Assembly: GCA_964457625.1 (NCBI GenBank)
Contig: CAYWES010000001.1
Location: 17,725-81,724 of the forward strand
Origin: an uncultured Candidatus Saccharibacteria bacterium
Lineage (GTDB): Bacteria; Patescibacteriota; Minisyncoccia; Phycocordibacterales; UBA1550
Reading direction: 5' to 3'
Length of the DNA stretch: 64,000 bases
This document shows, in pieces, positions 1 through 64,000 of this stretch. Both the position numbers and the translations under genes were made by a program. A model generated the notes under the pieces. That model was not told where the DNA came from and ran no database searches. It saw only the letters and a program-made list of their open reading frames with translations. Numbering within the stretch: position 1 is the stretch's first letter; every line of letters starts with the position of its first letter.

Positions 1-136
1 GTATTATTCTTGTCGCGTTTATTCTTGTTAAATTTATTCTCTATACCTTCCTCAACACCGAATATTACAATTTTGTACAATTTCTTTTTGCTTTCTAAGT
101 TGCGGAAAGGGGAGAGGAGTGTATACTTAAAGATAT

Positions 137-535
137 ATGAAACGATTTATTGCAAGCATAGTTTTTTTAACAGCGCTTATTCTTCCCGGGGCGACGCTTG
201 TGTATGCACAGCCGTCGGGTGGAACTACGAGAGAAGTGGTACTCCAGGATGGAACAAGGAGAACAGTCACCACACTTAAAAACCCCATCCAATACGACAC
301 CTTTCCAAAGTTTGTCTCTGCGGTGATTAAGGCAGTCAATCGTATACTCATGCCGTTTATCGTGCTTGCGTTTATTTGGACGGGATTCCTCTTTGTCCGC
401 GCGCAAGGGAAAGAAGAGGATCTGACGACCGCAAAAAAATCTCTCTATTGGAGCGTTGCAGGCGCGTTCATTCTTCTCGCGGCGGAAGGATTCTCAAATA
501 TTATTGCTACCACAGTGAAGACCATTGCAGGGTAA
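137..535 (+). CDS. small secreted/membrane protein, paralog 1 of 4 (TrbC/VirB2-like pilin topology, tentative)
   Basis: ATG at 137; N-terminal signal-like MKRFIASIVFLTALILPGATLVYAQ; two hydrophobic helices separated by a charged loop (RAQGKEEDLTTAKK); shares architecture with the next three ORFs. Confidence 0.6.
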   Translation: MKRFIASIVFLTALILPGATLVYAQPSGGTTREVVLQDGTRRTVTTLKNPIQYDTFPKFVSAVIKAVNRILMPFIVLAFIWTGFLFVRAQGKEEDLTTAKKSLYWSVAGAFILLAAEGFSNIIATTVKTIAG

Positions 536-544
536 TTTTCAACT

Positions 545-850
545 ATGACATTAAATACACTTGTCCTCTGGGTTTTGCAGATGATTGTTCAGCCTCTCGC
601 GTGGATTATTATTACCCTCGCAGCGGTCTTTTTCATGTGGAATATCTTCAAGATTATCGCAAACAGGGACAGCGCCGAGGCTCTCACGAAGCTTAAAACA
701 CAAACATTCTGGGGAGTGATTGCCCTCTTCGTAATGACCTCCGTATGGGGGCTTGTGGCATGGCTTACCAATACTTTTTTGGGGACTGCGCCGTTTATTC
801 CTCAGCTTGAGACAAATCCACAGAGGATTGATAATGTGCTCATGCGGTAG
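545..850 (+). CDS. small two-TM membrane protein, paralog 2 of 4
   Basis: 101 aa; TM1 ...FFMWNIFKII, charged loop NRDSAEALTKLK, TM2 with MTSVWGLVAWLTNT motif near-identical to paralog 3. Confidence 0.6.
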   Translation: MTLNTLVLWVLQMIVQPLAWIIITLAAVFFMWNIFKIIANRDSAEALTKLKTQTFWGVIALFVMTSVWGLVAWLTNTFLGTAPFIPQLETNPQRIDNVLMR

Positions 851-963
851 GGAATCGAGGGAGACACCTTGCGCTCTGCGGGCGCTTTGCTACAATAGAG
901 TGAAGCTTCATGGGCTTAGAAATGGGTATCGTTAATAGCATTTATTTATATAAGTTAAGAATT

Positions 964-1335
964 ATGAAAAAAATTATTGTAGGATTTGCTCTTTTGGCAA
1001 CACCGGTCGCGGTATTCGCGCAAAATCTTCGCGTAGGAACAGGTCAAGATTTAGGCGCCTTGATAACATTCTTCCAGGCGGTGCTCAGTGCGGCAACAAT
1101 GCTTATCATTGCCGCTGCGGTGGTGTGGTTTTTGTATGGAGTACTTATGTTTGTGGGTGCAAAAGATTCAGAAGCCCGTGATGAAGGGCGCAACAAAATC
1201 ATTGCTGGTATTATCGGTATCGCGGTAATGACCTCCGTATGGGGACTTGTTCGTTGGGTTACTAACACCGCTGGTACGGGAAGCGCGGGAGCTCCTACGG
1301 TAAACCCAGGGCAGCTTCTTCCTGGAGGTTTCTAA
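964..1335 (+). CDS. small two-TM membrane protein, paralog 3 of 4 (signal peptide MKKIIVGFALLATPVAVFAQ)
   Basis: ATG 964 gives a classical signal peptide; the ORF track's alternative start at 910 would add an 18-aa extension. Loop KDSEARDEGRNK; TM2 MTSVWGLVRWVTNT. Confidence 0.6.
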   Translation: MKKIIVGFALLATPVAVFAQNLRVGTGQDLGALITFFQAVLSAATMLIIAAAVVWFLYGVLMFVGAKDSEARDEGRNKIIAGIIGIAVMTSVWGLVRWVTNTAGTGSAGAPTVNPGQLLPGGF

Positions 1336-1363
1336 GTCATAAAATATTATTTCTTAATATACT

Positions 1364-1624
1364 ATGGGGCTTGAACAGGCAGCAGGAGATACCATCGCAG
1401 TCATCAATAGGGAGATTTTGAATCCCCTTATTTTGCTTCTCTTTGGTGCTGCGATAGTGTATTTCTTGTGGGGATTGATGGTCTTTATCAGAAATCAAGA
1501 CAATGAAGAAGCGCAGGGGGATGGGCGCCGACATATGTTTTGGGGTGTAGTGGGAATATTTCTCATGATGGCGGTGGGAGGAATACTCAATGTGCTGACA
1601 AACCTCGCAAGCCAGATCCGATAA
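1364..1624 (+). CDS. small two-TM membrane protein, paralog 4 of 4
   Basis: 86 aa; FLWGLMVFIRNQDNEEAQGDGRRHMFWGVVGIFLMMAV follows the same helix-charged loop-helix pattern. Confidence 0.55.
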   Translation: MGLEQAAGDTIAVINREILNPLILLLFGAAIVYFLWGLMVFIRNQDNEEAQGDGRRHMFWGVVGIFLMMAVGGILNVLTNLASQIR

Positions 1625-1661
1625 GAAAACCTCCGCTGACCTCTAAAATCTAAAAGAAAAA

Positions 1662-1693
1662 ATCGCTCGCTTGGTATATGCCAAGCGAGCGAT
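1662..1693. terminator. rho-independent terminator (bidirectional hairpin)
   Basis: 13-bp perfect stem ATCGCTCGCTTGG/CCAAGCGAGCGAT with 6-nt loop, A-run upstream and TGTGGTTTT downstream. Confidence 0.7.
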
Positions 1694-1708
1694 TGTGGTT
1701 TTCCTAGA

Positions 1709-2334
1709 CTAAGAGATCGGCTTGAACCGCACAGTGACCCATGAGTCGGGCTTTCCAGCCCCGGGTTCAAACCTTGTACGGGCATCCATTACCCATACTT
1801 GTTTGAACGGTTCGTTGTTGCCACACTTGAACCGTGATGTTTTCTGGCCGTCCTCTACAATGATATTAATCGTCGGAGAGTAGCAGTCTACAAACTCCAC
1901 CATACATCCCACGGGAAGTGAGATATATGCATCGGGCGTTCGCTTCTTGCTTGCGGGAAGCTGCTGAATTCCGCATTTTGGCTGTGGTGCCATCGCTTGT
2001 TGTGGGGGAGCGGTAATCTCTCTCACTACGGGTAATACTACCCCGTATATGATAAAGAGTCCTATTCCCACAACGACTCCCACCGCGATGATGGGCTCAA
2101 CCATTTTGGACACCTTGTCCTTTATAGCCCTACTTCCTTTTTTGAAGAGGAGGATGACCCCCCAGATCAAAAACGGAACAATAATGTACCACCACGACCA
2201 CCAATCAGGTGATTCGAGGTTGACGTTCTTTGCCGCCCACCATATTCCTGTGGTGAAAAGGGCCGGGACAATAATTATAACAGCTATGAACCATCTCCAG
2301 GGGAATGACTTTCGCGCTTTTTCTGTGTTCATTC
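1709..2334 (-). CDS. membrane protein with C-terminal soluble domain (possible NfeD-like partner of the SPFH protein)
   Basis: ATG at the complement of 2332-2334, preceded by AAGAGGAATTAAGA (RBS); 3 predicted TM helices then a beta-rich C-terminus; immediately downstream of the SPFH gene on the same strand. Confidence 0.5.
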
Positions 2335-2476
2335 TTAATTCCTCTTGTTTGTGAAAAAACAAATTGAGTTGATTCTTTTGAATCAACCTACCTCTCTTAA
2401 TTGTATCATATTTAGTACAAAAAGTCAAATAAAAACCCCCTGAAAGACTCGCGTCTTTCAGGGGGCTGAAACCAAA

Positions 2477-3642
2477 TCAGTTCTTTTTGTTTTGATTAAC
2501 CAAAATTTCGATTTGGTCTGCCAAAGCATTTTGTCCTTGTTTGATTTGGTCTACGAGGGCAATCTGTCCTTTGGGGATTTCTTTATTATCCCCGAGAACA
2601 TAGACGGCCTTTCCTTGTACACCGGCAACTCGAGCAACTTCCTCTCGGATTGCAAGCTCGGCAACATCGGCGTACTTGTGGAGTTGCTCCATCTTGAGCC
2701 GAGTTGCTTCTGCGGAAGCTTTTCCAACTACTTCAATGGCTTGCGCACGACGCTCTTCATAAGCGAGGTGAGCATCACCTTCCTTTGTTTTCTCGAGGAT
2801 CTTTGCTTCACCATCGCGCTCAGCTCTTGCCTTTGCGGTAAGAGAGTCTTTTACTTCCTTGCTTCCACCAGTGAGTTCAACCCTCACGATGTTGGCATTT
2901 ACGACTTTGACCCCGAGTCTGCCGATGAAACCATCTCCCAATTCATTCCCATTGAACTCTTCTCCATTTTCGTCGGTGATGATAGTTTCAACGGTATCAT
3001 TAGGGTCTTCCTTGTTTATAAGTACAAGATCCTCGAAGTCCTTACCTTTTACGAAAGGATTCATGAGAGCCTTGATCTCCGCTTCCAAGCGGAGAAACCA
3101 GTCTTTGGTTTTGAAGAGGGCAATCCAAGGGAATATAATCCTTACATGAATCACGATGTCAATCGTGACCTCCAGGTTATCCCTTGTTTCAAAGTCGTCG
3201 CAGCGGACAACGTACGCAACTTCCTTTAAGAAAAAGAAGTTTGTAGGTTCCTTCCGTCGGACATACTCCGTTTTTATGCTTTCCCCTTCCTTTGTATCTC
3301 TCATTTCCGCCCAGGTAAAGGAGTCTTCCCTGATTTTGAAGGGGGGAAGCCCAACCCAGTGCACTCCCATGACTTCACGCTGAAAATCAAGATACGCACC
3401 TTGAGCCTCGGCTGACTCGGGAACTACTTGCCATTCTCCATGGATTTGCTTTATTGCGAATTTTGCGGACCCGCAAACAAATCCTTTGAATGCATTTTCC
3501 CGGACAATTACTTGCCCGGTATTTTCTTTCGGAGTAGTGAATAGCCATTCTCTCCTCGCGAGGAGGAGTGGGCCGTATACAAACAATAGTCCTGATAAGA
3601 CCATTGCTATAAGAGTTACAACAATAAGAGTAATAAGCATAA
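2477..3642 (-). CDS. SPFH/band-7 (stomatin/flotillin-like) domain protein
   Basis: ATG at the complement of 3640-3642 with GAGGAGG RBS; N-terminal TM; SPFH-like core and a long Ala/Glu/Lys-rich coiled-coil tail (AKARAERDGEAKILEKTKEG...). Confidence 0.8.
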
Positions 3643-3766
3643 TACACCTCCTCGGTGTTTTGGTTGTTGGATTGATTGCCAAAGATCAGCAATTTCTAAG
3701 GATGATTGTATCAAATTTTATCAAAAAAGTCAAGGTTCCTCGTATGGTACACTCTCAAGTACCCGC

Positions 3767-3851
3767 GAGTATGTGGCGGAATTGGTATACGCGTGCGTCT
3801 CAGAAGCGCATGGAGTAATCCTTGGGGGTTCAAGTCCCCCCATACTCACCA
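3767..3851 (+). tRNA. tRNA-Leu(CAG)
   Basis: Acceptor GAGTATG/CATACTC, anticodon loop CTCAGAA, long variable arm, T-arm GGGGG-TTCAAGT-CCCCC, discriminator A, encoded CCA. Confidence 0.85.
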
Positions 3852-3905
3852 AGGCACGCAAAGCCTGTTATATATTTCGCATTATTGATATAATACGTCT
3901 CATAT

Positions 3906-4619
3906 ATGATTGCACCGGAAAAACAAGGAGGACGAAAAGTTTCCATTGATGAGATTCGCGAGGGATGTATTGTTGTCACGGACAAGGATATGGTGGAGTC
4001 GCGTGTGTGTACTATCAACAACGAGTTTCGTCATGGAATGGAGATTGTAAAGGACATCAAACGCGGAGTGACGTTTTTTGGTTCCGCGCGTACGCCTATT
4101 GATTCACCGCTTTATCAGAAAGCGTATCGTCTCGCCAAGCGCATCAGCGAGGAGCTCGGCTACGCGATTATCACCGGGGGCGGTCCGGGAATCATGGGCG
4201 CGGGAAACCAAGGCGCGTATGAAGCGGGAGGGGAGTCTATCGGCTTTACCATCAAGCTTCCCATGGAGCAGACGACGAATCTCTTTATCACCAAAGAGAC
4301 GCCGTTTTATTATTTCTTTACCCGCAAGGTCGCGCTCTCATTTGCCGCTGATGCGTATGTGGTATTTCCCGGAGGGTACGGCACGCTTGATGAGCTTTCT
4401 GAAATCCTCACGCTCATACAAACAGGGAAGACCGAACGCGTGCCCATCATTCTCGTAGGTGTTGATTTTTGGCAGCCGTTTGTCGACTTTCTCAAGCACA
4501 AGGTGCTTGAAGAAGAGAAAGCCATCGATCCCGAGGACATGGATCTTTTTGTACTCACTGATGATGAAGAAAAAATCATGGAGATTCTCAAAAATACTCC
4601 TCCGCGCAGTAGGGTATAA
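3906..4619 (+). CDS. LOG family protein (cytokinin riboside 5'-monophosphate phosphoribohydrolase-like / TIGR00730)
   Basis: Motifs ITGGGPGIMGAGNQGA and PGGYGTLDEL. Confidence 0.85.
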   Translation: MIAPEKQGGRKVSIDEIREGCIVVTDKDMVESRVCTINNEFRHGMEIVKDIKRGVTFFGSARTPIDSPLYQKAYRLAKRISEELGYAIITGGGPGIMGAGNQGAYEAGGESIGFTIKLPMEQTTNLFITKETPFYYFFTRKVALSFAADAYVVFPGGYGTLDELSEILTLIQTGKTERVPIILVGVDFWQPFVDFLKHKVLEEEKAIDPEDMDLFVLTDDEEKIMEILKNTPPRSRV

Positions 4620-4630
4620 CATAAAGACAT

Positions 4631-4677
4631 AAAAAGAAAACTCCCCAATACTCAACGTACTGAGGAGTTTTCTTTTT
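4631..4677. terminator. rho-independent terminator hairpin
   Basis: GAAAACTCC...GGAGTTTTC 9-bp stem flanked by an A-run and TTTTT. Confidence 0.6.
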
Positions 4678-4680
4678 ATG

Positions 4681-4762
4681 TGCCGAGGAGAGGACTTGAA
4701 CCTCCATGGGTTACCCCGCTTGCTCCTAAGGCAAGTGCGTCTACCAATTTCGCCACCTCGGC
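4681..4762 (-). tRNA. tRNA-Leu(TAG)
   Basis: Reverse complement reads GCCGAGGTGGCGAAATTGGTAGACGCACTTGCCTTAGGAGCAAG...GGTTCAAGTCCTCTCCTCGGCA; anticodon loop CTTAGGA; long variable arm. Confidence 0.85.
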
Positions 4763-4823
4763 AGTATGTATTGCCCTGTTATACCATAAAGGGAAGGGGA
4801 CACAAAACGAGACAACCTTCTCT

Positions 4824-4857
4824 CAAACAAAAAAACACCCCAGTGTGAGCTAGGGTG
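4824..4857 (-). terminator. terminator hairpin overlapping the stop codon of the nucleotidase gene
   Basis: On the minus strand CACCC-UAG-CUCACACU-GGGUG followed by U7. Confidence 0.5.
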
Positions 4858-5434
4858 CTTCAAGTGTTTTTGCTATTCGAGTGATTTTTTCATAAAAATC
4901 ACTCCACGACGCAACACGTGTCGCGATACCCTCTTCTTTGATATGAGAATTGTATTCCCATGAAAAAAGAAAACGATGCGGTACGATGTCCATGAGCGGG
5001 ACGAGTTTGTCCAAGTCGTCATCAATGAACACGTCGAGCCCTTTTGAGGCATCTGCTTTTGAGACCTGACGTCCAACTCCCGTGAAGTTCAGATCAAGAC
5101 CGCGAAGAGCGGTCCACTCTTCCGCAATGGCGAGCATCACCTCGCTTCGCGAGGTGATGACCCTGACCTCGTGTCCTTCTTTGATAAGTCGAGGGAGGAA
5201 ATACAACATCCCGTCGACAGGTTCCATCTGGAGCGCTATATCGCGGTCTCCGTACACGAGTACTTGCACGGCACGGTATTGTTCGAGGGTTAGATATCCT
5301 TCTCCAACCGCAAGCTCTCGTTTGAACCTTTCAGGGGGGATAATGACGCCATATAAGTTCTTTGCCCATAAGCTTTTGAGCTTTAAACAATCGGCAATGA
5401 CACCATCAAAATCAAGACCAATATTGATTTTCAT
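4850..5434 (-). CDS. HAD-superfamily 5'(3')-deoxyribonucleotidase-like (NT5C family)
   Basis: N-terminal MKINIGLDFDGVIAD (DxDGV HAD motif I); GGAGG RBS upstream of the ATG at 5434. Confidence 0.75.
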   Translation of the reverse strand: MKINIGLDFDGVIADCLKLKSLWAKNLYGVIIPPERFKRELAVGEGYLTLEQYRAVQVLVYGDRDIALQMEPVDGMLYFLPRLIKEGHEVRVITSRSEVMLAIAEEWTALRGLDLNFTGVGRQVSKADASKGLDVFIDDDLDKLVPLMDIVPHRFLFSWEYNSHIKEEGIATRVASWSDFYEKITRIAKTLEAP

Positions 5435-5550
5435 AGGATATTCCTCCTAGGGGTGAGTTGAAAGCTATTCAAGGACTTCCTTCCTATGCATAGCATAAAA
5501 GGCTGGAAAGGGGAAATCTTGAAAAAGAGGGGTGGGGGAGAGAAAAGGGG

Positions 5551-5596
5551 CACCAAATCAAAAGCCCGTCATGTATGACGGGCTTTTGATTTGGTG
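5551..5596. repeat. 22-bp perfect palindrome (hairpin) abutting/overlapping the 3' CCA end of tRNA-Lys
   Basis: CACCAAATCAAAAGCCCGTCAT-GT-ATGACGGGCTTTTGATTTGGTG; the right arm includes the tRNA discriminator and CCA. Confidence 0.85.
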
Positions 5597-5667
5597 CCCC
5601 CGGTAGGACTCGAACCTACGACCATCTCGTTAAGAGCGAGCTGCTCTACCAACTGAGCTACGAAGGC
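5592..5667 (-). tRNA. tRNA-Lys(CTT)
   Basis: Reverse complement reads GCCTTCGTAGCTCAGTTGGTAGAGCAGCTCGCTCTTAACGAGATGGTCGTAGGTTCGAGTCCTACCGGGGGCACCA; anticodon loop CTCTTAA. Confidence 0.85.
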
Positions 5668-5768
5668 ATATCTTCATAAAGAAGGTATCACGATATTATA
5701 CATAAAAGAGCCGATTAGGGAATAGTGTCATCGTGAGTACACAATACTCTCCGCCCTGCTTATTCTAG

Positions 5769-5849
5769 TACCTGGAGTGGGACTCGAACCCACAAGCCTT
5801 GCGGCGGGAAATTTTAAGTCTCCTGTGTATACCATTCCACCATCCAGGC
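5769..5849 (-). tRNA. tRNA-Leu(TAA)
   Basis: Reverse complement reads GCCTGGATGGTGGAATGGTATACACAGGAGACTTAAAATTTCC...GTGGGTTCGAGTCCCACTCCAGGTA; anticodon loop CTTAAAA; long variable arm; no encoded CCA. Confidence 0.8.
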
Positions 5850-5904
5850 AAGGGAATACTATGTGACCACTCTAGCAGAAAAAAGGGGGCGGGGGAAGAT
5901 TGAG

Positions 5905-5941
5905 CCCAAAGCGGGTCGGGCTTTGCCCGACCCGCTTTGGG
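5905..5941. repeat. 17-bp perfect palindrome hairpin between tRNA-Leu(TAA) and tRNA-Cys
   Basis: CCCAAAGCGGGTCGGGC-TTT-GCCCGACCCGCTTTGGG, preceded by a G-rich run (GGGGGCGGGGG). Confidence 0.85.
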
Positions 5942-5959
5942 TTTACGGGAGTTTTCTTG

Positions 5960-6031
5960 AGGCGTGGGCGAGAATCGAACTCGCGTATAGAGGTTTTGCA
6001 AACGACTGCCTTACCACTTGGCCACCACGCC
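5960..6031 (-). tRNA. tRNA-Cys(GCA), with two central mismatches in the anticodon stem
   Basis: Reverse complement reads GGCGTGGTGGCCAAGTGGTAAGGCAGTCGTTTGCAAAACCTCTATACGCGAGTTCGATTCTCGCCCACGCC+U discriminator. Acceptor and T-arm are perfect and U73 is typical of tRNA-Cys. Anticodon stem GTCGT/ACCTC gives only 3 of 5 pairs. Confidence 0.55.
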
Positions 6032-6047
6032 TTATTGTTTTGTTATT

Positions 6048-6374
6048 CTACCCTTGAGAGAGTAGGTCGTCAATTCTTTGGCGATTGCGTTCTCCGAGAT
6101 CAAGCTTTACCTCAATGACGGGTGCCATACGCAAACGCCCTTCTTTGCTCAAGTATTCACGGAGATCAGTACGCTTGCGTCGCGCAAATTCAAGCGCGCG
6201 TTCCTCTTCGCTTGTGGGGATTGTGGTGAAGTAGATTGTCGCACGCTTGAAGTCAGGGGAGATTGTTGCGTCTGTCACAGTGATGAGAGAGTGAGGTCCT
6301 GACTCACGATTGAAAAACTCCGCTGCTTTCTCACGGAGCAATTCTCTCATTTTTTGTTGTCGTTCAGACACCAT
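6048..6374 (-). CDS. rbfA: ribosome-binding factor A
   Basis: 108 aa; position immediately downstream of infB; RbfA-like sequence (LITVTDATISPDFKRATIYFT). Confidence 0.85.
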   Translation of the reverse strand: MVSERQQKMRELLREKAAEFFNRESGPHSLITVTDATISPDFKRATIYFTTIPTSEEERALEFARRKRTDLREYLSKEGRLRMAPVIEVKLDLGERNRQRIDDLLSQG

Positions 6375-6380
6375 ATGTTC

Positions 6381-7901
6381 TTATACTTCTTGCATAACAA
6401 ACGCTTCAAGCACGTCGTTTGGTGCGATTTCTATCTTTGACTCAACCATGAGCCCGCATTCACTTCCTTCCTCTACTTTTTTTGTGGCAATTTTTGCTGT
6501 CTGAAGCTCGACAACCTTCCCGCGCCCAATCTCTGTTTCGCGACGCATAATGCGCACCTGAGCATCTTGTTCAAGGAGTCCCGAGACGACTTTTCCTCCA
6601 ATAACTTGTTTTGTCTTTGTCGCACTAAAGGTTTTGATAACCTTGAGCGTTCCCACGACGACTTCGCTCATTACCTTGGGCGTGCGCTCGACCAAGGTAC
6701 TATTGAGCCATTCGGAAAGATCATAGATAATATCAAACGTTTTGATGGTAACTTTTGACCGTTCTGCGATGTCGGCCGCACTTCGTTCAATTGGTGTGTG
6801 AAAGCCCACGATTATTGCTCCGGGAGACCCTGCGGCAAGCTTTGCGTCATTTTCTCCGATTGGTCCCACGCCACGTCCGATAATTTTAAAAGCAATACGC
6901 TCATGCTCTATTTTCCCAAGCTCTTTTTCAAGTGCTTCAAGCGTTCCTCCCACATCAGATTTGAGAAGAAGGGGGACAATGAGCGCGTCGGGTGCAAGGG
7001 GAGTCTTGCGTGAGGCGAGAATCTTTGCCTCTTCTTCAAGAAGAGAGATATTTTCCGCCTGTGCCGTCTCGGCTTCTTTTTTCGTCTCGTACATCTGCCA
7101 CGTTGCTCCCACGGGAGGGAGGGCATCAAAACCGGTGATTTGAACAGGAGAAGAAAAAGACGCTTCAGGGACTTGCTTTCCGAGGAAGTTTTCAATGGCA
7201 CGTACGGGGCTCATGCTTCCTTCCGACACAATGTATGCTCCCTTCTTGAGCGTACCGTTTTTAATGATAAGTGTTGCTGATGTCCCGCGACGCTTGTCTA
7301 TATGTGACTCAATAACAACCCCTGACGCAGGGAGTGTGGCATCTCCTGTGAAATTTTCCATCTCTGCGACAAGGAGCATCATGTCGAGAAGATCAGAAAC
7401 CCCTGTTCCTTCCTTTGCAGAGATGGGAACAAAAGCGACATCACCGCCGTAGCCCTCAAGGTAGATTTCGTTTTCCGCGAGGCTTTGTTTTGTGCGCTCA
7501 ATGTTTGCGCCCGGCTTATCGATTTTATTAATTGCTACGATATACGGAATCTCCGCTTCTATGATTGCGCGGTGGGCTTCCTTTGTCTGTTCTTTTACGC
7601 CATCTTCTGCCGATACGACAAGGATGGCAATGTCCGCAATGCGCGCACCGCGAGAACGCATTTTTGAAAACGCTTCATGTCCCGGGGTGTCGAGAAAGGT
7701 GATATGGTCTGCAAGCCCCGGCTTGGTTGTGTGGGGGACTTCATATGCTGAGAGATGCTGTGTGATACCCCCAGCTTCTTTGTCCACGATGTTCGTCTTG
7801 CGGATATAATCAAGGAGACTTGATTTCCCATGGTCGATATGGCCCATAACGACAACAATAGGCGCGCGCGGTTTGAATTTTTCGGGAGAGAGTGTAGTCA
7901 T
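6381..7901 (-). CDS. infB: translation initiation factor IF-2 (short form lacking N-terminal domains)
   Basis: G-domain motifs GHIDHGKSSLLD, DTPGHEAF, NKID; 506 aa. Confidence 0.95.
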   Translation of the reverse strand: MTTLSPEKFKPRAPIVVVMGHIDHGKSSLLDYIRKTNIVDKEAGGITQHLSAYEVPHTTKPGLADHITFLDTPGHEAFSKMRSRGARIADIAILVVSAEDGVKEQTKEAHRAIIEAEIPYIVAINKIDKPGANIERTKQSLAENEIYLEGYGGDVAFVPISAKEGTGVSDLLDMMLLVAEMENFTGDATLPASGVVIESHIDKRRGTSATLIIKNGTLKKGAYIVSEGSMSPVRAIENFLGKQVPEASFSSPVQITGFDALPPVGATWQMYETKKEAETAQAENISLLEEEAKILASRKTPLAPDALIVPLLLKSDVGGTLEALEKELGKIEHERIAFKIIGRGVGPIGENDAKLAAGSPGAIIVGFHTPIERSAADIAERSKVTIKTFDIIYDLSEWLNSTLVERTPKVMSEVVVGTLKVIKTFSATKTKQVIGGKVVSGLLEQDAQVRIMRRETEIGRGKVVELQTAKIATKKVEEGSECGLMVESKIEIAPNDVLEAFVMQEV

Positions 7902-7916
7902 GATAATAAAGAAAGG

Positions 7917-8384
7917 TTATGCGCGACGTGCACGAGTGACCGCCTCACGTTCTTCTTCGGTCATTTCGATTTCCGAAGAAAACTTTTTAATAGGTTTTGC
8001 AAAAATACTTACGCGATCGCGCGAGTAAAGACTTGAGATTACCGTACCATCGCCATGCTCGGACAAGAGTGCTATCGCAAAGCTCTGATTTCCTCCCTCG
8101 CCGGTGCCTTTGAAGGCATTGAATCGAATAGTCTCAACACTCTGAATGCTTCTCCCTAAACGATCCTCAGCGTGCTCGAGATACTGATTGGTTTCTTTTT
8201 GCCATGTTTCAAGCGCGCGTACATCATTCCCAAGTTCTCCAAGGAGCCCCTCAAGACTCTGCGCGTTTTTCCCGGAAAGAAGTTTCTTTAATCGGCGCTC
8301 AAGAATCACGAGCCACACCCCGAGGGCAATTACAAGGACCACAAGGACGGCGATAGTAAGGGTTAAAGGGGTAAAGGGTATCAT
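7917..8384 (-). CDS. DUF4446-family protein (N-terminal TM helix)
   Basis: The ORF-track start is TTG; first ATG at the complement of 8382-8384. C-terminal motif VETIRFNAFKGTGEGGNQSFAIALLSEHGDGTVISSLYSRDRVSIFAKPI typical of DUF4446. Confidence 0.65.
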   Translation of the reverse strand: MIPFTPLTLTIAVLVVLVIALGVWLVILERRLKKLLSGKNAQSLEGLLGELGNDVRALETWQKETNQYLEHAEDRLGRSIQSVETIRFNAFKGTGEGGNQSFAIALLSEHGDGTVISSLYSRDRVSIFAKPIKKFSSEIEMTEEEREAVTRARRA

Positions 8385-8469
8385 GACAGGTATGGAAATG
8401 GACGATTCCGAGACTATACCGTATTTTTGACGATTTTGCAAAAAATATTCGAGTCTATATGATGGGGCT

Positions 8470-9648
8470 ATGAAGAATATTTATCTTGATTATGCGGCGG
8501 CAACGCCCGTTGACCCCAAGGTACAAAAAATCGTCTCAAAGGTTTTTCGCGATACATATGGGAATCCCAGCGCCCTTCACAGAAAAGGGAAAGAGGCGCA
8601 TGCCCTTTTTGAGAGTGCGCGTCAAACCATCGCAGATGTCTTGAGCGCTCATGCTGATGAAATCGTGATGACGAGCGGGGCGACAGAAGCAAATGCTCTC
8701 GCGCTCCTTGGGACAGTGCACGCGGCACGTGCTCAGGGGGTAAAGGTTCCCCATGTCATCGTCTCGTCCATCGAGCATCCTTCGGTATTGCGTACCGCGG
8801 AGATACTCGCGCATGAAGGTATCGCGCGCGTTGATTACCTTTCGGTGGACGAGAAGGGAATTGTCGACGCTCGTCTCCTCCGCGAACTCATGGGAGATGA
8901 TACGGTACTGGTGTCGGTGATGTATGTGAACAATGAAGTAGGTACGGTGGAGCCTCTTCGCGATATTGCAAAAGAAATCCGCCACTTCAAGACAAAACGA
9001 AACTCTTTCTTCCCGTATTTCCATACTGATGCGGCGCAGGCGCAAAATAGTTATTCGCTCACGGTCCCTGAGTTGGGAGTGGACTTGATGACCCTTTCCT
9101 CAGGAAAGGTATACGGTCCGCGTGGGGTAGGGGCGTTGTTTGTACGGCGAGGCATCACCCTCAAGCCTCTGTTTCAAGGGGGGACACAAGAGCGCGGTCT
9201 TCGCCCCGGGACAGAAAATGTCGCCCTTGCGTGTGGCTTTGCGCACGCGCTCGCGGTGGCACAGGAGAAGAGAGACAAAGAGACTATTCGTTTACGTGCG
9301 TTACAGGAGTATGTGCTCCACGGACTTCAAGGCGCCGTCCCTGATTGTGTCGTGAACGGTGACCCTCTCCACATGGCACCTCATATCGTAAACGTATCCA
9401 TTCCCGGAGTTGAAAGCGAAGTCCTCGTACTGTATTTGGATGCGCAAGGAATATCCGTATCAGGAAAAAGCGCGTGTGAAAGTACTACGAGTGAAGTCTC
9501 TCATGTTATACTTGCACTAGGGGGGAAGGAAAAAGATGCTTACGGAGGGACGCTTCGGTTTTCTTTGGGGAGAAATACAACCCAAAGAGATATTCGTGTC
9601 GCTCTCCGAGCACTCAAAGACGCACTCGCTATTCTCCGAAGCGCGTAA
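8470..9648 (+). CDS. cysteine desulfurase (IscS/NifS family aminotransferase class V)
   Basis: PLP-enzyme motifs: TSGATEANALAL, SSGKVYGPRGVGALFV, SVSGKSACES. Confidence 0.9.
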   Translation: MKNIYLDYAAATPVDPKVQKIVSKVFRDTYGNPSALHRKGKEAHALFESARQTIADVLSAHADEIVMTSGATEANALALLGTVHAARAQGVKVPHVIVSSIEHPSVLRTAEILAHEGIARVDYLSVDEKGIVDARLLRELMGDDTVLVSVMYVNNEVGTVEPLRDIAKEIRHFKTKRNSFFPYFHTDAAQAQNSYSLTVPELGVDLMTLSSGKVYGPRGVGALFVRRGITLKPLFQGGTQERGLRPGTENVALACGFAHALAVAQEKRDKETIRLRALQEYVLHGLQGAVPDCVVNGDPLHMAPHIVNVSIPGVESEVLVLYLDAQGISVSGKSACESTTSEVSHVILALGGKEKDAYGGTLRFSLGRNTTQRDIRVALRALKDALAILRSA

Positions 9649-9681
9649 TTTTTATAAGACTAATTTTTGTTGATATCTTTT

Positions 9682-10248
9682 ATGTACGAAGCAAAACAAT
9701 TTGAACATCTCTTGAGGCTTAAAGGTTTTTCAGATACATTATTGCGTAATCACATTACGTTGTATGAGGGGTACGTATCAAATACCAACAAGCTCGTGGA
9801 TCTTCTCAATGTGGCTGAGCCGGGAACTCCTGCGTACCATGAGCTCAAGCGTCGCTTTGGCTGGGAGTGGAATGGTATGCGTCTTCATGAGCTCTACTTT
9901 GGCAATATGACCAAGGATTCAAAACCGCTCAACCCCGAAGGCGCCCTTGCGCAGGAAATCACAAAAACATTTGGTTCGTTTGATGCGTGGGAAAAAGATT
10001 TTAAAGCAACGGGAGCACTTCGCGGTATCGGCTGGGCGATTCTCGCTCGGGACGAGGAGACAGGTAGACTCTTTAATCTGTGGGTCAACGAACACGACGA
10101 GGGATACCTCGCGGGCGCCGTTTCTCTCCTTGTTATGGATGTTTTTGAGCATGCCTTTATGCTTGATTATGGTATCAAGCGTGCCGACTATATTGCTTCG
10201 TTTTGGGACGCTATTGATTGGACGGTCGTCGAAGGGCGACTCAAATAG
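9682..10248 (+). CDS. Fe/Mn superoxide dismutase
   Basis: The ORF-track start at 9667 is TTG; ATG at 9682. C-terminal metal-binding motif DVFEHAFMLDYG (cf. DVWEHAYY). Confidence 0.85.
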   Translation: MYEAKQFEHLLRLKGFSDTLLRNHITLYEGYVSNTNKLVDLLNVAEPGTPAYHELKRRFGWEWNGMRLHELYFGNMTKDSKPLNPEGALAQEITKTFGSFDAWEKDFKATGALRGIGWAILARDEETGRLFNLWVNEHDEGYLAGAVSLLVMDVFEHAFMLDYGIKRADYIASFWDAIDWTVVEGRLK

Positions 10249-10322
10249 GTCGTTTCTTGAAAGTTGCTCTCAGGGGATTCCTGCGTTAGTATAAAGGAAT
10301 AAGAATTCACAAACGCTCATTT

Positions 10323-11135
10323 ATGGAAGATCTCACAAAATCACAAGTTGTTCTCCTCTGCCTTTTTGTAAGCTTCGTCTCGTCTATGGCAACAGGGATT
10401 GTGACCGTGACGCTCATGCAACAGTCTCCCGAGCCGGTTACGCAAAGCATCACCAGTGTCGTGGAGCGCACGATTGAAAGAATCGCTCCCGCATCTCCTA
10501 CGATTATTGAAAGACAAGGCAACACGGTGGTCGTCAAAGACGAAGATCTCATGGTCTCCGCAATCGAAAAAAATATGAGAAGCGTCGTGTCCTTCCGCAC
10601 GATAGGAGCGGATGGAGAGACGTATCTTGCGGGGATTGGGGTTATCGTGAGCGAGGACGGGCTCGTCGTTACTGATAAACAAAATACCGTAGGAACCCTT
10701 ACTACCACAATTGAAGGAGTGAGGTACACCTTTGATCTCATTCCTTCCAGTGATGAAAAAAATCCTCTTGCCCTCGGGAAACTCACTCCCATCGGAGGAG
10801 CAACAGGTGCACAGACGTTTGCCCCGGCAACACTCGGAGGGGAGGCATTGAAAATCGGGCAGACAGCAATCGTGATAGGGGGTCGTGAGGGCAAGACAAT
10901 CACCCCGGGGCTTGTGAGCAGTCTCGACGTGCGCTCCGAAGGAGAGGGAAGCGGGCAAGCCCTCACTTCCTTTACGGTGTCCCAGCGCCTCGTTGCGTCC
11001 TTGGGAAATGGTGCCCCGGTTGTTCTCTTGGATGGGACGGTCGCAGGATTTTTGAGTATCAATGACGCAGTGGGCACGCAGGTGGGTATTCCCGCAGCCT
11101 TTGCTCGGGGGCTTGTAGAGGAGGCGGTGCGTTAG
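10323..11135 (+). CDS. membrane-anchored trypsin-fold (HtrA-like) protein, apparently catalytically inactive
   Basis: N-terminal TM. Trypsin-fold landmarks AGIGVIVSEDGLVVTDKQ, DLIPSSDEKNPLALGKL and GNGAPVVLLDGTVAGF. GNSGGP is replaced by GNGAP and the His position is not conserved. The opposite-strand ORFs are shadows. Confidence 0.55.
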   Translation: MEDLTKSQVVLLCLFVSFVSSMATGIVTVTLMQQSPEPVTQSITSVVERTIERIAPASPTIIERQGNTVVVKDEDLMVSAIEKNMRSVVSFRTIGADGETYLAGIGVIVSEDGLVVTDKQNTVGTLTTTIEGVRYTFDLIPSSDEKNPLALGKLTPIGGATGAQTFAPATLGGEALKIGQTAIVIGGREGKTITPGLVSSLDVRSEGEGSGQALTSFTVSQRLVASLGNGAPVVLLDGTVAGFLSINDAVGTQVGIPAAFARGLVEEAVR

Positions 11136-11204
11136 GAGTCAGCCCGGGGTCAAAGAGAACGAACGATTGACAAATCACATTAATTGTTGTAAACAGAACT
11201 CATT

Positions 11205-13889
11205 ATGCCACCATTTAATAATTTCACATCAAAAGCTCGAGACGCCATTCGTCGCGCACACGAACTCGCCGTTGAACGGGGGCAAAATCACGTGACCCCC
11301 ATGCATTTGCTTGCCGCTCTTGTCCTTGAAGATGAAAGCATTATTGCGTCCGTGGTGGAGCGCCTTGAAATTGACTCCATGGCGCTCGCCGAGGGGATCC
11401 TCGATAGCATTGAGCCCGATGCGCAACCACAAGGCACGTCACGCGAGTCGTATCAGCTTTATCTTACCCAGGAGCTTGGACAGATCCTTGGTGAGACGGC
11501 TCCGGCCCTTGCTCAAGAAATGAAGGATGAGCATATCTCGTGTGAGCATCTCTTTCTCGCACTCTTTGATGTACCCAGTCAGGCGCGCGATTTTCTCACG
11601 CAGTATGGTATTGAGCGAGACGCGACACTTGCTATCATCAAAGAATTTCATACGCAAAATATTAGCGAGAATAATCTTCCCAAAAAACCAAAAGCGGTCT
11701 ACAAATATACCCGCAATCTCACCGAGCTTGCATCTCAGGACAAGCTTGATCCCGTTATCGGGCGTGACAATGAAATCGGTCGCTTGATTCAGATTCTCTC
11801 ACGTCGTACCAAAAACAATCCCGTACTCATCGGTGAAGCCGGTGTGGGCAAGACCGCGGTTGTTGAAGGGCTCGCCATCCGTATGTCAAAAGGGGATGTA
11901 CCTGAATCCCTCAGGGGGAAAGATCTCCTCTCTCTTGATTTGGGGGCACTCATCGCGGGCACAAAGTATCGTGGTGAATTTGAAGATCGTCTCAAAAAGA
12001 TTATGAAGGAAGTTGAGCGCTCTGAAGGAAAGATTATTCTCTTTATCGACGAGATTCATACCATCGTAGGTGCGGGAGCAACGGAAGGGTCCATGGATGC
12101 TTCAAACATGCTGAAGCCCGCGCTTGCGCGAGGAGAGCTTCGCGCTATCGGTGCCACTACGCTTCGCGAATACCAAAAACACATTGAAAAGGATCCCGCG
12201 CTCACGCGTCGTTTTCAGCCGGTGATGGTTACGGAGCCTTCCCTTGAAGACGCGGTGGCAATTCTCCGCGGACTAAAAGAAAAATACGAAATCTTTCACG
12301 GTGTGCATGTGACCGACGACGCCCTCATCGCCGCGGTAAATCTGAGCAGTCGCTATATCACCGATCGCTTCCTCCCTGACAAGGCGGTAGACCTAATCGA
12401 CGAAGCCGCATCGTCGCTCCGCATTTCCCTTGAAAACAAGCCCGCAGTCCTTGAGGACGCACATCGTCGTATCATGCGCCTTGAAATAGAAAAGGAGTCC
12501 TTGAAAAAAGAAAGCGCGGGTACGGGTGAGGAGAGCAAAAACGCAAAAGCGCGCACGAAAAAGATTGTAAAAGAAATCAGCGATCTTCGTGAAAAGACGC
12601 GCGAGATTGAGCTCAAGTGGACAAACGAGAAAGAACTCGTTGTTGATATTCGTAATATAAAAAAGGGACTTGAAGCCGCGCGCTTGGAATCCGAAAATGC
12701 CGAAGCAAAAGCGGACCTCGCGCTCGCCGCGGAGATTCGCTACGGACGTATTCCGACTCTTGAGAAGGAGCTCGCCACAAAAGTTGCTCGTCTCAAGAAG
12801 CTTCAGTCATCTCGTCGTATTTTGAAAGAAGAGGTTACCGAAACAGACATCGCGCAGGTGGTCGCGCGCTGGACAGGTATTCCTGTTACCAAGATGCTTG
12901 AAGAAGAAGCGGAGAAGTTTTCGCAGATGGACGAGGAGCTTCGCAAGCGCGTGGTAGGGCAGACGGAGGCTATTCAGAAGGTTGCCGACGCGGTAAAACG
13001 CTCTCGTGCGGGCATTGCGGATCCTCATCGTCCTATTGGGTCATTCTTGTTCCTCGGTCCTACGGGTGTGGGCAAGACTGAGCTCTCAAAAGCGCTCGCT
13101 GATTTTATGTTTAACGACGAGAAAGCGCTTGTGCGCATCGATATGTCCGAGTACATGGAAAAGCATGCCGTCTCAAAGATTATCGGCTCACCTCCAGGAT
13201 ATGTGGGGCACGATGAGAGCGGAAATCTTACCGAGATTGTACGCCATCGTCCATACTCAGTACTTCTCTTTGACGAAGTGGAAAAAGCGCACCCGGAAGT
13301 ATTCAATATTCTTCTGCAGGTCCTTGATAATGGTCGCCTCACCGACTCAAAGGGTCGCGTCGTGAACTTCAAAAACACGATTATCATTCTCACCTCAAAC
13401 ATCGGTTCAGAATACATTGATAAGATGCAGGCAATCGGCTTTGGTACGCACGCAAGCGACGAAGGCGACTATGCTGATGCAAAGGAGCGCGTCATGGCAA
13501 GCCTCAAGGATTATTTCCGTCCAGAATTTTTGAATCGTCTCGATGAGATCATTCTCTTTGATATTCTCTCAAAGGATGTCATCAAGAACATCGTGGGACT
13601 TCAGGTGGATATTGTAAAGAAGCGTCTTTTGGAAAAAGAGATTGTCCTTGATCTCCATCCCGATGTGCTCGGGTACCTTGCGGACAAGGGGTACGATCCG
13701 CACTATGGTGCGCGTCCACTCAAGCGCTTGATTCAGACGAAGATTCTCACGCCAGTCGCGTCGCTCATGATTAGCTCCGGCATGCTCAAGGGTGGTCGCG
13801 TGCTCGTATCTCTTGAGAAAGGAGAAGTGGTAATCAAAGTAGAAAAGAAATCGACCGTGAGGACGAGGGTAAAGGCAGGGAAAAAGTAA
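11205..13889 (+). CDS. clpB: ATP-dependent chaperone ClpB
   Basis: Clp N-domain, two AAA+ modules ([10 protein letters not shown]..., [10 protein letters not shown]...), middle coiled-coil; 894 aa. Confidence 0.95.
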
Positions 13890-13891
13890 TC

Positions 13892-13934
13892 AAAAAAAAA
13901 CACGGCTTGGGACTTCCCAAGCCGTGTTTTTTTG
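13892..13934. terminator. rho-independent terminator after clpB
   Basis: A9 - ACACGGCTTGGG-ACTT-CCCAAGCCGTGT - T7. Confidence 0.85.
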
Positions 13935-13980
13935 TTCTTCATAGTGGTACAATAAACAGGTAGCTATTAAAAATAATATT

Positions 13981-14835
13981 ATGAATGAATATACTGAACA
14001 ATCGGTGCCTGTAGCTTCAGGTACCAACACGGCGCTTTTGCCGGTGGGAGCTTTCTTGAAGGAAGTCTGGATGCTTCTCAAAGCTCGGTTCCTCAAACTC
14101 GCGGTGATAGCGCTTATTCCGGCTATTGCTCTATATTTGATGTCCTCTTTGCCAGAGGACGAGGTCATGCTGAGTCTTTTTGAGACTACGCCCGCGATAC
14201 TACTTATTCTTCCAGTCCTTCTTTTCATCGCGATTTGGGTGCTTATGGCGGGAGTTGCCGCGCTTTTTGTTGCTGCGTCTGCTCCTGAAAACACCGTCAC
14301 GATTCGTCATTCTTTAGGAATAGGATTCAAAAAATTATTATCATTGATTTGGATTGGCCTGTTGATGGGGTTCATTATTATGACAGGGGTTCTCTTGTTC
14401 GTTGTTCCGGGAATATTTCTTAGCATCGCTTTTATTTTTGCAGTACTCTTTCTTGTGAATGAAGACGCGCGAGGACTCACCGCACTCACAAAAAGTTACA
14501 ACCTTGTTGCGGGAAGGTGGTGGGCTGTTTTTTTACGATATATGTTAGTGTATGTTCTCCTCGTCGTGATTTCAGGAGCTATTACTTTTGCCTTTAGGTT
14601 TAACGAAGCGCTTGGTGAATCGATAGCTTTCCTCATTAGTATGCCACTCACGGTATCCGCTCTTGCTGTCTTGTACAAAGATTTGAAAAGAGGAGAGACC
14701 CCCGCAACGCCTGAGGTTACGGCAAGAAGAAGGAAGGTTTTCATTGCACTGGCAATCCTTTACCCAGTTCTTCTCATTGCTTTCGTTGCCGTCTTTGTAT
14801 CCTTTATACTCCCAAATCTCCCCGCAACGTTGTAG
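13981..14835 (+). CDS. polytopic membrane protein, function unknown
   Basis: 284 aa, about 6 hydrophobic helices, no recognisable catalytic motif. Confidence 0.6.
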   Translation: MNEYTEQSVPVASGTNTALLPVGAFLKEVWMLLKARFLKLAVIALIPAIALYLMSSLPEDEVMLSLFETTPAILLILPVLLFIAIWVLMAGVAALFVAASAPENTVTIRHSLGIGFKKLLSLIWIGLLMGFIIMTGVLLFVVPGIFLSIAFIFAVLFLVNEDARGLTALTKSYNLVAGRWWAVFLRYMLVYVLLVVISGAITFAFRFNEALGESIAFLISMPLTVSALAVLYKDLKRGETPATPEVTARRRKVFIALAILYPVLLIAFVAVFVSFILPNLPATL

Positions 14836-14889
14836 AGGGCGATGCGCTTAAGGGTATCATTGAACCTATTAGAAGTATGTGTTAGAGTA

Positions 14890-14915
14890 AACAAGTCGCT
14901 TTGAGGCGACTTGTT
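14890..14915 (+). terminator. hairpin immediately upstream of tRNA-Tyr (possible terminator for the membrane protein gene)
   Basis: AACAAGTCGC-TTTGAG-GCGACTTGTT. Confidence 0.45.
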
Positions 14916-14916
14916 T

Positions 14917-15000
14917 GCGTAGGTGGCGGAGTGGTCAATCGCAATTGACTGTAAATCAATCGCCCTTTGGGCTTCGAAGGTTCGAATCCTTCCCTACGCA
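14917..15000 (+). tRNA. tRNA-Tyr(GTA)
   Basis: GCGTAGG...anticodon arm ATTGA-CTGTAAA-TCAAT, long variable arm, T-arm GAAGG-TTCGAAT-CCTTC, acceptor CCTACGC-A. Confidence 0.9.
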
Positions 15001-15013
15001 CAATTCAAAATAG

Positions 15014-15040
15014 CGCCCATCAGGGCGCATATTTTGTTTG
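15014..15040 (+). terminator. terminator hairpin after tRNA-Tyr
   Basis: GCGCCC-ATCA-GGGCGC followed by ATATTTTGTTTG. Confidence 0.6.
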
Positions 15041-15283
15041 TGCGTAGGGAGGAAGCCGTTGGTACGGCTTCCGTAAGGATTCGAACGGCGGAATGTGAAA
15101 TTTTTAGCAAAAAATTTCCATGAGCCGGTGCCTAGACCAAAAGTGAGTGGCGACGAACTTTTGAGTCGAAGGAGAATCCTTCCCCCAACAGACACCACTT
15201 TCCCCAAAACACCCTCCTACCCACGCTTTTCGCTTGAGCTCGCCTCGTTGCTTTTTTTTTGAGGATATAGTAGGATAGGCGAC

Positions 15284-15442
15284 ATGTCACAAGATCAACT
15301 TATCAAACTCGTCTGCAAGGACTGCAAGCGCGTGAACTATTGGTCGCGCAAGAACAAGAAGCTCGTTGAGCGCAAAATCGAGCTCGACAAGTTCTGCAAG
15401 TGGTGCAAGAAGCACACGACGCACAAGGAAGGAAAGAAATAA
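15284..15442 (+). CDS. rpmG: 50S ribosomal protein L33 (52 aa; below the ORF-track cutoff)
   Basis: Own translation gives MSQDQLIKLVCKDCKRVNYWSRKNKKLVERKIELDKFCKWCKKHTTHKEGKK, with the CxxC...CxxC zinc ribbon typical of L33; AGGATAGG upstream. Confidence 0.85.
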   Translation: MSQDQLIKLVCKDCKRVNYWSRKNKKLVERKIELDKFCKWCKKHTTHKEGKK

Positions 15443-15446
15443 TAAA

Positions 15447-15471
15447 AATACCCCCAAGTGGGGGTATTTTG
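15447..15471 (+). terminator. rho-independent terminator after rpmG
   Basis: TACCCCC-AAGT-GGGGGTA followed by TTTT. Confidence 0.8.
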
Positions 15472-15484
15472 CTATTATATATCC

Positions 15485-16618
15485 ATGAATCACGACCTTC
15501 GAAAAGGACTGCGCACTTGGGTGGAAATAGACACCCGGGCAATCGCCAAAAACTATACCGCTTTTAGGAATCATATTCCTCCATCTGTGCGCCTGTGTGG
15601 TGTGGTGAAATCAAACGCGTATGGGCATGGTCTCGTGCAATTCGCGCAGGAGCTTGAAAAGCTCGGCGCTGATATGCTCGCGGTTGATTCGGTGGTGGAG
15701 GCGCTCACCCTTCGCCGTGAAGGGGTACGCACTCCGATTCTTGTCCTCGGATATACGCTTCCCGATATGTATGAAAAGGTTCTTGAAAAAAACATTCATC
15801 TCACGATTTCCAGCAAGGAGAGTTTGGACGAACTTTTCTCGAGAGGGTACCATACGCGCATCCCCATTCATATTAAAGTTGATACCGGCATGCATCGGCA
15901 AGGGTTTCTGGAGGACGAGAGGGAAGTGCTCATGGATTTTCTAGAAAAGAAAGGTTTTTTGATATCGGGGCTCTATACGCATTTTGCAAAATCAAAAGAT
16001 TTCAATGATAGGACCTTTACGGAGTCCAGCATTGAAGTATTTTTGCGCTGGAGAGAGGATTTTAAAAAGAGGGGAAAGGTCGTGATTGCGCACGCGGACG
16101 CCACGGGAGGATTGCTTGTACATCCTGAAGCGCACTTTGATATGGTGCGTATCGGTATCGGTCTCTATGGTATGCCCGCTGCGGATACGTTGGCTACTTT
16201 TCACGAAGAAACCATGCCTCTTCACCCCGTGCTTACCTGGAAGACAATTGTCTCGGAGATAAAAGAAATCCCCGAGGGGTCTTCAATAGGATACGACGGC
16301 ACACATGTGACGAAGCGCCCCACAAAGATGATGGTATGCCCGATAGGGTATTGGCATGGGTATCCTCGCGCGCTTTCAAACAACGCTGAAGTGCTTGTGC
16401 GCGGCAAGCGTGCACCTGTCCTCGGGCGAGTCTCAATGGATATGATAGTCGTAGATGGTACGGATATTCCCGGTGTGCGTGTGAGCGATGAAGTGGTTTT
16501 GGTCGGCGCGCAGGAAGGGGAGGAAATATCGGCAACAGAGCTTGCGCATCGTGCGGGGACGAGCGAGTACGAGCTCCTCACGCGCTTGAATCCTCTGATG
16601 AGAAAGATCTATCGGTAA
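15485..16618 (+). CDS. alr: alanine racemase
   Basis: PLP-lysine motif VVKSNAYGHG; fold-type III racemase length. The ORF-track start at 15458 lies inside the rpmG terminator, so the ATG at 15485 is preferred. Confidence 0.85.
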   Translation: MNHDLRKGLRTWVEIDTRAIAKNYTAFRNHIPPSVRLCGVVKSNAYGHGLVQFAQELEKLGADMLAVDSVVEALTLRREGVRTPILVLGYTLPDMYEKVLEKNIHLTISSKESLDELFSRGYHTRIPIHIKVDTGMHRQGFLEDEREVLMDFLEKKGFLISGLYTHFAKSKDFNDRTFTESSIEVFLRWREDFKKRGKVVIAHADATGGLLVHPEAHFDMVRIGIGLYGMPAADTLATFHEETMPLHPVLTWKTIVSEIKEIPEGSSIGYDGTHVTKRPTKMMVCPIGYWHGYPRALSNNAEVLVRGKRAPVLGRVSMDMIVVDGTDIPGVRVSDEVVLVGAQEGEEISATELAHRAGTSEYELLTRLNPLMRKIYR

Positions 16619-16680
16619 TTCCTTTTCGGACTATTTTTTGGTATAGTGGTCCAGTGTATTAAGACATTTTGTTCTCATTA

Positions 16681-16754
16681 GGGCCTATAGTTCAGTGGTA
16701 GAATAGCGGTCTCCAAAACCGTTGACCGAGGTTCGAGTCCTCGTGGGCCCGCCA
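16681..16754 (+). tRNA. tRNA-Trp(CCA)
   Basis: GGGCCTATAGTTCAGTGGTAGAATAGCGGTCTCCAAAACCGTTGACCGAGGTTCGAGTCCTCGTGGGCCCGCCA. Confidence 0.9.
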
Positions 16755-16765
16755 AGAAATATGAA

Positions 16766-16795
16766 ATAAAAAAGCCCCTTGCATTCGCAAGGGGC
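16766..16795 (-). terminator. terminator for the minus-strand gene ending at 16814
   Basis: GCCCCTTGC-ATTC-GCAAGGGGC with a T-run on the minus strand. Confidence 0.7.
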
Positions 16796-16813
16796 GATTG
16801 GTTGAAGGCATCA

Positions 16814-17323
16814 TCAGACGATTCTCCCCAGGGAATTCGGGTTGGAAAAGTCATCGATGATGAGTACTTTGCCGTTGTTTTCGCCAGACAGAAGCATTTC
16901 TATCGGTGACCGCACGCGGAATACCTTCCCGGGCGGTATCCAGAATCCTTGGCGATCAACGCCACTGGCACAATCCCACCTCAAGCATCCAACGAGGGCT
17001 CGTTCGTCCTCGTCGTACTGTACCGCGTAATCGGGAATGTTGAAGGATTCCTGCGGAACATAAAGCGTGACCGGATCGCCGATGTGGATTGAGTTTGCGC
17101 ACCACGCGCACGTAATCGACATCTTGGCGACACAATCGAGGCAATAGTCGGGTGCTCCGTTTTCGGAGAGAGGCATAGACATCGTAAAGCTTTCGCCATG
17201 CGATGTTATGTTACCCGTCTTCTTTGTCCAGTGTCCGCAGATATTTGCCTTAAATGTCTTGCGAAACGGATACGAGACGGCGAGCCATACGACCCACCAG
17301 TCATGAGACAGTCTTTCATTCAT
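16814..17323 (-). CDS. Cys-rich hypothetical protein (putative Zn-binding)
   Basis: 169 aa; CLDC...CAWC...C...C pattern; no recognisable family. Confidence 0.55.
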   Translation of the reverse strand: MNERLSHDWWVVWLAVSYPFRKTFKANICGHWTKKTGNITSHGESFTMSMPLSENGAPDYCLDCVAKMSITCAWCANSIHIGDPVTLYVPQESFNIPDYAVQYDEDERALVGCLRWDCASGVDRQGFWIPPGKVFRVRSPIEMLLSGENNGKVLIIDDFSNPNSLGRIV

Positions 17324-17525
17324 AAAGTACTCCTTTCAAGTTGAGGTTTTGAAGTTTATCCGGGTCGAATACTACGTGATATTTCGCAATAAGTAAAGGG
17401 TTTTAAAGAAAGGCTTTTCAAGTCTGCGTGCCTAAGCAAAACTTCAAAATGGCAACAAAAAATGTTATTATGTCTTAGTGAAATTGAATTAAGCGACCTA
17501 ACCCCTCGGGATATTTTCTGAGGGT

Positions 17526-18296
17526 ATGGTCAAAAATCTCGCTACAACAAATATGAATACCCTAGGCACACCTCAGCTTCATGAGAAGCCGAAGCACAAG
17601 CTCTCACCATCAACAATAGAGAAGCTTCAATACTATGTTTACACACTTTCCGACCCTCGGACTAATAAAGTTTTCTACGTTGGCAAAGGAAAAGGAAATC
17701 GCATAAATCACCACTTGCTTGGTGCACTTGAAGAGAAAACCAAAGAAACGGAGAAAATAAAAACTATCAGAGATATCCAAAAAGCGGGGCTTGAAGTAAG
17801 CCTCGATATTATTCGTCATGGCTTAACCGAAAAAGAAGCTTTTGAAGTAGAGAGTTCGATTATTGATGTCCTCGATATTAAATCTCTTACAAATCTTGTA
17901 TCCGGGCATCATTCATACTTAAGAGGGAAAAAGACACTTCGGGTTATTGAAATTGAATACCAAGCAAAGCCCGCAAACTTTGACGAACCAGTCGTCCTTA
18001 TCCGTATCAATCAGGAATTCAGGCACGATATGACTGTCGAAGAACTGTATACGGCGACACGAAAAGACTGGAAAGTCGGACAGCGAGTACATGACATCAG
18101 TATTGCTTGCGCCGTATATGCTGGAATTATTCGCGAAGTATATAGTGTCAAAGAATGGGTACCATCTCCCGGAGTTCCCGGACGGCATATGTTCAACGGA
18201 AAAATCGCAGAAGACAGAATTCGTAACAAGTACATCAACAAGTCCGTTGCTCATATCTGGAAGCAAGGAAGCCAAAATCCGATTAAGTATGTTTAA
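17526..18296 (+). CDS. GIY-YIG nuclease-domain protein with an uncharacterised ~150-aa C-terminal domain
   Basis: YYVYTLSDPRTNKVFYVGKGKGNRINHHL matches the GIY-x10-YIG-x-R-x-H core; the C-terminal part (..RKDWKVGQRVHD..ACAVYAGIIREVYSV..) has no recognisable motif. Confidence 0.6.
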   Translation: MVKNLATTNMNTLGTPQLHEKPKHKLSPSTIEKLQYYVYTLSDPRTNKVFYVGKGKGNRINHHLLGALEEKTKETEKIKTIRDIQKAGLEVSLDIIRHGLTEKEAFEVESSIIDVLDIKSLTNLVSGHHSYLRGKKTLRVIEIEYQAKPANFDEPVVLIRINQEFRHDMTVEELYTATRKDWKVGQRVHDISIACAVYAGIIREVYSVKEWVPSPGVPGRHMFNGKIAEDRIRNKYINKSVAHIWKQGSQNPIKYV

Positions 18297-18341
18297 TCGA
18301 GTTTTGCATAACAGTTATTAGATTTAATATTTTTAGACTAT

Positions 18342-18962
18342 ATGTCATATAAACAAAACCTAAAACGATATTTACTCGTTCCACTCGCATACATAGCGAC
18401 AGGTATTATTCTTTTGCTACTTCTTGTCACGCTCAGTGTCTCCTTGGGATACTGGTGGGCTTTGCTTATTGTAAGCGCGCTCATGATTATCAGCACCGCC
18501 ATATTTACCCGAAAGACCACAAAAAAAGAAGCTGCGGAAAAGTTTGGGCACAGAATGACCGTCTTCTTGATTTGTGTTTGGGGTATAAGCGGTGTTGCTA
18601 TCTTTGGAGCATGGTTAATAGGTAGCAATGATTCTTCAAAAACCGAAAAGAGTACTGAGTTAAAATGCGATGAGGGTTCATACGCATATAGACTTACCCA
18701 AGACTTGATGAAGACATACCTTAAATCACCCTCCACCGCAAAATTTTCTCGTTTTCCGACATACAGCAAAGGCAATATTGTTGATTGGGGTAGTAGTTGC
18801 AGATACGCAATCCGCTCATATGTTGATTCTCAAAACTCATTTGGAGCGATGCTTCGAACGGAATATGGAGCTCATCTTGATATTGGTAGGGATGGAACGG
18901 TATCAATTCTTAGGTTGGAGATAAATAGTGAAGAGATCTTCAACAAGCTTTCCACTGATTAG
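18342..18962 (+). CDS. membrane protein (3 N-terminal TM helices plus an extracytoplasmic domain), unknown function
   Basis: 206 aa; hydrophobic N-terminus; C-terminal part has no known motif. Confidence 0.55.
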   Translation: MSYKQNLKRYLLVPLAYIATGIILLLLLVTLSVSLGYWWALLIVSALMIISTAIFTRKTTKKEAAEKFGHRMTVFLICVWGISGVAIFGAWLIGSNDSSKTEKSTELKCDEGSYAYRLTQDLMKTYLKSPSTAKFSRFPTYSKGNIVDWGSSCRYAIRSYVDSQNSFGAMLRTEYGAHLDIGRDGTVSILRLEINSEEIFNKLSTD

Positions 18963-19048
18963 ACGGGGCACACGGCAAAAGACCACGACATAAAAAATGC
19001 CGTGGTCTTTTTCTTAGTCATCCAAACAAATCTCATTGGAGGTAATTC

Positions 19049-19078
19049 TTGTGTGCTACTAAACCCACATGGTATAAT
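19049..19078 (+). promoter_or_regulatory. sigma-70-type promoter with extended -10 upstream of the holin-family gene
   Basis: TTGTGT, 18-nt spacer, TGG-TATAAT at 19070-19078. Confidence 0.55.
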
Positions 19079-19115
19079 ACATGCGTTATAAGCCGTTTTT
19101 TAAAATATGTAATTT

Positions 19116-19457
19116 ATGCAAATAATCATTACTTGGTTGACTGCCGCGGTGGCTATCATGATCTCGGCATACATTTTGCCGGGTGTTGTGCTAGAAGGAT
19201 TGATTGCAGCATTGGTCCTCGCTGTTGTCCTCGGGGCGATCAACGCGTTTATTAAACCTCTCGTTATTGTTTTGACGCTTCCTATCAACGTTCTCACGTT
19301 GGGGCTCTTTACGCTTGTGATTGATGCTGCGCTCATTATGCTCGCAGCAATGATTGTACCGGGATTTGGCGTGACAAGTTTCTGGTGGGCGCTTCTTTTT
19401 GCTGTCGTCCTCTCGCTTGTCAATGCTGTCTTCGCACACTTTGGGGGCAAGAAATAA
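19116..19457 (+). CDS. phage holin family protein (4-TM, Phage_holin_4_2/YvlD-like)
   Basis: MQIIITWLTAAVAIMISAYILPGVVLEGLIAALVLAVVLGAINAFIKPLVIVLTLPINVLTLGLFTLVIDAALIMLAAMIVPGFGV is a characteristic family signature. Confidence 0.75.
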   Translation: MQIIITWLTAAVAIMISAYILPGVVLEGLIAALVLAVVLGAINAFIKPLVIVLTLPINVLTLGLFTLVIDAALIMLAAMIVPGFGVTSFWWALLFAVVLSLVNAVFAHFGGKK

Positions 19458-19503
19458 GTATACATCTCCATACTCTCAAAGCCATCCTTGAAATACGGCT
19501 CAC

Positions 19504-19560
19504 TCAAAACACTCTCACACTGAGGGTGTTTTGAGTTTTGAAATCTTTGTTTTTTCTGCT
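19504..19560 (+). terminator. terminator after the holin-family gene
   Basis: CTCAAAACAC...GTGTTTTGAG long hairpin followed by TTTTGAAATCTTTGTTTTTT. Confidence 0.7.
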
Positions 19561-19597
19561 ATGGTGCCCACAGATACACCACTACGGAGGAGTTCTT

Positions 19598-20107
19598 ATG
19601 ATGAGCAAGGCAACAGAAGATGCGGAGCGTACGATTGAGAACGCACGCAAGAGACTGAAAGACGGCACATGGCCTCAGGTTATGGCAGTCTTTTTTTACC
19701 CAAACCCGAAAGCCCCACGCGTGCAGGATGAAGAGTTCTTACGACTTCAATCTTTCTACGAAAATGCTTCGCTTCCCAATATGGCGCTGTTCATTGAGAT
19801 TGTGCAGTTTATGGAAAAAGAATGCGGGGTAACCATGTCGTTTAACTTCAGTTTGTGCAACCGAAGAAACCAAGGAGACCTCGGAGATTCTGAAATGACT
19901 TCAGGACATGCAACACTCTATTTTGGTACCCGTGATTTACTCGTGGGTACGCGCGGAGGAGTGGAAGGTGCCATGGTATGGTTTAGAAATATCTCTGAAG
20001 GAATTTCCATGATTGCACCGGAGCTTCTCCAGATTTTGGATAAAATCTTTGGTGAGGCGGTGGGCATTGTACGACGTCCTGAAAAGGATAAGTCTCGTGT
20101 ACACTAA
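19598..20107 (+). CDS. hypothetical protein
   Basis: GGAGG RBS before the ATG at 19598; 169 aa; no recognisable motif. Confidence 0.5.
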   Translation: MMSKATEDAERTIENARKRLKDGTWPQVMAVFFYPNPKAPRVQDEEFLRLQSFYENASLPNMALFIEIVQFMEKECGVTMSFNFSLCNRRNQGDLGDSEMTSGHATLYFGTRDLLVGTRGGVEGAMVWFRNISEGISMIAPELLQILDKIFGEAVGIVRRPEKDKSRVH

Positions 20108-20134
20108 AAATATCACCCCTTTGGGCGATATACT

Positions 20135-20170
20135 AAAAGCCCTAACACTATTCGTGTTAGGGCTTTTTTT
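20135..20170. terminator. bidirectional terminator between the hypothetical gene (+) and miaA (-)
   Basis: AAAAGCCCTAACAC-TATTC-GTGTTAGGGCTTTT, with TTTTTTT downstream. Confidence 0.85.
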
Positions 20171-20197
20171 GTGGCAGGTGTGTATGAGACGGAACGT

Positions 20198-21100
20198 TTA
20201 CACCAAAAACTTCTTGACCTCCTTAAAAACTTCTCTCGTTTCTTCTTTTTTAAACCACCTGATTGTCGTATCTCGCTTAAACCACACCATTTGTCGGCGG
20301 GAGAATTGGATAATTTCTTTGAGGAGTTTTTCCTCGGCTTCTTTTTGGGGAAGCGTGTCGGTGAGAACGTCTGCCATCATACGGTATTCGAGTCCGAGCG
20401 AGCGCATACGCTTCCACGAGAGCCCTTCTGCGTGAAGTCTGCGTCCTTCGGCGAGCATGCCTTTTTTCATGCGCGCGGTGAGGCGCTTTGCGATGTTGTC
20501 TGTGAGGATATCTTTGCCGGGGTTAATACCGATTTGAAGGACACGATAGGGAGGTGGTGTGTGGGTGAGGGTGGGGACGGCACCGAGTTTCGTGGCGATT
20601 TCAATCGCGCGAACGAGGCGCCGAGGGTTGTCTTTATCTATTTCTTTTGCGCGACGCGAATCAAGTTTTTTGAGTATTATGAAAAGCTCTTTCGCAGATT
20701 TTTTTTCAAGCTTAGCACGGAGCGATGCGTCAGGAGGTACCTCAGGGATAGTGATTCCAGAGATGACGGCTTGAATATAAAAGCCGGTACCTCCGCAGAG
20801 TATGGGCACCTTGCCACGATGCACGATATCACGAATGGCACGCTCAGCAAGGCGTTTGTACTGCATGACGCTAAATGGTCGTTTCGGGCTTGCGACATCG
20901 AGCAGGTAGTGGGGGATTCCCTTCATTTCACGTTTGGTGATTTTCCCGCTCCCAATATCTAGTCCTCTGTATATTTGGCGCGAATCAGCAGAAATAACCT
21001 CGCCATTGAATCGGCGCGCGATTTCAACAGCGAGGTCGCTTTTCCCCGAGGCGGTGGGTCCCACCACGGCAATAAGGTGTATCTTGGTGTCTCTGGGCAT
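20198..21100 (-). CDS. miaA: tRNA dimethylallyltransferase
   Basis: P-loop VVGPTASGKSDLA; DSRQIYRGLDIGSGK; CGGTGFY. Confidence 0.9.
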   Translation of the reverse strand: MPRDTKIHLIAVVGPTASGKSDLAVEIARRFNGEVISADSRQIYRGLDIGSGKITKREMKGIPHYLLDVASPKRPFSVMQYKRLAERAIRDIVHRGKVPILCGGTGFYIQAVISGITIPEVPPDASLRAKLEKKSAKELFIILKKLDSRRAKEIDKDNPRRLVRAIEIATKLGAVPTLTHTPPPYRVLQIGINPGKDILTDNIAKRLTARMKKGMLAEGRRLHAEGLSWKRMRSLGLEYRMMADVLTDTLPQKEAEEKLLKEIIQFSRRQMVWFKRDTTIRWFKKEETREVFKEVKKFLV

Positions 21101-21186
21101 CTTTGGTATACTCGCACTATATCAATAATTAATAATTTTGTAATTTCATGACAATGAATACCTGTAATGAGTGTGGATGTGAAGAA

Positions 21187-21759
21187 ATGTTCGTCTCCGC
21201 TGAGATTGGGCAAGAAGTTCCTAATATTACCGTAGAAGCCTTTCACAATGAAGAGATAAAGAAAATCAGCCTCGCTGACTATCGTGGGAAGTGGGCGATT
21301 CTTTTCTTCTATCCCGCAGACTTCACCTTTGTATGTCCTACGGAGCTTGAAGAAATGGCGGACAACTACGAGGAGTTTCAAAAATTGAACGCGGAAGTGC
21401 TCGGTGTATCCGGAGATACGGTATTCTCACACAAGGCATGGCATGATACATCAGAAGCCATCAAGAAGGTGAAGTTTCCTCTCCTCGCGGATGTACGTCG
21501 TGAGCTCATGAGCGCGTTTGGTACGTACATTCCTGATGAAGGTATGTCGCTTCGTGGAACATTTGTGATTGACCCTGATGGCATTCTCCGTATCGTTGAA
21601 ATCAACGATAACAACATCGGTCGTAGCGCAAAGGAGCTTCTTCGCAAACTCAAGGCAGCACAGTTTGTGCGCGAGCATGGCGGTAATGTGTGTCCCGCAA
21701 GCTGGGAACCGGGCGATGATACATTGAAGCCGGGTCTTGATTTGGTAGGGAAGATCTAA
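21187..21759 (+). CDS. 2-Cys peroxiredoxin (AhpC/Prx1 type)
   Basis: FTFVCPTE peroxidatic Cys motif. Start uncertain: the ORF-track start at 21148 adds MTMNTCNECGCEE; 21187 gives a 190-aa canonical length. Confidence 0.8.
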   Translation: MFVSAEIGQEVPNITVEAFHNEEIKKISLADYRGKWAILFFYPADFTFVCPTELEEMADNYEEFQKLNAEVLGVSGDTVFSHKAWHDTSEAIKKVKFPLLADVRRELMSAFGTYIPDEGMSLRGTFVIDPDGILRIVEINDNNIGRSAKELLRKLKAAQFVREHGGNVCPASWEPGDDTLKPGLDLVGKI

Positions 21760-21782
21760 GCGGGTAGAGGGTAGGGTTTTTC

Positions 21783-21826
21783 AAAGAAAGCAGGCGGGGG
21801 CGTACGCCCCCGCCTGCTTTCTTTTT
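21783..21826. terminator. bidirectional terminator (20-bp perfect stem)
   Basis: AAAGAAAGCAGGCGGGGGCG-TA-CGCCCCCGCCTGCTTTCTTT. Confidence 0.85.
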
Positions 21827-21855
21827 ACCCCCCATTTTGTTACCATGGCAACATT

Positions 21856-21936
21856 GCCGGAGTGGCGGAATGGTAGACGCGCGCGACTCAAAATCGCGTC
21901 TCGTAAGGGGTGTGGGTTCAAGTCCCACCTCCGGCA
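21856..21936 (+). tRNA. tRNA-Leu(CAA)
   Basis: GCCGGAGTGGCGGAATGGTAGACGCGCGCGACTCAAAATCGCG...GTGGGTTCAAGTCCCACCTCCGGCA; long variable arm. Confidence 0.85.
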
Positions 21937-21967
21937 CAATGAAGACTCGCTCCTCAATGCGCCAGTC

Positions 21968-22711
21968 ATGAAGAAAAACAAACCAACAAAGATAACCGAT
22001 TACTTCGGTGCAAACCTCGCAGAACTTTTGGCGGGTAAAATCAAGTCGGTATACCCGTCGTTTGACGGTGTGGGATTCATAAAAGAGGTGGGCACACGCG
22101 TCCGTGGCAAAACATACACGGAGCGAATTGAGATTATTGCTCAATCGCTGAAAGATTTTTTACCTGCATCCTACCCGAAAGCACTCGCCATTCTTCTCAA
22201 AATCCTTGGACCGGAAAATCCCCACGAGACAGGCATGTTTAAACATTTCTATTGGCTTATGCCGGTCGGTAAGTTTATTGAGAAGTACGGGTTGGAACAC
22301 TTTGATATTTCAATGCAGGCAATCGGTGAAGTAACCAAGCGTAATACCGGTGAGTATGCCGTGCGACCATATATTCGTGAGAATCCCAAGAAAGCGCTCA
22401 CATATCTAAAAAAATGGGCGAAGTCAGATAACTTTCATCTGCGCCGTCTCGCGAGCGAGGGTCTCCGCCCGAAACTTCCGTGGGCGCCGAAACTTGATAC
22501 ATTCATAGATAATCCTAAGCCCGTATTTGAAATCCTGGAAATCCTAAAAGCGGACGATATTATGTTTGTTAAAAAATCAGTCGCCAATCACCTGACCGAC
22601 TATCTCAAAGTTAATCCCGAACCGACGAGGCGACTGCTCAAGGAATGGGGGAAGTTCGACAACTCGCACACACAATGGATTATCAAACACGCCACCAGAA
22701 AAATTTCTTGA
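21968..22711 (+). CDS. DNA alkylation repair enzyme (AlkD-like HEAT-repeat family)
   Basis: The ORF-track start overlaps the tRNA; ATG at 21968 (MKKNKPTK). Family-typical YAVRPYIR...W..S..FHLRRLASEGLRP. Confidence 0.7.
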   Translation: MKKNKPTKITDYFGANLAELLAGKIKSVYPSFDGVGFIKEVGTRVRGKTYTERIEIIAQSLKDFLPASYPKALAILLKILGPENPHETGMFKHFYWLMPVGKFIEKYGLEHFDISMQAIGEVTKRNTGEYAVRPYIRENPKKALTYLKKWAKSDNFHLRRLASEGLRPKLPWAPKLDTFIDNPKPVFEILEILKADDIMFVKKSVANHLTDYLKVNPEPTRRLLKEWGKFDNSHTQWIIKHATRKIS

Positions 22712-22743
22712 GTGCAGTCTATTGCTCATGCTAAAATGTAAGC

Positions 22744-23064
22744 ATGAGCAAAACAAAAACATTAACTCACGCAGGGCTGATAGGATTACTCGTGACACTT
22801 CCGTTTGTAGTGCTTGAGCTGTATAATCGTGACCCCGCGCTCGTAGCTTTTCCGGTCGCACTATTTGTGGGGATGTGGTTTTTCTCCGCCGTTTTCTTTT
22901 ACCTCATGTTTTCAATCGTGCGAATAGTGCGACAGGGGAAGACAAAAGAAAAATGGTCTCCACTTGTTCTTCAAATTATTATTGCTGTTCTTATTGCGCA
23001 TGGCTGGATATACCTCGTGTTTGTTGACCAAATGCCGTGCTTTCTCGGCGCAATGGGATGTTAG
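22744..23064 (+). CDS. small membrane protein (3 TM), unknown
   Basis: 106 aa, hydrophobic. Confidence 0.5.
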   Translation: MSKTKTLTHAGLIGLLVTLPFVVLELYNRDPALVAFPVALFVGMWFFSAVFFYLMFSIVRIVRQGKTKEKWSPLVLQIIIAVLIAHGWIYLVFVDQMPCFLGAMGC

Positions 23065-23119
23065 TGAGAGCCCCCACGTTTTATTTTGAGCACGATTGAA
23101 GAATTGATATAATTTCTCT

Positions 23120-23827
23120 ATGCAAAAAAACACAATTATCCGTGTAGGGTTAATAGTACTCCTGACGGTCCTTTTAGGGGCGTTTGGTGCGTCGTTTTTC
23201 TACTCCGATGGGCAGTACACGGTCTTCAATTCTGTACTGTTTATCGGAACACTGCTTTTGTTCAGAGTTTCTCTAAAGAAAGGTTTTGTCTTACCGGGAG
23301 ATATTATTTCTATAACAGCTGTTTTTGCTTCAGGTTTAGTGTTATTCGTTCTAGCCCTCATTTATCCCACCGAGCCTGCTGCCTTCGAGGGTGCAACTTT
23401 TATGCTCATCTCTGTTGTCTCAGGAACTCTGATTATTAAGGAGTCTCTAGGGTATCTTTTTGGTTCTCGTATAAACAAGTTTCTTGAGGATGCCGGTGAT
23501 CCCTTTCGTCCTAAGCTCCTTCAGGGACAACCTTTCCGCCTGGACCCTACGGGGTTCTCTCTGTTTGATGGGAAGTTTACATTCTTTTTCGCTCTCTTTA
23601 TGATAGGAATCCTCTCTTTGTATGAGGGGGTGCTCGTTAATGGCTGGCGGTTGGCGCTAGCCTTTGGGCTCGGTGGTTTTTTGATCTTGAGGGTATTTTT
23701 AGCGTGGGCATTGCCTGACCATGTTTACAAAAGAGTGCTTTCGAAGGCGATGGTTCTCCAGCTTCTGCTTGGAATCCTCATTATCTGTGCAGGTTTTTCT
23801 CTTCTCCTTGTAGACCCTCATGCTTAA
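23120..23827 (+). CDS. polytopic membrane protein, unknown
   Basis: 235 aa, about 6 TM helices. Confidence 0.55.
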   Translation: MQKNTIIRVGLIVLLTVLLGAFGASFFYSDGQYTVFNSVLFIGTLLLFRVSLKKGFVLPGDIISITAVFASGLVLFVLALIYPTEPAAFEGATFMLISVVSGTLIIKESLGYLFGSRINKFLEDAGDPFRPKLLQGQPFRLDPTGFSLFDGKFTFFFALFMIGILSLYEGVLVNGWRLALAFGLGGFLILRVFLAWALPDHVYKRVLSKAMVLQLLLGILIICAGFSLLLVDPHA

Positions 23828-24008
23828 AAAATACGGAACGACAATAATCTATCTCACCACAGCGATTGCAATAGTCGTTTCAGCCCTTTTGTTCAAAGAC
23901 TCCGAGTACGAGAATGCTTGGGTCTATGTGATGAGTGTCGGGTTTATTCTTGCCGCCGCTCTTGATGTGTATTCACAGGTAAAAGATAAGAATCGGGACA
24001 AGCGCTAA
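23820..24008 (+). CDS. small membrane protein (2 TM), overlaps the previous gene end
   Basis: 62 aa; start overlaps the upstream stop (translational coupling geometry). Confidence 0.4.
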   Translation: MLKKYGTTIIYLTTAIAIVVSALLFKDSEYENAWVYVMSVGFILAAALDVYSQVKDKNRDKR

Positions 24009-24069
24009 CACCAAAGTGCAGGATTAGGGTATTTTGCCTCCATGGCTCTCTTTTGCTACACTTACTCTC

Positions 24070-24702
24070 ATGATTGTTACATATTACGGAAAGCAGTTTT
24101 TCAAGATACAGCTTGGCGAGACGGTTATTGCCTATAACCCTATAGACAAGAGTTCAGCGTTTAAGTGCTCTCGTTTTGGGGCAGATGTCATTCTCTCTTC
24201 ACTTCGTCATCCTGATTTCAACGGTCTCGAGCAGTGCTTTTATGGAGACCGTGAACCGGCGGTCATTAGCGGTCCCGGTGAATATGAGGTAGGAGGTATC
24301 TTTATAAAAGGATTTGGCACACATGCCACGTATGAGGGGGAAGAGAAGATCAACACGGTATACGGCATGATGTTTGAGGGCATCAATCTTTGTTTCCTTG
24401 GGTCTCTGCCATCACCTGAAGCGCTTTCGCGTGAAGTGCGTGAAGGTCTGGGTGAGGTGGACGTACTCTTCATTCCCATTCACAAGAGCGAAACCTTTGA
24501 CCCTGCCGCTGCATACAAGCTCGCGCTTTCTCTCAATGCAAAAGTCGTTATCCCCATGGACTACGAAGGCGCGGAGGACGCGCTCAAGCAGTTTATCAAA
24601 GAGGGAAGTGACACAACCGAGACAATCGATAAGTTCACGTTCAAAAAGAAAGATATTGAAGGAAAGGAAGCAGATATTATTGTATTGAGTAACATCGCGT
24701 AG
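24070..24702 (+). CDS. MBL-fold (metallo-beta-lactamase-like) protein with a degenerate metal motif
   Basis: N-terminus MIVTYYGKQFFKIQLGETVIAY like MKITWLGHS..; SSLRHPDFNG occupies the HxHxDH position; the ORF-track start is TTG. Confidence 0.5.
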   Translation: MIVTYYGKQFFKIQLGETVIAYNPIDKSSAFKCSRFGADVILSSLRHPDFNGLEQCFYGDREPAVISGPGEYEVGGIFIKGFGTHATYEGEEKINTVYGMMFEGINLCFLGSLPSPEALSREVREGLGEVDVLFIPIHKSETFDPAAAYKLALSLNAKVVIPMDYEGAEDALKQFIKEGSDTTETIDKFTFKKKDIEGKEADIIVLSNIA

Positions 24703-24710
24703 AGAACAGT

Positions 24711-25049
24711 ATGCTCAAAAAAATCCGCCAAAAACCAGACCACGTGAAAGCAAGTATCTCACTCGGTCTTTCTTTGGCAATTTTTTCTGTCATTGTGCTT
24801 GTTTGGGTCTCTTCATTTCAAGCACGCGGTCAGGGGGCAATAGTAAAAGAGAAAACCGTGAGCCCTCTTGCCGGGATGTTCTCAGTCCTCCGAGGATTTA
24901 CTGCCGATATAAAGCAAAGCTACCAGGAAATCACCCCCGCAGACTTTCTTGAGCCACGTGAAGAATCAACTCTTCCTGTAGCGTGGGACCCATTTGATAC
25001 AGAAGGAATGGTAATTGTCGATACGACGGTTCCACCCCAAGGAGAATAA
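24711..25049 (+). CDS. membrane-anchored hypothetical protein
   Basis: 112 aa; one N-terminal TM. Confidence 0.45.
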   Translation: MLKKIRQKPDHVKASISLGLSLAIFSVIVLVWVSSFQARGQGAIVKEKTVSPLAGMFSVLRGFTADIKQSYQEITPADFLEPREESTLPVAWDPFDTEGMVIVDTTVPPQGE

Positions 25050-25100
25050 GTTTCCCGTGCCCTCTTGCAAAAGATACACTTATTTGGTACAGTCTCGAGT

Positions 25101-25310
25101 ATGAAAAAAGATATCCACCCACAATATCACGCTGATGCAAAGGTAGCCTGCTCCTGTGGCGCGGCGTTTCCTGTGGGCTCCACGCTCCCTTCGATAGAAA
25201 TCGAAATTTGCAGCAACTGTCATCCCTTTTTCACGGGTGATGAAAAAATCATCGACACCGCAGGACGTGTTGAGCGATTCAAGAAACGACAAGCGGCAAG
25301 CAAAAAATAA
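25101..25310 (+). CDS. rpmE: 50S ribosomal protein L31
   Basis: [41 protein letters not shown]; the ORF-track TTG start is replaced by the ATG at 25101. Confidence 0.9.
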
Positions 25311-25325
25311 CGACTCCGCACAGAA

Positions 25326-25360
25326 ACCCCACGCTCTCTTGCCGTGGGTTTTCTTTTTGC
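25326..25360 (+). terminator. terminator after rpmE
   Basis: CCCACG-CTCTCTTGC-CGTGGG followed by TTTTCTTTTT. Confidence 0.7.
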
Positions 25361-25381
25361 ACTACATCATAAGAAACGCAT

Positions 25382-26350
25382 ATGGATCTCGAAACATTTA
25401 AAACAAATCAGAAGACAAAATATCTCGCCACAGAGTACGAGCGTCTTCTTGGTGAAGAAGCGTCGGTAAGGGCCATGATAGAGAGCGACCCCTCAATGAA
25501 AGAGCTGGGAACTCTTGAGCTTGAGGATTTAAAGACACGTATTGAATCCTTGCGCATTCAGATGACGGAAATTATTGAAGCGGACAGAGAAGAGGCGGAA
25601 AAGCCAAAAGAGGTGCTCCTTGAAATTCGCGCGGGGGCAGGAGGAGAGGAGGCTGCCTTGTTTGCTGAAGATCTTGCGCTTATGTACGAGCGCTATGCGC
25701 AAAAGCAAGGATGGGAAATGACAAAGACAGATGAATCCGCAAGCGACATGGGAGGATACAAGGAAGTGGTTTTTCGGGTGAAAGGACCGACGGCATATGA
25801 TTCACTCTATTTTGAAACAGGAGTACACCGCATACAGCGCATTCCCGCAACAGAAAAATCAGGACGTATTCATACATCAACAGCATCAGTTGTGGTGCTC
25901 CCGGTATTTCCGGAGAAACATTTTGACTACAACCCCGCTGACTTTGAAATGGAATTTTCTCGTTCAGGTGGCGCCGGTGGGCAGAATGTGAACAAGGTGG
26001 AAACCGCGGTACGCATCATTCACATTCCCACGGGACTTGCGGTGCGTTCCTCAACACAGCGAAGCCAGGTAAAAAACCGTGAACAAGCGATGTCGATGCT
26101 CCTCGCGAAACTCGAGGATATGGAGTGCCAAAAGCAATCAGACGCCGTTTTAAAAGATAGGAAACAGCAGATTGGAACAGGGGATCGTTCAGAAAAAATC
26201 CGCACGTACAACATTCTCCAGGACCGTGTGACAGACCATCGAATCAAACAGTCTTGGAGTAATGTCGAAAAGATATTTCTAGGGAATATCGGTCCGATTA
26301 TTGAAGCATGCCAGGCGGGGACGGTGGGGGAGGTGTCCGACGAGGATTAG
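25382..26350 (+). CDS. prfA: peptide chain release factor 1
   Basis: GGQ motif (SGGAGGQNVNK); PAT tripeptide (RIQRIPATEKSGRIHTS) is the RF1 type. Confidence 0.85.
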   Translation: MDLETFKTNQKTKYLATEYERLLGEEASVRAMIESDPSMKELGTLELEDLKTRIESLRIQMTEIIEADREEAEKPKEVLLEIRAGAGGEEAALFAEDLALMYERYAQKQGWEMTKTDESASDMGGYKEVVFRVKGPTAYDSLYFETGVHRIQRIPATEKSGRIHTSTASVVVLPVFPEKHFDYNPADFEMEFSRSGGAGGQNVNKVETAVRIIHIPTGLAVRSSTQRSQVKNREQAMSMLLAKLEDMECQKQSDAVLKDRKQQIGTGDRSEKIRTYNILQDRVTDHRIKQSWSNVEKIFLGNIGPIIEACQAGTVGEVSDED

Positions 26351-26400
26351 AGAGGGAAGCCTTGCAATTCCTGGAGGCTTTTGGTACACTTTCGTAACTT

Positions 26401-27102
26401 ATGAATATGAACAGCACACAAAACGAAGCTCTTATAACCGACATGTTTGCCGCGGGGGCTCATTTCGGCTACACTCGTTCACGTCGTCATCCTTCGGTAA
26501 AGCCGTTTATTTTCGGTGCCAAGAATGGTATCGAAATTCTCGACCTTGAAAAGACAAGCGTTGAGCTCAAGAATGCGGAAGAATTTGTCGCGTCGTTGGC
26601 AAAGTCAGGAAAGCAAGTTCTCTTTGTGGGAACAAAGAATGAAGCACGCAAAGCTGTCGAGGCGGGGGCGTTTTCTATTGAGATGCCATTTGCCGTGGAG
26701 CGTTGGGTGGGCGGTGTCTTGACCAACTTTTCAGAAATCAAAAAGCGCGTTGCCCTTTTGGAAGAACTTCGCGCAAAACGTGAACGAGGTGAACTCTCAA
26801 TGTACACCAAGAAAGAACGTAGCTTGATCGACAAGGATATTGAGCGTCTTGAGCGCAATTTTTCAGGAATTGTCGGCATGAAGGATGTTCCTGCAGCACT
26901 TTTTGTTGTTGACCCTCGCAAAGAATCTATCGCTGTTGAGGAAGCTCGTTTCCTCAAGATTCCTGTTATTGCTCTCGCAAACTCAGATTGCAACCTCGGA
27001 GAAATTGATTTTCCTATTCCCGGAAACGATAGTTCTCTTTCAAGTATCACCTTCTTTGTTAACCGCATCGTTGAGGCGTACAAGGCGGGTCGTACGGCGT
27101 AA
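26401..27102 (+). CDS. rpsB: 30S ribosomal protein S2
   Basis: AGAHFGYTRSRRHPSVKPFIFG..; the start may alternatively be 26407. Confidence 0.9.
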   Translation: MNMNSTQNEALITDMFAAGAHFGYTRSRRHPSVKPFIFGAKNGIEILDLEKTSVELKNAEEFVASLAKSGKQVLFVGTKNEARKAVEAGAFSIEMPFAVERWVGGVLTNFSEIKKRVALLEELRAKRERGELSMYTKKERSLIDKDIERLERNFSGIVGMKDVPAALFVVDPRKESIAVEEARFLKIPVIALANSDCNLGEIDFPIPGNDSSLSSITFFVNRIVEAYKAGRTA

Positions 27103-27180
27103 TGATTTCTGACCCGTTGAGGGTCCTTTCGTCCCTTTTATAACCAACGTTTCTCAATACCATTACTATAATTTCCTATT

Positions 27181-27732
27181 ATGATTACCACCGAGCAAAT
27201 TAAAGAATTACGCGACCTCACAGGAATCTCTGTCATGCAGTGCAAGAAAGCACTTGAGGAAGCAGGAGGAGACAAAGAAAAAGCTCTCGCACTCCTTCGT
27301 GAAAAGTCGGCAGAAATTGCCGCAAAAAAGGGTGATCGTGAGCTCGGCGCGGGGGCTATTGAATCATACATCCACAGCAATAAAAGCATTGGAGCTCTGG
27401 TGCTACTTTCTTGCGAGACGGATTTTGTGGCGCGTAATGAAGACTATGTTGCCATGGCGCGCGACATTGCCGTGCATATCGTAGCAACGGATCCACTCGT
27501 GGTAAGCGCCGAAGACGTCACCGACGAGATTCGCGCACGTGTCAAAGAAACACTCGGAGAAGAAGCAACTCCTGAACAGGTGGAGGCACATATTGCTGAA
27601 AGGGTGTTGCTCGATCAGCCCTTCATCAAAAATCCTGAAGTCACTATAAGGGGATTCATTGATGGTGGTGTGCAGAAGTTTGGAGAAAAAATCGTTCTCA
27701 CTCGCTTTGCGCGCTTCTCTGTAGTAAACTAG
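27181..27732 (+). CDS. tsf: elongation factor Ts (short form)
   Basis: N-terminal UBA-like ITTEQIKELRDLTGISVMQCKKALEEAGGD; position after rpsB. Confidence 0.9.
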   Translation: MITTEQIKELRDLTGISVMQCKKALEEAGGDKEKALALLREKSAEIAAKKGDRELGAGAIESYIHSNKSIGALVLLSCETDFVARNEDYVAMARDIAVHIVATDPLVVSAEDVTDEIRARVKETLGEEATPEQVEAHIAERVLLDQPFIKNPEVTIRGFIDGGVQKFGEKIVLTRFARFSVVN

Positions 27733-27766
27733 AAGAGTTCGCTCTCCTTCTTTGTGGAGGAATCGT

Positions 27767-28162
27767 ATGACTATTATCATCACTCTTTTTTATCTCTCAC
27801 TCCTGGTAGTGGTAGCAATGATTGTAAAGAAGTTTCTTGAGATTCGAACACTCAAGCTTTCTCTGGTTGAGGGGATTGAACAAGAGATTTCTCGCAAAGC
27901 ACACCATTTTATACAAATATTTTGGTACGATTGGTGTTTGGTCCTTATTTCTCGTACTCATGCCGGTGTCGTGCGGGGTTGGTATGTTCTTGAACACGCA
28001 GTGCTCGGACTTATAATTCGTCTTTCTGAGCGCTTGAAACGTCGTCACCACAAGCTCTATGATATGGTGAAAGGGAAGGGAGTTTTAAAAAATAAGGGTT
28101 CTGTTTCCACATTTCTTAAAGAGGTTTCCACCTACAAAGAGGAAGAAAAATCCTCAAAATAA
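27767..28162 (+). CDS. hypothetical membrane protein
   Basis: GGAGG RBS 7 nt before the ATG at 27767; N-terminal TM; 131 aa. Confidence 0.5.
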   Translation: MTIIITLFYLSLLVVVAMIVKKFLEIRTLKLSLVEGIEQEISRKAHHFIQIFWYDWCLVLISRTHAGVVRGWYVLEHAVLGLIIRLSERLKRRHHKLYDMVKGKGVLKNKGSVSTFLKEVSTYKEEEKSSK

Positions 28163-28170
28163 TACCTAGT

Positions 28171-28199
28171 TTGACATAGACAGAGGAGAGGAGTATACT
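28171..28199 (+). promoter_or_regulatory. near-consensus sigma-70 promoter upstream of rpoB
   Basis: TTGACA (28171-28176), 17-nt spacer, TATACT (28194-28199); about 190-nt leader before the rpoB ATG. Confidence 0.65.
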
Positions 28200-28386
28200 C
28201 TGAGTGACGGTATACGATTGAGTTATAGGCGCGCCGTAGAGAGATACAATTTTATTATAAGGTGTTTGGTGTGAATTCTGTCACACCCGAACGTTTCTAA
28301 AACCTCACTTTCCAAAAGGGTAGCTTTGCTTGCCTTTTGTGTTTTGTTTTTCTGGAACGTTCGTCTAATTTTCCTACGCTTCCTTT

Positions 28387-31300
28387 ATGCGAGAGAAGAA
28401 ATATTTTGCGCGCTATAAAAAGCCGCTTGTGCCTATGCCGAATCTTGTGGAGACCCACTTGAAGTCATATGAGTGGCTCATCGAAGAAGGCTTGAAAGAA
28501 GCTTTCAAAGATTTCTCACCTATTAGAGATTATTCCGAGAAAAAATTTGAGCTTGAATTTACCGGTATCGAACTCTCAAAACCAAAGTATGATGAGTACT
28601 TTGCGAAAGAAAATAAGCTTTCCTACGAAGCCCCTCTCAAGGCGCGCGTGAAGCTTATTAATAAAACACTCAAGAGCGAGAAAGAACAGGAAATCTTCAT
28701 GGCAGATTTTCCTATGATGACATCACATGGTACCTTCATCGTAAATGGTGTTGAGCGTGTGGTCGTCCCTCAGATTTCTCGTTCTTTCGGTGTGTCTTTT
28801 ACGGCCGGTGAAATCAAAGGAAAGCGTTACTTCGGATCAAAAATTATTCCCGGACGTGGTGCGTGGATTGAAGTTGAATCAGACCCTGATGGAGCAATCT
28901 ACGTGCGTATAGATAAAAAGCGAAAGTTTCCCGTGACCGTACTCTTGCGCGCTTTGGGAGTGGCGACCGACGATGCTATTCTCAAACTCTTTGCGCACGA
29001 CGAGGACGCAAAGAAGATTGTTGAACACACCTTGAGCAAGGACTCTGCAAAAACTCCCGAAGAGGCGTTTGTGGAGATTCACAAGAAGCTTCGTGATGGT
29101 GATCTCGCGACGCCCGAAAATGCGCGCAGTTTTGTTGACTCTATTTTTGCAAAAGAGAAATATGATCTCTCTGAAGTTGGTCGTTTTAAGTTCAACAAGC
29201 GTTTTGGCAAATCTCTCGACAAGGCGGCGCTCAAAGAACGAACTATCAATGCAGCTGATATTGCAACGATTGTTACTCATATCGTAAAACAAAATCTCAA
29301 CCCTCATGCGCTCCCTGACGATATCGATCATTTGGGCTCACGACGCATTCGCTCTGTGGGAGAAATGCTTCAGCAGAAAATTCGCGTTGGTCTCACGCAA
29401 ATGAAGCGCAATATTCAGGACCGTATGTCGACAATCGATACTGATGCGACGTTGCCGGTTCAGTTTATTTCTCCTCGCCCTCTCCAGGCACGTCTCAAGG
29501 AATTCTTTGCGACAAACCAGCTTTCGCAGTTTATGACGCAGTACAACGTGCTCTCTGAGATTGAAAGCCTCCGTACCTTCTCTGCACTCGGGCCGGGAGG
29601 TCTCACACGAGAGCGTGCGGGTATCGAAGTGCGCGACGTACACCCGTCACACTATGGACGTCTTTGTCCTATCCATACTCCCGAAGGTCCAAACATCGGT
29701 CTTATCCTCCGTCTCTCATGCTATGCGCGTGTGAATGATTTTGGCATGATTGAAACACCCTATGTAAAGGTAAAGGGAGGAAAGCTTACCAAGGAAATTG
29801 ACTATCTCGACGCCCTCGAAGAAGAGCAGTATTACATTGCCCATATGGCAACTGCGCTTGATGGCGACAAGATTGTTGATGAAAAAGTTTCTGTGCGTCA
29901 CGATGGTACTCCTACACTCATTGATCGTGATCGTGTGGACTATATGGATATTGCCGCAAACCAGGCATTTTCTATTGCGACATCAATGGTTCCATTCCTT
30001 GAACACGACAACGCAAACCGCGCGCTCATGGGTTCCAACATGCAAAAGCAGGCTATTCCTTGTGTAATCGCGGAGGCACCCCTTGTTGCGACGGGCATGG
30101 AAGAGCTCGCTGCGCGTGATACAGGTCGTCTCATAGTGGCTGACGTTGATGGTACCATTACTCATGCGGACGCAAGAAAAATCTCGCTAAAGGACGAGAA
30201 AGGGAAAGTCCATGAGTATAAGCTTGTAAACTATGCGCGTACAAACGGCTTTACCGCATTCCACCAGCGCCCAAGCGTGAACGTGGGAGACAAAGTGAAG
30301 AAGGGAGCTATCCTCGCAGATACCTCGTCGTCAGACAAGGGACAAATCGCGATCGGCCAGAATACTCTCGTGGCGTTTATGTCATGGGGCGGTTCAAACT
30401 ACGAAGACGCTATTATTCTTTCAGAACGTCTCGTAAAGGACAGCAAGTTTACCTCAATCCATATGGACGAGTTTGTGGTAAATGTTCGTGACACCAAGCT
30501 TGGGCCCGAAGTGACTACTCATGATATTCCTAATGTCGGCGAAGCAAAGCTCAAGGATCTCGACGAGGATGGTATCATCCGTATTGGTGCGGAGGTGCAT
30601 CCCGGAGATATTCTTGTAGGAAAGATTACGCCAAAGGGGGAGCAAGAGCTTACTCCTGAAGAGCGCCTTCTCCGTTCAATCTTTGGTGAAAAGGCGCGTG
30701 ATGTAAAAGATACATCGCTTCGTATGGAGCACGGTAAGCGCGGGCGCATTGTGGGAGTAAAGGTATTCTCACGCGAAAAAGGTGACTCGCTCGATAGCGG
30801 TATTATCAAGCGCATTCACATTGAGGTTGCCCAGGTGCGTAATATCTCTGTGGGTGACAAGCTCGCGGGCCGTCATGGTAACAAAGGTGTGATTTCAGTC
30901 ATCCTTCCTGAGGAAGATATGCCATACATGGCAGATGGTCGTCCTGTGGACGTTATTTTGACTCCCCTTGGTGTGCCATCTCGTATGAACCTGGGTCAGA
31001 TTTTGGAGCTCCACTTGGGGCTTGCCGCGGATACTTTGAACTATCAAGCGATTGTTCCTCCATTTATGGGTGCGACACCTGACGAAATCAAAGCTGAGCT
31101 TGCGAAGGCAGGGTATCGTGAAGACGGAAAAATGAAACTCTTCGACGGTCGTACCGGAGAGGCGTTTGATCAGGATATTGCCGTAGGGTATATGTATATC
31201 TTGAAATTGAACCACATGGTTGAAGATAAGATTCACATGCGTTCAATCGGACCATACTCACTCATTACTCAGCAACCTCTTGGCGGTAAAGCACAAGGTG

Positions 31301-31545
31301 GTGGTCAGCGTTTTGGAGAAATGGAAGTGTGGGCTCTCGAAGGCTATGGTGCGGCGCACGTGCTCCGTGAGATGCTTACCATCAAGTCAGACGATATTAG
31401 TGGTCGTTCAGGGGCATTTGATGCGATTGTGAAGGGGGAGGAGATTACGCAAAGTAATATCCCCGAGTCCTTCAATGTACTCCTCAATTATCTCCGTGGA
31501 CTCTCTCTTGATATCCAGCTCCTTCGTAAGGACGAGATTAAATAA
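28387..31545 (+). CDS. rpoB: DNA-directed RNA polymerase beta subunit (compact, 1052 aa)
   Basis: Conserved blocks e.g. LGPGGLTRERAG, NMQRQAVP-like region, GDKLAGRHGNKGV. Confidence 0.95.
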   Translation: MREKKYFARYKKPLVPMPNLVETHLKSYEWLIEEGLKEAFKDFSPIRDYSEKKFELEFTGIELSKPKYDEYFAKENKLSYEAPLKARVKLINKTLKSEKEQEIFMADFPMMTSHGTFIVNGVERVVVPQISRSFGVSFTAGEIKGKRYFGSKIIPGRGAWIEVESDPDGAIYVRIDKKRKFPVTVLLRALGVATDDAILKLFAHDEDAKKIVEHTLSKDSAKTPEEAFVEIHKKLRDGDLATPENARSFVDSIFAKEKYDLSEVGRFKFNKRFGKSLDKAALKERTINAADIATIVTHIVKQNLNPHALPDDIDHLGSRRIRSVGEMLQQKIRVGLTQMKRNIQDRMSTIDTDATLPVQFISPRPLQARLKEFFATNQLSQFMTQYNVLSEIESLRTFSALGPGGLTRERAGIEVRDVHPSHYGRLCPIHTPEGPNIGLILRLSCYARVNDFGMIETPYVKVKGGKLTKEIDYLDALEEEQYYIAHMATALDGDKIVDEKVSVRHDGTPTLIDRDRVDYMDIAANQAFSIATSMVPFLEHDNANRALMGSNMQKQAIPCVIAEAPLVATGMEELAARDTGRLIVADVDGTITHADARKISLKDEKGKVHEYKLVNYARTNGFTAFHQRPSVNVGDKVKKGAILADTSSSDKGQIAIGQNTLVAFMSWGGSNYEDAIILSERLVKDSKFTSIHMDEFVVNVRDTKLGPEVTTHDIPNVGEAKLKDLDEDGIIRIGAEVHPGDILVGKITPKGEQELTPEERLLRSIFGEKARDVKDTSLRMEHGKRGRIVGVKVFSREKGDSLDSGIIKRIHIEVAQVRNISVGDKLAGRHGNKGVISVILPEEDMPYMADGRPVDVILTPLGVPSRMNLGQILELHLGLAADTLNYQAIVPPFMGATPDEIKAELAKAGYREDGKMKLFDGRTGEAFDQDIAVGYMYILKLNHMVEDKIHMRSIGPYSLITQQPLGGKAQGGGQRFGEMEVWALEGYGAAHVLREMLTIKSDDISGRSGAFDAIVKGEEITQSNIPESFNVLLNYLRGLSLDIQLLRKDEIK

Positions 31546-31564
31546 CCTTTAGCTGTAACCAATT

Positions 31565-34500
31565 ATGAAAACATTACGCGAACAACAGAATTTCGATTCA
31601 ATTCTTTTGAAGCTTGCATCCCCGGAGCGCATTAAAGAATGGTCTTACGGCGAGGTTACCAAGCCTGAGACAATCAACTACCGCACTCAGCGCAGTGAGC
31701 GCGGAGGTCTCTTTGACGAACGTGTCTTTGGTCCGGAAAAAGACTTCGAGTGTTATTGTGGAAAGTATAAGCGCATTCGTTACAAGGGTATTATTTGTGA
31801 GAAATGTGGTGTTGAGGTGACGCGCTCAATTGTACGTCGCGAGCGCATGGGTCACATTGAGCTTGCGAGCCCGGTAGCTCATATCTGGTTTCTCCGCAAT
31901 ATTTCTTCTCGTATGGGGCTCTTGCTCAACCTTCCCCTCGTTGACCTTGAAAAGGTAATTTACTTCGCGGGCTACATCATTACGAGTGTAAATGAGGCAG
32001 AGCGTGAAAATCTCATGCACGAGCTTGATACGGAGTATAAGACTAAGTCAAAACAGCTTACTGATGACACGGCTAAAGATGCGTTGAAAGAGCTTCTCCT
32101 CACAAGCAAGCGTGAAATTGAAAGTCTTGTGGAAGGAAAAGTTCTCGATGAGGTGTCGTACCACAAGCTTTCTCTCAAGTATGGTACTGCGTTTGAAGCA
32201 GGTATTGGTGCTGAAGCAATTTACAACATCTTTAAGAAATTGGATCTTCCAAAGTTTAAGGAGAAACTTGAGGCTGATTTTGAAAAGGCGGGTGCCGTAG
32301 AGCGTGCGAAGCTTCATAAGCGTCTCGCGCTTGTGAAGTCGATGATTCAGTCGGGCGTTCGTCCTGAATGGATGTTTGTCACCGTCATTCCGGTTATCCC
32401 TCCCGCACTTCGCCCCATGGTCGCCCTTGAAGGAGGTCGCCATGCGACATCTGACTTGAACGATCTCTATCGTCGCGTAATCAACCGCAATAATCGCTTG
32501 AAGAAACTCAAAGAGATTGGAGCACCTGACGTGATTCTTCGCAACGAGAAGCGCATCCTTCAGGAGGCGGTGGATTCGCTCGTCGACAATTCAATTCGTC
32601 GCGTACAATCTGTTTCTATGAATCAGGCACAAAAGCGAAGTCTGAAGTCTCTCGCAGATACGCTCAAAGGAAAGCAAGGTCTCTTCCGACAAAATCTTCT
32701 CGGTAAGCGCGTAGACTATTCAGGTCGTTCGGTGATTATCGTGGGACCAAGACTTCGGTTGAACGAGTGCGGTCTTCCAAAGCACATGGCGCTTGAGCTT
32801 TTCCGCCCATTCATTATTTCAAAGCTCATTGAGCGCGAACTCGCATACAATATTCGTGGTGCAAACAAGCTTGTCGATGACAGCGTTCCCGAGGTGTGGG
32901 CAATTCTTGAAGAGGTAATCCGTGGTAAGTACGTGCTCTTGAACCGCGCGCCGACACTTCACCGTCTCGGTATCCAGGCATTTCACCCAATTCTTGTTGA
33001 AGGAAATGCTATTCAGGTTCATCCGCTCGTATGTACCGCCTTTAACGCAGACTTCGACGGAGACCAAATGGCTGTTCACGTACCACTTTCGACCCCTGCT
33101 CAGTATGAGGCGGGAGAGTTTATGGCTGCCAATAAAAACCTCTTGGGTCCCGGAAACGGCGATCCTATCGTAAACCCTAAGCTTGATATTCCTCTTGGGT
33201 GTTACTCTATGACAAAGATTATCGATGGTGCGAAAGGGGAAGGAAAGATTTTCCCAAATCCAAATAGCGCCATTACCGCATATGACTTTGATGCCGTAAG
33301 TTACCGCGCAAAGATCAAGGTGCTCGGAACGGATACACCAAAGTACACACAGTTTGAAGGGCAGGTCTTTGAGACTACAGTGGGTCGCCTTCTCTTCAAC
33401 TCCGTACTTCCTTCTGATTTCCCTTATGTTAACAAGGAGCTTGGGAAGAAGGAGCTTGAGGTACTCATTGATGAGATTATCAATCGGTATGGTATTGATG
33501 CTACTCCTCCAATCCTCGACAAGATAAAAGATTTCGGATTTAAGTATGTTACCAAGGCCGGTATCACGTGGGGGCTTGATGAAATTAAGACACCCGAGGA
33601 AAAAGCTGACGTTATTGCGCACGCTCGCAAAGAAGCTGATGAGGTTCGCGAAGAATACAATGAAGGACTTTTGTCGGAAGAAGAACGCTATCGTCGCACT
33701 ATTGAAGTGTGGCAAGGCGCTCGTGCTGAAATAGAAAAGTTTATGCCAAGCACGCTCCAAAAAGATGGTTCCGTGGAGGACATGTTGAAGTCAGGAGCTC
33801 GTGGTTCGTATGCTCAGATTCTTATGATGGGTGGTATGACCGGTCTCATTGTGAACACTGCGGGGCGCGTCATCGACTTCCCAATTATTCCCTCAAGTAA
33901 AGAAGGTCTTTCTCCTATTGAGTACTTTATTACGACACACGGTTCACGTAAGGGTCTTGCCGACACGGCGCTCAATACCGCAAAGGCAGGATACCTCACA
34001 CGTCGTATTATTGATGTTGCTCAAGATGCCATCATTACTGAAGAAGATTGTGGCGAGAAGGAGGGCAAGGTTATTCGCAAAGAAAACCTTGTCGGCTTCG
34101 ACATTCCTCTTTCAAAGAACCTTCGTGGTCGTACCCTCGTCCAGGATCTTGTCTTGGAGGATGGAAGTGTTCTCTTTAAGAAGGGACACCTTGTGACAAA
34201 GGTTGATGCGCGTGAAGCTGAATCAAAGGGCATCACCGAAGCAGTTGTGCGCTCACCTCTTACGTGCAAGACACTTCATGGTGTTTGTCGCAAGTGCTAC
34301 GGTCTCGATATTGGGCGCAACGAACTCGTCAGAACTGGTGAAGCGGTGGGTATTGTTGCCGCACAGGCGATCGGTGAGCCGGGAACTCAGCTTACCATGC
34401 GTACCTTCCACGCCGGAGGTATTGCATCAGTTGGTGGTGACATTACCACAGGTCTTCCACGTGTTGAGGAAATCTTTGAACGTCGTATGCCAAAGAGTCT

Positions 34501-35200
34501 TGCGATTGTATCTCATACTAATGGCGTTGTCACAGAAGTGACACGTAATGAAAAAGAGCTCCGCATCGTAGTACTCCCCGAAGCAGGCGAGGGTAAAAAG
34601 AAAGGGGAGGCTATGGAGTATGAGACAACGCGTGCTCGTACGCCGCTTGTGAAGGTGGGGGAGGCAGTACTTAAAGGACAGTTCCTTTCAGACGGCTCCG
34701 CAGATATCGCAGAAGTATTCCAGTACGCAGGCAAAGATGCTGCAGAAAACTACATTATCAATGAAGTACTGAAGATTTACGAACTCCAGGGCGCGTCGAT
34801 CTCTCGCAAGCACATTGAGGTAATTATTCGCCAGATGTTTTCTCGTCGCAAAATTAAAGAAGCAGGAGATACCAAATACAACATTGGAGAGATTGTTGAA
34901 TGTGGTGAGCTTGCTCTTGAAAACGAGCGCGTTGAAAAACTTGGTGGAACAAAAGCTAAGGGCGAAGCACTCGTTCTCGGTATCTCCGAAGTTGCCCTTA
35001 CTACAAAAAGTTGGCTCTCTGCTGCATCCTTTGAGAACACCACGCGTATTCTCATCAACACTGCAATCCGCGGAGAAGTTGACACTCTCCGAGGGCTCAA
35101 GGAAAACGTTATCATCGGTAACTTGATTCCTACAGGTACAGGGTTTGGTGTAAAGAAGGAGGATGGACTTCCTGGCAACGCAGAAGAAGAAAACGCGTAG
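31565..35200 (+). CDS. rpoC: DNA-directed RNA polymerase beta' subunit
   Basis: Zn finger [20 protein letters not shown]; NADFDGD catalytic motif; 1211 aa. Confidence 0.95.
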
Positions 35201-35274
35201 TTCTTTGTGAGTTTTGGCGTATCGTTTTAGAGAAAGAGAGGTGCTTTGTTGCGTCTCTCCCTCACTAACATCCT

Positions 35275-37002
35275 ATGGCTTCATCTGTTGAAGAAATAAA
35301 ATCACGACTCAACATCGTAGATATTGCAGGAGAATACCTCAAACTTGAAAAAGCGGGAGGTAACTTCAAGGCACGATGTCCGTTCCACAATGAACGAACG
35401 CCGTCCTTTGTTGTTTCTTCATCTCGCCAGTCATATCATTGCTTTGGGTGTAATCGCGGAGGAGATATTATTTCTCTCGTGCAAGAAATTGAGGGTATAG
35501 ATTTTCTTGGTGCGTTGAAAATCCTTGCCGACAGAGCGGGTGTTGTTCTTACACGCGAGCACGCTGCTACGCGAGACACAGAGCGTGGTCGAGAGAGTCT
35601 CTACAAGGTTCTCGAGCTCGCAACAAAATTCTACGAAGCCGTTCTCCCCAAGTTTCCGGAAGCTTTGGTATATCTCCATAAGAGGGGCATCACGGACGAA
35701 AGTATAAAAACCTTTCGTATTGGATTTGCTCCCGATGAGTGGAGGAGCCTCTCGGACGTCCTTCTCAAGAAGAATATTCAGGAGACGCTCTCTGATCGAG
35801 CGGGGCTTATTACGCGCTCTCCGAAAGGATTTTATGATCGTTTTCGGGGGCGCATTATGTTCCCTATAGCAGACACTGCAGGGCGTATCATTGCGTTTTC
35901 AGGAAGAGTACTCAAAGACGAACCGGGAAAAACTCTTGGGACGTCATCTCAAGCAAAGTATGTGAATAGCCCTGAGACGGAAGTCTTCCATAAATCTCGA
36001 GCACTTTTTGGATTTCATCAGGCAAAAGACGCGATGCGTCGTCTGGACAGCGCGGTCTTGGTGGAAGGGCAGATTGACCTCGTTATGTCTCATCAAGCGG
36101 GAGTGACAAACACTGTTGCATCTTCCGGCACGGCGTTGACGGCAGAACATCTGGGACTCATCAAGCGCTTTACGCAAAATATTGTGCTAGCGTTTGATGC
36201 CGATGATGCAGGACTTGCTGCAGCTCACAAGGCAATTCTTCTTGCATTAGGAAGCGACATGTCAGTGCGAATTGCCGAGATTCCTCAGGGTCTCGATCCT
36301 GCAGATTTGATACAAAAGAATCCCGATCTCTGGAAGAACGCGATTACGGAGGCGCAGCCGGTTGTTGATTTTTACCTCAAGACTTTCCCTACACGCTTTA
36401 CTGACCAATCTCTTCTGCGCAAGAAGGTGTCTGAGATTATTATTCCTTTCGTGGCTGCGCTAAAGAGCTCTCTTGATCAAGGGCATTATGTAGGAAGGAT
36501 TGCAACACTCTTGGGGATACAGGAAGGACCGGTATGGGATGAGATAAAAAAGGTTGCACTTCCCCAAGAGAACATCCCTCCTGATGCTACTACTCCTTGG
36601 AAACCTCTCTCTCGGCTTGATCGACTCACGAGAAGTATTGAAGGACTTCTCTTGTGGCAGGAGGGGGTGCCGGAGACAAACGTCAGTGGTCTTGGTGAGA
36701 TGCGTAGAACGTTTGACGCCCTTCTCAAGGAACACAATATTGAACACAGTCCTCCAGACCAACACGAAGAAGAAGTCTTTGAAGCTGAGATTAGGTTCGA
36801 AGGAAATGCGAATCTTACTGAAGAACTCAAACTCCTCTTGAAGACACTTGGCGAAGAGATTTTACGGGAACGCTTTACTCGTACAATGAAAGAACTCAAG
36901 CATGCAGAAGCAGAGGGGGACATCGCCAAAGCGCAAGAGCTCCTCAAAGTATGTCAGGAAATTTCAAAAGAATTACACGCCATAACCACCAAAACATCAT
37001 GA
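35275..37002 (+). CDS. dnaG: DNA primase
   Basis: Zn ribbon [20 protein letters not shown]; TOPRIM (VEGQIDL, DADDAG). Confidence 0.9.
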
Positions 37003-38291
37003 AGAAAAAAATCATAAAAAAGATAAAGAAAGTTTCTCCTTCTTCAAAAAAGAAATCCCCAACGAAGAACGTTGCAAAAAAGACAGCAAAGAAAGTTCCC
37101 GCAAAGAAGGCTGTAAAAAAAGCTCTCCCTAAAAAGGTAGTGAAAAAGGCTTCCACAAAAAAGAAGGGATCATCTCAGATGATTATTACTAAAAAGCCTC
37201 CTGTGCGAAGCGCTAAGGCGACCCAAGAATTTGAAGAGAAAGTAATACGCCTCACCGCAAAAGGGCGCGGAAGAGGGTTTGTTACGTTCAATGAAATTCT
37301 TAAGGAATTTCCTGCTGTTGAAAATGATGTATATTTTCTGGATGAGCTGTACGAAAAACTCCACGATGGTGGTGTGGATGTTCTTGCGTCGGGGGGAATG
37401 CTTGATACAGAGCCTGAAGAACTTCTTCAAGACAAAAAGTACATGTACAAAGGAGGAGACTCTTCATATGACTCGGTGCAGATGTATCTCAAGGAAATCG
37501 GGCGTCACTCTCTCATTTCTGCTCAAGAAGAACGCGATCTCGCAAAACTTATTCAACAAGGCGACATGGAAGCAAAAAATCTCCTCGCGCGCGCAAACCT
37601 TCGTCTCGTGGTATCGATTGCAAAGAAATATGTGGGACGCAGCGCTGATCTCACCCTCCTTGACCTCATCCAGGAAGGGAACCTCGGTCTCTTTAAAGCC
37701 GTAGAGAAATTTGAATGGGAAAAAGGTTTCAAGTTTTCCACATATGCGACCTGGTGGATTCGCCAGGCGATTACACGCGCGCTTGCTGATCAATCGCGCA
37801 CCATTCGTATTCCTGTGCACATGGTAGAGACCATTTCAAAATACAAGCAGGTAGTGCGTCGCTTGAGCCAGGATCTCGGGCGTGAGCCACTCTTGGGCGA
37901 GATTGCAACCGAGATGGGACTTGATATTGAGAAGATATATACCATAAAGAATATTGACCAAGATACCGTATCTCTGGAAAAGCCGATTGGAGATGATGAT
38001 GAGAAGTCTACCCTCGGTGAATTTATCGCCGATGATAAAATTCTTTCTCCGGCTCAAGATTCCGCACAGCGAATCCTTTCGGACCAAGTGAAAGAAATTC
38101 TTGGTGACCTTTCGGAAAAGGAGCGCAAAATTCTCGAAATGCGCCATGGCCTCATTGATGGTGTTGTGCACACGCTTGAAGAAGTGGGCAAGGAGTTTGG
38201 TGTCACGCGTGAGCGTATCCGTCAGATTGAAGCAAAATCAATAGAAAAGATTCGTGCGCACGATAAGGTAGATAAGCTCCGAAACTACTAG
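36999..38291 (+). CDS. rpoD: RNA polymerase sigma-70 factor with a lysine-rich N-terminal tail
   Basis: ATG 36999 overlaps the dnaG stop (ATGA). Region 2 ([37 protein letters not shown]), region 4 ([22 protein letters not shown]). N-terminus [40 protein letters not shown]. Confidence 0.9.
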
Positions 38292-38307
38292 GGTCTCCTC
38301 ATAGAAT

Positions 38308-38345
38308 AAAAAAAAATCCCAAGAAATTCTTGGGATTTTTTTTAT
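38308..38345. terminator. bidirectional terminator after rpoD
   Basis: A9-ATCCCAAG-AAATT-CTTGGGAT-T9. Confidence 0.85.
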
Positions 38346-38364
38346 TCTGTATATGAACGTGTTC

Positions 38365-39084
38365 TTAGCGTAGTACTTTTTCTATTTGTGCTTTTACGGT
38401 GAGGTATGATTGCGCTCCTTCAATGATGTCGACAATTTTTCCATTCACGACAATCAAAGAGTGTGGGGTACCGCTTACTCCCGCATTATTGCCACTCATC
38501 ATATCCATCTCAACGAGGGTGCTCATCTCACCGCTCTCTAGACAGGTATTGAAGGCATCCTCGTCAATACCGAGCCCGGAAGCAAAGACAGGAAGGTCTA
38601 GGAGATTAAGACCATCATTTGAAGTGGTTACACGAAAGATAGTGTCAACGTACTGCCAAAATTGTGTATTTCCACCAAGGCGCGCAACACATTCTGTTGC
38701 CTCTGCTTCTTTGAAAGCTTTTACATGGAAGGGGAGAGGGAAGTGGCGATACACCCAAGCAACTTCTCCTTCTGCACCAAACTGAGCCATGATTTGGTTC
38801 ATTGTAGTGTGAAATACTTTACAATACGGACACTCAAGGTCTGAGTATTCTACGATAAATACCTTCGCCTGAGGGTTTCCTCGAATGTGATCCGCTTCTG
38901 TGATAGGCTCAAGCGTTATGTTTGAAGGTATCCCTGGGGCAGAGTTCCGTTCAGTATTTCCAAAAGAGGAGGGAGTAGTACCTCCTCCAAAGATTATTGC
39001 TGCGGCAATGATGAGCCCCGCAACAATAATTGCTCCCGGAATGGCGAATGTATTGCTGGCAGGGGATGTCTTTGTGTCTTCCAT
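38365..39084 (-). CDS. DsbA-family thioredoxin-fold protein, membrane-anchored
   Basis: CPYC active site; N-terminal TM. Start uncertain (39084 MEDTK.., or 39132). Confidence 0.75.
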   Translation of the reverse strand: MEDTKTSPASNTFAIPGAIIVAGLIIAAAIIFGGGTTPSSFGNTERNSAPGIPSNITLEPITEADHIRGNPQAKVFIVEYSDLECPYCKVFHTTMNQIMAQFGAEGEVAWVYRHFPLPFHVKAFKEAEATECVARLGGNTQFWQYVDTIFRVTTSNDGLNLLDLPVFASGLGIDEDAFNTCLESGEMSTLVEMDMMSGNNAGVSGTPHSLIVVNGKIVDIIEGAQSYLTVKAQIEKVLR

Positions 39085-39168
39085 GTGTTTGTATAAACTA
39101 TATGATGAATAATACCAGTAAGTATATATCATCTGGCACAAAATGTCCTAGTATGCTTATAATAGTAT

Positions 39169-39750
39169 ATGGATATTTCTCAAGCTCGATTTATAAAAGG
39201 GATTATTGGGACAGACCCTATCCTCAAAGACGGTAAACGACAGGTTGCCTTTGTGGGTCGATCCAATGCGGGAAAGTCGAGTGTTATCAACTCGCTTCTG
39301 GGGCGCAAGGACTTGGTAAAATCAAGCTCTCTCCCCGGAAAAACAAAAGAGATTAATTTTTTTCTCGTTAACGAATCTTCGTACTTCGTGGATCTCCCCG
39401 GGTATGGGTACGCACGTATGGGTGCTCGTGGTGCGGACAAGATTCGCAAGCTGATTCTCTGGTATCTGGGAAGCGGAGAGGCGCGTCCTCGTCTCGTCGT
39501 CGTGGTAGTGGATGCGGGAGTGCCACCAACTCCATACGATAAAGAGATGGTTGACCTTCTCCGTGCGGAACATCTCGACATGATCATTGTTGCAAACAAG
39601 ATGGATCGTTTGACGCAAGCCGAGCGTGCGCAAAGTATCAAAAATCTTGAAGAAGCATTTCTTGCTCCCGTATTTCCATATTCCGCGCGGACAAAGTTTG
39701 GGAAGGAGGAACTCTTTGAAGCTATCTCAGAGAGCGCGTTTTCCGCGTAA
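39169..39750 (+). CDS. engB: ribosome biogenesis GTP-binding protein YsxC/EngB
   Basis: GRSNAGKSSVINSL; DLPGYGYA. TATAAT sits only 6 nt upstream of the ATG, suggesting a leaderless start. Confidence 0.85.
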   Translation: MDISQARFIKGIIGTDPILKDGKRQVAFVGRSNAGKSSVINSLLGRKDLVKSSSLPGKTKEINFFLVNESSYFVDLPGYGYARMGARGADKIRKLILWYLGSGEARPRLVVVVVDAGVPPTPYDKEMVDLLRAEHLDMIIVANKMDRLTQAERAQSIKNLEEAFLAPVFPYSARTKFGKEELFEAISESAFSA

Positions 39751-39810
39751 GCGTCATAGGATAAACACACGCAATCTGTTTTTCCCAAGGAATTCCTTAC
39801 AAAAAGCCTA

Positions 39811-39821
39811 GGGGGGGGGGG
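39811..39821. repeat. homopolymeric G(11) tract in the intergenic region upstream of the DUF805 gene
   Basis: cctaGGGGGGGGGGGtaaaataaaaaag; about 40 nt upstream of the ATG at 39861. Confidence 0.9.
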
Positions 39822-39860
39822 TAAAATAAAAAAGTTATTACCCATTAACTTCAACCAAAT

Positions 39861-41000
39861 ATGTTTAATCCCGCAGGCAGAATATCGCGACAGCGTTATT
39901 GGGGGGTAGGTATCCCGCTCTCCATACTTTCAATCTGTTTGGCGATATTGTTAATAGTCGCGCTTCCTTTAATAGCTCTTACCAATTTTTTCTCTCCTCC
40001 TCTGGGAACGTTTATACTCATCGCGGGGTATGCACTCTCAATACCCATTGCGTATGTAAACATTGTCCTACATATCCGCCGTTTTCATGACAGAGATAAA
40101 AGTGGTTGGTGGGTGTTGGTTGGCTTTATTCCAATTATTGGTCCTCTCTGGCTTCTCGTTGAATGTGGATTTTTGCGGGGTACGGTAGGGGCAAACAGGT
40201 TTGGTGAAGATCCTGTCATCTCAGATAGAATGGACCCCGTTTTTAAATGGACACTCATTGGATTTGGAGCAATCATCGTAATCTTGATTGTGTGGAGATT
40301 ATTGTGGGCATATACCCAAGTAAAAAACGATCAAGCCCGATACACGAGCCAGGCAACAACTTCTCCTGAAGGAACCATAAACTTAAGTTTGGAACCTACT
40401 GTTTCGTGGGATGGACTTGACGACAGTAACACCATCACACCCCTCGCCCAACCGACAACAGCAGGCTCTTCCCCTGTAACAATAACCGATGTGTCCACAA
40501 ATGTTTCCCAGGTAAATTGTGATGATAATTGGCAATGTCTTATTTTGGCCGCTAGCCAATGCCGACCAGCGACTGGAACTATCAATTATAATAATCTTCC
40601 CACTCCCCCTTTTGGAGAAGTCTTACTGACTTCAGGAAGAACGAAATATGAGGTTAAAAAATCTGGTAATAGTTGTACATTGGTTTATTCCATGATAAGT
40701 GCATCCTTCGCTCTTTCAGCTGAAGGACGCTCAATGGCGGTCGCTCAAGGTCTTACTGATGCGGAAATTGACGACCAAGTGAAAGCTATGAATGACAGTA
40801 CCAACGATGCTATCGGACGACTAGTAACGTGCACGGCTAGCGGTAATGTTATCGCCTCATATCTCTCAGATACAAAGAATGGTATTCGTGGTGAGGTTAC
40901 TTGGATCATGGACTTTACTCCTGGTTCTGTTATGCAATCTAGAGTAACTACGTCTTCGGGAGAGGACTTTATATGCTCACACTCATCCCCATTAGAGTAG
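39861..41000 (+). CDS. DUF805-domain membrane protein with a ~250-aa C-terminal extracytoplasmic extension
   Basis: RISRQRYW...HIRRFHDRDKSGWW...GANRFGEDP is the DUF805 signature; a Thr/Ser-rich linker and C-terminal domain follow. Confidence 0.75.
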   Translation: MFNPAGRISRQRYWGVGIPLSILSICLAILLIVALPLIALTNFFSPPLGTFILIAGYALSIPIAYVNIVLHIRRFHDRDKSGWWVLVGFIPIIGPLWLLVECGFLRGTVGANRFGEDPVISDRMDPVFKWTLIGFGAIIVILIVWRLLWAYTQVKNDQARYTSQATTSPEGTINLSLEPTVSWDGLDDSNTITPLAQPTTAGSSPVTITDVSTNVSQVNCDDNWQCLILAASQCRPATGTINYNNLPTPPFGEVLLTSGRTKYEVKKSGNSCTLVYSMISASFALSAEGRSMAVAQGLTDAEIDDQVKAMNDSTNDAIGRLVTCTASGNVIASYLSDTKNGIRGEVTWIMDFTPGSVMQSRVTTSSGEDFICSHSSPLE

Positions 41001-41050
41001 ACCACATTTTCTTGTAGGCGCTTTGTTCTAAAGTATGCTACTATCCTGGT

Positions 41051-41983
41051 ATGGAGCGTAATCGTATAGTTTTTGCTATTTCTCTCATCGTACTCTTGGT
41101 TCTTGCCACAATCTCCGCAGTCTTTATTTGGAAAGGGGAGGAACGTGAACGTGATGACTTTCGTGTGGAGGTCGTGACAAGCTTTTATCCGCTCGCGTAT
41201 CTCGTGGAGGAAATCGGTGGACCACATGTGCGCGTGGTGAATCTCACCCCTCCCGGTGTGGAGTCCCATGATTTTGAGCCGACACTCAGAGACCTTGCAC
41301 GCATGGAGAAGGTAGATATTTTCTTCTATAATGGGGCAGGCTTGGAACCTTGGGTTCCAAAGTTTCTTTCGGGTGGTTTTGGATATCCTCATAGTATCGT
41401 AAATATGAGTGAAGGAATTGCCCAAGAAGGAACCCTCCTCATTCACGAAGGAAACACGATAGATCCTCATATATGGCTCGACCCCGCAATCTTTTTTCAA
41501 CAAGCCCTTCTTGTGCGTGAGGCGCTCATAAAAGCAGATCCTGAGAGGAAGCCTTATTATGACGAACGAACCAATATTCTTTTAGCAAAGCTCGAAATTC
41601 TTGATGGGGATTTTTTGCAAGGATTGCAAGAGTGTCTCCATAGAGATATTATTGTTTCCCACAAGGCGTTTGGATATATGGCGCGTGCGTACGGTCTCGT
41701 AGCGACATCCATCGCAGGGATTTCTCCTGATGAAGAGCCGTCCGCAAAAGCTCTTGCGGATCTTGTAGCGCTTGCGCGAGAGAAAAATATCAACCATATA
41801 TTTTTTGAATCATCAGAAAATGTACGCCTTTCAGAAACTATCGCGCGCGAAGTAGCTGGCGAAACGCTTGTGCTCCATACGTTGGAAAGTCTCACTCTTG
41901 AAGAGTCAAAGAAAGGAGAAAACTACATAACGATTATGTATAAGAATCTTGCAAATCTTCGCACCGCACTCCAATGTCATTAG
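41051..41983 (+). CDS. metal ABC transporter substrate-binding protein (ZnuA/TroA family)
   Basis: N-terminal anchor; family-typical VVTSFYPLAYLVEEIGG..., HDFEP, DPHIWLDP. Confidence 0.85.
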   Translation: MERNRIVFAISLIVLLVLATISAVFIWKGEERERDDFRVEVVTSFYPLAYLVEEIGGPHVRVVNLTPPGVESHDFEPTLRDLARMEKVDIFFYNGAGLEPWVPKFLSGGFGYPHSIVNMSEGIAQEGTLLIHEGNTIDPHIWLDPAIFFQQALLVREALIKADPERKPYYDERTNILLAKLEILDGDFLQGLQECLHRDIIVSHKAFGYMARAYGLVATSIAGISPDEEPSAKALADLVALAREKNINHIFFESSENVRLSETIAREVAGETLVLHTLESLTLEESKKGENYITIMYKNLANLRTALQCH

Positions 41984-42738
41984 AAAAACCCTTAATAGAG
42001 CTTGATGGCGTAGATTTCTCATATGGGGCAGGAGCCCCCGTGCTTCAGAATTTTTCTGTTTCTATTCGCAAGGGAGAATACTTAGGAATCATTGGACCCA
42101 ATGGAGGAGGTAAAACTACGCTCCTTAAAATAATTCTCGGACTCCTTCATCCTGATCAGGGTACCGTAAAGCTTTTTGGAAAAGATAGCCATGATTTCAA
42201 AGAGCGGCATCGTATTGGGTATGTACCCCAGCGTGCCACACAAGCCGACAAGGGGTTCCCGGCAACGGTATTTGAGGTGGTAAAGAGTGGTCGCACTGCT
42301 CGCTTGGGCTTTTTGCGCCCATTTGGGCAGGAGGACTTAGCTGTCGTCGAGCGTGTGATGGAGCTTGCGGGTATCGCACGATATCGTGATACGCTCGAAG
42401 GCGATTTATCGGGCGGGGAACGTCAGCGTGTGTTCATTGCTCGTGCGCTTGCGGGGGAACCCGAAGTGCTCATCCTCGACGAGCCGACTGTGGGTGTGGA
42501 TATTGGTGTACAAAAAACGTTTTATGATTTTTTGACAACACTCAATCGCGATCACCATATTACGATTATTTTTGTCTCACACGATGTTGATGCGATTTCT
42601 CGTGAAGCAATGACGCTTCTCTGTGTCAACCACAACCTCGTATGCTACGGACCATCAAACGAGCTCTTGAACGACCATGCTATTTTGGAGAGCCTCTATG
42701 GCGAACACAATATGAAGCGCCTTCACGAACATGCTTGA
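41974..42738 (+). CDS. metal ABC transporter ATP-binding protein
   Basis: Walker A GPNGGGKTT; LSGGERQR; Walker B ILDEPT. Confidence 0.9.
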   Translation: MSLEKPLIELDGVDFSYGAGAPVLQNFSVSIRKGEYLGIIGPNGGGKTTLLKIILGLLHPDQGTVKLFGKDSHDFKERHRIGYVPQRATQADKGFPATVFEVVKSGRTARLGFLRPFGQEDLAVVERVMELAGIARYRDTLEGDLSGGERQRVFIARALAGEPEVLILDEPTVGVDIGVQKTFYDFLTTLNRDHHITIIFVSHDVDAISREAMTLLCVNHNLVCYGPSNELLNDHAILESLYGEHNMKRLHEHA

Positions 42739-43558
42739 GATTTTTCAATACGACTTTATCATTCGTGCGTTTAGTGCAGGTATTGCGATTGGTATTATCG
42801 CGCCTCTTATCGGCATGTTTCTCGTGGTGCGTCGGTACTCTCTCATGGCGGACACACTGGCACACGTGTCACTTGCAGGCGTTGCCCTCGGACTTCTTCT
42901 TAAAATTAATCCTATCTTTACCGCGATAGGACTTTCTCTTTTGGCATCATGGGGGATAGAGCACTTGCGCCATTCTCGAAAAATATTTGGAGAATCAGTG
43001 CTCGCACTATTCCTTTCAGGTTCTCTTGCTTTTGCCGTAATCATTCTTTCTTTGGCGAATGGGTTTAATACCAACCTTTTTAGCTATCTCTTTGGAAGTA
43101 TTTCTACCGTCACTCCTCTAGATTTATGGGTTACCCTTGCACTTGCGGTTGTTGTGTTTTTAACAGTCATTCTTTTTTATAAAGAGCTGTTTTCGGTGTC
43201 ATTTGATGCAGATCTTGCGCGTGCACAAGGTCTCCCCGTGAAGCGTCTCAACCTCATTATTGTCATGCTTGCCGCGATTGCTGTTGCGCTCTCTATTCGT
43301 ATTGTGGGCGCGCTCTTGATTGGGGCGCTCATGGTGATTCCTGTTGTCGCAGCACTTCAATATGGGCGAGGATTCCGCACGACACTTCTCTTGTCCGTAT
43401 TTTTCTCGCTTATTTCGGTTCTCTCAGGGCTTTTCATCTCATATTACCTTGGTCTCGCATCTGGAGGTACTATCGTATTGGTTGCGCTCGGTATATTTTT
43501 GGCGAGTTTGTGCCTCTCCGGTTCACGGACTTTAAAGGGGCTCTCTTTTGGCAAATAG
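42731..43558 (+). CDS. metal ABC transporter permease (ABC-3 family)
   Basis: Polytopic; typical ZnuB-like helices; overlaps the upstream gene stop. Confidence 0.85.
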   Translation: MLEIFQYDFIIRAFSAGIAIGIIAPLIGMFLVVRRYSLMADTLAHVSLAGVALGLLLKINPIFTAIGLSLLASWGIEHLRHSRKIFGESVLALFLSGSLAFAVIILSLANGFNTNLFSYLFGSISTVTPLDLWVTLALAVVVFLTVILFYKELFSVSFDADLARAQGLPVKRLNLIIVMLAAIAVALSIRIVGALLIGALMVIPVVAALQYGRGFRTTLLLSVFFSLISVLSGLFISYYLGLASGGTIVLVALGIFLASLCLSGSRTLKGLSFGK

Positions 43559-43584
43559 TCTATTTTCTGTTACACTCCCTCAGT

Positions 43585-43809
43585 ATGTTTAAAGAATATT
43601 TGCTCAAACAAATGATTAAGCGCCAAATGAAGGGCGTCCCTGAAGCGGAAGTTGATCGCATTATTAGCATCGTTTCCAAGAACCCTGATTTTTTCAAAAA
43701 AATTGGTGACGAAATAGAAAAAAAAGTAAAGTCAGGACGATCTCAACAGGCAGCTACTCTGGAGGTAATGCGCGCGCATCAGGCTGAGATTCAGAATCTC
43801 CTTAAATAA
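43585..43809 (+). CDS. small hypothetical protein (75 aa)
   Basis: ATG 43585 (MFKEYLLKQMIKRQMKG..); the upstream ORF-track extension overlaps the permease. Confidence 0.4.
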   Translation: MFKEYLLKQMIKRQMKGVPEAEVDRIISIVSKNPDFFKKIGDEIEKKVKSGRSQQAATLEVMRAHQAEIQNLLK

Positions 43810-43810
43810 C

Positions 43811-44908
43811 ATGTCGCTTGCTATTGGTATTGTAGGGCTTCCCAATGTGGGAAAATCAACACTCTTCAACGCACTTACCAAAAAGTGTGTTGCCGCAGAG
43901 AACTATCCTTTTTGCACCATTGATCCTTCTGTGGGGGTTGTCGCGGTACCTGATGAGCGTCTCCAAAAGCTCGCGGAGTTTTCAGAAACTGCGCGTATCA
44001 TTCCTCCGGCTGTTGAATTTGTGGATATCGCAGGGCTCGTAAAAGGTGCGAGCGAAGGGGAAGGATTGGGGAATAAATTTCTCGCTCACATCCGTGAAGT
44101 GGATGCTATTGCAGAAGTGGTACGTATCTTTGAAGATGACAAGGTGATTCATGTGCATGGTGCCATTGATCCTGTTTCTGATATTGAGACGATTAATCTT
44201 GAGCTCATCATTGCCGACCAGCAGACGGTTGAGAAGCGTCTCGCAAATATCGAGCGTGATGTGAAGCGGGGGGACAAGGATGCACTCAAAGAAAAAGACG
44301 TAATTCAAAAAGTTTCGGGTACGCTTGCTTTGGGTAAGCTTGCGCGTTCAATGGAGCTCTCTCAGGACGAAATCCCCCTTGTAAAAGCACTCCACCTCCT
44401 CACTATGAAGCCCATCCTCTATGTGCTCAACAAGAAGTCCGGAGGCAAGAATCTTGATGAGATGAATGATGAACGGTATACAAGCCTCCTCGCATATATC
44501 AAAGAACAAGGCGCGCATTACGTGATTGTCGACGCCGGTGTTGAGCACGAACTTTCTCAGTTGGAAGGAGAAGACAAAGAAATGTTTCGCACAGAGCTTG
44601 GAGCATCGGATGATGGGGTCAACGATCTCATTCGTGCAAGCTATGCAATGTTAGGACTCATGACATATTTCACAACAGGGAAAGAAGAGACGCGCGGGTG
44701 GACGATAAAAGAGGGAAGTACGGCACCTATTGCAGGCACGGCCATTCATACGGATTTTAAAGATAAGTTCATTCGCGCGGAAGTTATTTTTTGGAGTGAT
44801 CTTCTTGGTGCGGGATCATATGCGAAGGCACGCGAGCAAGGTCTCGTACGCACTGAAGGGAAGGAGTATATTGTCAAAGATGGCGATGTGATTGAGTTTA
44901 AGATTTAG
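43811..44908 (+). CDS. ychF: redox-regulated ATPase YchF (Obg-like)
   Basis: [18 protein letters not shown]; TGS-like C-terminus. Confidence 0.9.
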
Positions 44909-44925
44909 TGTATACTATATACATC

Positions 44926-45852
44926 ATGAATAAACGCATCGTACACACAACAGCAAAAGATTTTTTTATAAACTTGGGAATGGTCGGACTTCTTTACTTT
45001 CTCGTGGTGAATGTCCTCGTGCTTCTCTTTCGCACCATCGACAAAGTATTTTCCAGCGGTCAATTTTCATATTACAATCCTGATATAAGTTTTCCTCTCG
45101 CTGCACTTATCGTAGGATTTCCTCTGCTCCTTATCACCGGATACATCCTCCACGCTGGTGATGCACACCATCCCGGAAAAAAAGATCTCCCTGTGCGTAA
45201 ATGGCTCTCATACACCACACTCTTCATAGCAGGTGCTGTCCTCGTTATAGATCTCGTTATCCTCTTGAGTAAGTTCCTTCGTGGCGATGACCTCACAACA
45301 GCCTTTCTTTTGAAAGTCCTCGCGGTGTTTGCGGTCGCCCTCCTTGTATTTAGTTACTATATTATTGATCTTCGTTACAAAGGAAAACTTCCTCTTCGCG
45401 CGGGAGCAGCGTTTGATGCCACCCTTTTTGTCGTATTTGCAATTGGATTTGGTTTTTGGGGTTTTGGTTCTCCTGCGACACAACGAGCAGAGCGCTTTGA
45501 TACCGTACGTATCAATGATATGCAAAACATCCAATCCCATCTCTTGAGTTATTGGCAAGCAAAAGAAACTCTTCCGGAAACACTTGAGGAAGCAAGCGAT
45601 GCACTCAGGGGCATCAGCATCCCCAAGGATCCTCGCACGGGAGTTGCATATGGGTACGAAAAACGAGGAAATACAGAGTTTACTCTTTGCGCAGACTTTG
45701 AGCGAGCGACAAGAAGTTCATCGCAACAGACTCGTTTGGGAATCTACAACTCGGGATTGGAGTTTTGGGATCACGAAGCAGGGGAGACATGCTTCGACCG
45801 AAGCATTGACCCGGACCGATACCCTCCTTACCCTAAAGGACTTATACAGTAG
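44926..45852 (+). CDS. polytopic membrane protein, unknown
   Basis: The ORF-track start is GTG; ATG at 44926 preceded by TATACT; about 6 TM. Confidence 0.55.
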   Translation: MNKRIVHTTAKDFFINLGMVGLLYFLVVNVLVLLFRTIDKVFSSGQFSYYNPDISFPLAALIVGFPLLLITGYILHAGDAHHPGKKDLPVRKWLSYTTLFIAGAVLVIDLVILLSKFLRGDDLTTAFLLKVLAVFAVALLVFSYYIIDLRYKGKLPLRAGAAFDATLFVVFAIGFGFWGFGSPATQRAERFDTVRINDMQNIQSHLLSYWQAKETLPETLEEASDALRGISIPKDPRTGVAYGYEKRGNTEFTLCADFERATRSSSQQTRLGIYNSGLEFWDHEAGETCFDRSIDPDRYPPYPKGLIQ

Positions 45853-45859
45853 CCCACCT

Positions 45860-45900
45860 AACGCAAAACCGCCTCCTTGTTCAGGGGGCGGTTTTGCGTT
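45860..45900 (+). terminator. terminator upstream of leuS
   Basis: AACGCAAAACCGCCTCC-TTGTTCA-GGGGGCGGTTTTGCGTT. Confidence 0.8.
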
Positions 45901-45925
45901 AGGATGAGGTAATATTTACGACATC

Positions 45926-48829
45926 ATGAAAGCATACGACCACAAGGATCTTGAGGGAAAATGGCAAAAAATCTGGGAGGAGACGGGAGTGTATCGCACG
46001 GATGATTCTTCTGAAAAACCAAAACAATTTATTCTCGATATGTTCCCGTATCCATCAGGAGAGGGTCTTCATGTGGGGCATCCTAAGGGATATATTGCGA
46101 CTGACATCTATGCACGCATGAAGCGTATGAGCGGGTTTAATGTACTCCATCCCATGGGGTGGGATGCGTTTGGTCTCCCCGCGGAACAGTTTGCGATTAA
46201 GCACAAAGTACATCCTCGTGTGGCGGTAGAAAAAAATGTTGCTCGCTACAAAGAGCAACTCTCTGTTATTGGTCTTGATTATGATTGGGCACGCGAGATA
46301 AATACGACAGATCCTGCCTTTTATAAGTGGACGCAGTGGATTTTTTTGAAACTGTTGGAAAAAGGTCTTGCCTATGAGTCATATGAACCGATTAACTGGT
46401 GCCCCACGTGTCAAACGGGTCTTGCTAACGAAGATCTTGATGGAGGGAAGTGTGAGCGATGTGATACTCCCGTCGAGAAAAAGCCCATGCGACAATGGGT
46501 ACTCAAAATTACGGAGTACGCAGACCGCATGCTCAAAGACCTTGATCTCCTTAATTGGCCGGACTCTATCAAGGAAGCCCAACGAAATTGGATTGGGAGG
46601 AGTGAAGGAGCGGAAATAGATTTCAATTTGGTATTCAAATTGCATCCAAAACATAACGATTGGCGCGACCCAAAAGACGAAAAACCTGCGCATATTACGG
46701 TATTCACCACGCGTCCCGATACGCTTTTTGGTGCGACATATCTGGTGCTTGCCCCTGAACATCCTTGGGTAGAGGCTTTGTGGAATACCGAACACGACGA
46801 CAGTGTGGGTAACAAAAGTGAAATAGAGGCATATGTGAAGCATGCCAGGGAAAAGACCGATATAGAACGTGCTGACGCGACGAAAGAAAAAACGGGTGTA
46901 AACGTTGAAGGAGTTGTTGCTCTTAATCCCGTGACGAAAGAAGAGATTCCAATATTTGTTGCGGATTATGTGCTTGGAGGGTACGGTACGGGTGCGGTGA
47001 TGGCTGTCCCGGCACATGACGAGCGAGACTTTCTTTTTGCTCAGAAATTTAGCCTGCCTTTCAGGGAGGTTGTCGTGCCTCATAGGGTTGATTATAAAAA
47101 TCCCCCCGTATCAGAAAAAGAAGTTGTTACACGAAAGAATATTCATGGTCTCGTGCGTAATCCAAAAACAGGCAAGATACTTTGTCTCAAGTGGAAAGAA
47201 CATCCTTGGACAACCCTTGTGGTGGGAGGAGTAGAGGATGGTGAGGATATTATTGAAGCGGCGCGGAGAGAAATTCTAGAAGAGACGGGATATGCACACC
47301 TCAGTGAGGGTCGCATCTTGGGAGGAGAAGTACGTGCCGACTACTTTGCAGCACACAAAGATCAAAATAGAATCGCGTACACTAGTCTTGTTGCATTTGA
47401 TCTTCTTGATGAAGAACAGCAAGACATCTCAGCGGACGAACAGAGTAAACATGAAGTCGTTTGGCTTGATGAGAAGGACGTCACAGTGGAATTGATGACC
47501 CACGCAGAAATGGACATCTGGCTTGAAAGAATGAATGGCGCGACGGGGGCATACACTCATTCAGGTGTTCTTGTGCATTCCGCACAATTTAATGGCAAAA
47601 GTTCTGAAGAGGCAAAAAAAGAGATTACAGAGTTCGCAGGTGGTCGTTGGGTGACAAAGTATCGTCTCAAGGAGTGGGTGTTTTCACGTCAGCGCTACTG
47701 GGGTGAGCCTATCCCGGTTATTCATTGTCCGAAGGATGGTGTTGTTCCCGTTCCCGAGAAGGAACTTCCCGTGCTCCTACCTGATGTGACTTCGTACGAA
47801 CCCACAGGAACGGGGGAGTCACCTCTTGCGGCGATTTCAGATTGGGTCAACACGACATGTCCGCAATGTGGTGGTCCGGGCACGCGCGAGACCAATACGA
47901 TGCCTCAGTGGGCGGGATCATCGTGGTATTACCTTCGTTTCATTGACCCAGAAAATAATGAGGCACTCATTGATCCGAAAAAAGAACATATATGGGATCC
48001 AGTTGACCTTTATGTGGGAGGCGATCATGCGGTGCGCCATCTTATCTACGCGCGTTTTTGGCATAAGTTTTTGTTTGACATAGATGTAGTCCACACTCTT
48101 GAGCCGTTTATGAGACTTGAGTTTCTCGGTTTTATTCTTGCTGAAGATGGTCGTAAAATGAGCAAGCGATGGGGAAATGTCATTAATCCCGATGATGTGG
48201 TAAAAACCTATGGTGCTGACACGCTCCGTCTCTATGAAATGTTCATGGGACCCTTTGAGCAAACTATCGCCTGGAATACCGAGAGTATCATTGGACCACG
48301 AAGGTTCCTTGAGCGTGTATGGCGTTTACGAGAGAATGTTTCATCTTCGGTAAAAGATACCGAAACTCTCGAGACGATTCTTCATAAAACAATCAAAAAA
48401 GTAACGGATGATATTGAAGGGTTTGCCTTTAATACCGCGATTTCTTCGCTCATGGTGCTTTCGAATGAAATGGAGCGTGCCAAAGAATTTTCTCCCCAAG
48501 CCTACGAGACATTCCTGAAACTCCTTGCCCCCTTCGCTCCTCATATTACCGAAGAACTTTGGCATGAATTGGGGCACGAGGACTCAATCCACCTTTCTTC
48601 ATGGCCTACCTACGATCCTCAAAAATGCATCGCTACAGAGGTAACAATTGCCATTCAGATAAATGGGAAGGTCCGCGACACTCTTGTTGTGGCGGCAGAT
48701 ATATCCGAAGACGAAGTTCTCCGTATTGCCCTTGAGCGCCCTCTTGTGTCCAAATGGATGGAAGGGAAGAAGCCCGCAAAAACGATCTTTGTTCCCGGGA
48801 AACTTCTCAGTATTGTCTTAGAAAAATAA
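45926..48829 (+). CDS. leuS: leucyl-tRNA synthetase carrying an inserted Nudix-hydrolase-like domain
   Basis: HIGH (HVGHPKGY), Zn motif CPTCQT..CERC, editing-domain block TTRPDTLFGATYLVLAPEHP...GTGAVMAVPAHDERDF, KMSKS (KMSKRWGN). An inserted block of about 150 aa contains the canonical Nudix box GGVEDGEDIIEAARREILEETGY. Confidence 0.9.
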   Translation: MKAYDHKDLEGKWQKIWEETGVYRTDDSSEKPKQFILDMFPYPSGEGLHVGHPKGYIATDIYARMKRMSGFNVLHPMGWDAFGLPAEQFAIKHKVHPRVAVEKNVARYKEQLSVIGLDYDWAREINTTDPAFYKWTQWIFLKLLEKGLAYESYEPINWCPTCQTGLANEDLDGGKCERCDTPVEKKPMRQWVLKITEYADRMLKDLDLLNWPDSIKEAQRNWIGRSEGAEIDFNLVFKLHPKHNDWRDPKDEKPAHITVFTTRPDTLFGATYLVLAPEHPWVEALWNTEHDDSVGNKSEIEAYVKHAREKTDIERADATKEKTGVNVEGVVALNPVTKEEIPIFVADYVLGGYGTGAVMAVPAHDERDFLFAQKFSLPFREVVVPHRVDYKNPPVSEKEVVTRKNIHGLVRNPKTGKILCLKWKEHPWTTLVVGGVEDGEDIIEAARREILEETGYAHLSEGRILGGEVRADYFAAHKDQNRIAYTSLVAFDLLDEEQQDISADEQSKHEVVWLDEKDVTVELMTHAEMDIWLERMNGATGAYTHSGVLVHSAQFNGKSSEEAKKEITEFAGGRWVTKYRLKEWVFSRQRYWGEPIPVIHCPKDGVVPVPEKELPVLLPDVTSYEPTGTGESPLAAISDWVNTTCPQCGGPGTRETNTMPQWAGSSWYYLRFIDPENNEALIDPKKEHIWDPVDLYVGGDHAVRHLIYARFWHKFLFDIDVVHTLEPFMRLEFLGFILAEDGRKMSKRWGNVINPDDVVKTYGADTLRLYEMFMGPFEQTIAWNTESIIGPRRFLERVWRLRENVSSSVKDTETLETILHKTIKKVTDDIEGFAFNTAISSLMVLSNEMERAKEFSPQAYETFLKLLAPFAPHITEELWHELGHEDSIHLSSWPTYDPQKCIATEVTIAIQINGKVRDTLVVAADISEDEVLRIALERPLVSKWMEGKKPAKTIFVPGKLLSIVLEK

Positions 48830-48964
48830 GCTTTTATTTCAAGAGATTTTTGGTCTTTTGAGGTATACTACGAAACCCTTGACGCTTTAATTCTTTAATG
48901 CTAGTATGTCTTCATATAAAGGTTCTGGGTTCTCATCATTATATTAGATTATCCAAAAATAAGT

Positions 48965-49996
48965 ATGTCAGCACTTACGTTTAAACCAAAGCAGTCTGTC
49001 AAACGCTTGCTTTCGGTATTGTCTCCCCGCGCGCTTGACGTCATTACCAAGCGATATGGCTTGAAGGATGATACCAACCGTATGACCCTTGAAGGAATCG
49101 GTGCCACCTATGATATTACACGCGAGCGCGTGCGCCAGATAGAAAATTTTGCATTGGCCACCATTAAAAAGTCAGATGTCTTTAAAAAAGAGTCTGCCGT
49201 ATTCAAAGAGCTTCACGATGTCATCGTTTCCATGGGGGGTGTCGTTTGTGAAGAGGATTTTCTCATGCACCTATCCCGTGATGAGAGTACTCAGAACCAT
49301 CTTTATTTTCTTCTTGTTCTTGGAGAGGAGTTTAAACGCGAAAAAGGAGACGAACATTTTAAACATCGTTGGATCGTCGATGACAAAACATCAATGCGTG
49401 TACATGATGCGCTCCGCAAACTTTTCGAATCTCTTTCCCACGAAGATCTCGTTCCCGAAGGAGAGATGGTTGAGTTGTTTATCAACCACTTGAAGGAAGT
49501 TGCCGATGGGTACAAGAATGAGGAAATCGTGAAGCGTTGGTTGTCCCTTTCAAAGACAATTGGGAAAAATCCACTTGGTGAATGGGGCATGTCTCGCTCA
49601 CACAATGTAAACGCGCGCGGTATGAGGGACTATGCATATCTCGTGATTAAAAAACACGGTTCCCCGATGCACTTTACAGAGGTTACCAAAGCAATTACAC
49701 AGACCTTCAACAAGAAGGCTCACGTTGCCACCTGTCACAACGAACTCATCAAGGATAGCCGTTTTGTGCTCGTGGGGCGAGGTCTCTACGCACTCTCCTC
49801 ATGGGGGTATGAACGAGGAGTAGTTAAGGACGTGATTGCAAAGATTCTCAAAGAAGAAGGCCCTCTCACCAAAAAAGAAATCATTGACCGCGTCCTCAAA
49901 GAACGATACGTCAAAGAAAATACCGTGTTTGTAAATCTTCAAGACACAAAACTCTTTAAGAAATCAAAAGACAACAAATACTCACTTGCCTCATAA
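48965..49996 (+). CDS. two-HTH protein: N-terminal sigma-70 region-4-like HTH plus C-terminal HARE-HTH-like domain
   Basis: N-terminus LSPRALDVITKRYGL..TLEGIGATYDITRERVRQIENFAL (sigma r4). C-terminal part MHFTEVTKAI...DSRFVLVGRGLYALSSWGY resembles the HARE-HTH (RNA pol delta N-terminal-like) signature. Confidence 0.6.
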   Translation: MSALTFKPKQSVKRLLSVLSPRALDVITKRYGLKDDTNRMTLEGIGATYDITRERVRQIENFALATIKKSDVFKKESAVFKELHDVIVSMGGVVCEEDFLMHLSRDESTQNHLYFLLVLGEEFKREKGDEHFKHRWIVDDKTSMRVHDALRKLFESLSHEDLVPEGEMVELFINHLKEVADGYKNEEIVKRWLSLSKTIGKNPLGEWGMSRSHNVNARGMRDYAYLVIKKHGSPMHFTEVTKAITQTFNKKAHVATCHNELIKDSRFVLVGRGLYALSSWGYERGVVKDVIAKILKEEGPLTKKEIIDRVLKERYVKENTVFVNLQDTKLFKKSKDNKYSLAS

Positions 49997-50067
49997 GGGT
50001 ACATAAAAGCGCGGAAATTCCTTCCGCGCTTTTGTAGTTTTGCGCTTCTTCTTGTACAATAGAGTTC

Positions 50068-51369
50068 ATGGAATTTCTAGAGCACATAGGGCTCATCGAT
50101 CTCTATACGGGGGTCATTGGGTACCTCATTATTTTTATTAAGTGGGCGCCATTTTGGGTGCCCCTGGTACTCCTTGCGTATCTTTGGGGGTTGTGGATGC
50201 ATTATGTCCAGGCGAAGTGGCAGACTGAGGTGAAGTGGATCATGCTTGAGTTGAAGCTTCCCAAAGAGACTCATAAAGGTCCTCTTGCCATGGAGCTTGT
50301 GTTGAATGCGCTCTATCAGACAGGTTCGGGTATCTGGTATGACAAAAAAGTAAAAGGACGCGTCAAGGATAGATTTTCCCTAGAGATGGTTTCTCTGGAA
50401 GGTCAAGTAAAATTTTTTATTCGTACACCCGCCGTACACAAAAATGTAATTGAGGCTCAGCTCTATGCGCAATATCCTGACATAGAGATTTTTGAAGTTC
50501 CCGATTACACGCGCTATGTCGACTACCGAGGAAGAGAAGGAGACTGGTCGTGTGTCGGTATGGATTTTGGCCTCGGAAAGGAAGATGCCTATCCTATAAA
50601 AACGTACATCGATTATGGTCTCGATAAAGAAGGTGTCGACGAGGAATACAAAATTGACCCCCTAAGCTCTGTTATTGAGTATCTTGGATCAGTAGGAAAG
50701 GGCGAGCAAGTCTGGATTCAGATTATTGTACAGGCCGCCACGAAGGCTCACCACTATCCGCACAAAAAGGATGGGTCAATGGGGGACTGGAAGAGTGAGG
50801 GAGAAGCGTTGGTCGACAAACTTACTCAGCGCAAAGAAGAACGCGATGAAGAAGGGAAGGGCGGTCCGCGCACACAGCATATGACAAAGGGTGAGCAAGA
50901 AATTGTCGCTGCCATTGAGCGCAATATCAGCAAGTTTGGTTTTGAGTGCGGGGTCCGAGCGCTCTATGTTTGCAAACGTGATCGTTTTAATCCTTCAAAT
51001 CTCAAGGCAATCGGAGGGCTTTGGCGCGGGTTTAGTACCGCAAATCTAAATGAGTTTAAGTCTACCATTCAGACCTTCGGTGTTGATGCATGGTGGCAAG
51101 ATTATAAAGATGTTCGTATCACGAGCTATCGCAAAGCACAGTTTGAGGCATTCAAGCGTCGGGAGTTTTCATTTGAAGATCAGGTGAGATGGGTTGCAAA
51201 CATCCCCTCTGCCTCGCCAATGGTGATTACGCCGTTCAAACACCCTTTTGTATTGAGCTCTGAAGAGCTTGCAACGATATTCCATCTACCGGGAGGAGTG
51301 GTACAGACGCCAACGTTTGGCCGTCTCTCTTCACGCAAGAGCGAAGCTCCTACCAACTTGCCAATCTAA
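50068..51369 (+). CDS. hypothetical protein with N-terminal TM segment (433 aa)
   Basis: Long ORF with coherent codon usage; no recognisable motif; the ATG lies 7 nt after a TACAAT box. Confidence 0.55.
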   Translation: MEFLEHIGLIDLYTGVIGYLIIFIKWAPFWVPLVLLAYLWGLWMHYVQAKWQTEVKWIMLELKLPKETHKGPLAMELVLNALYQTGSGIWYDKKVKGRVKDRFSLEMVSLEGQVKFFIRTPAVHKNVIEAQLYAQYPDIEIFEVPDYTRYVDYRGREGDWSCVGMDFGLGKEDAYPIKTYIDYGLDKEGVDEEYKIDPLSSVIEYLGSVGKGEQVWIQIIVQAATKAHHYPHKKDGSMGDWKSEGEALVDKLTQRKEERDEEGKGGPRTQHMTKGEQEIVAAIERNISKFGFECGVRALYVCKRDRFNPSNLKAIGGLWRGFSTANLNEFKSTIQTFGVDAWWQDYKDVRITSYRKAQFEAFKRREFSFEDQVRWVANIPSASPMVITPFKHPFVLSSEELATIFHLPGGVVQTPTFGRLSSRKSEAPTNLPI

Positions 51370-51376
51370 TTCAATT

Positions 51377-52399
51377 ATGGAAGAGCTATCCCCTGAATTT
51401 AATAATCCTACAAAGCGGAGCTCGCCATTGTTTGAGTTTTTGGGTATTAAAACACGCATGATGAAAGGGGCATTTTTTGTGGCAGTGGGACTCATTGGTA
51501 TATGTGCATTCTTTTCGTATCTCTTGATAACCCCGCGTCATTTCCCCGAAGGAGAAATGATTATCATTGCAGAGGGTCTCTCTTTGGGTGAAGTGTCTCA
51601 TCTTCTGAAAGAAAAGAAGGTTATTCGTTCCCGCATGCTTTTCGAGGCGTGTATTCTTGGGACGACAGGGGATCGTCATGTCCGCGCGGGGACGTATTTA
51701 CTCACGGAGCCCGAGTCAGTGTGTCGTATCGCCGACCGTATTGCCAGGGGGACGACAGGTCTTTCGGCAATCCGTTTTACCATCCCCGAAGGGTTTACGA
51801 ATCGCGAAATCGCACATACCGCACTCCGCCTCTTAAGAAACTTTGACGAACAGCGTTTTCTTGAAGAAGCAAAGATGTATGAGGGGTTTTTGTTCCCCGA
51901 TACATATTTTTTATCTCCTGACGCCAGTGATGTGAATGTTATTGAAACACTCAGCAAAGAATTTGATAAGAAAATAGAGCCGTTTCTCGAGCGTATTGAG
52001 CGCTCCGCCCACTCTCTTCGCGAGATTGTGATTATGGCGTCTATCCTTGAAAAGGAAGCGCAAACAATCGAAGACCAAAGAATGGTCTCAGGAATTCTTT
52101 GGAAGAGGATTGAAATAAATATGCCACTTCAAGTCGATGCCTCGTTCTTGTACCTGTGGGGCAAGGCTTCTCATGAACTCACACAGGAGGATCTCCGCTT
52201 CGACTCTCTCTACAATACGTACGTTTATCGTGGGCTTCCTCCGGGACCTATTGGCAATCCAGGGCTTAGCGCCATTGAGGCAGCATTAACTCCTGTATCC
52301 TCTCCATATCTTTACTACTTGCACGACAGCAAAGGGGATATTCACTATGCAAGAACATTTGACGAACATAGACAAAACAAAGAAAGACATTTGCGTTGA
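51377..52399 (+). CDS. mltG: endolytic murein transglycosylase MltG (YceG-like)
   Basis: N-terminal TM; family motif LFPDTYF; ATG at 51377. Confidence 0.8.
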   Translation: MEELSPEFNNPTKRSSPLFEFLGIKTRMMKGAFFVAVGLIGICAFFSYLLITPRHFPEGEMIIIAEGLSLGEVSHLLKEKKVIRSRMLFEACILGTTGDRHVRAGTYLLTEPESVCRIADRIARGTTGLSAIRFTIPEGFTNREIAHTALRLLRNFDEQRFLEEAKMYEGFLFPDTYFLSPDASDVNVIETLSKEFDKKIEPFLERIERSAHSLREIVIMASILEKEAQTIEDQRMVSGILWKRIEINMPLQVDASFLYLWGKASHELTQEDLRFDSLYNTYVYRGLPPGPIGNPGLSAIEAALTPVSSPYLYYLHDSKGDIHYARTFDEHRQNKERHLR

Positions 52400-52434
52400 C
52401 GCCCAACACCTTTCCTGCTATACCCTCAGTATCT

Positions 52435-53505
52435 ATGACCGCAACGTCTAAAGGTAGGGTCTATGTCGGCATGTCAGGGGGAGTTGATAGCTCCGTCACC
52501 GCGGCGCTCCTCAAAGAGCAGGGCTACGAAGTCATCGGCGTATTTATGAAGGTGTGGCAACCTGATTTTTTGCCGTGCACATGGGAGGAGGAACGTCTTG
52601 ATGCTATCCGCGTGGCAGCTCATTTGGGTGTTCCTCTCAAAACATGGGATTTTGAAAAGGAATATAGAGAGGAGGTTTTTGAATACATGATTCGTGAGTA
52701 CAAGGCAGGCAGAACACCAAATCCTGATGTCATGTGTAATCGGGAAATAAAATTCGGTGTATTTTTTCGTCGTGCGATGGAGGAGGGTGCTGATGTTGTC
52801 GCGACGGGGCATTACGCGCAGTGTGTGTACAATGAGCACACAGACAAACACGAGCTCCACAAGGGCAATGATCTCGCGAAAGATCAGTCATACTTTCTCT
52901 GGACACTCGGTGAGAAGGAGCTTTCGCGCACACTGTTTCCTGTGGGTGGATTTCAAAAAACAAAGGTACGCAAACTCGCAAAGAAATTTAAGATTCCCGT
53001 TGCGGATAAGAAAGACAGCCAAGGGCTTTGCTTCGTGGGCAAGCTCAATATGAAAGATTTTCTCGCGCACTATATTCCCGAAAAGGAAGGCGAGGTGATC
53101 ACGGAGGAAGGCGAGGTGATCGGTACTCATCGAGGAGTAGCGTTTTATACCTTGGGAGAACGAAGAGGTTTCCTCATTACGAAGAAAACTCCCGAGGAAC
53201 TCCCGTACTATATCGTCGCGAAGGACCTCAAGCGGAATACGCTCACTGTGGCGCACAAAAAGAAAGAAGAAAACACGAGTGAGTATATTACTATCAGCGA
53301 CTGCCTCTTTCGTCGCCCTCCGGAAACGGATAAAGAGTACACCGCACAAGTTCGGTATCATGGAGAACTTTTGTCCTCTCGCGTTGAGTGCCTGGAGGGG
53401 AATCGCGCTCGGGTAATCTTTAGCCATCCGGTAGTGGTTGACCAAGGTCAGTCCATCGTATTATATGAAGGCACTGAGTGTATTGGCGGAGGGGTGCGAG
53501 AATGA
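52435..53505 (+). CDS. mnmA: tRNA-specific 2-thiouridylase
   Basis: PP-loop VGMSGGVDSSV; the ORF-track start is TTG, ATG at 52435. Confidence 0.9.
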   Translation: MTATSKGRVYVGMSGGVDSSVTAALLKEQGYEVIGVFMKVWQPDFLPCTWEEERLDAIRVAAHLGVPLKTWDFEKEYREEVFEYMIREYKAGRTPNPDVMCNREIKFGVFFRRAMEEGADVVATGHYAQCVYNEHTDKHELHKGNDLAKDQSYFLWTLGEKELSRTLFPVGGFQKTKVRKLAKKFKIPVADKKDSQGLCFVGKLNMKDFLAHYIPEKEGEVITEEGEVIGTHRGVAFYTLGERRGFLITKKTPEELPYYIVAKDLKRNTLTVAHKKKEENTSEYITISDCLFRRPPETDKEYTAQVRYHGELLSSRVECLEGNRARVIFSHPVVVDQGQSIVLYEGTECIGGGVRE

Positions 53506-53556
53506 CATTGGGCAGGTTTTGTTTTTCCTCAAAATATGGGATTATAGAGAGACACT

Positions 53557-54417
53557 ATGGTACAAAAAGATTCTCAAAATATTCCCTGGGTTATAAAGAC
53601 ATCGGGTGTCCGTGAGCAGTTTTCTGTAGCCAAGCTCCGTCGCTCACTTGAACGCTCGGGAGCAGACGAAGCGACTGTTCAGCAAATTCTTGACCATATT
53701 CTCCCGGAAGTTACTGATGGTACGAGGACCTCGCTCATTTACAAACACGCATTCGCATTACTCAAAAAGAATCTGTATCCTGCGGCAGTCCGATATAGTC
53801 TCCGCAAGGCGGTTATGGAACTCGGTCCGAGTGGGTTTCCTTTTGAAATCTATGTCTCAGAAGTTCTCCGCCGCAAAGGGTACACTGCCGAGACAGGCGT
53901 GGTGCTTCCGGGGTTCTGTGTCCTTCATGAGGTTGATATTTACCTCCGAAAAAATGACAAACATATTTTTGCCGAGTGTAAATTTCACAATCAGCAAGGG
54001 ATTAAGGTTGATATAAAAGTGGCACTCTATATTCACGCTCGATTCCTTGATCTTAAAAAAGGTCATGAATCAAAAGAGCAATCGGGAACACGGGATATCC
54101 ACGAAGGGTGGCTCATTACTAACACAAAGATGAGTGCGGATGCGATTCAATATGCAAATTGCGTGGGACTCCGCCTCCTTGCGTGGGATTATCCCGAGAA
54201 AGGAAATCTCCAAGATCTTATTTTAGAGACGGGTGTGCATCCTTTGACGTTCCTTTCTTCGCTTTCATCGCGTAACAAAACAGATCTCCTCGCCAAGGGG
54301 ATCGTTATGTGTCGAGAGCTCAAAGAGAATGAGCAAGCCCTTCGTGATATTGGATTTTCCGAAGGAAAGATAAAAGGCGTCCTCCGTGAGGCAGATCGCG
54401 TATGCCAAGAGTTTTAA
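53557..54417 (+). CDS. ATP-cone domain fused to a PD-(D/E)xK restriction-endonuclease-like (Mrr_cat-type) domain
   Basis: N-terminus VIKTSGVREQFSVAKLRRSLERSGAD.. (ATP-cone). Central FEIYVSEVLRRKGY...LHEVDIYL...AECKF (E..D..ExK nuclease core). Confidence 0.6.
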   Translation: MVQKDSQNIPWVIKTSGVREQFSVAKLRRSLERSGADEATVQQILDHILPEVTDGTRTSLIYKHAFALLKKNLYPAAVRYSLRKAVMELGPSGFPFEIYVSEVLRRKGYTAETGVVLPGFCVLHEVDIYLRKNDKHIFAECKFHNQQGIKVDIKVALYIHARFLDLKKGHESKEQSGTRDIHEGWLITNTKMSADAIQYANCVGLRLLAWDYPEKGNLQDLILETGVHPLTFLSSLSSRNKTDLLAKGIVMCRELKENEQALRDIGFSEGKIKGVLREADRVCQEF

Positions 54418-54446
54418 TATTCACAATCGTGTGCTATAATTAAGAG

Positions 54447-54935
54447 ATGGAACACCTCCTTGCGCTCATCGCTATTCCCGAAGTGGAAATGTTTCTCAAG
54501 CTTTTTACCGCTCTCTTTTTGGGCATGTCTCTTGGGCTAGAACGTGCATTAGCCCAAAAAACAGCCGGCATGCGTACCTACGGGCTTGTCTCAATGGGTG
54601 CGGCACTATTTATTATTATTGCGGTTACTGCATTGAAGCATTTTGATGAGTTTACCGCGCTTCACCAGTCTATCCGTATGGCCGCTCAGATTGTGACAGG
54701 TATCGGGTTTATCGGAGCAGGTCTCATATTCTTTAAGGGGGAAACAGTAAGCGGGGTGACTACTGCCGCAGGTATTTGGGTTGCTGCTGGGATAGGTATG
54801 GCTGTCGGGTACGGACTTTTTGGGTTGGCACTCATGGCGACACTTTTGGTACTTATGGCATTTACACTCTTTTGGTTTGCAGAGGAGCGCATCAGAGACA
54901 CCTTTCTCCATCGAGATCATCACGACACAGCCTAG
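54447..54935 (+). CDS. mgtC: MgtC/SapB family membrane protein
   Basis: Family signature LALIAIPE...GLERALAQKTAGMRTYGLVSMGAALF; ATG 7 nt after TGcTATAAT. Confidence 0.8.
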   Translation: MEHLLALIAIPEVEMFLKLFTALFLGMSLGLERALAQKTAGMRTYGLVSMGAALFIIIAVTALKHFDEFTALHQSIRMAAQIVTGIGFIGAGLIFFKGETVSGVTTAAGIWVAAGIGMAVGYGLFGLALMATLLVLMAFTLFWFAEERIRDTFLHRDHHDTA

Positions 54936-54970
54936 GCGACTCTAACGCTTAACGGGCACTCTCAGCAGGT

Positions 54971-56758
54971 ATGAATTCACGAGAATTACGATCACGATTT
55001 TTAAAATTTTTTGAGAAGAGGGGACATGCCGTCATCCCTTCAGCTTCTTTGGTACCGGAGAATGACCCTTCGGTGCTTTTTAATACTGCGGGAATGCAAC
55101 CTCTCGTCCCGTATCTTTTGGGAGCACCGCATCCGGATGGCACGCGCCTCGTGAATGCACAAAAGTGTGTTCGCACGCAAGATATCGACGAGATTGGCGA
55201 CAGCACCCATGCCACATTTTTTGAAATGCTTGGAAATTGGTCTCTTGGAGATTATTTCAAAGAGGATGCGCTTCGCTGGAGCTTTGAATTCCTCACTTCA
55301 AAAGAAGAGGGGCTCGGGCTTGATCCTCGTCGTCTGTATGTGACGGTATTTGCGGGTGATGAAAACGCTCCTCGCGATGAAGAATCAGCGACCATCTGGA
55401 GAAGTATCTTTGTGGAGCACAACATTCCGGGAGAGCGTATCTATTTCCTCAGCGCAAAATCTAATTGGTGGAGCCCCGGAGACAATGGACCATGTGGGCC
55501 CGACTCAGAAATGTTTTATGATGTGAGCGGAAAGCACACCGAAGGAATGACACTTGAAGAGTACCTCGCTGCTGATAACGCACAGGATGTGGTTGAGATC
55601 TGGAACGACGTATTCATGGAATACAAAAAAGAGAACGGTGTTGTCGTCGGGAAGCTCAGCCGAAAGAATGTCGATACGGGTTCGGGACTTGAGCGCGTAC
55701 TCATGACGGTGCAGGGCAAGGATAATATTTTTGATACGGATTTATTTACGCCCATTTTTGACGCCATTCGTGCACATACGGGCGGAGAAATTCGCGATAT
55801 GCGTGCGGCACGTATTGTTGCGGATCACATGCGCGCGTCAACGATGATGATTACGGATGGAGTGCGTCCTTCAAACACGGATCAAGGATATATCGTGCGC
55901 AGGCTTTTGCGTCGCGCGGTGCGATACGCTGATCTCTTGGGACTCCCTCCGCATACACTCTCCAAGATTGTAGAGGTCGTAGTCTCAATATATGATGAGG
56001 CATACCCGGAAGTCTCTGTTCGAAAAAAAGAGACCCAAGAAGCGATTCAGAAAGAAGAGGAGAAGTTTAGAAAAACACTCGAGCGAGGAATGAAAGAGTT
56101 TGCGCGCCTTGCTGAAGAAGGAGCTATTTCTGCCGAGGGAGCATTTCAACTTTTTTCCACGCATGGCTTCCCGCTTGAAATGACTGAGGAGCTCGCCTCT
56201 GAGCGGGGAATTGTGGTAGATAGAGAAGGATTTCAAGAAGCGTTCAAAAAGCACCAAGAGCTTTCTCGCGCAGGAGCTGAACAGAAGTTCAAAGGAGGCC
56301 TTGCTGATACAAGTGTTATGTCGACACGGTATCACACTACGACACATCTTCTCCATCAGGCACTCCGCACAGTCCTTGGAGAAGGAGCAATACAGAAGGG
56401 TTCAAATATTACCGCAGAGCGCTTGAGGTTTGACTTTGCTCATGGTGCAAAAATGACCGATGAAGAAAAGCGTGCCGTTGAAGATTTGGTGAATAAAAAG
56501 ATTTCAGAGGCGCTTCCAGTCTTTTATGAGGATATATCTTTCGAAGAAGCACAAAAACGTGGGGCGATAGGGCTCTTTGGTGAAAAATACGGAGATACCG
56601 TACGCGTATATCAAGTGGGGGAGGGAGATTCTCGGTACAGTCTTGAGTTTTGTGGAGGACCTCATGTGGAAAACACAAGCGAGCTCGGTCACTTCAAGAT
56701 TGTAAAAGAAGAGGCCGTTGCCCAAGGAGTTCGTCGTATAAAAGCGGTACTTGAATAA
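54971..56758 (+). CDS. alaS: alanyl-tRNA synthetase (truncated form lacking the C-terminal C-Ala domain)
   Basis: Class II catalytic core, editing-domain HxxxH (HTTTHLLHQAL) and CGGPHV; 595 aa. Confidence 0.9.
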   Translation: MNSRELRSRFLKFFEKRGHAVIPSASLVPENDPSVLFNTAGMQPLVPYLLGAPHPDGTRLVNAQKCVRTQDIDEIGDSTHATFFEMLGNWSLGDYFKEDALRWSFEFLTSKEEGLGLDPRRLYVTVFAGDENAPRDEESATIWRSIFVEHNIPGERIYFLSAKSNWWSPGDNGPCGPDSEMFYDVSGKHTEGMTLEEYLAADNAQDVVEIWNDVFMEYKKENGVVVGKLSRKNVDTGSGLERVLMTVQGKDNIFDTDLFTPIFDAIRAHTGGEIRDMRAARIVADHMRASTMMITDGVRPSNTDQGYIVRRLLRRAVRYADLLGLPPHTLSKIVEVVVSIYDEAYPEVSVRKKETQEAIQKEEEKFRKTLERGMKEFARLAEEGAISAEGAFQLFSTHGFPLEMTEELASERGIVVDREGFQEAFKKHQELSRAGAEQKFKGGLADTSVMSTRYHTTTHLLHQALRTVLGEGAIQKGSNITAERLRFDFAHGAKMTDEEKRAVEDLVNKKISEALPVFYEDISFEEAQKRGAIGLFGEKYGDTVRVYQVGEGDSRYSLEFCGGPHVENTSELGHFKIVKEEAVAQGVRRIKAVLE

Positions 56759-56770
56759 TTCTCTTTAGGG

Positions 56771-56810
56771 AAAAGGGGCGATGCTGCTTTTCAGCATCGC
56801 CCCTTTTCCC
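56771..56810 (+). terminator. terminator after alaS
   Basis: AAAAGGGGCGATGCTG-CTTTT-CAGCATCGCCCCTTTT. Confidence 0.85.
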
Positions 56811-56848
56811 TTGTTCCTCCGCACCAGAAAAGATATACTGATAGAGTA

Positions 56849-58030
56849 ATGGCATTTTCTTTTTCATTGCGTTCAAAACATAAAGAAAAAACTATTCTCG
56901 TCGTTGATATTGGTTCAGCGAGTGTGGGTGTTGCGCTCGTCGCTCTTTCTCCTAAAAAAAATCCCCACATCCTTCTTTCAGAGAGGGAAGAGATTCCTTC
57001 CCAACCCGAGCTTTCCGCCCCAAAACTCCGACGTGCTATGGAGGGTGCGTTGGGGCGAGCCTTGCGAACTATTGGGAAAAACCTCAGGAAGCATCATTAT
57101 TCTCTCCCTGCGCGTGTTGTGTGTACGCTTTCCGCGCCGTGGTCTCTCGAAAAAACACGCCACATTATTACCGAATCCGAATCCCTCTTTGTGGTCACAG
57201 AACGCATGGTCGATGATATCTTAGAAGTAGATATGGGGAATCTCAAACAGGAGCTTTCCGGTACTCTGCCCACAGAAGATATTTTTGTCTTTGAGCGCCG
57301 CGTGTTGGGAGCTTCGCTTGATGGGTATCAAGTGAGCTCTCCCTTTGGACGCAAAACAACACGCCTCGACACCATAGCGCTTTTCGGAGTGTCTTCGAAA
57401 AAGGTTATGGATGGGATTGTCTCTTATATTGGGAGAGTATTTCATACGAAACAGATAGAGTGGAGCTCTTTTTCTCTTGCCTCGTTCAGTGCGATACGAG
57501 ATATTTTTCCTCACGAAAAAGATTTTCTTCTCCTCGATATTACAGGGGAGGCGACCACGGTGTCTCTTATCAAAAACGACCTTTTAGACCAAAGCCTCTT
57601 CTTCCCTCGGGGTAGAAATACGCTTATTCGAGAACTTTCTCTAGGAATGAATGTTCCCCATGAAGCGGCTGGAAGCCTGTTCAAAATGTATCTTCGTGGT
57701 ACACTAAATGAGCAGAAGCATGAACAGGTAAAGCGTATTTTGAAAGAATCGAGCCAAGGGTGGGTGAGTCGTCTTGAAAAGACGCTCACGGCGCTCCACA
57801 AGGAAGGAAACCTTCCCCACACGGTGTTTTTTAACGCAGACAAAGAAGTAGCTCAGTTCTACCATGAGATATTGAGCGAAATTGGTACGGGGTTTGGGGG
57901 AGCGTTCTTTTTCCCTCGATATGTGGACCCACAAGTGTTTCGAGGATTTATAACATCAGAAGAAGGTATATCTCGCGATCCATTTTTGGTCATCGGAGCA
58001 TTATTAGCAAGTAAATTGAATACACAATAA
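56849..58030 (+). CDS. actin-fold (ASKHA) ATPase-like protein, FtsA/PilM-like
   Basis: Phosphate-1-like ILVVDIGSASVGVAL and phosphate-2-like LLLDITGEATTVSLI; C-terminal amphipathic tail. Confidence 0.5.
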   Translation: MAFSFSLRSKHKEKTILVVDIGSASVGVALVALSPKKNPHILLSEREEIPSQPELSAPKLRRAMEGALGRALRTIGKNLRKHHYSLPARVVCTLSAPWSLEKTRHIITESESLFVVTERMVDDILEVDMGNLKQELSGTLPTEDIFVFERRVLGASLDGYQVSSPFGRKTTRLDTIALFGVSSKKVMDGIVSYIGRVFHTKQIEWSSFSLASFSAIRDIFPHEKDFLLLDITGEATTVSLIKNDLLDQSLFFPRGRNTLIRELSLGMNVPHEAAGSLFKMYLRGTLNEQKHEQVKRILKESSQGWVSRLEKTLTALHKEGNLPHTVFFNADKEVAQFYHEILSEIGTGFGGAFFFPRYVDPQVFRGFITSEEGISRDPFLVIGALLASKLNTQ

Positions 58031-58037
58031 TATCACC

Positions 58038-59411
58038 ATGGATAACATCAAGCGAAAAGCAACAGCACATAAAAGTGCCCCTAGCCCTGAACACAGCACG
58101 ACACATCATCGTGTACCCCACAAAAATGATTCGCATGACGGTGCAGACAAGGTTTCTCCGCATGATCGTATTCAAAGCAGCCCCTTTTTCCAAAAGAGCT
58201 CCTCTCCTGTTTCCGTCGTTCCTCCTGTTCGTCACCATCGCGCAAAAAAGAAGAAAATCCCCAGCGGTAAAGTATTCTTCTTCTTTGTCCTCCTCGCTCT
58301 CTTGTTTGCAGGGGTATTTTTTGGGGCAGGGCGTTTTGCAAGCGCTACGGTCCGCCTCACGCCAGTCGTCGAGACTGCTCCTCTCGATAAAAATATAAGC
58401 GCTTCTCTTGAAGGAGAGGGTAGCGGACTTGCATTTCATGTAATGACGTTCTCGGAGGAGAAGATTAAAGATGTTCCTGCTACCATTGAACAAGATGTAC
58501 AACGGAAGGCATCAGGAACGATTGTCATCTACAATGCTCACAACGGAAACGCACAGCGACTTATCGTAAATACGCGCTTTGAAACTCCTGATGGAAAAAT
58601 ATTCCGTATCGGTGAATCTGTCGAGGTGCCGGGCGCAGTCATGTCCGAAGGCAAGGTGGTGACACCGGGCGCTCTTGAGGTGACGGTATATGCAGATGCT
58701 CCCGGAAGAGAATACAACATCGGTCTCTCAGACTTTACCATTCCTGGATTTAAGGGGGATCCGCGCTACACAACCTTCACCGCTCGCTCCAAGAGCGACA
58801 GTCCCATGACAGGAGGTTTTTCTGGGGTGGTCAAAGTTCCTTCTCCTGAAGCTATCGCTATCGCACAGAGAGAGTTAAAGGACGATCTTAAAATCCTCGC
58901 AATCGAGAAAGCTCGCGCGCAAGTTCCTGAAGGGACAATATTTTTCCCGGGAAGCGTACTCCTTAAATACGAAGAGATTCCTGTTGATTTCACAAACAAC
59001 GATAGAGCAGCTGTGGGTATCCGCGCAACAACATCCGTCTTTTTCTTCAATTCCAAAGACTTGGTAAGTATGTTGGCGTCCGAAGCACTTCCGCACTATG
59101 ACCCAAGTGCTTCTTTCTCGCTCCTTAAAAGAGAAAACCTTACGTTCACATTTCTTGATTCTGTTGAGCAGGTAGTCGTTGAAGATATCGACGATATTCG
59201 CTTCAACATACGAGGGGAGGGCGTATTTATAGGGCTCCTCAACGTCGAAGAAATGAGTAATACTCTTGCAGGGAAACAAAAAACCGCATTTGCTGAAATC
59301 GTCAACACCGACCCTCTCATCGAAAAAGCTGAACTCTCCATATTCCCTCCATGGCGCTCTGCGTTCCCTGAAGATTCTCGCAAAATTGCCATTGATATTA
59401 TTAATCAGTAG
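58038..59411 (+). CDS. bitopic membrane protein: basic His/Ser-rich cytoplasmic N-terminus, one TM, large external domain
   Basis: 457 aa; TM VFFFFVLLALLFAGVFFG; no known motif; immediately follows the actin-like gene. Confidence 0.5.
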   Translation: MDNIKRKATAHKSAPSPEHSTTHHRVPHKNDSHDGADKVSPHDRIQSSPFFQKSSSPVSVVPPVRHHRAKKKKIPSGKVFFFFVLLALLFAGVFFGAGRFASATVRLTPVVETAPLDKNISASLEGEGSGLAFHVMTFSEEKIKDVPATIEQDVQRKASGTIVIYNAHNGNAQRLIVNTRFETPDGKIFRIGESVEVPGAVMSEGKVVTPGALEVTVYADAPGREYNIGLSDFTIPGFKGDPRYTTFTARSKSDSPMTGGFSGVVKVPSPEAIAIAQRELKDDLKILAIEKARAQVPEGTIFFPGSVLLKYEEIPVDFTNNDRAAVGIRATTSVFFFNSKDLVSMLASEALPHYDPSASFSLLKRENLTFTFLDSVEQVVVEDIDDIRFNIRGEGVFIGLLNVEEMSNTLAGKQKTAFAEIVNTDPLIEKAELSIFPPWRSAFPEDSRKIAIDIINQ

Positions 59412-59421
59412 GTACCGTTGT

Positions 59422-59450
59422 TTGACGGCAGAAGAGAGATCTGGTATCAT
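59422..59450 (+). promoter_or_regulatory. sigma-70-type promoter for infA
   Basis: TTGACG, 17 nt, TGg-TATCAT; ATG 11 nt downstream. Confidence 0.55.
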
Positions 59451-59461
59451 CTAAGACCACA

Positions 59462-59677
59462 ATGGGAGAGTCAGAAAAAGAAGAGCTTATTCAAGGAGAA
59501 GTCATCGAGGCATTACCAAGCGCCATGTTTCGCGTGGAATTTGAAGATGGAGTAGTCTCTATCTGCTACCTTGCGGGTAAAATGCGTCTTCACAGGATTA
59601 AAGTTCTTATTGGTGACAAGGTTATGGTCAAAGTCGATCCCTATGGAGGCAAGGGGAGAATCCTTAAACGTCTCTAA
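59462..59677 (+). CDS. infA: translation initiation factor IF-1
   Basis: S1-like OB fold; GEVIEALPSAMFRVEFEDG..LAGKMR..IKVLIGDKV. Confidence 0.9.
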   Translation: MGESEKEELIQGEVIEALPSAMFRVEFEDGVVSICYLAGKMRLHRIKVLIGDKVMVKVDPYGGKGRILKRL

Positions 59678-59852
59678 GGGGGTGTTTTTGGAGAAACAAC
59701 TGGAAATTATGCCTAAAACTCTTGCATTTAATTTAAAAATGCGATAGAATGGCAAAATCGTTTCATTTCGGAACGGTTGGTTCCGATTTGCCCTTGTTTT
59801 GCAAAGGTTTTCTCACAAACTGAGCATTACTCTAAAGAGGCATTTATTTTTT

Positions 59853-59966
59853 ATGAAAGTACGAGCATCAGTGAAAAAGATTTGCGTAAAATGCAAAATG
59901 GTCAAGCGAGGAGATCGTATTCGTGTTATTTGTGCAAATCCAAAACATAAACAGCGACAAGGCTAA
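59853..59966 (+). CDS. rpmJ: 50S ribosomal protein L36 (37 aa; below the ORF-track cutoff)
   Basis: Own translation gives [37 protein letters not shown]; AAAGAGG RBS. Confidence 0.85.
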
Positions 59967-59979
59967 ATATATTTAGAAC

Positions 59980-60360
59980 ATGCGTATTTTAGGAGTTACT
60001 ATACCAGACGAAAAGCGATTAGAAATTGGACTCACTGCGGTCTACGGTATCGGTCGTCCCGTGGCAAAGAAAATTCTCAACAATGCGGGAATTGACGGCG
60101 GAGTCCGTGCGAAAGAATTGTCTGCTGATGATGAAGCAAAGATTCGCAAGGAAATAGAAGGCATGACCCTAGAAGGGGACCTCAAGCGCTCCGTTGCTTC
60201 ATCTATCAAGCGTTTGAAAGATATAAAGACATACCGAGGAAGTCGTCATGCAAAGAAGCTTCCTGCGCGCGGACAGCGCACAAAGACCAACTCGCGCACG
60301 GTCCGAGGTAATGTTCGCAAGACTATGGGTTCAGGGCGTCGTAAGGCTGACAAGAAATAA
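59980..60360 (+). CDS. rpsM: 30S ribosomal protein S13
   Basis: MRILGVTIPDEKRLEIGLTAVYGIG. Confidence 0.95.
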   Translation: MRILGVTIPDEKRLEIGLTAVYGIGRPVAKKILNNAGIDGGVRAKELSADDEAKIRKEIEGMTLEGDLKRSVASSIKRLKDIKTYRGSRHAKKLPARGQRTKTNSRTVRGNVRKTMGSGRRKADKK

Positions 60361-60366
60361 TATAGT

Positions 60367-60801
60367 ATGGGAAAGAAACGAATCATCAAGAAAGAAGGAC
60401 AGACTGCGGACCAAGGATTGGTCTCACGTGCTCTCGCGCGTACCGCAAAGAAGAAGCATGCTACAGGTACCTTGTATGTACAGTCAACATACAACAATAC
60501 TAAGCTTATGCTTGCCGACAAGAATGGCGGAGCCCTCCTTGCTTCCTCATCTGGTGCGCTCGGTTTCAAAGGAGCAAAAAAGGGGACTCCGTTTGCTGCC
60601 GCAAAGGTAGGAGAACTTTTGGGGGAGCGCGCACTCATCATTGGTATCAAGGAAGTTGATGTGGTGGTGAAAGGAGTCGGATCAGGTCGTGAAAGCTCGA
60701 TTCGCGCGTTTAACTCAAAAGGAATCGATATCACCAAGATTCGTGATGTCACCCCGGTTCCTCACAATGGACCAAAGCCTAAGAAACCTCGAAGGATTTA
60801 A
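60367..60801 (+). CDS. rpsK: 30S ribosomal protein S11
   Basis: Typical S11 sequence; gene order. Confidence 0.9.
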   Translation: MGKKRIIKKEGQTADQGLVSRALARTAKKKHATGTLYVQSTYNNTKLMLADKNGGALLASSSGALGFKGAKKGTPFAAAKVGELLGERALIIGIKEVDVVVKGVGSGRESSIRAFNSKGIDITKIRDVTPVPHNGPKPKKPRRI

Positions 60802-60819
60802 TCTTCTTAACGTAATCAT

Positions 60820-61431
60820 ATGAGTAGAATTCCATGTAAAGTTTGTCGTCGTCTCGGAGAGTCAATTTGCGGACGAGAAAAATGTGCTTTCAAGCGCCGT
60901 CCGTACCCTCCTGGTCGTACGATGGCGGAACGCAAGCACCGTTCTTCGGTGACTGACTACGGTCATCAGATGCGCGAGAAGCAGAAGGTTCGCAACACAT
61001 ACGGTCTTCGTGAAAAGCAGTTCGCTTCATATATTAAAGAGGCGACAAACATTAAGGGCGTTAATCCCGCAGAAGCTCTTTTTGAGGTTCTCGAGTCTCG
61101 TCTCGACAGCGCGGTACTTCGCGCGGGGTTTGCCCCTTCTCGTTCTCTTGCGCGCCAGATGGTTGCGCACGGACATATTACGGTAAATGGACGCCGTACC
61201 TACATTCCTTCGCGTCGCCTTAAAGTGGGAGATGTCCTTGCGGTGCGTGAGGGAAGCAAGGGTACCGCATTGTTTTTGGGGATTGCAGAGAAGCTTGCTT
61301 CACACACTGCGCCGACGTGGCTCAGTGTTGACGCACAGAAGGTTTCCGCAACGTTTCAAGGAAAGCCAAAAGCTATCCAAGGTGAGTACACGTTTAATCT
61401 CACCACGGTTATCGAGTTCTATAGTCGTTAG
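60820..61431 (+). CDS. rpsD: 30S ribosomal protein S4 (Zn-ribbon type)
   Basis: CKVCRRLGESICGREKC; S4 domain. Confidence 0.9.
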   Translation: MSRIPCKVCRRLGESICGREKCAFKRRPYPPGRTMAERKHRSSVTDYGHQMREKQKVRNTYGLREKQFASYIKEATNIKGVNPAEALFEVLESRLDSAVLRAGFAPSRSLARQMVAHGHITVNGRRTYIPSRRLKVGDVLAVREGSKGTALFLGIAEKLASHTAPTWLSVDAQKVSATFQGKPKAIQGEYTFNLTTVIEFYSR

Positions 61432-61471
61432 TCCTATTACCGGATAGACCAAACATATTTTTAATATCATC

Positions 61472-62446
61472 ATGCTCGACTACAACATCACATTGCCATC
61501 AAAACCAAAGATCATCTCCGAAGATGGTTTTAAGGGTACTTACGAGATTGAAAGTCTTTATCCGGGATACGGTCATACCCTCGGAAATTCATTGCGTCGC
61601 ATTGTCCTCTCATCACTTCTCGGCGCTGCCATTACCTCGGTAAAAATCGAAGGCGCTCCTCATGAGTTTTCAACGTTGGACGGAGTCAAAGAAGACGTTA
61701 TCACCATTCTCCTTAACCTTAAAAAAGTTCGCTTCAAGCTTGCTACCGAGGGTGAGCACGTAGTAACCCTTTCTGTAAAGGGGGCAAAAGACGTCACCGC
61801 GGGGGACATCAAGCTCTCTGGACAGGTGGAGGTTTTGAATCCTGAGATTTCTGTTGCGACACTTACGAGCAAGAATGCTTCTCTTGAGATAGAAATGACA
61901 CTCATGAATGGCTTCGGATACGTTGCGAAGGAGATTCACCAGAAGGACAAAGTAGAAATTGGCACGATTGCCGTTGACGCCATCTTTACTCCTATTCGCC
62001 GTGTAAACTACGAAGTTGATAACATGCGCGTCGGTGATCGTACGGACTACAATCGCTTGCGTATGACGATTGAGACCGACGGTACCATTACGCCACGTCG
62101 TGCGCTCGAAGCATCTATCGAGATTATGACAAAACAACTCAAGGCAATCATCGGATTTTCCGAAGCGGAGGAAGAGGTTGTCGAAGCACCTTCTCTAGAC
62201 ACTATCGAAGAAGAGGGTTCTTCAAAGAAGGAAGTTGCCGACACAGAGTTCCTCAAGACGCGTATTGAGCAGCTTGATCTTTCTACGCGCACGACAAACG
62301 CTTTGAACAATGCGAACATCCGCACGGTGGGAGGGCTTGCGCGAAAGACAGAAGAAGACCTTCTTGAGATTGACGGTCTAGGAGACAAGGGAATTCAGGA
62401 GATTAAGCGCGTGCTTGCGCAGTACAACATTATCCTCAAGGATTAA
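61472..62446 (+). CDS. rpoA: DNA-directed RNA polymerase alpha subunit
   Basis: N-terminal dimerisation domain and C-terminal alphaCTD; gene order. Confidence 0.9.
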   Translation: MLDYNITLPSKPKIISEDGFKGTYEIESLYPGYGHTLGNSLRRIVLSSLLGAAITSVKIEGAPHEFSTLDGVKEDVITILLNLKKVRFKLATEGEHVVTLSVKGAKDVTAGDIKLSGQVEVLNPEISVATLTSKNASLEIEMTLMNGFGYVAKEIHQKDKVEIGTIAVDAIFTPIRRVNYEVDNMRVGDRTDYNRLRMTIETDGTITPRRALEASIEIMTKQLKAIIGFSEAEEEVVEAPSLDTIEEEGSSKKEVADTEFLKTRIEQLDLSTRTTNALNNANIRTVGGLARKTEEDLLEIDGLGDKGIQEIKRVLAQYNIILKD

Positions 62447-62474
62447 TGTATCTTAGTAAATTAGAAGTAGTATT

Positions 62475-62834
62475 ATGAAACATCACAAGGCACTCAGAAA
62501 ATTTGGACGCGACCACGCAGGACGTTTGGCGCTTATGCGATCCCTTGCGTTGTCATTGATTATGGAAGAGCATATCAAGACAACAGAGGCTCGCGCGAAG
62601 GAGCTCCGTCCTTTTATTGAGAGCCTCGTCACAAAAGGTCGTACACCAGACCTTAACTCACGTCGCTTGATTGTTGCGCGTCTCGGCGGTACGCTCGGAG
62701 AAACTGGCGCAAAGAAGCTTATTGAAGACATCGCGCCTCGCTACAAGGAGCGCCCAGGCGGGTACACGCGCATTGTGAAGCTTCCTCGCCGAGGAGGTGA
62801 CGCAAGTAAAATGGCGGTTATTGAGTTTGTATAG
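62475..62834 (+). CDS. rplQ: 50S ribosomal protein L17
   Basis: MKHHKALRKFGRDHAGRLALMRSL. Confidence 0.9.
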   Translation: MKHHKALRKFGRDHAGRLALMRSLALSLIMEEHIKTTEARAKELRPFIESLVTKGRTPDLNSRRLIVARLGGTLGETGAKKLIEDIAPRYKERPGGYTRIVKLPRRGGDASKMAVIEFV

Positions 62835-62845
62835 AAAATATTACC

Positions 62846-63199
62846 ATGGCTACGAAATCATATACTATTGATGCAAAGGGAAAGGCGATTGGTCGCGTGG
62901 CGACCGAGGCGGCTATGATTCTCATGGGGAAAAATACCCCCGCATTTCAGAACAACAAGGTTGCTGATGTTTCAGTGACTATTGAGAATGCTTCTCAAGC
63001 CGCTATCCCTGTAAGTAAGCTTGGGCAGGTTCGTCACAAGCTCTACAGCGGGTATCCCGGTGGGTTGAAACAGCGCACCCTCGCGTACGTTCTCGAAAAG
63101 AAGGGATACACACAGGCGTTCACGCTTGCCGTAGGGAGAATGATTCCTCGTAATCGTCTCCATAAAGAGCGCATGAAGCGTTTAGTGGTTATTGATTAA
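62846..63199 (+). CDS. rplM: 50S ribosomal protein L13
   Basis: Sequence and position before rpsI. Confidence 0.85.
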   Translation: MATKSYTIDAKGKAIGRVATEAAMILMGKNTPAFQNNKVADVSVTIENASQAAIPVSKLGQVRHKLYSGYPGGLKQRTLAYVLEKKGYTQAFTLAVGRMIPRNRLHKERMKRLVVID

Positions 63200-63210
63200 C
63201 AATATATTTT

Positions 63211-63681
63211 ATGACAACGAAGGATATCACAACAGAAAAGGTACCGACTTCAGAGGAGCATGCTCCGAAGAAGGCTTCTCGTGGAAAGGAGAGCCCTTAC
63301 ATCGAAGCGGTAGGCCGTCGAAAGACTTCAACCGCACGCGTACGTATCTCAGAGTCTTCAAAGTCAACGATTGTTGTTAACGGCAAAGAGCTCAAAACAT
63401 ACTTTGTAACCCCCGAACTTCAGAAGATTATTTTGGACGTTTTTGAAAAATCAAAAGTTCCAGGAAAGTACACTACGAGTGTCGTGGTAAAGGGAGGTGG
63501 TATTCATTCTCAGGCCGAGGCAGTACGTCACGGACTTTCTCGAGCATTGGTGACGGAGGATACCGAGCTCCGCCCACGCTTAAAGAAAATGGGCTTCTTG
63601 AAACGAGATCCTCGTATGAAAGAGCGTCGCAAGTTTGGACTCAAAAAAGCACGCAAAGGTCCAAAATGGAGTAAGCGCTAG
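63211..63681 (+). CDS. rpsI: 30S ribosomal protein S9
   Basis: C-terminal ...RRKFGLKKARKGPKWSKR. Confidence 0.9.
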   Translation: MTTKDITTEKVPTSEEHAPKKASRGKESPYIEAVGRRKTSTARVRISESSKSTIVVNGKELKTYFVTPELQKIILDVFEKSKVPGKYTTSVVVKGGGIHSQAEAVRHGLSRALVTEDTELRPRLKKMGFLKRDPRMKERRKFGLKKARKGPKWSKR

Positions 63682-63817
63682 AGAAGTTTATTCACCACGG
63701 GCAGTGGTAAAAAAGAACGTTTTCAAAAAAGAGGATATTATTCAAATAATTTCCTCTTTTTGTTCAAAATTTTTTCAATGTGAGTTTATGTGATACGATA
63801 AAAATCTAATTGAGTAT

Positions 63818-64000
63818 ATGCGTATGAATAAGAATACACATCATGAAGAAAATGAGAAAGTTGAAAATATTGACAGCAAAAACGATGATATGTATAGTGA
63901 TGAAATCCAGATTGAAGACATCACGTCTGAGGAGACTATAGAGGCTCTCCAGAAAAAAATGCGCGAAAAACTTCGCGTCTGCGAACAAGAAAAAAAGGAA
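63818..64000 (+). CDS. partial ORF (5' end only) encoding an acidic N-terminus; continues past the window
   Basis: ATG 63818; MRMNKNTHHEENEKVENIDSKNDD...; identity undetermined. Confidence 0.3.
   Translation, partial: MRMNKNTHHEENEKVENIDSKNDDMYSDEIQIEDITSEETIEALQKKMREKLRVCEQEKKE

What the first reader, a model, noticed from the sequence alone, without database searches (positions are those of the whole stretch)
53557..54417. ATP-cone regulatory domain fused to a PD-(D/E)xK (Mrr-type) nuclease-like domain
The N-terminal ~90 aa match the ATP-cone, the nucleotide-sensing domain of NrdR and ribonucleotide reductases. Residues ~95-150 carry an E..D..ExK nuclease-like core (FEIYVSE...LHEVDIYL...AECKF). 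This architecture would couple nucleotide-pool sensing to DNA cleavage or DNA binding. It is a plausible defence or stress module, and it is encoded between mnmA and mgtC.
Basis: partly seen in the sequence, partly recalled or inferred. Interest (0 to 1): 0.5.

Follow-up and report, generated by a model that had tools for sequence, protein, structure and literature searches.

The report
ATP-cone fused to AF1548-type nuclease
This gene encodes a real but unstudied three-part protein: an ATP/dATP-sensing ATP-cone, an intact Mrr/AF1548-type nuclease and a small helical tail; it is a conserved chromosomal gene in many bacteria, more likely tied to nucleic-acid turnover than to phage defence.

Summary
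ORF 53557..54417 (+, 286 aa) has three domains: an ATP-cone (aa ~11-88), a PD-(D/E)xK nuclease of the Mrr_cat/AF1548 type (aa ~93-211) and an AF1548-like C-terminal helical domain (aa ~212-286).

- **Sequence evidence.** The three Pfam hits on this sequence alone are below threshold. Residues 100-282 match the solved structure AF1548 (1Y88) at E 6.5e-32. Among 144 diverse homologues, 132 hit ATP-cone and 140 hit Mrr_cat.
- **Structure.** An AF2 model (pLDDT 95) superposes on the E. coli NrdR ATP-cone at 1.7 Å.
- **Conserved residues.** Catalytic E97, D127, E140 and K142 are conserved in 143-144 of 144 sequences. The NrdR inner-site nucleotide contacts are also conserved.
- **Distribution.** The family is large (≥597 species; Patescibacteria, Bacteroidota, Chlamydiota) and no paper in the searched library describes it.
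- **Against defence.** It sits in conserved core synteny, has no PADLOC hit, no phage copies, and occurs on 2 of 72,556 plasmids.
- **Neighbours.** Recurrent, tightly linked neighbours are a β-CASP nuclease, a thymidine/AMP-phosphorylase-family protein, PRPP synthetase, a Cas4-like nuclease and an HD 5'-deoxynucleotidase-like protein.

My best reading is an adenine-nucleotide-gated nuclease feeding nucleic-acid turnover or salvage. That function is inferred, not shown. Interest is moderate.

The parts
53557..54417 (+). Whole gene: 286-aa protein made of an ATP-cone, an AF1548/Mrr_cat nuclease and an AF1548-like C-terminal domain (stop codon included).
   Evidence: ORF. An identical protein, P0001, is in public data. 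2184 homologues. 438 clusters at 50% identity score below E 1e-30, and 144 of the 150 best are 260-320 aa. AF2 model pLDDT 95.1, pTM 0.90.
53587..53820 (+). ATP-cone domain (aa ~11-88): a β-hairpin (11-13, 19-21) followed by helices. Predicted adenine-nucleotide site: V12, K14, T15, E20, F22, K26, L27, T58, I61.
   Evidence: Pfam ATP-cone is sub-threshold on this sequence but hits 132/144 family members. The profile matches NrdR at E 0.002. Foldseek to E. coli NrdR gives 81 columns, 1.7 Å and 25% identity. Conservation in 144 sequences: K14 143, G17 143, F22 135, K26 142. The residues map onto the NrdR contacts listed in bioRxiv 10.1101/2025.03.28.645925.
53821..53847 (+). Near-invariant junction L-G-P-S-G-F-P-F-E (aa 89-97). 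It joins the last ATP-cone helix directly to the nuclease helix that carries catalytic E97.
   Evidence: G93, F96 and E97 are 144/144, G90 is 143/144 and P91 is 140/144. The model shows a helix starting at aa 95. That this junction transmits nucleotide binding to the active site is my inference.
53833..54189 (+). PD-(D/E)xK nuclease domain of the Mrr_cat/AF1548 type (aa ~93-211). Catalytic codons: E97 (53845-53847), D127 (53935-53937), E140 (53974-53976), K142 (53980-53982). Other near-invariant residues: H124, E125, H144, R162, D165 and T188-N189-T190.
   Evidence: 1Y88 match at E 6.5e-32 and profile E 8.9e-54. D127, E140 and K142 correspond to AF1548 D38, E51 and K53, which were predicted catalytic in PMC1821046 and PMC1874628. 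Foldseek also finds MspJI, Can2, Cdn1 and R2 endonuclease domains.
54190..54414 (+). AF1548-like C-terminal helical domain (aa 212-286), probably a helix-hairpin-helix-like nucleic-acid-binding module.
   Evidence: Pfam PF22357 at E 1.6e-4 here, and 90/144 in the family. It is covered by the 1Y88 alignment. The domain-only model (pLDDT 74.6) best matches RadA/Rad51 N-terminal HhH, Hel308 domain 5 and Pol β at TM ~0.6, but with E > 1, which is not significant.
52396..53505 (+). Context only: mnmA (tRNA 2-thiouridylase), the upstream neighbour; 51-nt gap to X.
   Evidence: Pfam tRNA_Me_trans at E 2.8e-77. A gene of the MnmA/YceG cluster lies within two genes upstream in 26 of 31 Patescibacteria-type loci.
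54447..54935 (+). Context only: mgtC-family membrane protein, the downstream neighbour; 29-nt gap. No terminator-like site lies in the gap.
   Evidence: Pfam MgtC at E 2.2e-32. Terminator and promoter scan. MgtC is at +1 or +2 in 10 of 31 Patescibacteria-type loci; in others the slot holds a Cas4-like protein (8) or an HD protein (7).

Best explanation
**Shown.** The gene encodes a three-domain protein. It has an N-terminal ATP-cone with an intact adenine-nucleotide pocket. A near-invariant nine-residue junction (aa 89-97) joins this to an AF1548/Mrr_cat PD-(D/E)xK nuclease domain with a complete E-D-ExK catalytic set. A small AF1548-like helical domain follows. It is a vertically conserved chromosomal gene belonging to a large bacterial family.

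**Inferred.** The ATP-cone reads adenylate or deoxyadenylate status (ATP against dATP, or ATP against its absence). As in RNR and NrdR, I expect nucleotide binding to change oligomeric state or domain packing and so switch the nuclease on or off. The nuclease would make the first cuts in nucleic acid, most likely DNA given the Mrr_cat fold and the HhH-like tail. Exonucleases and nucleotide-processing enzymes encoded next to it in many genomes would then take over. Those neighbours are a β-CASP or Cas4-like nuclease, then an HD 5'-deoxynucleotidase-like protein, or a thymidine/AMP-phosphorylase-family protein plus PRPP synthetase.

On this reading it is a nucleotide-status-gated gatekeeper of nucleic-acid turnover or salvage, and not a restriction or defence enzyme.

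The confidence of 0.5 is for the whole statement. For the architecture and intact active site alone it is about 0.95. For the salvage/turnover role it is about 0.4.
For: **Architecture.**
- 1Y88 match at E 6.5e-32.
- Family-wide Pfam hits: 132, 140 and 90 of 144.
- The profile finds the ATP-cones of NrdR and NrdD.
- AF2 model with pLDDT 95.1 and pTM 0.90.
- Foldseek: 1Y88 at TM 0.81, NrdR ATP-cone at 1.7 Å over 81 columns.

**Active site.**
- E97 and D127 are 144/144; E140 and K142 are 143/144 at 35-55% overall identity.
- They correspond to AF1548 D38, E51 and K53, which superpose on type II restriction enzyme catalytic residues.

**Nucleotide pocket.** The E. coli NrdR contacts V51, K53, S54, E59, F61, K65, L66, S105 and I108 align with V12, K14, T15, E20, F22, K26, L27, T58 and I61. 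K14, G17, F22 and K26 are conserved in 135-143 of 144. The ATP-cone is about as conserved as the other two domains: 38% against 46% and 34% mean identity to the query.

**Coupling.** The junction is near-invariant.

**Core gene, not mobile.**
- Synteny is identical across relatives at 65-70% identity.
- No PADLOC hit.
- 0 of 50,697 phage records and 2 of 72,556 plasmids.

**Functional association.**
- A β-CASP nuclease is at +1 in 16 of 49 non-Patescibacteria-type loci, and 14 of those 16 junctions lie between -29 and +28 nt.
- The four-gene string X, MBL-fold hydrolase, thymidine-phosphorylase family, ribose-phosphate pyrophosphokinase is conserved between Pontibacter (Bacteroidota) and Criblamydia (Chlamydiota). 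Junctions abut or overlap in Criblamydia and are 4-11 nt in Pontibacter.
- In Patescibacteria-type loci, a Cas4-like PDDEXK_1 nuclease is at +1/+2 in 8 of 31 loci, an HD_3/YfbR-like 5'-deoxynucleotidase-like protein at +1/+2 in 7 of 31, and a UDG within four genes downstream in 10 of 31. The Cas4-like and HD junctions are mostly a few nt.

**Background.** Some CPR genomes lack nucleotide biosynthesis, and CPR genomes with RubisCO encode an archaeal-type AMP/nucleoside pathway (PMC5113843).
Against: - There is no biochemical evidence for any member. AF1548 itself is a structural-genomics protein of unknown function.
- In this window the gene is not next to any nucleotide-processing gene. Its neighbours are mnmA and mgtC, and conserved synteny among housekeeping genes says little about function.
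- The salvage operon is seen in orthologues only about 42-45% identical, and only in a minority of loci: β-CASP 16/49, phosphorylase 9/49, PRPP synthetase 7/49.
- β-CASP enzymes of the aCPSF1 type are usually RNases, so the substrate could be RNA.
- The outer-site gatekeeper Tyr of NrdR (Y131) aligns with a variable position (K84 here; R, K or Q in the family). ATP/dATP discrimination as in NrdR therefore cannot be assumed.
- The direction of regulation is unknown.
- How an unrestrained DNase would spare the cell's own chromosome is unexplained.
- The HhH-like assignment of the tail is not statistically significant.
Confidence: 0.5

Rival explanations
1. It is a DNA repair or recombination nuclease. 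On this reading it is a structure-specific endonuclease, analogous to Hjc or to the XPF/Mus81 arrangement of a nuclease followed by HhH motifs. The ATP-cone would tie its activity to nucleotide availability.
For: - The best (non-significant) structural neighbours of the C-terminal domain are HhH modules of RadA/Rad51, Hel308 and Pol β.
- Some family members also hit Hjc (14/144), UPF0102 (17/144), HHH_5 (2) and RAD51D_N (1).
- In Patescibacteria the downstream genes often include a family-4-type UDG (10/31) and a Cas4-like PDDEXK_1 exonuclease (8/31).
- It is a conserved single-copy core gene.
Against: - The Bacteroidota/Chlamydiota operon pairs it with a nucleoside/AMP phosphorylase and PRPP synthetase, and in Criblamydia it lies among fermentation genes. 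Those are catabolic, not repair, partners.
- No recA, ruv, uvr or ligase gene appeared among the recurrent clusters I annotated in the 87 loci.
- The HhH-like fold hits have E > 1.
Confidence: 0.2
2. It is an anti-phage or anti-plasmid defence nuclease. It would act like a type IV/Mrr-like restriction enzyme or an abortive-infection effector, triggered when infection perturbs ATP or dATP pools.
For: - The Mrr_cat fold is shared with Mrr-type restriction enzymes.
- Foldseek neighbours include defence nucleases: MspJI, Can2, Cdn1.
- NCBI names some members 'restriction endonuclease'.
- Sensor-plus-PD-(D/E)xK nucleases are a known defence design.
- Two copies lie on large plasmids.
Against: - No PADLOC family matches.
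- There is no Mrr_N or other modified-DNA reader domain.
- The gene occupies the same position in a housekeeping array across relatives at 65-76% identity, which is the opposite of a variable defence island.
- It is absent from 50,697 phage records.
- No methyltransferase or known defence gene appeared among the recurrent neighbour clusters I annotated.
- The plasmid copies sit in metabolic operons.
Confidence: 0.12
3. It is an NrdR-like, nucleotide-responsive DNA-binding regulator. The nuclease fold and tail would serve only as a DNA-binding module that does not cleave.
For: - The ATP-cone is closest in sequence and structure to that of NrdR.
- NrdR works through ATP/dATP-dependent oligomer changes that control DNA binding.
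- PD-(D/E)xK folds have been recruited as non-catalytic DNA binders; 12/144 members weakly hit Pfam's 'inactive restriction endonuclease' family NA-iREase1.
Against: - All four catalytic residues are conserved in 143-144 of 144 diverse members, which is not expected for a purely binding role.
- There is no zinc ribbon; the first Cys is residue 121.
- The NrdR model TIGR00244 scores 15 bits against a cut-off of 124.65.
- No other ATP-cone protein (RNR or NrdR) lies near X in 86 of 87 loci. The one exception is an ATP-cone-glucoamylase fusion.
Confidence: 0.08

Closest known systems
AF1548 from Archaeoglobus fulgidus (PDB 1Y88; Pfam Mrr_cat plus AF1548-like_C; the Mrr_cat/COG1787 group of the PD-(D/E)xK superfamily)
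   Same: It is a direct homologue over both the nuclease and the C-terminal helical domain: E 6.5e-32, 33% identity, TM 0.81. The catalytic D, E and K are the same (AF1548 D38, E51, K53 correspond to D127, E140, K142). The TNT...A motif after the fourth strand is also shared.
   Different: AF1548 has no ATP-cone; the chain starts about 10 residues before the nuclease helix. At the position of the near-invariant H124 it has Gln. It has never been characterised biochemically, so it gives a fold but no function.
NrdR, the ATP/dATP-sensing repressor of ribonucleotide reductase genes
   Same: It has the closest ATP-cone in both sequence and structure (profile E 0.002; 1.7 Å over 81 columns). Like E. 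coli NrdR, this family has a small residue (A, S or T) where classic ATP-cones have Arg after the conserved Lys. The inner-site contacts are conserved. The mode of action is likely shared too: nucleotide-dependent change of oligomer or conformation (inferred).
   Different: There is no N-terminal zinc ribbon, and the NrdR model is far below its cut-off. The output domain is a catalytically intact nuclease, not a DNA-binding finger. The outer-site Tyr131 is not conserved. There is no genomic link to RNR genes.
ATP-cone of ribonucleotide reductases (NrdA, NrdD, NrdJ)
   Same: It is the same domain placed at the N-terminus of an enzyme as an allosteric on/off switch. The NrdD ATP-cone is found at E 0.018 and E. 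coli NrdA at E 0.44. Foldseek also hits 8vhp, 2xav and 5im3.
   Different: The regulated enzyme is a phosphodiesterase and not a reductase. Whether dATP inhibits and ATP activates is unknown.
Mrr, the type IV modification-dependent restriction endonuclease
   Same: The catalytic domain belongs to the same Pfam family, Mrr_cat, with the same E...D...ExK core.
   Different: It lacks the N-terminal winged-helix reader of modified DNA. It has an ATP-cone and an HhH-like tail instead. It sits in core chromosomal synteny and not in a defence island.
Can2/Card1 and Cdn1, ligand-gated PD-(D/E)xK nucleases of type III CRISPR and related signalling systems
   Same: The design is the same: a nucleotide-derived-ligand sensor domain fused to a PD-(D/E)xK nuclease. 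They appear among the Foldseek hits to the nuclease domain (8bao, 7bdv, 9u49).
   Different: Their sensor is a CARF-type domain that binds cyclic oligoadenylates made by a defence system. Here the sensor is an ATP-cone, which reads ordinary cellular ATP or dATP. There is no CRISPR or CBASS context.
XPF/Mus81/Hef structure-specific nucleases
   Same: The order of a restriction-endonuclease-like nuclease domain followed by a C-terminal HhH-type DNA-binding module is analogous. The comparison rests on my own knowledge of that family. The HhH-like fold of the tail here is only weakly supported.
   Different: There is no sequence relationship to ERCC4 (no Pfam hit). The protein is much smaller. Those families have no ATP-cone.

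Membership tests
ATP-cone (Pfam PF03477) | Profile match at or above the curated gathering score | tested here: inconclusive
   This sequence scores 19.7 bits against a cut-off of 25.8, E 1.3e-3, covering only aa 12-54. At the family level, 132/144 representatives match at E ≤ 0.01, with a best E of 2.9e-11. The family profile finds NrdR at E 0.002 and NrdD at E 0.018.
ATP-cone (Pfam PF03477) | Fold: N-terminal β-hairpin lid followed by a helical bundle of about 80-90 residues | tested here: met
   The AF2 model has strands at 11-13 and 19-21 and helices at 24-33, 38-51, 58-72, 74-80 and 82-87. It superposes on the E. coli NrdR ATP-cone over 81 columns at 1.7 Å rmsd with probability 1.00.
ATP-cone (Pfam PF03477) | Conserved nucleotide-contacting residues (hairpin Lys, Glu, Phe; helix-1 Lys; hydrophobic adenine pocket) | tested here: met
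   V12, K14, T15, E20, F22, K26, L27, T58 and I61 align with NrdR V51, K53, S54, E59, F61, K65, L66, S105 and I108. Family conservation in 144 sequences: K14 143, G17 143, F22 135 (plus 8 Tyr), K26 142, E20 100. The outer-site Tyr is not conserved.
ATP-cone (Pfam PF03477) | Actual binding of ATP or dATP with an allosteric effect | not testable with these tools
   This needs ITC or DSF with nucleotides, and activity or oligomer assays.
PD-(D/E)xK nuclease, Mrr_cat family (PF04471) / AF1548 group | Profile or sequence homology to family members | tested here: met
   Mrr_cat on this sequence alone is just below its cut-off (19.3 against 21 bits). AF1548, which Steczkiewicz et al. 2012 place in the Mrr_cat group, matches at E 6.5e-32. 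140/144 relatives hit Mrr_cat.
PD-(D/E)xK nuclease, Mrr_cat family (PF04471) / AF1548 group | Catalytic signature: Glu on helix 1, Asp on strand 2, (D/E)xK on strand 3 | tested here: met
   E97 and D127 are 144/144; E140 and K142 are 143/144. In the model they fall on helix 95-106 and on strands 123-132 and 135-142. They correspond to AF1548 D38, E51 and K53.
PD-(D/E)xK nuclease, Mrr_cat family (PF04471) / AF1548 group | Restriction-endonuclease-like α/β core fold | tested here: met
   Foldseek gives TM 0.81 to 1Y88, plus hits to MspJI, Can2, Cdn1, R2 endonuclease domains and XisH.
PD-(D/E)xK nuclease, Mrr_cat family (PF04471) / AF1548 group | Metal-dependent phosphodiester cleavage | not testable with these tools
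   No member of the AF1548 group has been assayed, according to the papers found.
Mrr-type (type IV) restriction enzyme | N-terminal winged-helix domain that reads modified DNA, plus a defence-island or mobile context | tested here: not met
   There is no Mrr_N or other reader domain; the N-terminus is an ATP-cone. The gene is in core synteny. No PADLOC hit. Absent from phages.
NrdR | N-terminal four-Cys zinc ribbon, match to the equivalog model, and linkage to RNR regulation | tested here: not met
   TIGR00244 scores 15 bits against a cut-off of 124.65. The first Cys is residue 121. No RNR or NrdR is found near X in the 87 loci.
Known anti-phage defence systems (PADLOC-DB v2) | Match to any defence-protein model | tested here: not met
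   0 families even at E ≤ 10.
AF1548-like C-terminal domain (PF22357) as an HhH-type DNA-binding module | Homology to the AF1548 tail, and an HhH-like fold | tested here: inconclusive
   Homology to the AF1548 tail is clear (covered by the E 6.5e-32 alignment; 90/144 Pfam hits). The HhH-like fold is only suggested. The best neighbours are RadA/Rad51 N-terminal domain, Hel308 domain 5 and Pol β at TM ~0.6, but with E ≥ 1.9. HHH_5 and RAD51D_N hits occur in 3/144 members.

The most novel reading that the evidence does not exclude
This family is an ATP/dATP-gated DNase (or RNase) that acts as the committed first step of a previously unrecognised bacterial pathway. The pathway would run from nucleic acid to nucleotides to ribose phosphate. 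In Bacteroidota and Chlamydiota it would work as the operon X, β-CASP nuclease, AMP/thymidine-phosphorylase-family enzyme, PRPP synthetase, set within energy-stress islands. In Patescibacteria, some lineages of which cannot make nucleotides, it would be a core housekeeping valve. That valve would decide, from the adenylate or deoxyadenylate pool, when scavenged or own nucleic acid is broken down. It would make the ATP-cone a general energy or nucleotide-status switch for catabolic hydrolases. A sister fusion of the same ATP-cone subtype to a putative glucoamylase sits in one such island.
Probability: 0.3. Interest if true: 0.7.

Novelty: new variant of a known kind. Interest (0 to 1): 0.45.

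Why it matters
ATP-cones are understood almost entirely through ribonucleotide reductases and their repressor NrdR. A large family (≥597 species) in which the same sensor sits directly on an intact nuclease would extend ATP/dATP allostery to nucleic-acid cleavage.

The family is a syntenic core gene in many Patescibacteria. The physiology of those organisms is thought to depend on scavenged nucleotides. In Bacteroidota and Chlamydiota it heads an operon with a second nuclease, a nucleoside/AMP phosphorylase and PRPP synthetase.

If the gating is real, it gives a testable entry point into how small-genome symbionts and stressed free-living bacteria decide when to break down nucleic acid. It would also give the 20-year-old orphan structure AF1548 a functional context.

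The caveat is that the domain architecture is already visible in automated annotation ('ATP cone domain-containing protein'). What is new is the interpretation, not the detection.

Tried and rejected
- **PADLOC scan.** No hit, so no support for a known defence system.
- **NCBIfam.** Only noise-level NrdR and RecX hits. The RecX_HTH1 Pfam hit (E 0.025) is rejected as a chance match to the helical part of the ATP-cone.
- **Literature searches.** I searched 'AF1548', '1Y88', 'ATP-cone' with restriction endonuclease, nuclease and endonuclease, 'ATP cone domain-containing protein', and the Bacteroidota gene set. No paper describes the fusion or the operon. They yielded only fold-level predictions for AF1548.
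- **Genome scan with the 144-sequence alignment.** This failed because the alignment was too diverse. I repeated it with 25 sequences.
- **Promoter and terminator scan of 52300-55100.** No sigma-70-like site and no convincing intergenic terminator. This is uninformative for Patescibacteria, and only weakly suggests co-transcription with the neighbours.
- **Search of the window for a second ATP-cone protein** (NrdR or RNR) with the family's N-terminal profile. None found.
- **Domain-only model of the tail.** Lower confidence (pLDDT 74.6) and Foldseek hits with E > 1. I therefore report the HhH assignment only as suggestive.
- **afdb50 fold library.** Not available, so I could not survey UniProt-annotated structural neighbours.
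- **Rfam scan of the window.** Only tRNAs; nothing relevant to this gene.
- **The MgtC link.** MgtC is the neighbour in only 10 of 31 Patescibacteria-type loci and is replaced by other genes elsewhere. I do not treat it as a functional partner.
Full report
**1. The observation.**

The window has an ORF at exactly 53557..54417 on the + strand (ATG start, 286 aa, stop included). The stop-to-stop frame opens at 53548, so this ATG is the only available start. Homologues align from residue ~6-12 onward.

It lies 51 nt after mnmA and 29 nt before an mgtC-family gene. YceG/MltG lies further upstream and a short AlaRS further downstream, and all are on the same strand.

The correct numbering is E97 (GFPFE), D127 (HEVD) and E140-C-K142 (AECKF), which I checked codon by codon.

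**2. Are the domains real?**

On this one sequence, Pfam gives three co-linear hits, each just below its gathering score:

| Domain | Residues | E-value | Bits / cut-off |
|---|---|---|---|
| ATP-cone | 12-54 | 1.3e-3 | 19.7 / 25.8 |
| Mrr_cat | 93-207 | 1.3e-3 | 19.3 / 21 |
| AF1548-like_C | 229-282 | 1.6e-4 | 22.1 / 23.9 |

Stronger evidence removes the doubt:
- Residues 100-282 match the solved structure of Archaeoglobus fulgidus AF1548 (PDB 1Y88) at E 6.5e-32.
- I aligned the query with 143 representatives of 50%-identity clusters, at 35-55% identity to it (alignment A1).
- Scanning every member of A1 gave Mrr_cat in 140/144, ATP-cone in 132/144 (best E 2.9e-11) and AF1548-like_C in 90/144.
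- The A1 profile finds 1Y88 at E 8.9e-54, and with its N-terminal positions it finds the ATP-cones of E. coli NrdR (E 0.002) and Prevotella NrdD (E 0.018).
- An AlphaFold2 model built from A1 is very confident (mean pLDDT 95.1, pTM 0.90).
- Foldseek against the PDB returns 1Y88 first (TM 0.81, 33% identity). The E. coli NrdR ATP-cone follows (81 columns, 1.7 Å, 25% identity). After those come PD-(D/E)xK nucleases: MspJI, Can2, Cdn1 and R2 endonuclease domains.

**3. Are the functional residues intact?**

*Nuclease.* Two independent papers identified D38, E51 and K53 of AF1548 as the PD-(D/E)xK catalytic residues, by alignment and by superposition on type II restriction enzymes (PMC1821046; PMC1874628). 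With the 13-residue offset of the PDB chain, they correspond to D127, E140 and K142 here. E97 is the usual helix-1 glutamate.
- In the 144 diverse sequences, E97 and D127 are invariant, and E140 and K142 are 143/144.
- H124, E125, H144, R162, D165 and T188-N189-T190 are also near-invariant.

*ATP-cone.* The E. coli NrdR structure paper lists the inner-site contacts as K53, E59 and K65 over the adenine. The hydrophobic pocket is V51, F61, L66 and I108, and S54 and S105 contact the γ-phosphate (bioRxiv 10.1101/2025.03.28.645925).
- In the HMM alignment these contacts are V12, K14, T15, E20, F22, K26, L27, T58 and I61 of this protein.
- In the family, K14 is 143/144, G17 143, F22 135 (plus 8 Tyr), K26 142, and T58 is 128 (plus 15 Ser).
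- The small residue after the Lys (Thr here; mostly A or S in the family) replaces the Arg of classic 'KRDG' cones. E. coli NrdR has Ser at the same position, so this does not count against nucleotide binding.
- The outer-site gatekeeper Tyr131 aligns with a variable position (K84). A second, dATP-discriminating site like NrdR's cannot be assumed.

*Conservation and coupling.* All three domains are similarly conserved: mean identity to the query is 38%, 46% and 34%. The segment joining the cone to the catalytic helix, L-G-P-S-G-F-P-F-E, is almost invariant. Together with the high pTM, this suggests a fixed, tightly coupled arrangement.

**4. The C-terminal domain.**

It is homologous to the tail of AF1548. 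A domain-only model (pLDDT 74.6) is most similar to the helix-hairpin-helix N-terminal domain of RadA/Rad51, to Hel308 domain 5 and to Pol β. TM is ~0.60-0.63 and rmsd 1.7-2.7 Å over 55-60 columns, but E-values are ≥ 1.9. A few family members hit HHH_5 or RAD51D_N. I treat it as a probable, unproven nucleic-acid-binding module.

**5. Distribution.**

- The word-indexed search found 2184 homologues. The top 120 are all full-length at 64-76% identity. Sources name them 'ATP cone domain-containing protein', 'restriction endonuclease', 'ATPase' or hypothetical, from Yonathbacteria, Nomurabacteria, Parcubacteria and Minisyncoccia.
- The exhaustive search of 1.84 billion cluster representatives found 1131 clusters at E ≤ 1e-3 and 438 at E ≤ 1e-30. 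Of the best 150, 144 are 260-320 aa with the match spanning all three domains, and only 4 are shorter than 240 aa.
These are Patescibacteria of several classes, many cultured Bacteroidota (Pontibacter, Tenacibaculum, Cyclobacterium, Flagellimonas and others) and Parachlamydiales.

This is a large family with a fixed architecture. It is known to automated annotation, but none of my literature searches found a paper describing it.

**6. Genomic context.**

*(a) Close relatives (65-70% identity).* All share the array LeuRS, sigma-70, DUF8128, YceG, MnmA, X, MgtC, AlaRS, often continuing to IF-1 and S13. This is a core chromosomal neighbourhood.

*(b) The 80 species-level loci.* I called ORFs, clustered them by BLASTP and annotated the recurrent clusters. 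In 31 Patescibacteria-type loci:
- A gene of the MnmA/YceG cluster lies within two genes upstream in 26.
- The downstream slot varies: MgtC (10), a Cas4-like PDDEXK_1 nuclease (8), or an HD_3/YfbR-like 5'-deoxynucleotidase-like protein (7).
- This is often followed by a UDG-superfamily glycosylase (10) and then AlaRS.
- The X to Cas4-like and X to HD junctions are mostly within a few nucleotides.

*(c) The other 49 loci (mostly Bacteroidota).*
- A β-CASP MBL-fold nuclease (aCPSF1/Cas14-like) is the next gene in 16, and 14 of those 16 junctions lie between -29 and +28 nt.
- An archaeal-type thymidine/AMP-phosphorylase-family protein occurs in 9 and a PRK07199-type ribose-phosphate diphosphokinase in 7.
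- Universal stress proteins (10), P-type ATPases (13), type II GAPDH (7), a D-2-hydroxyacid dehydrogenase and an AAA_28 protein also recur.

*(d) RefSeq annotation.* It shows the same four-gene string in Pontibacter actiniarum and in Criblamydia sequanensis, a different phylum. The string is ATP-cone protein, MBL-fold metallo-hydrolase, thymidine-phosphorylase-family protein, ribose-phosphate pyrophosphokinase. Junctions abut or overlap in Criblamydia and are 4-11 nt in Pontibacter. In Criblamydia it lies among phosphoketolase, glycogen phosphorylase and acetate kinase genes.

*(e) Mobility.* There are no matches in 50,697 phage records and only those two in 72,556 plasmids. There is no PADLOC hit.

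*(f) Other ATP-cone proteins.* None lies near X in the window or in 86 of 87 loci. The single exception is an ATP-cone of the same subtype fused to a putative glucoamylase, two genes downstream of X in a Halalkalibaculum locus.

**7. Interpretation.**

*Shown.*
- A three-domain protein with an intact nucleotide pocket and an intact nuclease active site.
- Conserved across at least three phyla.
- Chromosomal and syntenic in Patescibacteria.
- Tightly linked, probably in operons, with other nucleases and nucleotide-processing enzymes in many genomes.

*Inferred.*
- The ATP-cone senses ATP and/or dATP and switches the nuclease, probably through oligomer or domain rearrangement as in RNR and NrdR.
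- The enzyme makes the initial cuts that exonucleases (β-CASP, Cas4-like) and nucleotide-processing enzymes then follow.
- The Mrr_cat fold, the HhH-like tail, and the deoxynucleotidase-like, UDG and thymidine-phosphorylase-family neighbours favour DNA as substrate. The aCPSF1-like β-CASP partner leaves RNA open.
- For Patescibacteria this fits published inferences. Some CPR genomes lack nucleotide biosynthesis, and CPR genomes with RubisCO encode an archaeal-type AMP/nucleoside pathway (PMC5113843).
- In this particular window, though, no such partner is adjacent.

I put about 0.95 on the architecture and intact sites, and about 0.4 on the turnover/salvage role.

**8. Rivals.**

- **Repair or recombination nuclease (0.2).** This fits the HhH-like tail and the UDG and Cas4-like neighbours. 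It does not fit the catabolic operon.
- **Defence nuclease (0.12).** This fits the Mrr_cat fold and the sensor-plus-nuclease design. Core synteny, absence from phages and from PADLOC, and the lack of a modified-DNA reader domain all contradict it.
- **NrdR-like regulator with a non-cleaving nuclease fold (0.08).** The invariant catalytic residues, the missing zinc ribbon and the missing RNR linkage contradict it.

**9. Comparison with known families.**

- The protein is a member of the AF1548/Mrr_cat group of PD-(D/E)xK enzymes, and it carries a genuine ATP-cone.
- It is not an NrdR: there is no zinc ribbon, and it scores 15 bits against 124.65.
- It is not a type IV Mrr restriction enzyme in the strict sense: there is no reader domain and no defence context.
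- In design it resembles ligand-gated PD-(D/E)xK nucleases such as Can2/Card1, but its sensor reads ordinary cellular adenine nucleotides.

**10. Verdict.**

The feature is real and correctly recognised. The architecture is already visible in automated annotation, but no functional study turned up in the searched literature.

The defence reading is not supported. A nucleotide-status-gated nuclease in nucleic-acid turnover is the best current hypothesis.

- Novelty: a new variant of known kinds (ATP-cone allostery, and sensor-gated PD-(D/E)xK nucleases).
- Interest: moderate, 0.45.
- It would rise to about 0.7 if the gating and the pathway role were demonstrated.

Noticed in passing
window 45926..48829 (+): The leucyl-tRNA synthetase (967 aa) carries a NUDIX hydrolase domain inserted at aa 405-529, just after the editing domain (PF00293, E 1.4e-12, above its cut-off). 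The same insertion is recorded for the LeuRS of related Parcubacteria loci.
   Followed up: partly
window 54971..56758 (+): The alanyl-tRNA synthetase is short (595 aa). It has only the catalytic tRNA-synt_2c domain and the tRNA_SAD domain, with no match C-terminal to tRNA_SAD. Relatives are 584-626 aa.
   Followed up: no
L021 6184..7713 (Halalkalibaculum sp. DA3122, NZ_JBINJF010000034.1): A second protein carries the same ATP-cone subtype (VTKASGEQEPFNEAKL; PF03477 at 26.6 bits, above its cut-off). It is fused to a putative glucoamylase domain (PF10091, E 1.4e-85) and lies two genes downstream of the nuclease orthologue. This hints that this ATP-cone subtype gates several catabolic hydrolases. 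It is a single case.
   Followed up: partly
L088 1972..6597 (Pontibacter actiniarum plasmid NZ_CP021236.1) and L089 6995..11602 (Criblamydia sequanensis plasmid NZ_LK031773.1): A four-gene string is conserved across two phyla: ATP-cone nuclease, MBL-fold (β-CASP) hydrolase, thymidine-phosphorylase-family protein, ribose-phosphate pyrophosphokinase. Junctions abut or overlap in Criblamydia and are 4-11 nt in Pontibacter. In Criblamydia it is flanked by phosphoketolase, glgP and acetate kinase genes. I found no paper describing it.
   Followed up: partly
window 53917..54162 (codons of C121, H124, H144, C202): Two Cys and two His in the nuclease domain are near-invariant across the family (C121 in 136/144, H124 in 138, H144 in 130, C202 at ≥90%). 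They are not part of the classical PD-(D/E)xK motif. AF1548 has Gln at the H124 position. A metal site is possible, but I could not check the geometry.
   Followed up: no
window 50068..51369 (+), 56849..58030 (+) and 58038..59411 (+): Three conserved genes of unknown function travel with this neighbourhood in Patescibacteria. One is a DUF8128 protein (433 aa) upstream of YceG. The other two are ORFs without significant Pfam hits (393 and 457 aa) after AlaRS; the first starts with an actin/ASKHA-like 'VVDIGSAS' motif.
   Followed up: no
window 3767..6031: A cluster of five tRNA genes (Leu-CAG, Leu-TAG, Lys-CTT, Leu-TAA, Cys-GCA) lies on both strands. Three further tRNAs are at 14917, 16681 and 21856. 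This is ordinary and is noted only for orientation.
   Followed up: no

Follow-up and report, generated by a model that had tools for sequence, protein, structure and literature searches.

A conserved gene pair of Parcubacteria: a divergent FtsA/PilM-fold protein beside a bitopic membrane protein whose ectodomain resembles Baseplate_J

We found that two adjacent genes, here called A and B, form a conserved pair in Parcubacteria. Gene A encodes a divergent protein with an FtsA/PilM-type actin fold, and gene B encodes an N-in bitopic membrane protein whose ectodomain resembles phage baseplate wedge proteins. We propose, at about an even chance of being right, that the pair is a two-gene envelope module built on the principle of PilM-PilN and FtsA-FtsN, in which A would dock on a cytoplasmic peptide of B. 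The CPR/Patescibacteria account for much of bacterial diversity, and very little is known of their cell biology. The A-B pair keeps one fixed place among housekeeping genes and is conserved across thousands of sequence clusters; neither A nor B falls into a curated family. We found no description of the pair in the literature on FtsA, PilM and baseplate J in Patescibacteria/Parcubacteria.

The locus and its conservation

We analysed a 64-kb stretch of DNA (the window). Both open reading frames had the coordinates and lengths that an earlier note on this DNA had given. The gap between them was 7 nt, so that B starts 8 nt past the last base of the A stop codon, again as the note had read. The genes and the elements around them were:

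54971..56758, + strand: alaS, an ORF for a short alanyl-tRNA synthetase of 595 aa, the conserved upstream neighbour of A-B
56767..56811, + strand: perfect 20-bp hairpin in the interval between alaS and A (RNA fold)
56849..58030, + strand: gene A, a 393-aa divergent FtsA/PilM-fold protein (actin-like, ASKHA)
58038..59411, + strand: gene B, an N-in bitopic membrane protein of 457 aa, ectodomain Baseplate_J-like
59422..59450, + strand: promoter-like site in the B-infA interval, TTGACG-17-TATCAT, extended -10 TG (consensus scan)
59462..59677, + strand: infA, the conserved downstream neighbour of B

Downstream of infA the order was rpsM-rpsK-rpsD-rpoA-rplQ-rplM-rpsI, and upstream, orthologous alaS genes have the Pfam domains tRNA-synt_2c/tRNA_SAD on record. 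The hairpin in front of A (dG −39.6 kcal/mol, z −7.8) was equalled in none of 200 shuffles and forms a terminator-like boundary without a clean T-run. The site between B and infA matched 10 of 12 consensus positions; it is a weak candidate, the number of such sites in the region being no greater than in shuffles.

Related loci were gathered with 20 closer A sequences, and the column counts given below come from an alignment of 53 A sequences. B lay directly downstream of A in 45 of 48 Parcubacteria species-representative loci, and the other three loci end at a contig edge. The partner, which the earlier note had allowed might prove unrelated in other genomes, was the same B wherever the contig of a related genome runs on past A. 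The gene order alaS-A-B-infA-rpsM was found across the related loci, with alaS upstream of A in most of them (tblastn), and the gap between A and B had a median of 8 nt across the family. This arrangement persisted even where A identity was only 24–28%. Because homologues reached E 1e-100 and better, and the A family comprised 3918 cluster representatives at 50% identity, A and B are genes far beyond chance.

The window contained no ftsZ and no pil genes, and infA followed B, in agreement with the earlier note. A tblastn search with E. coli FtsZ gave no match, neither in the window nor at the CPR loci, and no ftsZ occurred within 6 kb at 53 CPR loci. Beside the pair in the annotated loci we found alaS, infA and ribosomal protein genes, and neither pilins nor any of pilB/C/T/N/O/D. 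The pilin-like genes at the start of the window, to which the note had tentatively linked the pair, proved to be PF18895 T4SS_pilin genes (type IV secretion, not type IV pilus) lying 55 kb from A-B, and nothing ties the pair to them. No link connects A-B with ftsZ, with type IV pilus genes or with the remote T4SS pilins.

Protein A and the FtsA/PilM fold

The AF2 model of the A monomer had a pLDDT of 92 and a pTM of 0.89. In Foldseek searches with this model, PilM and FtsA ranked on top (E 1e-19 to 2e-21, TM up to 0.69). The E-values were 2e-21 to 2e-20 for the PilM structures 5eoy, 5eox and 5eou; for FtsA they were 1e-19 to 3e-20, and TM was 0.64–0.69 over ~400 columns. ParM, Ppx and EutJ reached E 1e-9 to 1e-10 with query-normalised TM of at most 0.50, and the second-ranked fold class was 10 orders of magnitude weaker than FtsA/PilM. 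At the sequence level, the A family profile found M. xanthus PilM as its best match among PDB sequences (E 1e-4; FtsA 0.01), and hhalign aligned it with E. coli FtsA (E 1.7e-6). This alignment covers phosphate 1, 1C and phosphate 2 and pairs residues 90-183 of A with the 1C region. A comparison with E. coli HofM gave no signal and is uninformative, because HofM is a short, atypical PilM. The model thus predicts with confidence an FtsA/PilM-type actin fold for A, including the 1C subdomain.

Other members of the actin-like superfamily were considered for A and rejected. The fold ranking and the HMMs ruled out a non-cytoskeletal ASKHA enzyme, and in particular the Ppx/GppA identity (PF02541) that the earlier note had named as the outcome that would overturn its reading. 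Against Ppx/GppA, Foldseek gave E ~4e-9 and TM 0.33–0.37, versus 1e-20 and 0.65 for FtsA/PilM, and matches to that family among the relatives of A were weak (4/53).

Despite its fold, A is placed by the sequence models outside both families as these models define them. A search of Pfam with A returned no match. Against TIGR01174 the protein scored E 0.065 and 12.3 bits, far under the cutoff of 175.85 bits, and the PilM models PF11104 and TIGR01175 did not match it at E <= 1. Among the 53 relatives, 16 matched PF14450 weakly (best 9.4e-7) and none matched PF11104 at E <= 0.01.

The evolutionary link between A and canonical FtsA-like proteins was seen at another CPR locus (L056), where a canonical FtsA-like gene stands in place of A between alaS and a B-like gene. 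Its product carries the canonical motifs DIGGGTTD and CGGGS, passes PF14450 with 72 bits (cutoff 31.8), and aligned with the A profile over 342 columns (prob 98.7, E 3e-16).

The features of A that bear on its relation to FtsA and PilM were:

56897..56935, + strand: phosphate-1 motif LVVDIGSASVGVA, residues 17-29, family consensus DIGSASVG.A
57131..57397, + strand: 1C subdomain, residues ~95-183 (AF2 secondary structure, hhalign to FtsA 1C)
57524..57562, + strand: modified phosphate-2 motif FLLLDITGEATTV, residues 226-238, aligning to DIGGGT of FtsA
57824..57847, + strand: degenerate adenosine motif VFFNADKE, residues 326-333 (column counts, hhalign)

Both phosphate-binding motifs quoted in the earlier note, ILVVDIGSASVGVAL and LLLDITGEATTV, were indeed present. 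Phosphate 1 was kept (DIGSAS), with D20 in 51/53 sequences, G22 in 52/53 and S23 in 53/53. As in FtsA, the 1C subdomain replaces 1B; this insertion is specific to FtsA/PilM and in A carries a conserved loop, KLNGY...P (N158, G159, Y160, P165). The other two motifs differ from those of FtsA. Phosphate 2 reads DITGEAT where canonical FtsA has DIGGGT; G233 and E234 were invariant and D230 was found in 51/53. The adenosine motif (family consensus FFTaDxD) replaces the LxGGG(A/S) of FtsA and PilM, with T-A-D in the place of GGG; it has no Gly-Gly, D331 was found in 49/53, and hhalign set it against LLCGGGS of the canonical FtsA-like protein at L056. Since both phosphate-motif aspartates are kept in 51/53 members, A may have genuine ATPase or polymerisation activity, to judge from its motifs.

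The earlier note had also given A an amphipathic C-terminus, which was not borne out. The protein closes with a conserved, hydrophobic helix (residues 378-392, consensus RDPFLvvEALlAxK) that is modelled with high confidence and has no linker before it; its hydrophobic moment is 0.16 versus 0.57 for the membrane-targeting helix of E. coli FtsA. The low moment and the absent linker rule out a C-terminal amphipathic anchor, and the helix appears to be the core helix that completes the actin fold. At the other end, the N-terminal peptide MAFSFF is conserved, but as an MreB-like amphipathic helix it was rejected for its hydrophobic moment of only 0.17. No TM helix or amphipathic helix was found anywhere in A.

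These results bear on whether A could be the divisome FtsA of this lineage, highly diverged and relocated away from ftsZ, with B as a late-division partner (an analogue of FtsN or FtsQ) that links the Z-ring to the wall. The ancestry of A lies among FtsA-like proteins, PF14450 is weakly matched in part of the family as noted above, and one NCBI record labels a relative 'cell division FtsA domain-containing protein'. The genes mltG and alr are present in the wider neighbourhood of A-B, and the L056 pair adjoins ruvX-mltG. FtsA also offers a precedent for the pairing, in that the bitopic FtsN is known to dock on 1C of FtsA with its N-terminal cytoplasmic peptide; PDB 7q6i was among the Foldseek matches of A. 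Against this stand the missing membrane-targeting helix, the 12 bits of A in a family with a 176-bit cutoff, and the lack of ftsZ or dcw linkage in the window and at the CPR loci. Moreover, a survey found that ftsZ neighbourhoods in CPR keep their usual FtsA/FtsW/FtsQ dcw context (PMC9871819), so that a canonical FtsA is expected elsewhere in such genomes. Finally, neither sequence models nor structure searches gave a POTRA- or SPOR-like match for the B ectodomain, which is unrelated to those domains of FtsQ and FtsN. We therefore regard a divisome FtsA as fairly unlikely.

Protein B, its cytoplasmic peptide and its ectodomain

The AF2 model of the B monomer had a pLDDT of 84.7, and the protein was divided into the following parts:

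58038..58082, + strand: N-terminal conserved peptide, residues 1-15 (alignments of N-termini)
58083..58265, + strand: cytoplasmic linker, residues 16-76, disordered (pLDDT <50), His/Ser/Lys/Pro-rich
58266..58334, + strand: single TM helix, residues 77-99 (Kyte-Doolittle maximum 2.7 at residue 79; helix in the model)
58335..59408, + strand: ectodomain, residues 100-457, extracytoplasmic and beta-rich
58506..58769, + strand: GlxA/Baseplate_J-type barrel, residues 157-244

B is an N-in bitopic protein with one TM helix. The earlier description of a single-pass protein with a His/Ser/Lys-rich cytoplasmic tail was borne out by one hydrophobic segment and a 76-residue tail containing 12 Ser, 10 Lys, 9 His and 9 Pro (net charge +9). 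Across the family the tail begins with a conserved peptide of the motif M-D-G-I-x-R-K-x-M-x-D-V-x-V-P, which in distant members reads M-x-K-K-I-x-Q-D-I-x-P-P; the motif was not found in other proteins of the window. The linker that follows has a sub-motif, RIxxxPFF, and varies in length and sequence across the family. On the other side of the membrane, the ectodomain has a net charge of −14 and an invariant motif, DFTIPGFKGDPRY.

The barrel-containing fold of wedge proteins was found in B, and its ectodomain is similar to Baseplate_J/phage wedge proteins and to the barrel of GlxA. In sequence searches, B matched PF21110, the beta-barrel domain of Streptomyces GlxA, at E 9e-5 and 23.5 bits, under the cutoff of 27. 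The window copy of B did not match PF04865 or PHROG; 20 of its 51 relatives matched phrog_6, 'baseplate wedge subunit' (best 5e-7), and distant relatives matched PF04865 weakly. The B profile found nothing below E = 1 among PDB sequences. B differs from the gp6-gp47-type wedge proteins of contractile tails (PF04865, phrog_6) and from GlxA in being a protein of the cell that is anchored in the membrane and has a cytoplasmic tail, and its domain arrangement is also different, since global superposition was poor (TM ~0.2).

Such a resemblance in sequence (phrog_6) and structure could mean that B is the relic of a baseplate gene from a prophage or contractile injection system, in which case A would be an unrelated neighbour and the pairing meaningless. 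The conservation data effectively refute this barely credible explanation: the pair holds one housekeeping position over dozens of species and thousands of sequence clusters, with its short intergenic gap. B is also anchored by a TM helix and carries a conserved peptide in the cytoplasm, its examined loci contain no sheath, tube, spike or other tail or CIS genes, and no relatives were found in IMG/VR viral contigs.

B-like genes upstream of infA also occurred in other CPR lineages, some of them without A. At two loci (L057, L058) the B-like proteins keep an N-terminal MAKKIxDIxPP, yet within 6 kb there is no gene for A; the peptide may thus have another binding target, or a partner encoded elsewhere. 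Two other loci (L059, L060) hold variants with a long N-terminal domain, likewise without A. This domain of ~85 aa had no match in PDB or Pfam.

We also weighed whether A-B might be the PilM-PilN(O) alignment subcomplex, in divergent form, of a type IV or competence pilus. CPR bacteria commonly have type IV pili (PMC8672522, PMC11809585). The likeness to PilM-PilN (PDB 2ych, 5eou) is considerable: A is a cytoplasmic FtsA-like actin fold that has a 1C-type subdomain and lacks its own membrane anchor, PilM structures head its Foldseek list, and PilM is its best PDB sequence match. B, like PilN, is bitopic and N-in, with a short conserved peptide at the extreme N-terminus followed by a linker and one TM helix, and the two genes are adjacent in the same order. 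However, no pilus genes lie beside the pair in any annotated locus, its context being alaS, infA and ribosomal proteins, and the pilin-like genes of the window belong to the T4SS type. A is unmatched by the PilM models, and recognisable PilM/PilO have been reported in CPR genomes. The N-terminal motif of B is unlike the INLLP of PilN, and its 457 aa include a Baseplate_J/GlxA-barrel ectodomain, as opposed to the coiled-coil and ferredoxin-like fold of PilN/PilO. A further difference is that we infer the binding of A to B. We consider a pilus subcomplex very improbable. Of the earlier reading of the genes as an FtsA/PilM-like pair, the placement of A in the FtsA/PilM clade (Foldseek, hhalign) and the bitopic nature of B stood; it did not extend to family membership for A, nor to B, which is not PilN-, PilO-, FtsQ- or FtsN-like.

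Proposed function of the pair

Our favoured reading, the two-gene envelope module, would work as follows. B is anchored N-in through its one TM helix, displays the ectodomain outside the membrane and holds its short conserved peptide on a long, flexible, basic linker at the cytoplasmic side. A is an FtsA-derived actin-fold protein that has kept 1C, has no membrane-targeting helix and has a remodelled adenosine motif. It would be brought to the membrane by docking on the N-terminal peptide of B, a tether in the style of PilM-PilN that we consider the most likely reading of the two proteins. Once recruited, A might oligomerise and thereby arrange or control the ectodomains of B outside the membrane; its role would be closer to that of a scaffold or nucleotide sensor than to that of a fast ATPase. 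The pair probably forms a membrane-spanning scaffold and is probably a housekeeping module. We infer both the oligomerisation of A and the biological role of the pair, and one line of evidence, the conserved housekeeping synteny, suggests that this role is in the envelope, at the cell surface or in division. The window copy of the B peptide, MDNIKRKATAHKSAP, is partly degenerate, which is a point against docking. The earlier idea of a lineage-specific module survives in its cytoskeletal/membrane form, and its pilus-assembly form has no genomic support.

A bolder version of the module, which we think quite unlikely, would make the B family a CPR-wide core envelope protein, encoded at a fixed place directly upstream of infA and exapted from a phage baseplate wedge protein. 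B would be oligomeric and possibly ring-like on the outside, and in Parcubacteria would be organised from within the cell by a filament or oligomer of an FtsA-derived pseudo-ATPase. If true, this would be an unrecognised trans-envelope machine, serving for example in host attachment, surface-layer anchoring or a non-canonical division step in ultra-small episymbionts.

If the module as favoured here is right, A-B would be a third branch of FtsA/PilM coupling, by which a cytoplasmic actin-fold protein is connected to the envelope, and the baseplate-wedge fold would be in use as a cellular membrane protein. If it is wrong, the pair would still be a useful marker of Parcubacteria genome organisation.

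Among the relatives listed, no fused A-B proteins were found. A fused arrangement of this general kind is known from the T2SS protein GspL, in which a PilM-like cytoplasmic domain is joined to a PilN-like TM and periplasmic part. GspL resembles the pair in that an actin-like cytoplasmic module is coupled via one TM helix to an external domain, but it is a single polypeptide and its external fold is different.

A gene pair fixed between alaS and infA

Genes A and B lie seven bases apart, their open reading frames standing where the earlier note had placed them, and the motifs that it quoted, ILVVDIGSASVGVAL and LLLDITGEATTV, both fall within A. The locus is laid out as follows.

54971-56758, + strand: short alaS, upstream of A
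56767-56811, + strand: perfect 20-bp GC-rich hairpin between alaS and A, directly after alaS
56849-58030, + strand: gene A, 393 aa
56849-56890: N-terminal peptide of A (residues 1-13), disordered in the model
58038-59411, + strand: gene B, 457 aa
59462: start of infA, downstream of B

The genes after infA are rpsM, rpsK, rpsD, rpoA, rplQ, rplM and rpsI. The hairpin (dG -39.6 kcal/mol, z -7.8) has no clean T-run and was missed by a simple terminator scan. The interval between B and infA contains a promoter-like site, TTGACG-17-TATCAT, which is weak evidence for a promoter because such sites are no commoner in this region than in shuffles. The AlaRS of the window is only 595 aa long (547-642 aa in relatives); the usual bacterial enzyme is longer.

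We scanned for the A family in one genome per GTDB species, which yielded 48 loci, all from Parcubacteria-type Patescibacteria. A homologue of B was found by tblastn directly downstream of A in 45 of these, and the other three stop at a contig edge; an unrelated partner in other genomes, which the earlier note had named as a ground for refutation, is thus not what these loci show. The gap between the genes has a median of 8 nt, and most loci have alaS ahead of the pair and infA-rpsM after it, a context that persists when identity to the window's A drops to only 24-28%. The window itself comes from a Patescibacteria/Parcubacteria genome, and the homologues are all from Yonathbacteria, Nomurabacteria, Paceibacterota, Minisyncoccia and similar groups. 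That B is the relic of a prophage has next to no probability, being excluded by these conservation data.

The conservation is striking, and a major uncultivated lineage has the pair fixed in one of its housekeeping loci. Neither protein is present as a family in Pfam or NCBIfam, source annotations read 'hypothetical protein' in all cases but one ('FtsA domain-containing'), and a full-text literature search found no description of the pair.

Protein A and the FtsA/PilM branch of the actin fold

Unlike FtsA and PilM, A fails the models of both families: no Pfam family matched, and the NCBIfam FtsA model scored below its cutoff (E 0.065, 12.3 bits; cutoff 175.85). An AlphaFold2 model drawing on 53 family members was confident (pLDDT 92, pTM 0.89). 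Foldseek searches of the PDB with this model ranked P. aeruginosa PilM (E 2e-21) and FtsA of S. aureus, T. maritima, Vibrio and E. coli (E 1e-19 to 3e-20, TM-scores <=0.69) well ahead of ParM, diol dehydratase reactivase, Ppx/GppA, EutJ and sugar kinases (E 1e-9 to 1e-10, query-normalised TM <=0.50). Of the PDB sequences, PilM of M. xanthus (1e-4) and a number of FtsA chains (0.01-0.07) were matched by the family profile, and its hhalign alignment with E. coli FtsA covered 242 columns, from phosphate 1 through the 1C subdomain to phosphate 2 (89.9% probability, E 1.7e-6). We therefore concluded that, within the actin fold, A belongs to the FtsA/PilM branch, in agreement with the earlier note. 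The identity that the note had named as fatal to its reading, Ppx/GppA, is excluded, its Foldseek class lying at E 1e-9 to 1e-10 against about 1e-20 for FtsA and PilM. A's relatives form a large, discrete family: clustered at 50% identity, it has 3918 representatives that reach E <= 1e-3 in an exhaustive profile search and 1942 that reach 1e-30, and 3918 clusters are too few to cover the canonical FtsA and PilM families.

The nucleotide motifs of A are remodelled relative to FtsA and PilM. Phosphate 1 is retained as DIGSASVG (D20 in 51 of 53 members, S23 invariant), whereas phosphate 2 reads D-I-T-G-E-A-T instead of the canonical DIGGGT, with G233 and E234 invariant in the 53 members. The adenosine motif is F-F-T-a-D, lacking Gly-Gly, and D331 occurs in 49/53. 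Invariant features specific to the family are LSSPW (W98 invariant) and the 1C loop KLNGY...P. A conserved short N-terminal peptide, MAFSFF (MsLF/MgLF in distant members), precedes basic residues and would not be amphipathic if helical (hydrophobic moment 0.17).

A also differs from FtsA in lacking the flexible linker and amphipathic membrane-targeting helix. The protein stops at residue 393 with a helix, RDPFLvvEALlAxK, that is conserved, hydrophobic and modelled with confidence; its hydrophobic moment is 0.16, whereas the anchor of E. coli FtsA has 0.57. This helix has the appearance of the core helix that closes the fold, and the amphipathic C-terminus previously attributed to A is therefore unsupported. 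The missing membrane helix also counts against A being a divergent FtsA of the divisome. Descent from FtsA-like proteins speaks for that identity; linkage to ftsZ, however, is absent from the window and from every CPR locus examined, and CPR ftsZ neighbourhoods are reported in a published survey to retain FtsA/FtsW/FtsQ (PMC9871819). We consider a divisome FtsA unlikely.

The membrane partner and a proposed mode of action

B has a single hydrophobic segment (residues 77-99), preceded by a 76-residue tail rich in Ser, Lys, His and Pro (net charge +9) and followed by a Cys-free remainder of net charge -14. These properties fit an N-in bitopic topology and uphold the earlier description of a single-pass protein with a His/Ser/Lys-rich tail. 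The AlphaFold2 model (pLDDT 84.7) showed a disordered tail (1-75), a TM helix (77-99) and a beta-rich ectodomain. The sole Pfam match of B was sub-threshold, to PF21110 'GlxA beta barrel' (residues 157-244, E 9e-5), and 28 of 51 relatives matched the same family. Foldseek agreed (probability 1.0, E 6e-6 to 1e-4) with a global TM of only about 0.2, so the domains are differently arranged. Among the relatives, 20/51 matched phrog_6 'baseplate wedge subunit' (best 5e-7), and distant ones weakly matched PF04865 Baseplate_J. No relatives were found in IMG/VR viral contigs or among PDB sequences. Strikingly conserved ectodomain motifs include NTR(L/F)E, YAD.PG.EYN, DFTIPGFKGDPRY and GGFSG. Likeness of the ectodomain to PilN/PilO, FtsQ or FtsN was rejected.

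The extreme cytoplasmic N-terminus of B is conserved family-wide, as M-D-G-I-x-R-K-x-M-x-D-V-x-V-P in close relatives and M-x-K-K-I-x-Q-D-I-x-P-P, often followed by RSIRxIP, in distant ones. The linker joining it to the TM helix is freely variable, both in sequence and in length.

A type IV pilus PilM-PilN pair is a still less probable identity for A and B than a divisome component. The ectodomain fold of B is wrong for it, pilus genes are absent from all loci, and CPR genomes encode their own, recognisable PilM/PilO (PMC8672522, PMC11809585). The pilin-like genes at the window start, to which the pair had tentatively been linked, are 55 kb away and encode pilins of type IV secretion, not of a type IV pilus:

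137-535 and 910-1335, + strand: two small PF18895 T4SS_pilin proteins (VirB2/TrbC-like type IV secretion pilin)

The pair is thus an FtsA/PilM-type actin-fold protein with an altered nucleotide site and a bitopic partner whose Baseplate_J-like ectodomain is unprecedented. Its anatomy appears to fit the principle of PilM-PilN and FtsA-FtsN best: A, an actin-fold protein that includes a 1C subdomain, lacks an anchor, and B is bitopic, its flexible tether bearing a short N-terminal peptide that is conserved. While the folds, motifs, membrane topology and gene adjacency are demonstrated, we infer that A docks onto this peptide; it may oligomerise once docked, and would in that way arrange or regulate the Baseplate_J-like ectodomains on the outer side of the membrane, acting as a scaffold or nucleotide sensor. 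Two observations qualify the docking proposal: some B proteins retain the peptide without an adjacent A, and the window B's own N-terminus, MDNIKRKATAHKSAP, is a partly degenerate version of the family motif. The structural identities of both proteins are solid, and the function of the pair is testable.

Wider CPR arrangements and other genes of the window

A wider search, started from a B protein among the most distant and followed by a check of genomic contexts, gave three further arrangements. In the related loci L057 (4296-8075) and L058 (4194-7569), alaS is followed by a shorter B of about 410 aa, which still starts MAKKIxDIxPP, and then by infA, with no A-like gene within 6 kb. The rpoA products of these two loci are short (254-258 aa) and have no CTD match. 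L059 (a Pacebacteria MAG) and L060 have a longer B upstream of infA, again without A, in which a folded N-terminal domain of about 85 residues replaces the peptide. L056 has the order alaS, a 419-aa FtsA-like protein, a 539-aa B-like protein, ruvX and mltG. The B-like proteins of other CPR lineages in which the cytoplasmic domain of about 85 residues takes the place of the peptide are as follows.

L056 6001-7620: P0453
L059 6001-7611: P0428
L060 5486-7291: P0433

The domain has the pattern I.L.V..EITSV..K....I.LVIP..S.L..S..NLKLLK..A..LGK.I.IVT.D, followed by an acidic/Lys-rich linker, and gave no Pfam or PDB sequence match. The FtsA-like protein of L056 carries canonical DIGGGTTD and CGGGS motifs, passes PF14450 (72 bits vs 31.8), scores 119 bits with TIGR01174 and aligns with the A profile over 342 columns (98.7% probability, E 3e-16), placing F-F-T-a-D of A opposite L-L-C-G-G-G-S. 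A still more degenerate A at L061 (4792-5940; hhalign E 1e-33) has NIESSS at phosphate 1 and ELGGEIT at phosphate 2. It has lost the catalytic-site signature, which suggests that ATP hydrolysis is dispensable in at least some lineages. Based on these arrangements (L056-L061), the membrane protein upstream of infA would be the older and more widespread CPR feature, and A an FtsA-derived partner that became fixed beside it in Parcubacteria, its nucleotide site drifting from the canonical form.

Three other proteins of the window are listed here; the 433-aa and 401-aa ORFs had no Pfam match at all.

48965-49996, + strand: Sigma70 region 4 and HARE-HTH in one 343-aa protein
50068-51369, + strand: Pfam-less ORF, 433 aa
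2477-3682, - strand: Pfam-less ORF, 401 aa

A 286-aa protein (53557-54417, +) is encoded between mnmA and an MgtC-like gene. The same post-mnmA position is occupied by a 278-284-aa gene in L002 (4597-5451), L004 (336-1172) and L005 (606-1460), on which ATP-cone and Mrr_cat-like nuclease matches were mostly weak or faint. Lastly, the 967-aa leucyl-tRNA synthetase (45926-48829, +) has an unusual architecture: its editing domain is immediately followed by an inserted NUDIX domain (PF00293, E 1.4e-12, residues 405-529).
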